A DNA stretch of 30,191 nt, from NCBI GenBank assembly GCA_031261125.1, contig JAISJZ010000094.1, positions 1 to 30,191 of the forward strand, in the 5' to 3' direction. Position 1 is the first letter of the stretch, and each line of letters starts with the position of its first letter. Below the pieces are notes generated by a model. It did not search any database and was not told the origin of the DNA. It saw only the letters and a list, made by a program, of their open reading frames with translations. The position numbers and the translations under genes were made by a program. This document shows positions 1-30,191 of this stretch, piece by piece. This DNA is from Planctomycetaceae bacterium (GTDB lineage: Bacteria > Planctomycetota > Planctomycetia > Pirellulales > Thermoguttaceae).

Positions 1-495
1 ATGAGTGCCGTTGCGCTGGCAACTGACCGGAATGATGTGATTGTCGTGCCGCTGGAAAATCCGAATCAAACGCCGGCATTCGATTACGGTGCGGTGTATA
101 GTCCGCAGAGTCCGAAATTTTCGAGGGCAATGGCGGTTGCTGTTGACGGCTCGTGTATGGTGTTTGTGTCGGGAACGGCGAGTATCACCGATTCCGAGAG
201 CAGGCACGGTGAAGACCCTGCGGCGCAAACCGAAACGACGCTTGACAACATTGCTGCTCTCATTAGTACCGAAAATCTTGAGCGGCACGGCATTAAATTG
301 ACAGCGGGAAACGCTATCTTCCGCTCGTTGGAAACGCTGCAATGCGCGAGGGTTTATGTGAAACGTCCGGCGGAATTGGCAACAGTCAAAGCGGTTTGCG
401 AAAAGCGGTTGGGCGGCATACCGGTTCTTTACACGATTGCCGACGTTTGCCGACCGGAACTGCTTGTTGAAATCGAAGGAATTGCTGTGCGGTAA
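1..495 (+). CDS. FkbO/Hyg5-like chorismatase family protein (Rid/YjgF fold), C-terminal part; probably 5'-truncated by the window edge
   Basis: Motifs LENPNQ..Y...SPKFSRA, VFVSGTASI, Q..TTLDNI, RVYVK and C-terminal DVCRPELLVEIEG resemble FkbO/Hyg5/Rid-fold proteins. The ORF starts at base 1 and is shorter than full-length members. Confidence 0.7.
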   Translation: MSAVALATDRNDVIVVPLENPNQTPAFDYGAVYSPQSPKFSRAMAVAVDGSCMVFVSGTASITDSESRHGEDPAAQTETTLDNIAALISTENLERHGIKLTAGNAIFRSLETLQCARVYVKRPAELATVKAVCEKRLGGIPVLYTIADVCRPELLVEIEGIAVR

Positions 496-496
496 T

Positions 497-1840
497 TCAG
501 TAATCCAGCCCGACATCCCGAAAAAACGACGGGTACAGCCGGCAAATGCAGTCCGCACTGTCAATTTTCACGCCGTCAAGCCGCAAACCGATGAGTCCCA
601 ACGCCAATGCCAGCCGCGGGTCGCCGTCCGGTTCAATTACCGCCGGCTGCAAGTGCTTGCGGGGAACAATCAAAAAGCCGTCTTCAAATTCCGTCAGGTT
701 CACGCCGAACTTTCTTAACTCGGCAAATAACTTCGGCAAACGTTCCGGTTCCCGCTTGCGGATATGAGCAATGTTCGACACCCGCGACGGCGACGCGGCG
801 AACATCGCACAAACGGCAAACGTCTGAATCGAATCAATCATATCGAACATATCAACGGACACTCCCCTTAGTAAAGCGTTCTCCTGCTTGGAAACAATCA
901 CCGAATTATCCTCAAACGCAACGCTGCACCCCATCCGTTGAAGGATATAGACGAATTCCAACTCTTTCTGAATACTGTGTTTCGTCAATCCTTTCACGGC
1001 AACTTGTCCGCCGTTAATGGCGACTGCCGCAAACGCATAATTTGCTAAACCGGCATCCGGTTCGACAACATAGATATGCGGCTTGTACTTCGTTCCTTGC
1101 GGAATAAAATATGTTGTACCGTGAGCAAAAAGAGGATGTTCACCGTCGGTATGTGTTTCGATATCAATGCCGAATTCTTCCATCACGTTCAGTGTCATTG
1201 AAATATACGGGCAGCAACTCAACTGATTGGCAACGTATAATTCCACCGTGCCGTTTTGGGCGGCGAGCGGCGACGCAAGCAGAATACCGCTCAAATACTG
1301 ACTGGAAACGGTACCCGACAGAGCGGCATAACGCCGACCAGTGCCGCTCATTTCCGAAACGATGCCGTACCGTTTTGCCGACGGACTTTCACCGCTGCGT
1401 CCCAGAACGCCGTCTATCAGCAGCGGAAGCGCATCGTAAGCGTCTTCGCTGCGTACATCGGCACCGAGTTGATTCAGCCCGTACAGCAAATCGCCCATCG
1501 GGAAGTGCCGAACCCGTTTATCGCCGCTGATGCGGTACAAGCCGCGGGAAAACGCCAACGCCGCCGTCAAAAAGTTTGCCGTCAGGATACTGCCTTCCAC
1601 GTCGATATATTCTTCATCTACGGGAAATACGCCGTTTTGACCGGTAATTTCGATTCGACCGTGCGATGAATTCTGCCGGAGGTTCAGCCCAAGTTGCCGG
1701 AGGGCGTTGACCATTACCTGCTGGTCTTGAGCATAAAACGAACCTTCGAGGACGGTTTGTCCGTCGGCTAATGCGGCACAGATTAAAGCCCGTTTGGCGA
1801 TACTTTGTGAACTGGGCGGGAAAAGTACAGCGTCTAACAT
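497..1840 (-). CDS. aroA: EPSP synthase (AroA) homolog with degenerate PEP-binding site
   Basis: Colinear with AroA: PPSSQSIAKRALICAALADG, VSSQYLSGILLA, PYISMT, EPD, D313-like MIDS, REPERL, GDPRLA. Several invariant residues are substituted (see findings). Confidence 0.85.
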   Translation of the reverse strand: MLDAVLFPPSSQSIAKRALICAALADGQTVLEGSFYAQDQQVMVNALRQLGLNLRQNSSHGRIEITGQNGVFPVDEEYIDVEGSILTANFLTAALAFSRGLYRISGDKRVRHFPMGDLLYGLNQLGADVRSEDAYDALPLLIDGVLGRSGESPSAKRYGIVSEMSGTGRRYAALSGTVSSQYLSGILLASPLAAQNGTVELYVANQLSCCPYISMTLNVMEEFGIDIETHTDGEHPLFAHGTTYFIPQGTKYKPHIYVVEPDAGLANYAFAAVAINGGQVAVKGLTKHSIQKELEFVYILQRMGCSVAFEDNSVIVSKQENALLRGVSVDMFDMIDSIQTFAVCAMFAASPSRVSNIAHIRKREPERLPKLFAELRKFGVNLTEFEDGFLIVPRKHLQPAVIEPDGDPRLALALGLIGLRLDGVKIDSADCICRLYPSFFRDVGLDY

Positions 1841-1867
1841 AACCGGAGCATTAACAAAATTAACGGA

Positions 1868-1909
1868 GGCAGTTAGTGATTGTCCGTTTTTAATTATTCA
1901 TTGTCAATT
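1868..1909 (-). repeat. Six degenerate tandem heptamers in the aroA-cheA intergenic region
   Basis: Minus strand reads AATTGAC-AATGAAT-AATTAAA-AACGGAC-AATCACT-AACTGCC. Confidence 0.65.
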
Positions 1910-1950
1910 TTTCCATACTTCTGATTTTCTCCATTATTCATCGTTCCTTA

Positions 1951-1959
1951 TGCTATAAT
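1951..1959 (+). promoter_or_regulatory. Extended -10 sigma70-type promoter element upstream of cheA
   Basis: TGCTATAAT is a perfect TGnTATAAT, 53 nt upstream of the cheA ATG. No good -35 seen. Confidence 0.55.
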
Positions 1960-2012
1960 ACGCTGGAAGTTCCTCCGTCGGCAACCGGCGGGGCTAAATA
2001 CGAGAGAGTAAA

Positions 2013-4226
2013 ATGTCCACCGATACCGCCACCACCGTACCGCAGCGAGGCGTTGACCGGATGCTTGTCCGGCTTGAACACCTTGACAAACTGCTCAACC
2101 TCGCCGGCGAGGTGATTATTACGTCCTCGACGCTGCACGAATTGCAGCGCGATATGACCGATGCTGTTACGCACCGTAAGCCAATGACCGAAGGCGACTT
2201 ACAAGTCATTAAGTCCGCCGATGAAGCGTCTGCCCGGATTTCGCAAGACCTGCACGACCTCGTGATGGCAATCCGAATGGTCGAAATCGGTGAAACGTTC
2301 AAACTGTTCCGCCGTCCCGTTCGCGATTTGGCACGGAACCTAAAAAAAGAAATCGACCTGAAATTTGAAGGCGAAAAAGTTCTCATCGACAAAGCCCTTG
2401 CCGAAAAACTTGTCGAACCGCTGCTCCACCTTCTCCGCAACGCTGCCGACCACGGTCTCGAAACGCCGATTGAACGGATTCACAACAACAAGAACGAAAA
2501 GGGCATTATTCTCGTTAAAGCAGTCGAACACGAAGCCGAAACGGAAATTATTGTTTCCGACGACGGACGCGGTATTGATGCTGATAAAATTTACCCGAAA
2601 GCGGAACAACTTGGTTTAATTACGCCCGGAAGCCGCCCGCCGCTGTTGAATGTTCTTTGTATGTCCGGTTTTTCTATGAAGGAAAAAGCGACGGATACAT
2701 CGGGACGCGGTGTCGGTCTCGATTTGGTGAATACAATGGTGAACGAATTCGACGGCACCATTACCTTGGAAAACGACCCCGGACAAGGGGCGACGTTCCA
2801 CCTGAAAATTCCGAAACTCAAAGCGGTTAACATCATTGATGCGCTCATTGTCCGCTGTACCAACACGCTGTACGCTCTGTCGATTGACAAGGTCGTCAGT
2901 TTGCAAGGAGTGAAGGCGGACAGTATCCAAGCGTCAATGGACAGAGAACGGTTCATTCAGTATCTTGGTCGCCCGATTACACTGTTCGATTTATCGGAAC
3001 TGCTCGGCGGCGGGGCATCGGAACAGGAAAATCCCGAAGTGGTGCCGGTTGTCATTATCGAAGGCAAACACAGTAAAATTGCCTGTGTTGTTACGGAATT
3101 TTTGGCTCCGTCAAAACTCGTCAATGTTCCGCTTGCAACGGATATGTTCGGTAAAGAAGCGGCAGGCATTGCCGGAACGTGTATCATCAGCGGCGGACGT
3201 GTCGGTATGACGGTTGACATTGACACCGTTGTTGCGCTTGCCGCAGGCGACCCGTTAAAGCAGGAAGAAGGACACGAAGATGCCGCCGCATTCAGCGAAG
3301 GGGTTCAAGCACTGCCCGCTAACGATAAACCATTTGATTCCTCCGTTCCTGATTCTGCCGCCGTCGGACACACACAGGACGAGTTAATCGAAAAGTCCAA
3401 ACTGTCGGCACAGCGGGACAGAATTGCGAACCGCATCGAGGAGAGCAGTCAGAAGGATTTAACAGATACAGACATTTCCGATTTGCTCACAGAACTTTCC
3501 CGCGGTTTAATGGAATTGCAGGATGAACTGTTGACACTGGAAAATGAGAAAGACCCCGAATTGATGAAAGGGGCGTTCCGCCGGCTGCACGCGGCGAAAG
3601 GCAACTTCACGATGTTAGGCGTTTCCACCTCGGCAGGATTGGCGCATCAACTCGAAACACTGCTGGATTATGTCCGCAAAGACCGGCTCGAAATATCGCA
3701 GGAATTGATGGACATTCTCCTCGACGGCGTTGCGGAGTTGAACAACGCGACGAAGATGCTGCCGAAACAGCAGCCGGTTGATAACGCTGCTTTGCTTGAA
3801 CGGATTAAAACGGTATTGGATGCGCAGCAGAAGGCAAAACCGATAACCGACCCGGATGCGGTGTTGGGAACAACGTTCACACTGGTACCGACGGTGGAGT
3901 TGCAACTGTTAGGTGCATTGAAACAAGGTTCACAGGCGTATGAAACGTTCATCCGCTTCAAGCCCGGCAGGCAAGCGGATTTCTTGGTGGCGTATTTGAC
4001 GCTGCGAAAGTTGTGTTATCACGGAACGGTGTTGGCAACGCTGCCGGCAATCAGCGATATAGAGAACGGTTTTTGCGGGACGGCAATGAAGGTCCTATGG
4101 GCATCGCTGTTGAAACCGGACGAATTGAAGTCAGCGATTGACCGTTGGGCGGGGTTGTTTAACATTGAGGAACATCACAGCGTTCCGACGACGGTATTCC
4201 GGTACGATGCCAATGCGGAAATCTGA
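2013..4226 (+). CDS. cheA: Chemotaxis histidine kinase CheA, circularly permuted (P3-P4-P5-P1-P2)
   Basis: P3 (LVRLEHLDKLLNLAGEVII), N box HLLRNAADHG, G1 SDDGRGID, G2 SGRGVGLD, GQGATF, CheW-like P5, Hpt FRRLHAAKGNF (His526), then a P2-like domain at the C-terminus. Confidence 0.93.
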   Translation: MSTDTATTVPQRGVDRMLVRLEHLDKLLNLAGEVIITSSTLHELQRDMTDAVTHRKPMTEGDLQVIKSADEASARISQDLHDLVMAIRMVEIGETFKLFRRPVRDLARNLKKEIDLKFEGEKVLIDKALAEKLVEPLLHLLRNAADHGLETPIERIHNNKNEKGIILVKAVEHEAETEIIVSDDGRGIDADKIYPKAEQLGLITPGSRPPLLNVLCMSGFSMKEKATDTSGRGVGLDLVNTMVNEFDGTITLENDPGQGATFHLKIPKLKAVNIIDALIVRCTNTLYALSIDKVVSLQGVKADSIQASMDRERFIQYLGRPITLFDLSELLGGGASEQENPEVVPVVIIEGKHSKIACVVTEFLAPSKLVNVPLATDMFGKEAAGIAGTCIISGGRVGMTVDIDTVVALAAGDPLKQEEGHEDAAAFSEGVQALPANDKPFDSSVPDSAAVGHTQDELIEKSKLSAQRDRIANRIEESSQKDLTDTDISDLLTELSRGLMELQDELLTLENEKDPELMKGAFRRLHAAKGNFTMLGVSTSAGLAHQLETLLDYVRKDRLEISQELMDILLDGVAELNNATKMLPKQQPVDNAALLERIKTVLDAQQKAKPITDPDAVLGTTFTLVPTVELQLLGALKQGSQAYETFIRFKPGRQADFLVAYLTLRKLCYHGTVLATLPAISDIENGFCGTAMKVLWASLLKPDELKSAIDRWAGLFNIEEHHSVPTTVFRYDANAEI

Positions 4227-4291
4227 CCTCTTGACGCTGAACGGTCCATAAATTACACTGTTCTTTTCGATTTTCGTGAACCGCTTGAACA

Positions 4292-5680
4292 ATGCCGACC
4301 TCCGCCGCTTCCGAAACACTGCCGGAACCGAAATACTACCTGGGATGCTACAAACCGGGTATTGCCGGAGTGTTCCATACAACCGGTGTCCGCTTACTGC
4401 TTGTTCTGCCGTTTGCCGTTGCTGTTTCCATTTCGGCGGGCGATATTTTGGCAACGCTCATTCTTGCTTGTTGGCTGCTCGGCGGCAGTTGGAAAGAACG
4501 CCGGACAATTCTCCGCAACAGTCCGGTACTGCTCGCTGCCTTGCCGTTTATCGCTCTGACTTTTATCGGCATTTTCCGCTACGAAGATTCGCTGCTCAAA
4601 TCGCTCCGGTATTGGAACGGGCATTATCCGCTGTTTTACGTTGCCGTTTTTGCAACGCTCCTCGACCGTAAAACCGACCGCTGTGCGCTGCTGTCGTGCA
4701 TCAATCTTGCATTTCTTTTGACGTGGTTCTGTCCCGTTTATCTTGCCGTTTATTATGCCGATGCTCTGCCGGAGATATTTTACAGCGCGCGTATCCATTC
4801 CTTTCAACTGTACCGCAATACAATATGTTTCGGAATGGCGTTAAACATCTGGATTCTCCTTTGGATTTATCTGCCGTATTCATCACGGCACATTCCGCTG
4901 GTACAGCGTGTTGTGCCACGGTTCCTGCTCGACGCAATGGAAACCGCAAGCACTTCGCTGCCGGCACGCTGGAACAGAACAGTGATAATGCTTTTCACGC
5001 TGCGGTGGGGCATCGTAATATTCGCGACCTATTATCTGTTCTTTGTCAATTCGTCCCGAACGGCGCAGTTGGCAATTCTTTTCGCCTATGCCGCGGGACT
5101 GCTGCTCAAAACCGGTTGGCGGGGATTTGCCGCCGCTGCGGGACTCATCGTACTGCTCATCGGTGCTTCATCGGAATTCTCCGACATTTTCCAAAAGAAA
5201 ATCAATCTGTCGATTAGTGAATCAAAAATGTTCTATGACCTTATGTCCGGCAAGGTCAATGAAAAAAAATATGCCAAAACGGAATATATGCGGCTCGGAA
5301 CGTACTACTTTCTGATTCCTGCCGTTTCGGAAAAACCGGTCTTCGGCTGGGGAATGGAACAAGGACAAATTCTTGTCAAGGAGCGTACCCGGTACAACGA
5401 CCCGCATAGTGAATTTCTGCTTGTCGTGTTGCAGCACGGTTTTGCCGGACTTATTCTTTTTCTTTTTTGGCTGCTTGTATTTTTGCTGAACACATTCCGG
5501 TTCAAACCGCCGGTGCGTCAACTCGGCATTTGTTTGTTTATCGTATTGTGTATTGACTGCTTTTTTAATTGTGCGCTGTCATACCATCGGGAAGCATTTC
5601 TGTTCTGCTTTTTGTTTGCGGTGCTGTTTGTGATAGAAAGTACCGCGGAACTCTCTTTTACCGTTTCTTCCGAACAATGA
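4292..5680 (+). CDS. O-antigen ligase / Wzy_C family membrane protein
   Basis: Many TM segments; SSRTAQ, RLGTY..., PVFGWG, DPHSEFL..LQHGFAGL match the WaaL/Wzy_C periplasmic-loop motifs. Confidence 0.8.
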   Translation: MPTSAASETLPEPKYYLGCYKPGIAGVFHTTGVRLLLVLPFAVAVSISAGDILATLILACWLLGGSWKERRTILRNSPVLLAALPFIALTFIGIFRYEDSLLKSLRYWNGHYPLFYVAVFATLLDRKTDRCALLSCINLAFLLTWFCPVYLAVYYADALPEIFYSARIHSFQLYRNTICFGMALNIWILLWIYLPYSSRHIPLVQRVVPRFLLDAMETASTSLPARWNRTVIMLFTLRWGIVIFATYYLFFVNSSRTAQLAILFAYAAGLLLKTGWRGFAAAAGLIVLLIGASSEFSDIFQKKINLSISESKMFYDLMSGKVNEKKYAKTEYMRLGTYYFLIPAVSEKPVFGWGMEQGQILVKERTRYNDPHSEFLLVVLQHGFAGLILFLFWLLVFLLNTFRFKPPVRQLGICLFIVLCIDCFFNCALSYHREAFLFCFLFAVLFVIESTAELSFTVSSEQ

Positions 5681-7710
5681 ACACATTGCAAAATACCGTA
5701 TTCCTGTTCCTTCTTTTGACGGTTCTGCCGCCGGTGTTTGCGCAACAGCGGCAGCAGCCGAAAATCGGATATGTTTATCCGGCAGGCGGACAACAAGGAA
5801 CAACGTTCCGTGTTATCCTCGGCGGTCGGCAAGTTGCCCGAAGCACCGGAGTTTTCGTTTCCGGCAACGGTGTAAGCGGCAAAATCGTCTTCGGAGGTAA
5901 TACCGTCATCAACAACGGCGAGCAAAACAGGGTTGCCCGGTACTTGTTCGACAACCGCCGGTTTGAACTTGGACTGCTGAACCAAAAGCCGAAACCGCCC
6001 GTCTCTACCGAACTGATGCCGTTGCCGAAGCCGGAGGAAATCAAAAACCGGTACCTGTTATTTAACGGCATTGACAGCGCAGCGGCAGAGGATTTGCAGT
6101 TGATATACTATTGGTACTTTATGCCGCGTCCCGACCCGCGACCGGGCGACGCTCTGAACCAAGCCGTTCAGGCAGAAATCACCATTGATGCTGACGCCGA
6201 ACCCGGAAGCCGTGATTTGCGGCTGTTGACGAACGGCGGTTTAACGCCGCCCGTCCGGTTCATTATCGGTACGAATTATGAGGTGAAAGAAATCGAACCG
6301 AACGAACCGGCGGTCGGAAACGAAGATACAAAATCATATTCCTCATTTTCTCCGTTTTCTTCTTCGTTCAAACAACTGCCGGCGCAGAAATTGCCGGTTG
6401 TGTTTAACGGACAGATTTACCGCGGTGATGTGGATAGATTCTTCTTTGAAGCCGGTAAGGGGCAAAAACTGGTTGTCCGTGTTCGGGCGAGGTATTTAAT
6501 GCCGTATTTGGCGGACGGCGTTCCGGGCTGGTTTCAACCGGTGATAACGATTTATGATTCCAGCGGGGAGAAATGCGGCGAATCTTATTCGTACCGGTTC
6601 GACCCCGACCCGGTGATTTTGTTCGACGTACCGAAGAATGATGTTTATTCTATCGAAATACAGGACACTGTTTATCGCGGCAGACCGGATTTTGTTTATC
6701 GAATAAGTGTTGATGAATCGCCGTTTGTAACATCGGTGTTTCCGCTCGGCGGAAGTACAGGCAGACCGGCAGCGGTAGACATACAGGGCTGGAATCTTCC
6801 GGCGAAGGTTGCAACATTGAAAACGGAAAAAGCCGGTGTATTTGAATTGACGAAAATCGGCAAAACATCATTGCCGTTCCCGATTCGGTATGCCGTTGAC
6901 GATTTACCGGAAACGTTTGAAAAAGAATCGAACAACAGCGTTTCGTTATCGCAAAAAGTGAAGTTGCCGGTGATTGTTAACGGCCGCATTAACACGGCGG
7001 CGGATACGGATTACTTTACGTTCAATGGTAAGAAAGGCAGCAAAATCGTGCTGGACGTTTCTGCCCGTTCGTTAAACTCACCGCTGGACGCAAGTATCGA
7101 GTTGCTTGATTCAACCGGAAAAATTCTGGCAGCAAACGATGACCGCTCCGGCAGCGACGGACCGAACATCGGTTTGGAAACACATCACGCCGACCCGTAC
7201 ATTCTTGCGGAACTTCCGGCAGACGGGATTTACACAGTACGGCTTTTTAATGTCTTGCAGCAGGGCGGAACGGAATATGGTTACCGTCTGCGCATTTCGC
7301 CGCCGCAGATGGATGTGGCCGTCTATGCGGAACCGGCGAGTATTTACTTTTCCGGCAGAGAACAGCCGCTCAAATTGACGGTTATCCGCAAAGACGGTTT
7401 TGACGAAAACATTAAAGTTGAATTGACAAAGAGCAGTAAGGAAAAGGGCTTTGAACTAACGGCATCGGACATTCCGAAAGGAAAAGACAGCACAACGGCA
7501 ATGCTGAAAGCAACGGCTTACACGGGGCAATTAACGGACATTGATTTGGAAGCGGTCATTACCGTCAATGGTAAAGAACTCCGCCGAAAGGTGATTGCCG
7601 TTGACGACTGGGAACAAGCGTTTATTTATCATCATCTCGTACCGGCATCATCGTTGAACGTTGCCGGTCAGAAAAGATATGTACCGCCGCGCCGGGACGG
7701 AGGGAAATAA
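5677..7710 (+). CDS. Exported protein with repeated PPC (pre-peptidase C-terminal)-like domains, planctomycete type
   Basis: ATG at 5677 overlaps the upstream stop (ATGA); signal-peptide-like N-terminus; PKIGYVYPAGGQQGTT, EIEPN, DVDRFFF, EKESNNS, DTDYFTF, SPLDASIEL, DPYILAELPADGIYTV repeats. No protease catalytic domain recognised. Confidence 0.7.
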   Translation: MNTLQNTVFLFLLLTVLPPVFAQQRQQPKIGYVYPAGGQQGTTFRVILGGRQVARSTGVFVSGNGVSGKIVFGGNTVINNGEQNRVARYLFDNRRFELGLLNQKPKPPVSTELMPLPKPEEIKNRYLLFNGIDSAAAEDLQLIYYWYFMPRPDPRPGDALNQAVQAEITIDADAEPGSRDLRLLTNGGLTPPVRFIIGTNYEVKEIEPNEPAVGNEDTKSYSSFSPFSSSFKQLPAQKLPVVFNGQIYRGDVDRFFFEAGKGQKLVVRVRARYLMPYLADGVPGWFQPVITIYDSSGEKCGESYSYRFDPDPVILFDVPKNDVYSIEIQDTVYRGRPDFVYRISVDESPFVTSVFPLGGSTGRPAAVDIQGWNLPAKVATLKTEKAGVFELTKIGKTSLPFPIRYAVDDLPETFEKESNNSVSLSQKVKLPVIVNGRINTAADTDYFTFNGKKGSKIVLDVSARSLNSPLDASIELLDSTGKILAANDDRSGSDGPNIGLETHHADPYILAELPADGIYTVRLFNVLQQGGTEYGYRLRISPPQMDVAVYAEPASIYFSGREQPLKLTVIRKDGFDENIKVELTKSSKEKGFELTASDIPKGKDSTTAMLKATAYTGQLTDIDLEAVITVNGKELRRKVIAVDDWEQAFIYHHLVPASSLNVAGQKRYVPPRRDGGK

Positions 7711-7792
7711 GAATAATCAATTTCTTGGAATATCATCATCTTCGGCGGCGTTATAATGATATACGGTGCTGTGATTCACAAGAAAGAACATT

Positions 7793-8278
7793 ATGCCGCT
7801 GCCGGTTGAACGATTTCAGGAATTAGCAGAGCAATTCGCTTCGCCGCTGACTTTGTACGCCCGGCAATTTTTCGCCGATAACGATTTTCACCGCGGCGAA
7901 GATGCTGTTCAAAATGTTCTGTTCCGATTGAGTCAACAACCGAAAGAACCCGAAAACGCTGCCGCTTGGCTTTACAAAGCCGTCCGCAATGAGGCAATTT
8001 TGGCATCACGCAGCGAAACACGGCGGAAACGGCGGGAAGCCGGAACGGAGAACGGTAAGTTCCCGTTCTTTCAACTGTTGCCGGACAATCAACTCGATGC
8101 TGTCGAAGTTGCCGATGCGCTGCAAAAATTGGAACCGGATGAGCGGGAAATCATTACACTGCACATTTGGGGCGGTTTGCCGTTTGCGGAAATTGCCGAA
8201 GTCGCCGGTGTACCGCAAACGACAGCGTATCGGAAGTATAAAGAATCTTTAGAAAAATTGAAACAATGGATGAGTTAG
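7793..8278 (+). CDS. ECF-type RNA polymerase sigma-70 family factor
   Basis: Region 2 (LTLYARQF, EDAVQNVLF, AWLYKAVRNEA) and region 4 (ALQKLEPDEREIITLHIWGGLPFAEIAEVAGVPQTTAYRKY). Confidence 0.9.
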   Translation: MPLPVERFQELAEQFASPLTLYARQFFADNDFHRGEDAVQNVLFRLSQQPKEPENAAAWLYKAVRNEAILASRSETRRKRREAGTENGKFPFFQLLPDNQLDAVEVADALQKLEPDEREIITLHIWGGLPFAEIAEVAGVPQTTAYRKYKESLEKLKQWMS

Positions 8279-8514
8279 AATTAAAATTGCGTTCCCTGAA
8301 ACCGGTACAGGTATCGTTTTTATTGCGGACAAGTCCGCCGGCTAAAAGCGATTGGCGGTTTTACTGCGTTCAAATCCCGACAGCACTGGCGGTGTCTGTA
8401 CTGTTGACCGCGGCGTTGTCAATGCTGCCGAGCGGAAAACAAGCGGAACAGTTTTTCGCTGAACATATTCAGGCACGGCTTATTGTGTCTTTACCTACTC
8501 TTAACTTCCTGTAA
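8266..8514 (+). CDS. Small single-TM protein, candidate anti-sigma/partner of the upstream ECF
   Basis: Overlaps the sigma stop by 13 nt; N-terminal DELELKLRSLKP followed by a hydrophobic helix (IPTALAVSVLLTAALSML). Confidence 0.45.
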   Translation: MDELELKLRSLKPVQVSFLLRTSPPAKSDWRFYCVQIPTALAVSVLLTAALSMLPSGKQAEQFFAEHIQARLIVSLPTLNFL

Positions 8515-8525
8515 CATTCAATCCA

Positions 8526-10475
8526 ATGTCAAACGAACAAATCGAAAAGCCGCAAAAACGCGGATGCCGGCGGTATTTCCGTTTCGGCTGCATTACACTG
8601 CTTATTCTCGCCGTACCGTTTTACTGGTTCTGCCTGCATACAACGCCGCTGAAAATCAGTAAGGAAACAACGTACATCACCGAACCGCTCACGCCGGACG
8701 GCAAACACGTTGATTACTACAAAGCACTGAAACAGAGAATGAATTCGCCGGAAATGAAAACCGATAACAACGGTTATCGGCTCGTTGTACAGCAATTCGG
8801 TTTTCAGGAAAAAGACATTCCGCTCGGAGCACTTTATGAAGAACTCGGTTTGAAATACGATGCAGCACAAGTACCGCCGCATAAAGTCATTTCGCCTTTT
8901 CAGTTTCTTACCCAATTTAGGGCAGCAAATAAGGACAATAAGTCCGCGGAGCAGTATAGTGCTTTTATTGAGGAACACGGTTATTGGACAGAAAAAGACA
9001 TTCCGCAACTTGCCGATTGGGAGAAAAACAACAACGCCGGATGCGATGTCCTCGTTCAGGCGTTAAATAAACCGGTGTTCTGCATACCGAATAGAGGCGT
9101 TAATATCTTTCTGCCCGGTATTCAGCATCTTCGGGAATTTTCCCGGTGTCTGCACGGGCGGGCGTTGCTGCGTATCGGCGATGGAAACATTGACGGGGCA
9201 ATAGACGACATCATCGCGGTTCATAAACTTGCCCGTTTTACGGGACAGCAAGGAACGCTGATGACCGGTCTTCTCGGTCTTGCGATTGAAGGTACTGCTC
9301 AAAGCATCGGCATCAACGCAAACCCGGACAAACCGGCAACGAAGGAACAACTGCTGCGTCTGCTCAAAGAACGGAACGCACTGCCGCCGATGTTCACTTA
9401 CAAAGAAATACTTGAAACGGAACGGCTGTTCTGTATGATGAATATTCAAAGAATGTTTTCCGGCAAAGGAGCGAATGATTTAGCGGGCAGAAGTATTGCT
9501 TGGTCGTTAAGGAACACGATGGACGAAAATATCGTGATGCGGCAGTTCACGGACTTTTGGAATACGATGGTACAAGCCAAACAGGATGAAGTGATTGTGA
9601 AGCATCTGCGTGAACATCAATACGACACATTTTTGCCGAGTAATCTCTTTGTCCGGCAGCGGAGTCAAGCAATGAGCAACGTGTTAATTGCTCTATTAAC
9701 TCCGGCGTTAGGATCAGCCCGCGAATCATTTAACCGTTTGGAATGTCAGAATAACCTTCTGCGGATTGGTACGGTTTTATTGCTTTACGAAAAGGAACAC
9801 GGTACATTACCGGACGAAACAACAATGCTGGCGACGGGTTTAATCCCGTTTCCGAAATGTCCGTCCGATACCGGCGGTTATTACGAAATCGTTACAGACA
9901 AGAACGCCAAGGAATTGCTGGTCGAAAAATACAACGGTGAAAAAACACCGCACAAGGAGCAATATAATGTGTTTCTCCGCAGCGGAGCAGAAAAAAAACG
10001 GCACCGCCGGAGAAAAAAAATGAACGATACCATTTTTGAAGTTGACGACATTGCCGGTACGGAACAAGTCGGACGTTTTTTGGCGGAACATCTTCCCGAC
10101 GGCAGCGTTGTTGCCCTTGTCGGAACGCTCGGTGCCGGTAAAACCCGGCTCGTGCAGGCGGCTGCCGAAGCGTTGGGTGTGGAACGCGGCACGGTTTCCA
10201 GTCCGACATTTGTCCTGCTTCACGAATACACGGACGGCGTTAAGCCGGTTTATCATTTTGACGCTTACCGCTTGACAAGCGAGACACAGTTCCGGCAACT
10301 TGGTCCCGACGATTATTTTGAGGGCGGCGGTTTGACATTTATCGAATGGGCGGACAAGTTTCCGGCAGTGCTGCCGAAGGAGTATTGGGAGATACGGATT
10401 GACATTCTGGAAAACACAAAACGGCGTTTCACTGTTTCGCACGGGAGTGTTGTATCAAACATAAAAACGGAGTAG
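8526..10475 (+). CDS. Membrane-anchored hypothetical protein with C-terminal DUF1559/pseudopilin-like motif, read in-frame into TsaE
   Basis: Basic N-terminus plus TM helix; helical body; LLTPALGSARESFNRLECQNNLLRIG..LLLYEKEHGTLP near aa 390-430; TsaE from aa 499. Confidence 0.6.
   Translation: MSNEQIEKPQKRGCRRYFRFGCITLLILAVPFYWFCLHTTPLKISKETTYITEPLTPDGKHVDYYKALKQRMNSPEMKTDNNGYRLVVQQFGFQEKDIPLGALYEELGLKYDAAQVPPHKVISPFQFLTQFRAANKDNKSAEQYSAFIEEHGYWTEKDIPQLADWEKNNNAGCDVLVQALNKPVFCIPNRGVNIFLPGIQHLREFSRCLHGRALLRIGDGNIDGAIDDIIAVHKLARFTGQQGTLMTGLLGLAIEGTAQSIGINANPDKPATKEQLLRLLKERNALPPMFTYKEILETERLFCMMNIQRMFSGKGANDLAGRSIAWSLRNTMDENIVMRQFTDFWNTMVQAKQDEVIVKHLREHQYDTFLPSNLFVRQRSQAMSNVLIALLTPALGSARESFNRLECQNNLLRIGTVLLLYEKEHGTLPDETTMLATGLIPFPKCPSDTGGYYEIVTDKNAKELLVEKYNGEKTPHKEQYNVFLRSGAEKKRHRRRKKMNDTIFEVDDIAGTEQVGRFLAEHLPDGSVVALVGTLGAGKTRLVQAAAEALGVERGTVSSPTFVLLHEYTDGVKPVYHFDAYRLTSETQFRQLGPDDYFEGGGLTFIEWADKFPAVLPKEYWEIRIDILENTKRRFTVSHGSVVSNIKTE
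10020..10475 (+). CDS. tsaE: tRNA threonylcarbamoyladenosine biosynthesis ATPase TsaE (YjeE)
   Basis: VVALVGTLGAGKTRL (P-loop), VSSPTFVLLHEY, VYHFDAYRL, FIEWADK; own ATG at 10020 with GGAG 7 nt upstream. Confidence 0.9.
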   Translation: MNDTIFEVDDIAGTEQVGRFLAEHLPDGSVVALVGTLGAGKTRLVQAAAEALGVERGTVSSPTFVLLHEYTDGVKPVYHFDAYRLTSETQFRQLGPDDYFEGGGLTFIEWADKFPAVLPKEYWEIRIDILENTKRRFTVSHGSVVSNIKTE

Positions 10476-10510
10476 AATGACCCCGTTAGAGCGTTTTATT
10501 TGCTGACATT

Positions 10511-12274
10511 ATGCTTATCGGTCCTGTTTTTACCCGTGAAATTGCTGCCGCCCCGCGGAAGGATATGACGTACTTTCTCCGCAGTATCTACGCCGGTGTT
10601 CTTCTTCTGCTTACCGCGACGGCGTGGCTCGTTATCAGCGGAACACAACTTATCGCCGACACCGGCGACTTTGCCCGATTCGGGGCAATGCTCTTTCAAT
10701 TCCTCGCACCTGTCCAACTTGTCCTTTCTCTGTTCTTTGCTTCTGTACTCGCCGCTAGTGCCGTCGGTCAGGAAAAAGAACGGAAAACAATGCTCCTGCT
10801 GCTGTTGACCCGAATGTCAAACAGCGAACTCGTACTGGGAAAACTGCTGGCAAGTTTGTTGAATATCCTCGTAATGCTTGCCGTCTCACTGCCGGTGTTT
10901 ATGACCATTGCCGTTCTCGGCGGCGTTTCGTATTACCAAATCGTCCGCGTTCTGCTCGTAACGCTGTTTAGTATGCTCGCCTGCGGGTCGCTCGGCAGTT
11001 GCATCGCTCTTTGGCGGGAAAAAACATTTCAGGCGATTGCAACAACAATACTCGTCATCGTTCTTTGGCTTGCCGTTTGGGAATCCCTTGCTTTTAACGG
11101 CGGAATTTATTCCGCCTTGGCAACAGCATTTTCGCCGTGGAGTGCCGTTCTCGCCGCGTCAAGACCGGAAGACACGGTCATAGAAAACGGAGAATGGAAG
11201 ATAGGAAATTATATCAACAGTATCAATGCGTTTCTCGTTGTTTGCAGTTTTCTCGTCGTTGCCATCAACGGCTTTGCGGTGGTAATGGTACGGATTTGGA
11301 ATCCGTCGCGGGAATTGACAACAGACAATGGAAAATTGACAACGGAAGAAAGTGAAAAGTTAAGCCGAAACAGTAAAAAACGGAACCGTCAATTACCGAC
11401 TCTCAATTATCAATTTGTTTGGAGCAACCCCGTTATTTGGCGCGAGATAATGACCCGCGCCTACGGAAAGCGGGTATGGCTCATTCAGTTCGGCTTTTTG
11501 GCGTTCTTTGCGATGTGCGCTTATGCCCTGTACAACACGTTGAATAACAACCTTGCCGTTTCCGTTGCCGAAATGTCCGCTCCGCTCGTGCCGCTGTTCC
11601 TGCTGTCGCTGATGCTGGTCAACACGCAGGCAATTACATCGCAAACATCGGAAAAAGACGGCGGGACATTTGACCTGCTGCTGGTCAGCGATATTACGCC
11701 GAAAGAGTACGTTTTCGGAAAACTCGGCGGCGTGTTCTATAATACAAAATGGATTGTCCTGCTGCCGGTGCTGTTGTGCGGCTATCTGTTTTGGGAACAG
11801 GCGATTAACGGAACGACGCTGTTTTTTCTCCTCATCGGTTTGACAGTAATGTATGTTTTTTCGGCAATGACCGGAATTTATATCGGGATGCAGTACGACA
11901 ATACCCGTGCGGCAACGGCGACGAGTTTGGGGATTCTCTTCTTCTTGTTCGTCGGTATTGCGGCGTGTATGTGGATAATGGTGGCGTTCAGCGGTTCGTT
12001 TGAAACGCAGTTGGTTCCGTTTTCGGCGTTTATGGTCGGAGGCGGTGTCGGTCTGTACATCACGCTGGGAGCGAGAAATCCGTCGTCGGCAATTGCTGCG
12101 GCTTCGTTTTCGCTGCCGCTGGCGGTGTTCTATATCATTACGTCAATGCTGCTTGGCAAGTATTTGCTGGTGTTTGCCGTGCTTGCCGGAGCATTTGGTT
12201 TTACAACAGCGGCGATGCTCATACCGGCGGTTGCTGAATTTGATGTTGCCACCGGAAGGGTGAACGGCGATTAG
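10511..12274 (+). CDS. ABC-2 type transporter permease (two tandem permease repeats)
   Basis: GPVFTREI, AASAVGQEKERKTMLLLLLTRMS..ELVLGKL, then second repeat NPVIWREI, TSEKDGGTFDLLLVSDITPKEYVFGKL; about 12 hydrophobic segments. Confidence 0.8.
   Translation: MLIGPVFTREIAAAPRKDMTYFLRSIYAGVLLLLTATAWLVISGTQLIADTGDFARFGAMLFQFLAPVQLVLSLFFASVLAASAVGQEKERKTMLLLLLTRMSNSELVLGKLLASLLNILVMLAVSLPVFMTIAVLGGVSYYQIVRVLLVTLFSMLACGSLGSCIALWREKTFQAIATTILVIVLWLAVWESLAFNGGIYSALATAFSPWSAVLAASRPEDTVIENGEWKIGNYINSINAFLVVCSFLVVAINGFAVVMVRIWNPSRELTTDNGKLTTEESEKLSRNSKKRNRQLPTLNYQFVWSNPVIWREIMTRAYGKRVWLIQFGFLAFFAMCAYALYNTLNNNLAVSVAEMSAPLVPLFLLSLMLVNTQAITSQTSEKDGGTFDLLLVSDITPKEYVFGKLGGVFYNTKWIVLLPVLLCGYLFWEQAINGTTLFFLLIGLTVMYVFSAMTGIYIGMQYDNTRAATATSLGILFFLFVGIAACMWIMVAFSGSFETQLVPFSAFMVGGGVGLYITLGARNPSSAIAAASFSLPLAVFYIITSMLLGKYLLVFAVLAGAFGFTTAAMLIPAVAEFDVATGRVNGD
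11313..11415. repeat. Inverted pair of heptamer arrays in-frame within the permease
   Basis: Plus strand 11313-11347 AATTGAC-AACAGAC-AATGGAA-AATTGAC-AACGGAA; minus strand 11415-11388 AATTGAT-AATTGAG-AGTCGGT-AATTGAC. Confidence 0.65.
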
Positions 12275-13232
12275 CGAACAGCAGCGACACAAACAACTCT
12301 GCAAGAATGGATACGCCGCGCTGGACGGCGGCAACGAGAATTGCCTGCAATGCCGCGAGTTGCTGCGCATCCTGTACCGGCATACCGGGGTCGTTCCGTA
12401 TCAGCAATTCGGCGAAAAACGCCACAAGAATCTGTGCCGCGGCAAATTCCCGCACTCCTGCGCCGGCAGGAATCATTGCAACGAAACCCAGTACAATCGA
12501 CAGCGTTGCCGCAAGCGTGAACCGGGGCAGCGTTTCGGACAGCGTACCGGGGTCGATGCCGATACCGCGGACGGTTGCCCAAAGTCCTAATCCGAGAAAA
12601 GTCCAAGCGGGCAGCATCAGCAACCAGCCGGTCAATAGTGTTGTCCATTTCAAGCCGGCAAGTTTTTCATCAATGTCAGGGTCGTTTTTACCGACACCTA
12701 ATTTTTTTGCCAGTATGCGGAACACCGGCGGAAACACCGGAAGACCGGACACGAGCATTGCTCCGAGGGCAAGAATCGTCAGGTAATTGCCGTAAGGGAT
12801 GCTGCGGAACCAAACAACGAGAATGACGGCAGCGAGGAATGCGCCGGAAGCCATCATCGTTAATGTTTCGAGAAAGACCGCCGCTGCCGCAACACTCATC
12901 CGGGTTCGTGCCGGGTCCAACATACCGGAACGCATAATGACGACCATTGCTTTGCCCGGTATGTATTTTCCCAGGTGTCCGATGTAATATGCCCTGAATG
13001 TTTCGTACCAGTTCGGTTTTTGACCGAGCGATACCATTGCGTACCGCCAGAAGACCGCGGCGGGAGCATAACCGATGATGTAGAAAATGCCGGAGAGTGT
13101 CAACCAAAGAATGTCCGGTTTCCAATTCAGTTGCGATGCTTTGTCCCACGATTTGTATAATTCCCAGCCGACCCACACCGCAACGGCAAGGACGATAAGA
13201 ATTTTCGCCAACAAGATAAGACGTTTTTTCAT
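12219..13232 (-). CDS. Lysylphosphatidylglycerol synthase TM / flippase-like (UPF0104) membrane protein
   Basis: FWRYAM, AYYIGHLGKYIPGKA, AAVFLETL, PAGAGVREF, QRGVSILAE motifs; hydrophobic; ATG at 13232 preferred. Confidence 0.8.
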   Translation of the reverse strand: MKKRLILLAKILIVLAVAVWVGWELYKSWDKASQLNWKPDILWLTLSGIFYIIGYAPAAVFWRYAMVSLGQKPNWYETFRAYYIGHLGKYIPGKAMVVIMRSGMLDPARTRMSVAAAAVFLETLTMMASGAFLAAVILVVWFRSIPYGNYLTILALGAMLVSGLPVFPPVFRILAKKLGVGKNDPDIDEKLAGLKWTTLLTGWLLMLPAWTFLGLGLWATVRGIGIDPGTLSETLPRFTLAATLSIVLGFVAMIPAGAGVREFAAAQILVAFFAELLIRNDPGMPVQDAQQLAALQAILVAAVQRGVSILAELFVSLLFANRRSPFRWQHQIQQPPV

Positions 13233-13334
13233 CGAAAAAGTACCGTAATTTTCCACTTGACCTGCCGGACGTTTTTTTCTATTCTAGCGGCGGAAGTATT
13301 ATTTGCAAGTATTCCGCCAAACGTTCATTATAAG

Positions 13335-16300
13335 ATGTCTTTCCGTTTCGCCGCCGTCATAGTTTTTACTGCTGTTTTATCCGGTTTTGCCGCTGCGCAG
13401 CCGTCGCATCTGCATAACTTGATTGAAACATATAAAGCACAAAATCCGGGTGCTGCCCAACGGATGACAGAACATCAAAGCCGTGAAAAAGACGGCGAAC
13501 AAAATCCGCCGATACTGGTTGCGTCCAACCCGCCGCAATCGCCTGTTCTCGGTTCTCCGCCGGAAAAGTTGGCGGCTCCGCCGGGCGGCAATCCGAAAGA
13601 CCCGTTAAATCCCCGATTCGTACCGAATGCCGTTCCAGATAAAGGGCAAGACAACAGCCGAAATCCCTACGCCGAATGGCAGAAGGATGCCTGTCTGAAT
13701 GACATTTTCTTTCTCGACAATAACTGTGGCTGGGCAGCCGGCGACCGCGGTACGGTTTGGAATACACCCGACGGCGGACAAACGTGGACACTGCAAGAAA
13801 CACCGCTTGATTGTCAACTGCACTGCATCCGGTTCAAAGACGTTTCGTTCGGTATTGCTGTCGGCGGTTATTATTATCCGTCAGGAAACACCGGCGGAAT
13901 TTCCGGCGGCACAGCCGCACATCTAAACAGGAGCAGAGGAGTGATTCTGATAACGCAGGACGGCGGACGGAAATGGTCGCTCATCGCAACGCCGTACTTT
14001 CCTGCGCTGAAACAAATCGAAATTATTGATACGATGCAAATCAGAGTGAACGGCGAACCGTCCGACCTCTATCCGAACGGAACATTTACATCCAACGATG
14101 CCGGCAGAACGTGGAAATACGATGCGGAACCGAGAGCGGTGAAACCGGTACCGGAAATGGCAAACGTTCCGCTGCTGCAAACGCTCTGTTCCGAACATAA
14201 CGGGAAAGAAATTTTTGCCGCTGGTTTGCCCGGTACGATGATTTATTCCGCAACGAATTCGGCAAGTACGAAATGGAAAGCAACGCCGACGGGAAACAAC
14301 GCCCCGCTGCATAAAATTGTTTTTCTCAATGAAAAGACCGGCTGGGCAGCCGGAGAACTCGGTACAATTTTGAAAACCGGTGACGGCGGAGCATCGTGGA
14401 ATGTGCAGACCACCGGCGGGAAAAAGTTAGCAGTTCTTGGTCTGTTCGGAACCGCGAACGATGTGCCGCTCGAAGCGTTCGTTTCGCTCTGCGCTCATCA
14501 AGGGTATCTCGGCGGCATATCGCTGCTGTTTCAGGAACGGAACTGCCGGCAAACAGCGGGGCTGGATGTTCACGAAGCGTTTATCCGAACCGGCGCAAGT
14601 GTTGACAGCAATACCGGTACTCTGCTCGAATGCCGGGAAATGTTCACGGCGTTCGACGAACTCGTCAAACAAATTCAAAAGCAGCACGATAACAAAGGAA
14701 TGGAACATCTGCGGGCGCAACTCGTCGGACTGATTCGGACTTGGCAGCCGGAAATAATTTTGACTGCCGATGCGCCGAAAGACGGAATCGTTCGGGAACT
14801 TGCTCTGCGGGAAATTATGGATGCTGTCCGCAAAGCGGAAGACCCGGCAGCGTATCCAAATCAAATGACAGAACTTGGTTTGAAGCCGTGGCAGGTTAAA
14901 AAGGTTCACGTTGCGGTGTCGAACGGAACGCTCGGCGATGTCAATCTGAATACGAAAGAACCGTCCATCCGCCTGGGACTGCCGTTCGATGAAGCGGCGT
15001 ACATTTCCTACGGACTATTGAATGTGCCGCGGAACCGGCAGGCGATGCTCGGTTTTTCAACACCGCATAACGTTGTACCGCCGTCGGCAAGTAAGGATTT
15101 TTTCGCCGGTATCGAAATACAGCCCGGCAGTGATTCCCGGCGTTTGCTTGCCGGTTCTTACGCGGAACAATGGGAGCAAATTCAACTTCGGATTCAGCAG
15201 CGGCAGCAAACGCTCGGCATCATCGCAAGTACGGCAAACACCGCCAAGAAAAACAAGCAAAAGCCGGGCGACATCCGCTTGGCTTCCAGTGCCGAAGAAT
15301 TGACCCGGAAAATCGACAGCGATGCGGCAGTACAAATCCTGTTAGAAATGGGTGAAAGTTATAAACCGTCCGGCGATTGGGCTTCCGTCAGTGAAGCATA
15401 CGAAGTGATTGCGAAACATTACCCGCAGCACCCGTTGGCACGACCGGCGTTTCTTTGGCTGATGCAGCAGTATGCGTGCGGCGAAAAATCAGAAAACAAA
15501 CCGCTCGCCGAAGTGAACGCATCGCTGGATGCGGCGATTGCGATGGAACGGTATCTGGCACAATACTTTCCCGATTTAGCCGCAATGCCGGAAGTAAAAT
15601 TTTCTCTTGCTTCGGCACTGCGGCAGCGCGGTTTTGAACAAGACGCAGGTAATTTGTACCGGGAATTGGCAAACCGTCCGTTTAACGGTATTTGGAAAAA
15701 CAGAGCAAAGGGGGAATGTTTTCTCTCTGCTCCATCACAGAACGGATTGGAAAATCCGCAGCAGGCAATCCGCTGTTCGTTCACGTCCGTCAAACCGTAT
15801 CTGGACGGCAAGTTCGATAAAGAATTTGATAGGAAAACGTGGTTTCACAGCAAGTTATACTCGCTCACACCGGACAAACCGAATCCCAGCGTTGCCGCGG
15901 CGGGTTCGCAAAATTTCGGCACGAAAATAATGACGATGTATGATAGGGATTATTTTTATATCGGTTTGAAATGCAGACGGGTTGCCGGTTTTTCGTATCC
16001 GCCGCTTGCGGAGAAACCGCGGCAGCGGGACGTACCGCTGGACGACCAAGACCGGGTAGAAATTTTATTGGACGTTGACCGGGATTATCAGACGTGTTAT
16101 TCCTTCACGGCGGATTCCCGCGGCTGGGCGGTTGATGCGCTGCGGGGCAGCACAACTTGGAATCCAAGTTGGTATGTTGCCCGATATGAAGATAAGGATT
16201 CGTATTATATTGAGGCGGCAATTCCGTGGGAGTCGTTGACGAATTATCCGCCGCAGTCCGGTACGGTCTGGGCGGTCGGTGTCCGGCGGATTGTACCGGG

Positions 16301-16376
16301 CAAAGGTATCGAATGTTGGAACGCCGAAAACGCCGACGATTTAACGAACGGATTCGGCTTTCTTGTATTTGAATAA
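13335..16376 (+). CDS. Exported YCF48/BNR-repeat protein with LmbE-like middle region, TPR-like helices and C-terminal CBM9/DOMON-like domain
   Basis: Signal-like N-terminus from ATG 13335; GWAAGDRGTVWNTPDGGQTW, TQDGGRKW, SNDAGRTW, GWAAGELGTILKTGDGGASW; LVGLIRTWQPEIILT; DRVEILLDVDRD...YIEAAIPWESL. Confidence 0.7.
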   Translation: MSFRFAAVIVFTAVLSGFAAAQPSHLHNLIETYKAQNPGAAQRMTEHQSREKDGEQNPPILVASNPPQSPVLGSPPEKLAAPPGGNPKDPLNPRFVPNAVPDKGQDNSRNPYAEWQKDACLNDIFFLDNNCGWAAGDRGTVWNTPDGGQTWTLQETPLDCQLHCIRFKDVSFGIAVGGYYYPSGNTGGISGGTAAHLNRSRGVILITQDGGRKWSLIATPYFPALKQIEIIDTMQIRVNGEPSDLYPNGTFTSNDAGRTWKYDAEPRAVKPVPEMANVPLLQTLCSEHNGKEIFAAGLPGTMIYSATNSASTKWKATPTGNNAPLHKIVFLNEKTGWAAGELGTILKTGDGGASWNVQTTGGKKLAVLGLFGTANDVPLEAFVSLCAHQGYLGGISLLFQERNCRQTAGLDVHEAFIRTGASVDSNTGTLLECREMFTAFDELVKQIQKQHDNKGMEHLRAQLVGLIRTWQPEIILTADAPKDGIVRELALREIMDAVRKAEDPAAYPNQMTELGLKPWQVKKVHVAVSNGTLGDVNLNTKEPSIRLGLPFDEAAYISYGLLNVPRNRQAMLGFSTPHNVVPPSASKDFFAGIEIQPGSDSRRLLAGSYAEQWEQIQLRIQQRQQTLGIIASTANTAKKNKQKPGDIRLASSAEELTRKIDSDAAVQILLEMGESYKPSGDWASVSEAYEVIAKHYPQHPLARPAFLWLMQQYACGEKSENKPLAEVNASLDAAIAMERYLAQYFPDLAAMPEVKFSLASALRQRGFEQDAGNLYRELANRPFNGIWKNRAKGECFLSAPSQNGLENPQQAIRCSFTSVKPYLDGKFDKEFDRKTWFHSKLYSLTPDKPNPSVAAAGSQNFGTKIMTMYDRDYFYIGLKCRRVAGFSYPPLAEKPRQRDVPLDDQDRVEILLDVDRDYQTCYSFTADSRGWAVDALRGSTTWNPSWYVARYEDKDSYYIEAAIPWESLTNYPPQSGTVWAVGVRRIVPGKGIECWNAENADDLTNGFGFLVFE

Positions 16377-16391
16377 AGAGGGGTGCAGTTA

Positions 16392-18908
16392 CTACGGTTT
16401 GAATAGATAACCGCTCAAATCAATCCTTCTTAACAGTACATCTAATATGAACAGAAATGCCGCTGCCGTTAGCAAATACGCAGAAAGCGGCAGCACCCGC
16501 CAAGCCGAACGGTGCGGCACGTCCGCAAACACGTCCTCCGGTTTCGGGTTGAATTTGCCGCCGGTACGTTCTGCCAACTCCTTCATCAGCGTTTCATTCG
16601 CCGGCTTGACCCGTAACTCCTCTGGATAATTCCGCATTATGCTCCGTGTTTGATTTACCAACGCCGCACCGTCCTTCTGCAAAAGAACAGAAACGGTACA
16701 AGAGGCAGGAAACGCGGTTTCCCGCCCGTTGAGTGCCGATTCCGTTTCGTAGCGTCCCGGTGCCGTTTGGACGAGGGGAAAACTGTTTTTTCCGCCGTTG
16801 TTAAAGAGGGTAATTACCCCTTCGGCACCGTCAATGAAATTCTCGTTATCGTCAACCGCATCCAGCGTGATATGAACCGTGCCGTGCTTCTGTTCAACAT
16901 TTAACACCGCATTGCGTCCTTCGGATTTTCGGGCAATCCGGCGGATGACCTGCGCCCAAAACGTTCCGTAAGAATCCCACGTCAGCCATTCCGCCGCCCA
17001 TTTCGCTTTCACGTCCGATGTAAAAGCGGCGGACATTCCCAAGCCGAAACGCCGCCAAAGCAGCAGCGGTTGACTGCTTTCCGTCGCCAGGATAAACATA
17101 CTTGCCGGTTTCGCTCTTGTTTCAACGAAGCCGAGCAGCGGCGGGGCGGTCTCAATATCAATGCCGGTCAGAATTTCCGTCGGCGTAACCAGCATCGGTA
17201 CAAACGGTTCTTCCTTCATTGACGATTTACTTGCCGTCAATGTTTCTTTCGCAAACACCTGCGGTATCATCTGCGGGTCGGTACAAACATAGTTCCGTCC
17301 TTTGCCCTTTTCGGCAATTTTTTTTAACAGGGCATTATCCGCTTCACCGACACCGACGGTCGAGACCGTAATTTGGTCAGCAACGATGCCCCGCAGCGTT
17401 CCGTCCGCGTCGCCCGGCATACTGTATCCGTCTGTCAACAAAATGATATGCTTCAATTTTGCCGAAACACGCCGGAGTTGATTGTATGCTTCGTTCAACG
17501 CCGGATAAATGTTCGTTCCGCCCGCCGCTTCAATCGTGGAAATCGCTGACCGTACCGGCACAAGCGAAGCCGCACTTTTTATCGGACTGACCGGATACGC
17601 CTCATTGTCAAACGCCACAACGGCAACAAAATCTTTCGGCGTTAATAAATCAACGGCTGCTTTTGCCGCTTCTTTTGCCAATTCCATTTTTTGTCCGCCC
17701 ATTGAACCGGAACGGTCAACGACAAGAGCGAGAGCAAACGACGGCTTTTCTTTTTCTTTTTCGTAATCACACCAAACCGGCAGGATTTCCTCGACCGGTG
17801 TTTTGTAATAACCGCCGGGACCGAAGGATTGTTCGCCGCCGAGCATCAGCAGACCGCCGCCGAGTTCGCCGACGTAGGTCCGCAGTGCTTCCATTTGTGT
17901 TTGCGAAAACGCCGTTGCCGGTATATTGGAAAGAATCACCGCATCGTACTTGTCATACTCTTCGAGACCGTCAGCAACGGCATTGTTGTTTTTTGCGCTG
18001 CCGGTTATCACTGTCATTCCTTGTTCCCGCAGTGCCGCCGTAAAGTCCCGAAGCGTTTTTGTATCAGGGTCGAGAATCAGTACCCTTGGTTTTCCGCCGG
18101 TAAAAAGAATGTTCGACGCTTTATTGTTTTCGGCAAGCGTATCGAGCGGACTGTTGAGCGTTGCTGTAAATTCTGTTTGCCGTTCCTCATCAGCAACTTG
18201 TTTGAACCGAAAAATGTTTTCGCCTTTTTTCAATTTTTTCCGTTCTTCGGCGATTTTGAATTCGTTCCGGTACAACGAGATAATCCCTTCGGTATCAACG
18301 GTGCTTTCGACGACAACATCAGCATAAAACGGTTCACCCTTTTGGACAGCCGGCGGCAGTTTTACTTCCGCCAACTGGACTTCGGGCTTGGACGATGCGG
18401 GCAGGACAACGGTCGAAATGATAGGCGGATTGAAATCCGCCGCTAACACATTGCCTTCCGTTTCATTTCCATCGCTTAACAAGATGATATGCGGTACATA
18501 ACCGGCAGGAATCTGTGCTTCGGCATACTTGAGTGCTTCTTCGATGTTCGTATGAGCGGCAGAACCCGTTCCGCCGAACGGAACAACCGTGATTTTCCCG
18601 CCGTTTGCTTTTTGTGTTGCTGCCAAAAACACTTCCGCTTTTTCGGCGGCGGCTGCGTCAATGCTTTGACTTCGGTCAACGAGAAACACTGTTTTCGTCT
18701 GATGCGTAGCATACAGAATCGTCAAACCGGACAGCGAAAGAGTGAGAAGAACGAAAATTGTCAGCCGGACGGCGAACGATGCCCGCCGCTGCGTTTTGGA
18801 AAAGTCAACAAGCGACCGGCGGTACGTCCCATAGAGAACGCCCGTAAAGAGCAGCAAAAACAAAAATCGGGATTGTTCAAATTCAAAGGAAATCACTTGA
18901 CCGGACAT
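16392..18908 (-). CDS. Membrane protein with two VWA domains and a GATase1-like (DUF1355-type) domain
   Basis: MIDAS motifs VFLVDRSQSI and LVVDRSGSMGG, GGTNIYPAL, IILLTDG; YDAVILSNIPA..LGGGLLMLGGEQSFGPGGYYKTPVEEILPV; N- and C-terminal TM helices. Confidence 0.8.
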   Translation of the reverse strand: MSGQVISFEFEQSRFLFLLLFTGVLYGTYRRSLVDFSKTQRRASFAVRLTIFVLLTLSLSGLTILYATHQTKTVFLVDRSQSIDAAAAEKAEVFLAATQKANGGKITVVPFGGTGSAAHTNIEEALKYAEAQIPAGYVPHIILLSDGNETEGNVLAADFNPPIISTVVLPASSKPEVQLAEVKLPPAVQKGEPFYADVVVESTVDTEGIISLYRNEFKIAEERKKLKKGENIFRFKQVADEERQTEFTATLNSPLDTLAENNKASNILFTGGKPRVLILDPDTKTLRDFTAALREQGMTVITGSAKNNNAVADGLEEYDKYDAVILSNIPATAFSQTQMEALRTYVGELGGGLLMLGGEQSFGPGGYYKTPVEEILPVWCDYEKEKEKPSFALALVVDRSGSMGGQKMELAKEAAKAAVDLLTPKDFVAVVAFDNEAYPVSPIKSAASLVPVRSAISTIEAAGGTNIYPALNEAYNQLRRVSAKLKHIILLTDGYSMPGDADGTLRGIVADQITVSTVGVGEADNALLKKIAEKGKGRNYVCTDPQMIPQVFAKETLTASKSSMKEEPFVPMLVTPTEILTGIDIETAPPLLGFVETRAKPASMFILATESSQPLLLWRRFGLGMSAAFTSDVKAKWAAEWLTWDSYGTFWAQVIRRIARKSEGRNAVLNVEQKHGTVHITLDAVDDNENFIDGAEGVITLFNNGGKNSFPLVQTAPGRYETESALNGRETAFPASCTVSVLLQKDGAALVNQTRSIMRNYPEELRVKPANETLMKELAERTGGKFNPKPEDVFADVPHRSAWRVLPLSAYLLTAAAFLFILDVLLRRIDLSGYLFKP

Positions 18909-18999
18909 CCATTAAACCAAAACAGGCGGTTCAAAACAAGAGGGTTGCCCCTTGCCGGTCAACTCATTTTCCTATAAAATAGGGGGAAACCGTTAATCA

Positions 19000-19023
19000 T
19001 TTAGCCGCTCGGCTAAACTTTTT
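19000..19023 (+). promoter_or_regulatory. Perfect inverted repeat followed by a T-run in the ketosynthase-like gene leader (terminator-like or operator)
   Basis: TTTAGCCG-CT-CGGCTAAA followed by CTTTTT, 32 nt before the ATG at 19056. Confidence 0.35.
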
Positions 19024-19055
19024 ACCCTCCGTAAGCGGAACCGGGGCTAATTTCG

Positions 19056-20327
19056 ATGAAAACAGAAACCGTTTTGACTGGTCTGGGCATTCTTTCGCCG
19101 GTCGGGAACGATAAAGAATCGTTCCGTAATGCACTGTTGAACGGACAAAGCGGTATCGGTTTCCTCAACATTCAGACGGCAAACGACACTCTGCGTCCGA
19201 TGGGCAGCGAAGTTGCCGACTTTCACCCGAAGGACTACGTTAAGCCGAAGAAAAATATCAAGGTGATGAGCAGGGATATTCAGTTGGCGTTCGTTTCGTC
19301 CTGTTTAGCGTGTAGTGATGCGAACCTCATCACCGAGGGCGAAGGGCGGACAGTTGACCCTGAACGGTTCGGTACGGTCTTTGGTTCCGATTTAATCGGT
19401 ACGGAAGTTGATTTACTGCTTGACGCGTTCCGCGCCGGTATCAAGGACGGGAAATACGATTTCAGCACTTGGGGGCAGGCGGCGATGAAAGAGATTTATC
19501 CGCTGTGGATGCTGAAATTTCTGCCGAATATGCCGGCGTGTCAGATTGCGATAGGACACGATGCCCGCGGTCCGAACAATGCCGTTACAATGTGCCGGTG
19601 TTCAAGTTTGGCGGCTCTTACCGAGGCGGTGCGGGTCATTGAACGGGGAGCGGCAGACGTAATGCTCGCCGGCGGCTGCGGTAACCGAATCAATCAGGAT
19701 TTTCAAACCCGGACAAAAGCGTATCTCACCGCGGAACGCCGGAATAACCCCGATTCTGTACCGCGTCCGTTTGATGCGGCACGCTGCGGCAGCATCATCG
19801 GCGAAGGTTCCGGGACGTTTGTGTTGGAGAATAAAGAGTATGCCGAAAAACGCGGGGCAAGAATTTACGCTAAAATCCGCGGTTTCGGTACGGCAATAGA
19901 ACCGGTGCTGCACAAGAGCAAGCCGAGCGGCGCGGCAATCCGCCGGGCAATCACCCTTGCTCTTAACGAAGCGGGTTTATCACCGGCAGACATTGGTTTC
20001 GTCAATGCCGACGGTACCGGAACGGAACACGAAGACCGGATTGAAGCGGAGTCCATTCGGGACATTTTGGGCGATGTTCCGGTGATGTCGAACAAGGGCA
20101 ACTTCGGGGACCTTGGCAGCGGTACCGGTGCGGTGGAATTGGCATCCGCGGTCTTGGCGTTGCAGGACGGCTTAATTCCGCCGACGCGGAACCACACGCA
20201 GACAGCGGCGGATTGTCCGGTCAATGTCGTTCACGGGCAGCCGGCAGCGTTGAATAAACCGGTTGCGTTAAAGTTGAATCAGACCCGTTTGGGACGTTCG
20301 TTTGCCGTGATTCTGGAAAAGTATTAA
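19056..20327 (+). CDS. Beta-ketoacyl-ACP synthase (FabF/KAS II fold) homolog lacking the catalytic triad; chain-length-factor-like
   Basis: VLTGLGILSPVG, MLKFLPNMPA, GPNN, PRPFDAARCGSIIGEGSG, GFVNADGTG, SNKGNFGD; Cys->Arg, His->Asp, His->Asp by motif alignment. Confidence 0.85.
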   Translation: MKTETVLTGLGILSPVGNDKESFRNALLNGQSGIGFLNIQTANDTLRPMGSEVADFHPKDYVKPKKNIKVMSRDIQLAFVSSCLACSDANLITEGEGRTVDPERFGTVFGSDLIGTEVDLLLDAFRAGIKDGKYDFSTWGQAAMKEIYPLWMLKFLPNMPACQIAIGHDARGPNNAVTMCRCSSLAALTEAVRVIERGAADVMLAGGCGNRINQDFQTRTKAYLTAERRNNPDSVPRPFDAARCGSIIGEGSGTFVLENKEYAEKRGARIYAKIRGFGTAIEPVLHKSKPSGAAIRRAITLALNEAGLSPADIGFVNADGTGTEHEDRIEAESIRDILGDVPVMSNKGNFGDLGSGTGAVELASAVLALQDGLIPPTRNHTQTAADCPVNVVHGQPAALNKPVALKLNQTRLGRSFAVILEKY

Positions 20328-20332
20328 CATTT

Positions 20333-21535
20333 TTAACTCAACACGCTTGCCCCTTGTGCCGGCTTCGTAGCAAAAATCGTCGGCTCCTTACCGACTTTCT
20401 TTTGGTACTGCTCTGTTATCCGTTCCGTAATGCTGCCGATTTTCGCCGTTTCAACCAGTGATACGGTACAGCCGCCGAAACCGCCGCCGGTCATTCTGCT
20501 GCCGATGGTGCCGTCTGTGTCTTTCGCAATTTCGACTAACGCGTCAATTTCGGGACAGGTAATTTCAAAATCGTTCTTCATCGACTCGTGGCTTGCATAC
20601 ATCAACTCGCCGCAGCGTTTCCAGTTTTTCGCCGTCAACGCTTCACCGAACGCAACCGTCCGGTCGTCCTCCGTAATGACGTGTTTCGCCCGGCGGAAAC
20701 ATATTTCTCCCTCTTTTTCCTTGCCGAACAATGATTTTGCCGCTTCCAATCCCGCCAGTGTTCCGTCCCGAAGCAGTTCAACGCCGAGCAACTTTGCTGC
20801 CGTTTCGCACTGCCGCCGCCGGTCGGGATATTCACTGCCCGTCAATTCGTGTTTCACGTTGCTGTTGACAATCAGCACCGAAACATCCGGGTCGTCTAAC
20901 GGGAACATTTTCGGTTCGCAACTGCGGCAATCGAGCAGCATCGCTTTGCCCGCCTGACCGAGAATCGAAATGAACTGGTCCATAATGCCGCACGGCATCT
21001 TGGCGTAATGATGTTCCGCCTTTTGGCAGAGCAACGCTTTTTCCACCCGGTCAAGTGTTGTTCCGCTCAACACTTCGGCGAGCGTTGCCGTTGCCGCTTC
21101 GAGGGATGCACTGCTGGACAAACCGCCGCCGAGCGGAACGTTGGAATTCACCACGGCACTGAACGGCGGTAATTTCAAGCCCGCCTCAACGCAGTATTGC
21201 AAGGTTCCCTGAATGTAGGACGACCAAACAACATCCGATTTGCTTTTCGGCGGTTGAGAAGAACCGTCAACGAGAACCAGTGCCGCTTCGCCCTTGGCGG
21301 TACTGAACACTTCTGCACTGTTTGCACGGGACCTTGCGGTTGACGAGCGGAATCTGAATCCGATGACGGTGTAGCGTTCGATTGCCATCGGAAAGACGAA
21401 ACCGCCGTTATAGTCGGTGTGTTCGCCGATGATGTTGACGCGGCCGGGAGCGGCAACAATATATTGCGGTAGGCTGCCGTACCGGGCGCGGAATTCCTGC
21501 TTCGTTGATTCGACAAGTTGCTGAAATGACGGCAT
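20333..21535 (-). CDS. galK: Galactokinase
   Basis: APGRVNIIGEHTDYNGG, VPLGGGLSSSASL, PCGIMDQ, GSRMTGGGFGGC. Confidence 0.95.
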   Translation of the reverse strand: MPSFQQLVESTKQEFRARYGSLPQYIVAAPGRVNIIGEHTDYNGGFVFPMAIERYTVIGFRFRSSTARSRANSAEVFSTAKGEAALVLVDGSSQPPKSKSDVVWSSYIQGTLQYCVEAGLKLPPFSAVVNSNVPLGGGLSSSASLEAATATLAEVLSGTTLDRVEKALLCQKAEHHYAKMPCGIMDQFISILGQAGKAMLLDCRSCEPKMFPLDDPDVSVLIVNSNVKHELTGSEYPDRRRQCETAAKLLGVELLRDGTLAGLEAAKSLFGKEKEGEICFRRAKHVITEDDRTVAFGEALTAKNWKRCGELMYASHESMKNDFEITCPEIDALVEIAKDTDGTIGSRMTGGGFGGCTVSLVETAKIGSITERITEQYQKKVGKEPTIFATKPAQGASVLS

Positions 21536-21536
21536 T

Positions 21537-21563
21537 GAATGAAAGGAATGAAAGGAAACGAAA
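21537..21563 (+). repeat. Short 9-bp tandem repeat between tkt and galK
   Basis: GAATGAAAG-GAATGAAAG-GAAACGAAA. Confidence 0.5.
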
Positions 21564-21605
21564 AACGGATTATACCCGAACTTTCTTCATTTTGCAATTC
21601 CCGTT

Positions 21606-23582
21606 TTACTTCAATGCGTTTTTCGCGGCGGCGGCGACGTTTTCAACCGTAAAGCCGAAGTGCTTCATCAATACGTCTGCCGGTGCCGATGCCCCGAAGC
21701 CGGTCATTCCGATAAATTGACCGTTATCGCCGATGTACTTTCGCCAACCCTGTTCAATGCCAAGTTCGACACCGACCCGCGCTTTCACTGACGGCGGTAA
21801 CACGCTGTCCTTGTATTCCTGCGGCTGCTGCTCGAACAATTCAAAACACGGCATCGAAACGACGCGAACTTTAATTCCCTCGGCATTTAACTTTTCGTAA
21901 ACGTCCAAACACAAACCAACTTCGCTGCCCGACGCAATTAAAATCACTTGCGGGTTTGTTGAATCCGCAACGACATATCCGCCTTTGTGAACGCCTTCCG
22001 CTTTGCCGAATTTTGTTCGGTCAATCGTCGGTAAATTCTGGCGAGTTAGCACCATCACGCTCGGCGTTTCCGTCAATGCGATTGCCGCTTTGTACGCCTC
22101 GGCAACTTCATTTGCGTCGGCAGGACGGAACACGGCAACATTCGGAATGGCTCTTAACGCCGCAAGATGTTCAACCGGTTGATGCGTTGGACCGTCTTCG
22201 CCGACACCAATCGAGTCGTGCGTGAAAATGAACAGCGTCGGTATTTTCATCAACGCCGCCAAGCGGATTGCCGGTCGGATATAATCGGAGAACACGAAGA
22301 ACGTCGCACAAAATCCCCGCAAACCGGAGAGCGTCAAACCGTTGGTAACCGCCCCCATTGCGTGTTCCCGAATACCGAAATGCAGATTGCGTCCTTCGGG
22401 ATGTTCCGGCGAAAAGGCGGGATAATCCTTGAGCCACGTGTTATTCGACGGCGCAAGGTCTGCCGAACCGCCGATTAAAAAATTATTCGCGTTGGGAATT
22501 TGATTCAACACCTTACCCGATGAAACGCGGCTTGCCATTCCCTTGGCATCGGCGGGAAACTCCCGGATGCCCTTCGTCATACTGTTGAACAAAGAGTCCT
22601 CTTGCCACAACGGGTCGCGAAGCGCAGAATGAACATCTTCCTGCTCTTCCAATTCTTTTGCCCGTTTGCCGATACCTTTTCGGAATGTTTCATAAACATC
22701 TTCCTCGACAACGAATTTTTTATCGGGGTCGAAACCGTAGAACTTTTTCGTTTCACGGATTTCCTCTTCACCGAGCGGTGCGCCGTGGGCTTCGTGCGAA
22801 CCGGCTTTGTGCGGCGAACCGTAAGCAATCACGCTCTTGACGATAACAAGCGTCGGCTTTTCGTCTTCCTTTTGGAACTTCTTGATTGCCTTCCGCAGTG
22901 CGTCGAGGTCGTTCACGTCATCGACTTTCAGCACATTCCAGCCGTATGCTTTGAACCGTTTTTCTACGTCTTCGGAAAACGCCAGATTCGTATTGCCTTC
23001 AATCGTGATACCGTTATCGTCGTAGAACCAGCACAGGTTATCGAGTTTCAGATGCCCCGCCAAACTTGCGGCTTCGGCGGTGATTCCTTCCATCATACAA
23101 CCGTCACCGCAGACGGCATAAACGTTATAATCGAATAACTCGTAGGAAAACCGTGCGCCGAGATGCTTTCCGGCGATTGCCATTCCGACAGACGTTGCCA
23201 CTCCCGCCCCAAGCGGTCCCGTAGTCATTTCGACACCGGTTGTATGACCGTATTCGGGGTGTCCGGCACATTTACTGCCGAATTGCCGGAAGTTCTTGAT
23301 GTCGTCGAGAGAAACCGCCGGTTTGCCGTATTCATCTTTTACCTCGCTCAAATGCAGCAGGGAGTAAAGCAGCATCGAAGCGTGTCCAATCGAAAGCACG
23401 AAGCGGTCGCGGTTGGGAAACTTCGCCTCTTTCGGGTCAAAGCACAAAAATTCGTTGAACAGAACGTATCCGAGCGGAGCGAGTGCCATTGCGGTTCCGG
23501 GGTGTCCGCTGTTTGCTTGCTGCACGGCATCCATTGCGAGACAACGAATCGTATCAATCGCTTTTTTTTCGGCAGGAGTCAT
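21606..23582 (-). CDS. tkt: Transketolase
   Basis: ANSGHPG, RDRFVLSIGH, GHPEYG, TTGPLG, GDGCMMEG, GGSADLAPSN, FGIREHAM, THDSIGVGEDGPTHQPVEH. Confidence 0.97.
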   Translation of the reverse strand: MTPAEKKAIDTIRCLAMDAVQQANSGHPGTAMALAPLGYVLFNEFLCFDPKEAKFPNRDRFVLSIGHASMLLYSLLHLSEVKDEYGKPAVSLDDIKNFRQFGSKCAGHPEYGHTTGVEMTTGPLGAGVATSVGMAIAGKHLGARFSYELFDYNVYAVCGDGCMMEGITAEAASLAGHLKLDNLCWFYDDNGITIEGNTNLAFSEDVEKRFKAYGWNVLKVDDVNDLDALRKAIKKFQKEDEKPTLVIVKSVIAYGSPHKAGSHEAHGAPLGEEEIRETKKFYGFDPDKKFVVEEDVYETFRKGIGKRAKELEEQEDVHSALRDPLWQEDSLFNSMTKGIREFPADAKGMASRVSSGKVLNQIPNANNFLIGGSADLAPSNNTWLKDYPAFSPEHPEGRNLHFGIREHAMGAVTNGLTLSGLRGFCATFFVFSDYIRPAIRLAALMKIPTLFIFTHDSIGVGEDGPTHQPVEHLAALRAIPNVAVFRPADANEVAEAYKAAIALTETPSVMVLTRQNLPTIDRTKFGKAEGVHKGGYVVADSTNPQVILIASGSEVGLCLDVYEKLNAEGIKVRVVSMPCFELFEQQPQEYKDSVLPPSVKARVGVELGIEQGWRKYIGDNGQFIGMTGFGASAPADVLMKHFGFTVENVAAAAKNALK

Positions 23583-23593
23583 TGTGTAAGCCG

Positions 23594-23620
23594 TAGTTGA
23601 TAGTCAATGGTCGTTAACAG
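23594..23620 (+). repeat. Degenerate heptamer array just upstream of tkt
   Basis: TAGTTGA-TAGTCAA-TGGTCGT-TAACAG. Confidence 0.4.
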
Positions 23621-23651
23621 CGGCGCATTATCACCGATTGGACGGCGGCTG

Positions 23652-25028
23652 TCAATGTGTAAGGCGTACTGTGAACGGCTTCGGATTGTTCGGATAAGAA
23701 ACGCTGACCGTACCGCCGCCGTCGTCTGTCTTGATAGTGTACTCTTTACCGTACAGCGGTTCAATCTTGAACGCCGCGGGCTGTCCCAGCGCAACTTGCA
23801 TCGCCGACACGGCGGTTTCACACTTCGTCCGGTCTAACGCACAATACTCCATCAGGTCGGTAATACCGCGGAGGAGAAAACCGGCAATCACCGGTTCGCT
23901 GTCCGTTCCCCATTTTGCCCGCAGTTGGTCTTCCATCTGATTCAACGCCGTCAAACGTTTGTAAAACGGTTTCTCCGATTCGTCAATCACCGTCCGCATC
24001 GCTTGGAGGTAAAACACTTCATCGGCGGACAATTTTTTCAACAGTCCTTTGTTGACAGTATCGTAAATGCCGCGTTCGTACAGTTCGGCAATTTCATCTT
24101 CTTCGAGGGCTTTGTCAAGACCGTACTGCATTATTTCATTATACACTTTCAATCCGCTGGCGCGGTCGCCGACCCACATCTCACTGTCCGGTGTCCAATG
24201 GTCGAGTTGTTCCTTCATCATTTCGTAAAGGAACTGTACATCGCTCTTTTGCAACTTTGGATGAAGCAGAACGGCTTGCAGAACATCGACGGCGTGCAGC
24301 CGTATTTGGGCTGCCTTTGTGCGGGTACCGGGGCTGCGGACTTCGGCGGCAAGTTGTGCTATGCGGAATATGTACGCCAATGCCTCCGCCGCTTTGCCGA
24401 CCGCTCCGTCCTGCAACGCTTGGGCAACCGCAAACTCTTCCAGAAGCATATAATCGGCGAGGTAATCGGCGGCTTTGGTAACGGGAGCGGTACCGGTTTC
24501 AGATTCAACAAATTCAAAGGAAAAACAAACGCTGCTGCGTTCAAGCATCTTCCGAATGTTAAGCCGTTTCGTATCCGTGCGGGTCAGAATATCTTTAACG
24601 TCTTGCAGCGTGGCACTGTCGATTTTCCAATCGCCGTAAGAAACACCGGCGCGGAGTGTTTCGATTTCGCCGGGATTTTCGTCGTAGATACGGAACGCCC
24701 TGTCTAATTCGGTGGCGATATTATTGTCCGGCGGAACATCTTCGGCGAAAATGTCGGCAGGCGTTCCGTTTTCTTTGATAACCTTTTTGATTTCCCCGAT
24801 AAGTTCCGGGTTTTTCTCTTTTCGGGTGGCTTCGAGTCCGTTGAATTTCTCTTTCGGCAGCACTTCGCCGCCGTATTCAACGGTTTTCGGCTGGGCGGCG
24901 TTGTACTTATCCGTGCGGCGTTGCGAACTGCCGACGATAGCGTACAAGATAATCGCCAGCAGCAGGATACCGCCCAGAACAATATGCCCTTGGGACGACC
25001 AGTCGAATTTCTCATTCTCTTGTTTCAT
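23652..25028 (-). CDS. Hypothetical N-terminally anchored alpha-helical protein
   Basis: 458-aa ORF in the minus-strand gene run; single TM (IVLGGILLLAIILYAIVG); shares a helical motif with the 8526 protein. Confidence 0.75.
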   Translation of the reverse strand: MKQENEKFDWSSQGHIVLGGILLLAIILYAIVGSSQRRTDKYNAAQPKTVEYGGEVLPKEKFNGLEATRKEKNPELIGEIKKVIKENGTPADIFAEDVPPDNNIATELDRAFRIYDENPGEIETLRAGVSYGDWKIDSATLQDVKDILTRTDTKRLNIRKMLERSSVCFSFEFVESETGTAPVTKAADYLADYMLLEEFAVAQALQDGAVGKAAEALAYIFRIAQLAAEVRSPGTRTKAAQIRLHAVDVLQAVLLHPKLQKSDVQFLYEMMKEQLDHWTPDSEMWVGDRASGLKVYNEIMQYGLDKALEEDEIAELYERGIYDTVNKGLLKKLSADEVFYLQAMRTVIDESEKPFYKRLTALNQMEDQLRAKWGTDSEPVIAGFLLRGITDLMEYCALDRTKCETAVSAMQVALGQPAAFKIEPLYGKEYTIKTDDGGGTVSVSYPNNPKPFTVRLTH

Positions 25029-25064
25029 AAGTGCTTCGGATTTTATCGTTTCGTTTGACCTGTG

Positions 25065-25505
25065 TCAACGTGAAACCCGGTTCCCCGCAACTTCGTCCAT
25101 CTCAACCGTTTCCCGCCTTGTCTGTTCGGCGTTGTATATTTCCCGTTTTTTCTCTTTGAGTTTTTCAACCGTCTTCAATTCCTTGTTCGCTTCAATGACG
25201 ATTTGCCTGCGGCGTTCGATTTCCTCGTCAAGTATTCTGATTTTTTCATCGCAGTCGTTCCTGTCCGCCAGAAGATACATTTCCTGCCGCCGCAGTCCGA
25301 GAAGAAAATCGACATTGACCGCTTTGCCCGGCTGAATCATTGTACGTCCGTTCTCCAAGACGCTTTTTAAGGCACTGTCAATCTCGGTGCGTTTTGTTTC
25401 TACAATCCGGCGGGCTTCGTAGGCCTTCGCCAACTCGCCCTGTTTTTTTTTCAGGACGTTATCGCGGATTGTTATCAACGGTTCAAGACGGAAAGAAAAA
25501 GGCAT
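25065..25505 (-). CDS. fliJ: Flagellar export chaperone FliJ
   Basis: FSFRLEPLITIR N-terminus, coiled coil, LKTVEKLKEKK...EMDE C-terminus; TAATG overlap with the fliI stop. Confidence 0.85.
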   Translation of the reverse strand: MPFSFRLEPLITIRDNVLKKKQGELAKAYEARRIVETKRTEIDSALKSVLENGRTMIQPGKAVNVDFLLGLRRQEMYLLADRNDCDEKIRILDEEIERRRQIVIEANKELKTVEKLKEKKREIYNAEQTRRETVEMDEVAGNRVSR

Positions 25506-26830
25506 TATGAACAATTCGTCATTAACTCTTTGATTTGCTGCTTCGTTTCTTCGATACTTGCCGGTTCGGACACGTTCTGCTGTAAAAACTTGTCAATCGC
25601 CGGTTTCATTTTAATCGCCTTGTCAACGTCGGGATTGCTGCCCGTCTGGTACGCACCGATTGAAATCACATCTTCTTTGTCCAAATAGGCACCGAGCAGC
25701 CGCCGCATTGCCCTTGCCGCCTGCAAGTGTTCCTTGTCGCAGATGTCCGGCATCAGCCGGCTGATACTTTCAACCGGGTCAATCGCCGGATAATGTCCGC
25801 GGGTACTCAACTTCCTGCTCAACCAAATATGTCCGTCGAGCAAGCCCCGCACAGTATCGCCGATAATATCGCTGTGGTCGTCGCCTTCCACAAGTACCGT
25901 GAAAAACGCCGTTATCGTTCCTTTTACCGAACGTCCCGCCCGTTCCACCAGCCGCGGCAACATTCCGAACACCGACGGCGGATAACCCTTCGTCGTCGGC
26001 GGTTCCCCGGCGGCTAATCCGATTTCCCGCTGCGCCATTGCAAAACGGGTCAGCGAATCCATCATTACCAAGACGTTTTTGCCTTGGTCGCGGAAATACT
26101 CGGCGATTGCCATTGCTGTCATCGGCGCACGCACCCGCATCAACGCCGGTTCGTTTGACGTTGCCACCACCACCACGGACTTTTTGATACCGTCTCCTAA
26201 ATCCCGTTCGATAAAATCGTTCAATTCCCGACCGCGCTCGCCGATAAGCCCGATGACAATCACTTCCGCTTCGGTGTAGCGGGCAATCATTCCGAGCGTT
26301 ACGCTTTTACCGACACCGGAACCCGCAAAGATGCCGAGACGCTGTCCCGCCCCGCAGGTCAACATTCCGTCAATCGCCCGGACACCGGTCGAAAGAATTT
26401 TGTTAATCCGCGGTCGGGAACTGGCAATCGGCGGTTCATTGTCGAAGACCGTTCGGTCTTCCAAAACCGGTACCGGTTTGCCGTCCACGGGTTTTCCTTC
26501 GGCATTGACAACGCGTCCGAGCAGATTTTCGCCGACTTTCAGCCACGGCAGGGTCTTAACAAGCGTAATGCGGGTGCCGCGGCGGACACCGGTAATATCG
26601 CTGTACGGATACAGCAGCGTTAAATCGTCTTTGAACCCGATGACTTCGGCATTGACATTTCCGCCGCCGCCAGCCGGGGTTAACTGTATTTCCGCCACAG
26701 AACCGACCGGTGCGGGAAAACCGGCAGCGGACAGCATCATTCCCTGCGTCTGCACAATCGTACCGGTAAGACGTACCGGCATTATGTTCTGGATATGTTC
26801 CGCGAATCGTTCCGCTAATCGGTTCTGCAT
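25505..26830 (-). CDS. fliI: Flagellar export ATPase FliI
   Basis: GQRLGIFAGSGVGKS, LIGERGRE, DSLTRFAMAQREIGLA, GYPPSVF, GSVKGTITAFFTVLVEGDD, GHYPAID, IGAY..GS; followed by fliJ. Confidence 0.93.
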   Translation of the reverse strand: MQNRLAERFAEHIQNIMPVRLTGTIVQTQGMMLSAAGFPAPVGSVAEIQLTPAGGGGNVNAEVIGFKDDLTLLYPYSDITGVRRGTRITLVKTLPWLKVGENLLGRVVNAEGKPVDGKPVPVLEDRTVFDNEPPIASSRPRINKILSTGVRAIDGMLTCGAGQRLGIFAGSGVGKSVTLGMIARYTEAEVIVIGLIGERGRELNDFIERDLGDGIKKSVVVVATSNEPALMRVRAPMTAMAIAEYFRDQGKNVLVMMDSLTRFAMAQREIGLAAGEPPTTKGYPPSVFGMLPRLVERAGRSVKGTITAFFTVLVEGDDHSDIIGDTVRGLLDGHIWLSRKLSTRGHYPAIDPVESISRLMPDICDKEHLQAARAMRRLLGAYLDKEDVISIGAYQTGSNPDVDKAIKMKPAIDKFLQQNVSEPASIEETKQQIKELMTNCS

Positions 26831-26872
26831 AACGGACAATAGCGAAAACGCCGGTTTATATCAAGAGGAGAA

Positions 26873-27766
26873 TTATTGCGGTGTCCCTAATCCTTCACTA
26901 ATCATTTCAATAAATTTTTTTGCGGTCTGCGTGAACATTTTCCGGTGCCGGTGAATAATTCCAATCGGGCGTTTCGGAACGTCCGGGGTTAATGTCCGGG
27001 CGGCAATTCTGCCGTACTGCGATTCGTGCCGCACCGACGGTTCCGGGACAATACTAATGCCCAGCCCGGATTCCACCGCTTGCTTAATCGTTTCAATGTT
27101 GTCAAATTCCATCGAAATACCAACGTGCTGACCGTAATGCCGGAAATACCGGTCAAGTTCCTTGCGGATAATGAGCGTCCGGTCAAAAGCAATAAATTCG
27201 TGTTCCGCCAATTCTTTGACATCGACGCTTTCCCGTTTCGCCAACGGATGAGCAGGCGGACAAATGAGTACCATATTTTCCGAACGCAGCGGAATGGTGT
27301 CGATTTCCTGCGATGCCGTCGGATACGAAACAATGCCCAAGTCCGCTTCGCAATTCAATACCGCGGTGTAAATCTTCGACGGATGAAGATATTCCAGATT
27401 GACTTTCGATTTCGGAAACGTCTGCATAAACTCTTTCATACACCGGCTCATTTCGTTTAAGCCGACGGAATAAATGGCGGCAACGCGGAGTTGTCCGCGG
27501 ACATTGCTTTCCGGCGATTTAATCAATTGAGCCGCATTATCGTATATTTCAAGAATGTCCCGAAACGCTTCATAACAGATTTGTCCTTCCGGTGTCAGTA
27601 CAAACGGGCGTTTGCCGCGGTCAATCAGAACAGAGCCGAGATGTTTTTCGAGGCGGTTAATCGACTGCGTAGCGGCGGATTGACTGACTTCGTTCGCGGA
27701 CGCGCCGCGGGAAAAACTTTGATGAAGAACAACATCGCAAAAAACCCGAAGCGTCGCAATGTTCAT
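26873..27766 (-). CDS. LysR family transcriptional regulator
   Basis: HTH MNIATLRVFCDVV...SFSRGA...VSQSAATQSINRLEKHLG, LTPEG, substrate-binding domain with DNIETIKQAVESGLGISIVP. Confidence 0.93.
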   Translation of the reverse strand: MNIATLRVFCDVVLHQSFSRGASANEVSQSAATQSINRLEKHLGSVLIDRGKRPFVLTPEGQICYEAFRDILEIYDNAAQLIKSPESNVRGQLRVAAIYSVGLNEMSRCMKEFMQTFPKSKVNLEYLHPSKIYTAVLNCEADLGIVSYPTASQEIDTIPLRSENMVLICPPAHPLAKRESVDVKELAEHEFIAFDRTLIIRKELDRYFRHYGQHVGISMEFDNIETIKQAVESGLGISIVPEPSVRHESQYGRIAARTLTPDVPKRPIGIIHRHRKMFTQTAKKFIEMISEGLGTPQ

Positions 27767-27886
27767 TGGAACAATACCGAAGGAGATGTAAATTAAAGCA
27801 CAAAGAGTATAAGTTATTGTGAACGAAATGCGCAAATTGTCAAGAGTGCCGGCACTTCCGGCACAGTGTTTTTCCTTTCCCCTCTC

Positions 27887-27914
27887 TTGACGGAAACAAA
27901 AAAAAAACTAGAAT
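27887..27914 (+). promoter_or_regulatory. Sigma70-type promoter of tRNA-Gln
   Basis: TTGACG-16 nt-TAGAAT, 13 nt before the tRNA 5' end. Confidence 0.65.
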
Positions 27915-27927
27915 AACGGCAACTTCC

Positions 27928-27998
27928 TGCGAGATGGTGTAAAGGCAGCACGAATGGCTCTGAACCATTTAGTCGGGGTTCGAATCCCTGTCTCGCAA
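27928..27998 (+). tRNA. tRNA-Gln (anticodon CTG)
   Basis: Acceptor TGCGAGA/TCTCGCA, anticodon arm AATGG-CTCTGAA-CCATT, T arm CGGGG-TTCGAAT-CCCTG; CCA not encoded. Confidence 0.95.
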
Positions 27999-28014
27999 TA
28001 AAGCCGCCGTTGAC

Positions 28015-29490
28015 CTACTTAACCTTCGTGTTCGGGTCAATCTTCTTCTTTTCCTCGAACTCCTGATGCACCGCTTTCAGGTCGTCTTCCGACGCTTGCT
28101 GAATCGCGTTCGGGTCGCCTGCCGCCGCCCAGTCCAGTCCTTCTTCGTCAAGATTTTCAAACTCAAACGGCACTTCCGTGAACGAGGCGTGCTGATAAAT
28201 CAGGTCAATCACCTTCCGTTCAATAATCTGATTGCGGAGGATGTCCATATCGCCTTCCTTTTCCAACTTCGCCCGGATACGCCGCGGCGAAACACCGCTT
28301 TGGGCGGCAATCAACGCCACTTCCGTGTTGTAATCCTCTTCGGTGTCTTCCACTTTTTCGACATCGGCAATCTTTTCAAGAATGAAATGTTCCTTCAACG
28401 CTCTTGCCGTTTCCGCCGCAATGTTCTGACGGATATAATTCTGATGCGCCAGAACGTCTTCGTTGCTGTATCCGCTGCGCTGCAATTCGAGAACCTGCCG
28501 GCGGAACTCCCGTTCCGACTGCCGCTTCAATAAGCCGGGCGGCAAATCCCAACCGGCAGCCGCGGTGAGTTTTTCCGTAATCTGCTGCCGGGTATGACGG
28601 CGTTGTTCGTATTCCAGTTGCCGCTGCAATGTGTCAAGAACCGCATCCCGGAAATCGCCGACGTTATCAAAACCGCCGAGCCGTTCCAGAAAATCCTTCG
28701 ACAACGGCGGAACAACCAACTTTTTCACCGCAATAATGCTGAAGTGGACATCAATCGCTTTGCCGCGGTACGCCTCGTTCGCGGCATCTTTGGTCAACAC
28801 CACTTTTGATGTGATCACATCGCCCGCCTTCGCACCGCTCATCAGTTTATCGAATTCTTTGACCGAACCGTCGCGGAAAGACAGCACGGAACGAATCCGA
28901 ATCGTTTCGCTTTCGGATTGAGACAGCACCGTACCGCCGTCTTGAAACGTCAGTTTTGCAACGATGTAATCGCCGCTCTGCGCCGGTTCCTCTTTCGGTT
29001 CCAAATCGCCGTAGGAAGTCAAAACCCGTTCGACGGCTTTGTCAACGTCTTCGGCAGAAAATTCCCGCGTCTTTTTTTCGATTTTTAGTCCCTTCCATTC
29101 CGGCAGGTCGATTTCCGGTCGGACTTCGATATTGAATTCAAAGACGAACGGACCGTCGTTCGGCAGTGTCAAAGCGTTAAAATCGAAATCCGGTTCGCTA
29201 ATCGGGGTCAGTTCGTCGCTGTTATTGACTTGGGACAGAGCATCGAAGACGAGAGAGTAGCGGACGCGTTCGGAAGCATCTTTTTTGAACCGTTTTTCGA
29301 CGAGCGACCGCGGGGCTTTACCGGAACGGAAACCCGGAACGTATGCCGTTTTTTCTAAATCGGTGAACTCTTTTTGGAAGTACCGGTCGATTTCGGGGCG
29401 GGGAACGGTTACTTTAACGCGGCGTTCGCAGGAACTGACCTTTTGAATATCCGTAGTTAATTGGAGTGTATCAATGGTTTCTTCGGACAT
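28015..29490 (-). CDS. tig: Trigger factor
   Basis: VPGFRSGKAPRSLV ribosome-binding motif, FEFNIEVRPEI, FKBP-like middle region, C-terminal helical domain; ATG 29490 preferred. Confidence 0.95.
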   Translation of the reverse strand: MSEETIDTLQLTTDIQKVSSCERRVKVTVPRPEIDRYFQKEFTDLEKTAYVPGFRSGKAPRSLVEKRFKKDASERVRYSLVFDALSQVNNSDELTPISEPDFDFNALTLPNDGPFVFEFNIEVRPEIDLPEWKGLKIEKKTREFSAEDVDKAVERVLTSYGDLEPKEEPAQSGDYIVAKLTFQDGGTVLSQSESETIRIRSVLSFRDGSVKEFDKLMSGAKAGDVITSKVVLTKDAANEAYRGKAIDVHFSIIAVKKLVVPPLSKDFLERLGGFDNVGDFRDAVLDTLQRQLEYEQRRHTRQQITEKLTAAAGWDLPPGLLKRQSEREFRRQVLELQRSGYSNEDVLAHQNYIRQNIAAETARALKEHFILEKIADVEKVEDTEEDYNTEVALIAAQSGVSPRRIRAKLEKEGDMDILRNQIIERKVIDLIYQHASFTEVPFEFENLDEEGLDWAAAGDPNAIQQASEDDLKAVHQEFEEKKKIDPNTKVK

Positions 29491-29589
29491 TGGACAGGCA
29501 AGGGGTGAGAGGTACAAAAAAATCCGGCTATATCAATGAGCGAAATCAGCGTCTGATTCGCTCACGGACATCAACCGGACTTCGCAACA

Positions 29590-29662
29590 AGCGGGCGAAC
29601 GGGTTCGAACCGTCGACAACAACGTTGGCAACGTTGTGCTCTACCAACTGAGCTACGCCCGC
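29590..29662 (-). tRNA. tRNA-Gly (anticodon GCC)
   Basis: GCGGGCGTAGCTCAGTTGGTAGAGCACAACGTTGCCAACGTTGTTGTCGACGGTTCGAACCCGTTCGCCCGCT; CCA not encoded. Confidence 0.95.
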
Positions 29663-29711
29663 AACCTTTATCGGGAACCCAAACATTTCGGCACTCCGAT
29701 TTGTTTGCGGT

Positions 29712-29739
29712 ATTATAGCAGGTCTTTCGGACAACGCAA
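29712..29739 (-). promoter_or_regulatory. Sigma70-type promoter of tRNA-Gly (possibly also tig)
   Basis: Minus strand TTGCGT-16 nt-TATAAT, with TG extension (TGCTATAAT). Confidence 0.6.
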
Positions 29740-29855
29740 GCGGGGGCAATGAAAAACACAACGGACGGCGGGTTCAAATCTTATAGGTTTTTAACGGGGT
29801 AACGGCAACCACGAAAGACCGGAACTCCGCAAAGGGTTTGTCAAGATACGAGTTT

Positions 29856-30191
29856 TTACAGCCGCTCGATTTCTTCGATGGGCAGTTCGGTAATTTCGGA
29901 AATGTAGGCGACATCATCACCGTGGGCTTTCATACGGCGGGCATCTGTAATTTGTCTTTCAGATTGTCCTTCGACTCGTCCCTCAACTCGTCCTTCAACT
30001 CGTCCTTCAACTCGTCCTTTAACTTGTCCTGCTTTCCACGAATCGTTGATAGCCAATCGTTCGTAGAAATCGAACATTCTGCGCCGCTCTTCGAGATTAC
30101 GGCTGACAGGGTCTGCCTTATAGGCGGTGAACTGCCGCATTGCCTCTTGTATCTCCGGTTGGGCAAACGCTTCGCCGATGATAGAATTTTG
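29856..30191 (-). CDS. Rpn family recombination-promoting nuclease / PD-(D/E)XK putative transposase, 3' end only
   Basis: Frame is open to the window edge (QNSIIGEAFAQPEIQEAM...); EGRVEGRVEG repeats and ARRMKAHGDDVAYISEITELPIEEIERL tail typical of Rpn C-termini. The nuclease core is not in the window. Confidence 0.7.
   Translation of the reverse strand, partial: QNSIIGEAFAQPEIQEAMRQFTAYKADPVSRNLEERRRMFDFYERLAINDSWKAGQVKGRVEGRVEGRVEGRVEGQSERQITDARRMKAHGDDVAYISEITELPIEEIERL
29965..30030. repeat. 12-bp coding tandem repeat (~5.5 copies) encoding (GRVE)n
   Basis: TGTCCTTCGACT, CGTCCCTCAACT, CGTCCTTCAACT x2, CGTCCTTTAACT, TGTCCT. Confidence 0.85.

Follow-up and report, generated by a model that had tools for sequence, protein, structure and literature searches.

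Can a CheA kinase carry its P1 and P2 domains behind the kinase core instead of in front of it, and if so, how would such a protein work? CheA is the textbook signalling kinase, and the way in which receptors control the meeting of P1 with P4 is still debated; work on this control uses engineered linkers and liberated domains. In canonical CheA, as in Thermotoga maritima and E. coli, the P1-P2 block precedes P3 (P1-P2-P3-P4-P5), whereas the gene considered here and its homologues encode the block after P5, so that P1 is tethered to the P5 end. The five domains, the catalytic boxes and the acceptor His motif are common to both. The gene lies in a window of 30,191 nt (the whole stretch of DNA that was analysed) and its source genome is a fragmented MAG of 426 contigs, 83.6% complete. 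A first-pass annotation had proposed the permuted order from the letters alone. Here we ask whether that order is real, how widely it is shared, which regulator the kinase would serve and which other readings of the gene survive.

Domain order of the encoded protein

The product, P0001, is ordered P3-P4-P5-linker-P1(Hpt, His526)-P2 and retains all five CheA domains (Table 1). Pfam profiles follow one another in the same sequence: H-kinase_dim at residues 19-87, HATPase_c at 134-268, CheW at 277-407, Hpt at 499-578 and P2 at 643-710, and neither HisKA nor Response_reg has a Pfam match in the protein. P3 scores 33.9 bits, above the cut-off of 23 set for its profile, and is modelled as two long helices (residues 21-53 and 60-88). 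Among solved structures the P3-P4-P5 core matches 6s1k (E 7e-54) and 1b3q (E 2e-51), with P5 of P0001 aligned to P5 of both. With the in-frame stop so close upstream of the start codon, an N-terminal P1 could not be accommodated. The gene may have its own promoter at the extended -10-like motif listed in Table 1, a plus-strand site (1951-1959) that the promoter scan did not report.

Table 1. Coordinates in the window of the permuted cheA gene, its encoded domains and nearby sequence elements.
Feature	Position	Strand	Remarks
Permuted cheA ORF (P0001)	2013..4226	+	737 aa
TGCTATAAT, extended -10-like motif	1951..1959	+	sequence inspection only
TAA, in frame with cheA	1995..1997	+	six codons 5' of ATG
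P3 dimerisation domain, aa 19-87	2067..2273	+	Pfam H-kinase_dim PF02895
His81, P3 helix 2	2253..2255	+	clade signature residue
P4 kinase domain, aa 134-268	2412..2816	+	Pfam HATPase_c PF02518, 58.2 bits
P4 boxes	N 2427-2456, G1 2559-2579, G2 2697-2723	+	invariant across permuted family
P5 CheW-like domain, aa 277-407	2841..3233	+	Pfam CheW PF01584, 44.1 bits
Linker, acidic, variable, aa 412-484	3246..3464	+	73 aa, disorder predicted
P1/Hpt five-helix domain, aa 485-606	3465..3830	+	Pfam Hpt PF01627, 38.7 bits
His526 (CAC), predicted phospho-acceptor	3588..3590	+	conserved H-x-x-K-G/S motif
P2 response-regulator-binding domain, aa 621-732	3873..4208	+	Pfam P2 PF07194 and fold match

The identity of the two displaced domains is supported by solved structures. 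The best matches of P1 are CheA P1 domains, namely 1tqg from T. maritima (E 6e-12) and 2ld6, and His526 is aligned to the histidine of 'FRALHTLKG' in the T. maritima domain. For P2, the PF07194 score is 21.6 bits when the whole protein is scanned, slightly below the 23-bit cut-off, and 24.6 bits when the C-terminal domain is scanned by itself; the Pfam P2 model matched 30/30 aligned homologues, with a best E of 7.7e-9. A profile search connects this domain to 1u0s_A, the P2 of T. maritima CheA (E 2.6e-5), and the same structure is the top Foldseek match of the AlphaFold model of the domain (E 3e-6, TM 0.88, rmsd 1.7 A), which has a pLDDT of 86.5 and a beta-alpha-beta-beta-alpha-beta fold. The linker has a pLDDT below 50 at residues 417-453, and the full-length model reaches a pTM of 0.37, which makes it uninformative on how P1 and P4 meet.

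A listing of the other cheA copies in this genome, which the first-pass annotation had suggested, gave one, of the canonical multi-Hpt type. In a direct comparison, residues 19-406 of P0001 align with residues 499-874 of this paralogue, and residues 503-583 with its residues 40-99 and 260-348. Profiles, matches to solved structures, the predicted fold, conservation and the canonical paralogue thus bear out the order first proposed, including the lack of an N-terminal P1, the intact N, G1 and G2 boxes, the CheA-type Hpt with a CAC codon at its His526 and the C-terminal P2; the linker, put at ~75 aa, measures 73. We regard it as confirmed that the gene is a real and intact CheA with its P1-P2 block C-terminal of P5.

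Extent and descent of the permuted family

The search of related genomes for the same order, also foreseen by the first-pass annotation, returned 257 homologues from independent assemblies at identities as low as 33%. Each has one Hpt and one P2, both after the core. Family homologues are collinear with P0001 across 95-100% of their own length, and one comes from a closed genome of 4.48 Mb. Because the identical order is retained in all 257, chance is excluded. The order was also recovered in 10/10 distant representatives, in which P2 scored up to 76.8 bits. Few residues stand N-terminal of the core (median 12, maximum 40 among the 257), and the linker has a median length of 67 aa (range 47-187).

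In 30 homologues that share 42-80% identity, neither His526 nor the residues of the N, G1, F and G2 boxes vary; the catalytic residues are likewise invariant over 46 diverse permuted cores, with boxes identical to those of 120 canonical CheAs, and the acceptor histidine lies within an H-x-x-K-G/S motif in all family members checked. Judging from the mean column identity of the 30-homologue alignment, 58% over the full length and 63% in P2, the whole protein including P2 is under strong constraint.

On a tree of cores, the permuted proteins fall on one side of a branch and the 120 canonical ones on the other (SH-like 100, stem 0.35), which indicates a single origin and a separate clade for the family. 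No close canonical sister is present in this tree, the nearest canonical core being ~1.2 substitutions per site away. The family also differs from canonical CheA by its own signatures in three places: position 81 in P3 is His in 46/46 permuted cores as against Gln in 101/120 and His in 7/120 canonical ones, the P4-P5 linker has an extra residue, and P5 has Pro366 and Lys368. These changes could mean that regulation is unlike that of canonical CheA.

Carriers comprise 22/24 species of the genus to which the window belongs and 25/33 Nitrospinota species genomes, and further ones occur among MAGs labelled Eisenbacteria, Adiutrix, Myxococcales and Phycisphaerae. By this distribution the arrangement is no one-off and belongs to a large, old family of hundreds, mostly from uncultured bacteria. 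It is carried by most of the sampled Nitrospinota, the phylum to which the major marine nitrite oxidisers belong, and is found in termite-gut planctomycetes as well. Such a family would amount to a natural and long-lived experiment in which the substrate domain hangs from the other end of the core while all catalytic elements stay under selection. Two candidates for evolutionary intermediates were rejected: the core-only member P0124 has a tail that looks unrelated and lies where a short contig ends, and P0138 (locus L035), whose 1.6-kb contig carries a lone TAG behind P5, is unconvincing.

The same TAG just past P5, with the frame open after it, bears on the suspicion that misassembly or the loss of a stop codon fused separate P3-P4-P5 and Hpt-P2 genes, as do the fragmentation of the MAG and a hole at 3254-3324 in the Logan contigs of one public run; against this stand the collinear homologues from many independent assemblies, the closed genome included, an in-frame linker followed by strongly conserved domains, and overlapping Logan contigs of a second public run that span 3224-3533 with no joints seen, so that we put the likelihood of an artefact at practically nil. 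This second run bridges the hole, which lies within the stretch 3200-3500 for which read coverage had been called for at the outset; the check used Logan contigs rather than raw reads. Misassembly is ruled out by family conservation together with the public contigs of two studies. One public run shows an in-frame 3-nt deletion at position 3308 in the linker, a strain-level difference. A look for RNA runs that cover this DNA returned none.

The arrangement is apparently undescribed in the literature that could be searched. The variants treated by Berry, Andrianova & Zhulin (2023) include loss of P2, added receivers, duplicated Hpt, CheW or P2 domains and bipartite CheA, and the placing of P1 and P2 before P3 is customary, outside the survey's core definition of CheA (PMC10782961). 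The survey text does not mention a C-terminal P1-P2, and no row with Hpt after CheW occurs among the rows of its Table S2 for ACF and the first part of F1 (PMC10782961). Searchable literature, whose coverage did not extend to the classification of Wuichet & Zhulin (2010), likewise yielded no description of a permuted or C-terminal-Hpt CheA.

Genomic setting and a candidate CheY-like partner

No che or MCP genes were found elsewhere in the 30-kb window, and to that extent the gene is the orphan that the first-pass annotation took it for. The description fails beyond the window, since relatives have an upstream cheY-like gene and this genome has che genes on other contigs (two CheW, six MCP, CheR, CheB and CheD); FliM, FliI and flagellins are encoded in the genome too. 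In 12 related loci (L006, L007, L009-L011, L015, L016 and L028-L032) a receiver gene of 131-137 aa is positioned directly upstream; in relatives the cheY-like gene often overlaps the permuted cheA by 8 nt, and L028 has an MCP-CheW-RR-CheA cluster. L033 offers a partner-switching context, the permuted cheA there coming after RR-SpoIIE, STAS, RR-HATPase_c_2, STAS, CheW and CheR. In Smac51 and in one Nitrospinota MAG, a double receiver-like gene of 300 aa lies 3' of the permuted cheA; it was rejected as a third conserved component, its ortholog being absent from this genome.

The ortholog of the upstream regulator in this genome is P0123 on contig C198 (2632-3069; E 3e-44, the next receiver being at 4e-15). 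Its identity to the regulators encoded next to cheA in L006 and L007 is 84-85%, and among natural solved structures it matches CheY proteins best, specifically motor-binding CheYs. The flanking aroA-like and Wzy_C genes show no synteny, even in comparison with orthologues that are 78-80% identical. Here the partner gene lies elsewhere and the flanks are non-syntenic, so the pairing of P0001 with P0123 rests on orthology. A complex prediction for P2 and P0123 gave 0.48 versus 0.01 for the best of three controls, with contact agreement among runs of at least 90% and a partner pLDDT of 85, and was graded as weak support: the mark was reached by 51/78 solved complexes and 2/108 mismatched pairs, and scores of 0.60 or less came from just 5/78 solved complexes, yet from all 4 mismatches that passed. 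Since a complex of CheA P2 with CheY has already been solved (1u0s), the pass may reflect likeness only.

Proposed phosphotransfer and alternative readings

We consider it probable, at roughly four chances in five, that P0001 is a functional, permuted CheA-type kinase in which P4 phosphorylates His526 and P2 docks a dedicated CheY-like regulator. The P3-P4-P5 core would dimerise and couple to chemoreceptors and CheW like any CheA. P1 would reach P4 on a flexible tether of ~70 residues that starts from the C-terminal end of P5 and not from the N-terminus of P3, and His526 would be phosphorylated at the ATP site of P4. The terminal P2 would then dock a single-domain CheY-like response regulator, to which the phosphoryl group would pass from P1; the regulator would be P0123 here and, in relatives, the product of the gene directly upstream of cheA. 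That the protein autophosphorylates and hands on the phosphoryl group, which partner receives it and whether the cellular output is flagellar or of another kind are all inferred. With P1 tethered to P5, the geometry of kinase control may differ as well. With a candidate partner in the upstream CheY-like gene, the effects of tether topology on cis/trans autophosphorylation, array control and phosphotransfer become testable in vitro.

In split or bipartite CheAs, among them R. sphaeroides CheA3/CheA4 and CheAs whose Hpt is a separate gene (Berry, Andrianova & Zhulin 2023), P1 likewise is not attached upstream of P3, and a P3-P4-P5 core is nonetheless expected to phosphorylate it. P0001 differs in being one polypeptide of fixed order that keeps P2, as do the 257 homologues, and it has neither a second CheW-like domain nor a degenerate kinase remnant. 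Liberated P1 is functional according to work cited in the 2023 survey, which also notes that P2 is missing from most CheAs to which a CheY-like domain is fused (PMC10782961).

A kinase that is real and serves a non-flagellar, ACF-type pathway through its CheY-like partner is a serious contender, to which we give somewhat less than even odds. It would suit the absence of cheR and cheB from most family neighbourhoods, the partner-switching context at L033, the double receiver-like gene downstream in two genomes and the 1-5 canonical CheAs that were found in each of the three other carrier genomes searched. The flagellar genes of this genome, the multi-Hpt type of its only other CheA and the motor-binding CheYs matched by P0123 point the other way and are not decisive. 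P2 in P0001 also speaks against an ACF role, but planctomycete CheAs filed under ACF have P2 too (PMC10782961).

It is doubtful, in our estimation, that the family forms a distinct and ancient kinase class in which P1 is delivered from receptor-bound P5, with His81, the P4-P5 insertion and Pro366/Lys368 as co-evolved adaptations to a different control logic. Were this so, phosphorylation could for example occur in cis rather than in trans, or receptors could control the access of P1 through P5.

In hybrid kinases of the ArcB/BvgS type the Hpt is C-terminal of the catalytic domain, as in P0001, and works downstream. By analogy, His81 in P3 might be the primary autophosphorylation site and the C-terminal Hpt a second station, and the fixed His81 of permuted cores, so often Gln in canonical ones, would be in keeping with such a two-step relay. 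We judge it very improbable: a His-Asp-His relay needs a receiver and none lies between kinase and Hpt; P3 matches the CheA H-kinase_dim rather than the HisKA/DHp phospho-His domain of ArcB and BvgS, which have a receiver before their Hpt; the Hpt belongs to the CheA P1 type and has P2 behind it, an arrangement that serves direct transfer from P4 to P1; and some canonical CheAs have His at position 81 as well.

There is hardly any chance that P0001 is instead a CheA that has decayed or been repurposed as a scaffold lacking kinase activity, in the manner of R. sphaeroides CheA3, given the invariant ATP-binding box residues and acceptor histidine and the constraint over the whole protein, P2 included. 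What might suggest it are the scores against the NCBIfam CheA equivalogs, 264.5 against a cut-off of 950 for NF041336 and 201.7 against 793 for NF007835; these are low because the order is permuted and only the core, residues 17-410, aligns. With scores below the equivalog cut-offs, genome-based chemotaxis censuses may miss or mislabel permuted CheAs, and family proteins are at present labelled 'CheW', 'Hpt domain-containing' or 'ATP-binding protein'.

Domain order and the identity of the C-terminal domains

The window's protein (P0001) has the CheA domains in a cyclically permuted order, which is real and conserved and has apparently not been described before. [quoted passage not shown] There is indeed no room for an N-terminal P1, because an in-frame stop codon lies just upstream of the ATG and the neighboring divergent gene ends at 1840. 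A further cheA copy is located on contig C342 of the same genome and encodes a canonical CheA of 915 aa with the order Hpt-Hpt-dim-HATPase-CheW. Against this paralogue the rotation is directly visible: residues 19-406 of the permuted protein correspond to its residues 499-874, and residues 503-583 to its residues 40-99 and 260-348.

Features of the permuted cheA, its neighbors and related loci (window coordinates unless a locus is named)
Feature	Position (nt)	Strand	Residues	Remarks
EPSP-synthase family gene	497-1840	-		divergent, upstream of cheA; PF00275, 271.7 bits
In-frame TAA	1995-1997	+		six codons 5' of ATG
Permuted cheA ORF	2013-4226	+	737 in total	
P3			19-87	Pfam H-kinase_dim
P4			134-268	Pfam HATPase_c
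P5			277-407	Pfam CheW
P1			499-578	Pfam Hpt
P2			643-710	Pfam P2
P3 helix 2	2253-2255		His81	His in 46/46 permuted; Gln in 101/120 canonical
P4-P5 linker, extra residue	2829-2831		Asn273	46/46 permuted; gap in 117/120 canonical
Signature residue of permuted clade			Asp276	
P5	3108-3116		Pro366/Lys368	46/46 permuted; canonical mostly Gln/Glu and Glu
Predicted phospho-acceptor codon, CAC	3588-3590	+	His526	
FliI-type flagellar/T3SS export ATPase	25505-26839	-		ATP-synt_ab + T3SS_ATPase_C
Gene 3' of permuted cheA, L031 (Smac51)	12187-13095		about 300 in total	
Gene 3' of permuted cheA, L032 (Nitrospinota MAG)	12130-13050		about 300 in total	

The C-terminal Hpt, proposed to be a CheA-type P1, has P1 domains of Thermotoga maritima CheA as its top solved matches (1tqg and 2ld6, E about 6e-12), followed by P1 of E. 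coli and Salmonella, and His526 pairs with the histidine that the T. maritima chain has in 'FRALHTLKG'. The AlphaFold model places five helices over residues 485-606, with His526 on the second. For the last segment, the Pfam P2 match of the window's protein scores 21.6 bits within the whole sequence, slightly below the 23-bit cut-off, and 24.6 bits when the domain is scanned by itself, while scores among distant family members reach 76.8 bits. All 30 homologues in an alignment of this domain match Pfam P2 (best E 7.7e-9), and the sole confident solved match of the resulting profile is 1u0s_A (E 2.6e-5), the P2 domain of T. maritima CheA in a crystal with CheY. The same structure is the sole significant Foldseek match (E 3e-6, TM 0.88 on target, rmsd 1.7 A) of the domain model, which has a pLDDT of 86.5 and the topology beta-alpha-beta-beta-alpha-beta.

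A conserved family of permuted CheAs

In a first protein search, more than 120 homologues from many assemblies, at 44-83% identity, were collinear over their full length, and an exhaustive representative search extended the collinear members down to 33-40% identity, where the Pfam order was identical in all 10 proteins scanned. Many further members came from a profile search, one of them located on a closed 4.48-Mb chromosome, and the nearest ESM Atlas cluster holds 579 members. In a census of 389 CheA-like proteins, 257 have a single Hpt and a single P2, both following the core; 126 are canonical, and the remaining six, all short (263-484 aa), have no Hpt. One of the two Hpt-less proteins inspected ends at a contig end in apparently unrelated sequence. 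The other, P0138 (L035, 301-1658), has a TAG directly after P5 with the frame open beyond it into linker-like acidic sequence, and on this one short contig it may reflect a genuine split, an error in sequencing or read-through. Family members have a median length of 722 aa (range 354-830, short fragments counted), with a median of 12 residues before the core (maximum 40), a P5-to-Hpt linker of 67 aa (47-187) and an Hpt-to-P2 linker of 17 aa (13-63).

Misassembly at the P5-Hpt junction is excluded by these collinear homologues together with public contigs from two termite-gut studies, which are collinear and joint-free over 1800-4400. Strain bubbles in public termite-gut runs fall in the P5-P1 linker (3254-3330) and include an in-frame 3-nt deletion at 3308, which fits weak constraint on this linker.

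A tree of 170 P3-P4-P5 cores gives the permuted CheAs one origin: a single branch (SH-like support 100, stem 0.35) separates the 120 canonical cores from 46 permuted and four short Hpt-less sequences, and no close canonical sister group of the permuted clade appears in it. The clade has its own signature residues (see table), its ATP-binding residues are the same as in canonical CheA, and His526 is invariant.

Full-length permuted CheA occurs in 22 of the 24 species of the window's genus (73-80% identity), a genus made up of MAGs from termite guts and elsewhere with the labels Planctomycetaceae or Thermoguttaceae, and in none of 16 other families of the order, sampled at one genome each. Of 400 genomes sampled evenly across the phylum, three carry the full-length form, all in one other family at 36% identity, and none of the 243 high-quality genomes does. 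Carriers make up 25 of 33 Nitrospinota species genomes and 1 of 301 in the phylum of 'Deltaproteobacteria bacterium Smac51', namely Smac51 itself; other sources are MAGs labelled Candidatus Eisenbacteria, Candidatus Adiutrix, Myxococcales, Phycisphaerae and Planctomycetota, and a hydrothermal-vent metagenome. Such a scattered distribution would fit a horizontal acquisition of the gene by the window's genus. All three other family-bearing genomes searched also have canonical CheAs, one to five each.

The 2023 CheA survey describes CheAs that have lost P2, acquired receivers or duplicated some of their domains, as well as bipartite ones (PMC10782961). The parts compared, which are its text and, in Table S2, where domains are given in positional order, the ACF class and the start of F1, contain no P1-P2 after P5, and full-text literature searches returned no description. 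On this coverage, 'undescribed' is probable rather than certain. Permuted CheAs fall well short of the NCBIfam CheA equivalog cut-offs and are filed in sequence databases under unspecific names, among them 'CheW', 'Hpt domain-containing' and 'ATP-binding protein', an annotation blind spot that recognition of the family corrects.

Genomic context, candidate partner and possible output

The protein had been called an orphan, which holds within the window, where no other che or MCP gene occurs and the sole motility-related neighbor is a FliI-like gene about 21 kb away (adjoined by ORFs at 23652-25028 and 25065-25514). It fails genome-wide, as two CheW, six MCPs, a cheR-cheB-cheD-RR cluster, FliM and flagellins lie on other contigs; scattered che genes are the rule here, so the label reflects gene order and not an isolated protein. 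The canonical CheA gene on C342 also has no che neighbors and stands beside the gene of a 1526-aa autotransporter; the two genes span 2439-7019 and 7200-9947 of the contig. Genes flanking the window's cheA show no synteny, even with orthologues of 78-80% identity. A separate ORF at 8526-10475 (+) encodes 649 aa, with TsaE (t6A biosynthesis ATPase) in the last ~125 residues only and no confident family match for the N-terminal ~500.

In relatives, a single-domain receiver gene (131-137 aa) lies directly upstream of the permuted cheA. The two genes overlap by 11 nt in L031 and by 8 nt in L015, L016, L028, L029 and the L034 fragment, whereas in L032 and L030 a gap of about 15-90 nt lies between them; in L006, L007, L009, L010 and L011 tblastn finds the receiver gene just 5' of cheA. 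L028 reads MCP-CheW-RR-CheA. The ortholog of this regulator in the window's genome is P0123 on contig C198 (E 3e-44, next receiver 4e-15), with 84-85% identity to those of L006 and L007 and CheY proteins as its top natural solved matches. Complex prediction for P2 and P0123 gave weak support, with a score of 0.48 (best control 0.01), in the range up to 0.60 that holds 5 of 78 solved complexes and all 4 passing mismatches, and may show likeness only, since a P2-CheY complex is already solved. At least 90% of contacts agree between runs, with a partner pLDDT of 85; at the mark used, 51 of 78 solved complexes pass, as do 2 of 108 mismatches.

Every part needed for CheA chemistry is present and under selection. 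It is plausible that P4 would phosphorylate His526 on a P1 swinging at the end of a disordered, acidic segment, about 70 residues long, that tethers it to the end of P5, and that P2 would dock the CheY-like regulator. Such C-terminal tethering could work, since P1 is functional without a link to the core in split and bipartite CheAs and in the liberated-P1 experiments cited in PMC10782961. The permuted CheA is of value as a natural experiment on what tether topology does to a much-studied kinase.

As to output, an alternative cellular function rather than a flagellar one is possible, at somewhat less than even odds. One member, in L033, stands in a partner-switching context, and some members have a double receiver-like gene directly after cheA. 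The window's genome has no ortholog of the ~300-aa genes of L031 and L032, which begin 3 nt downstream of cheA or overlap it by 4 nt, have a receiver-like C-terminal half and an N-terminal half with no family assigned, and share only 26% identity over about 100 aa. The L033 cluster (1-11119, GCA_964421195.1) encodes RR-SpoIIE phosphatase, STAS, RR-HATPase_c_2, STAS, CheW and CheR and has at its end a permuted CheA of 830 aa whose linker is long; the arrangement suggests that a chemosensory signal feeds into a partner-switching cascade.
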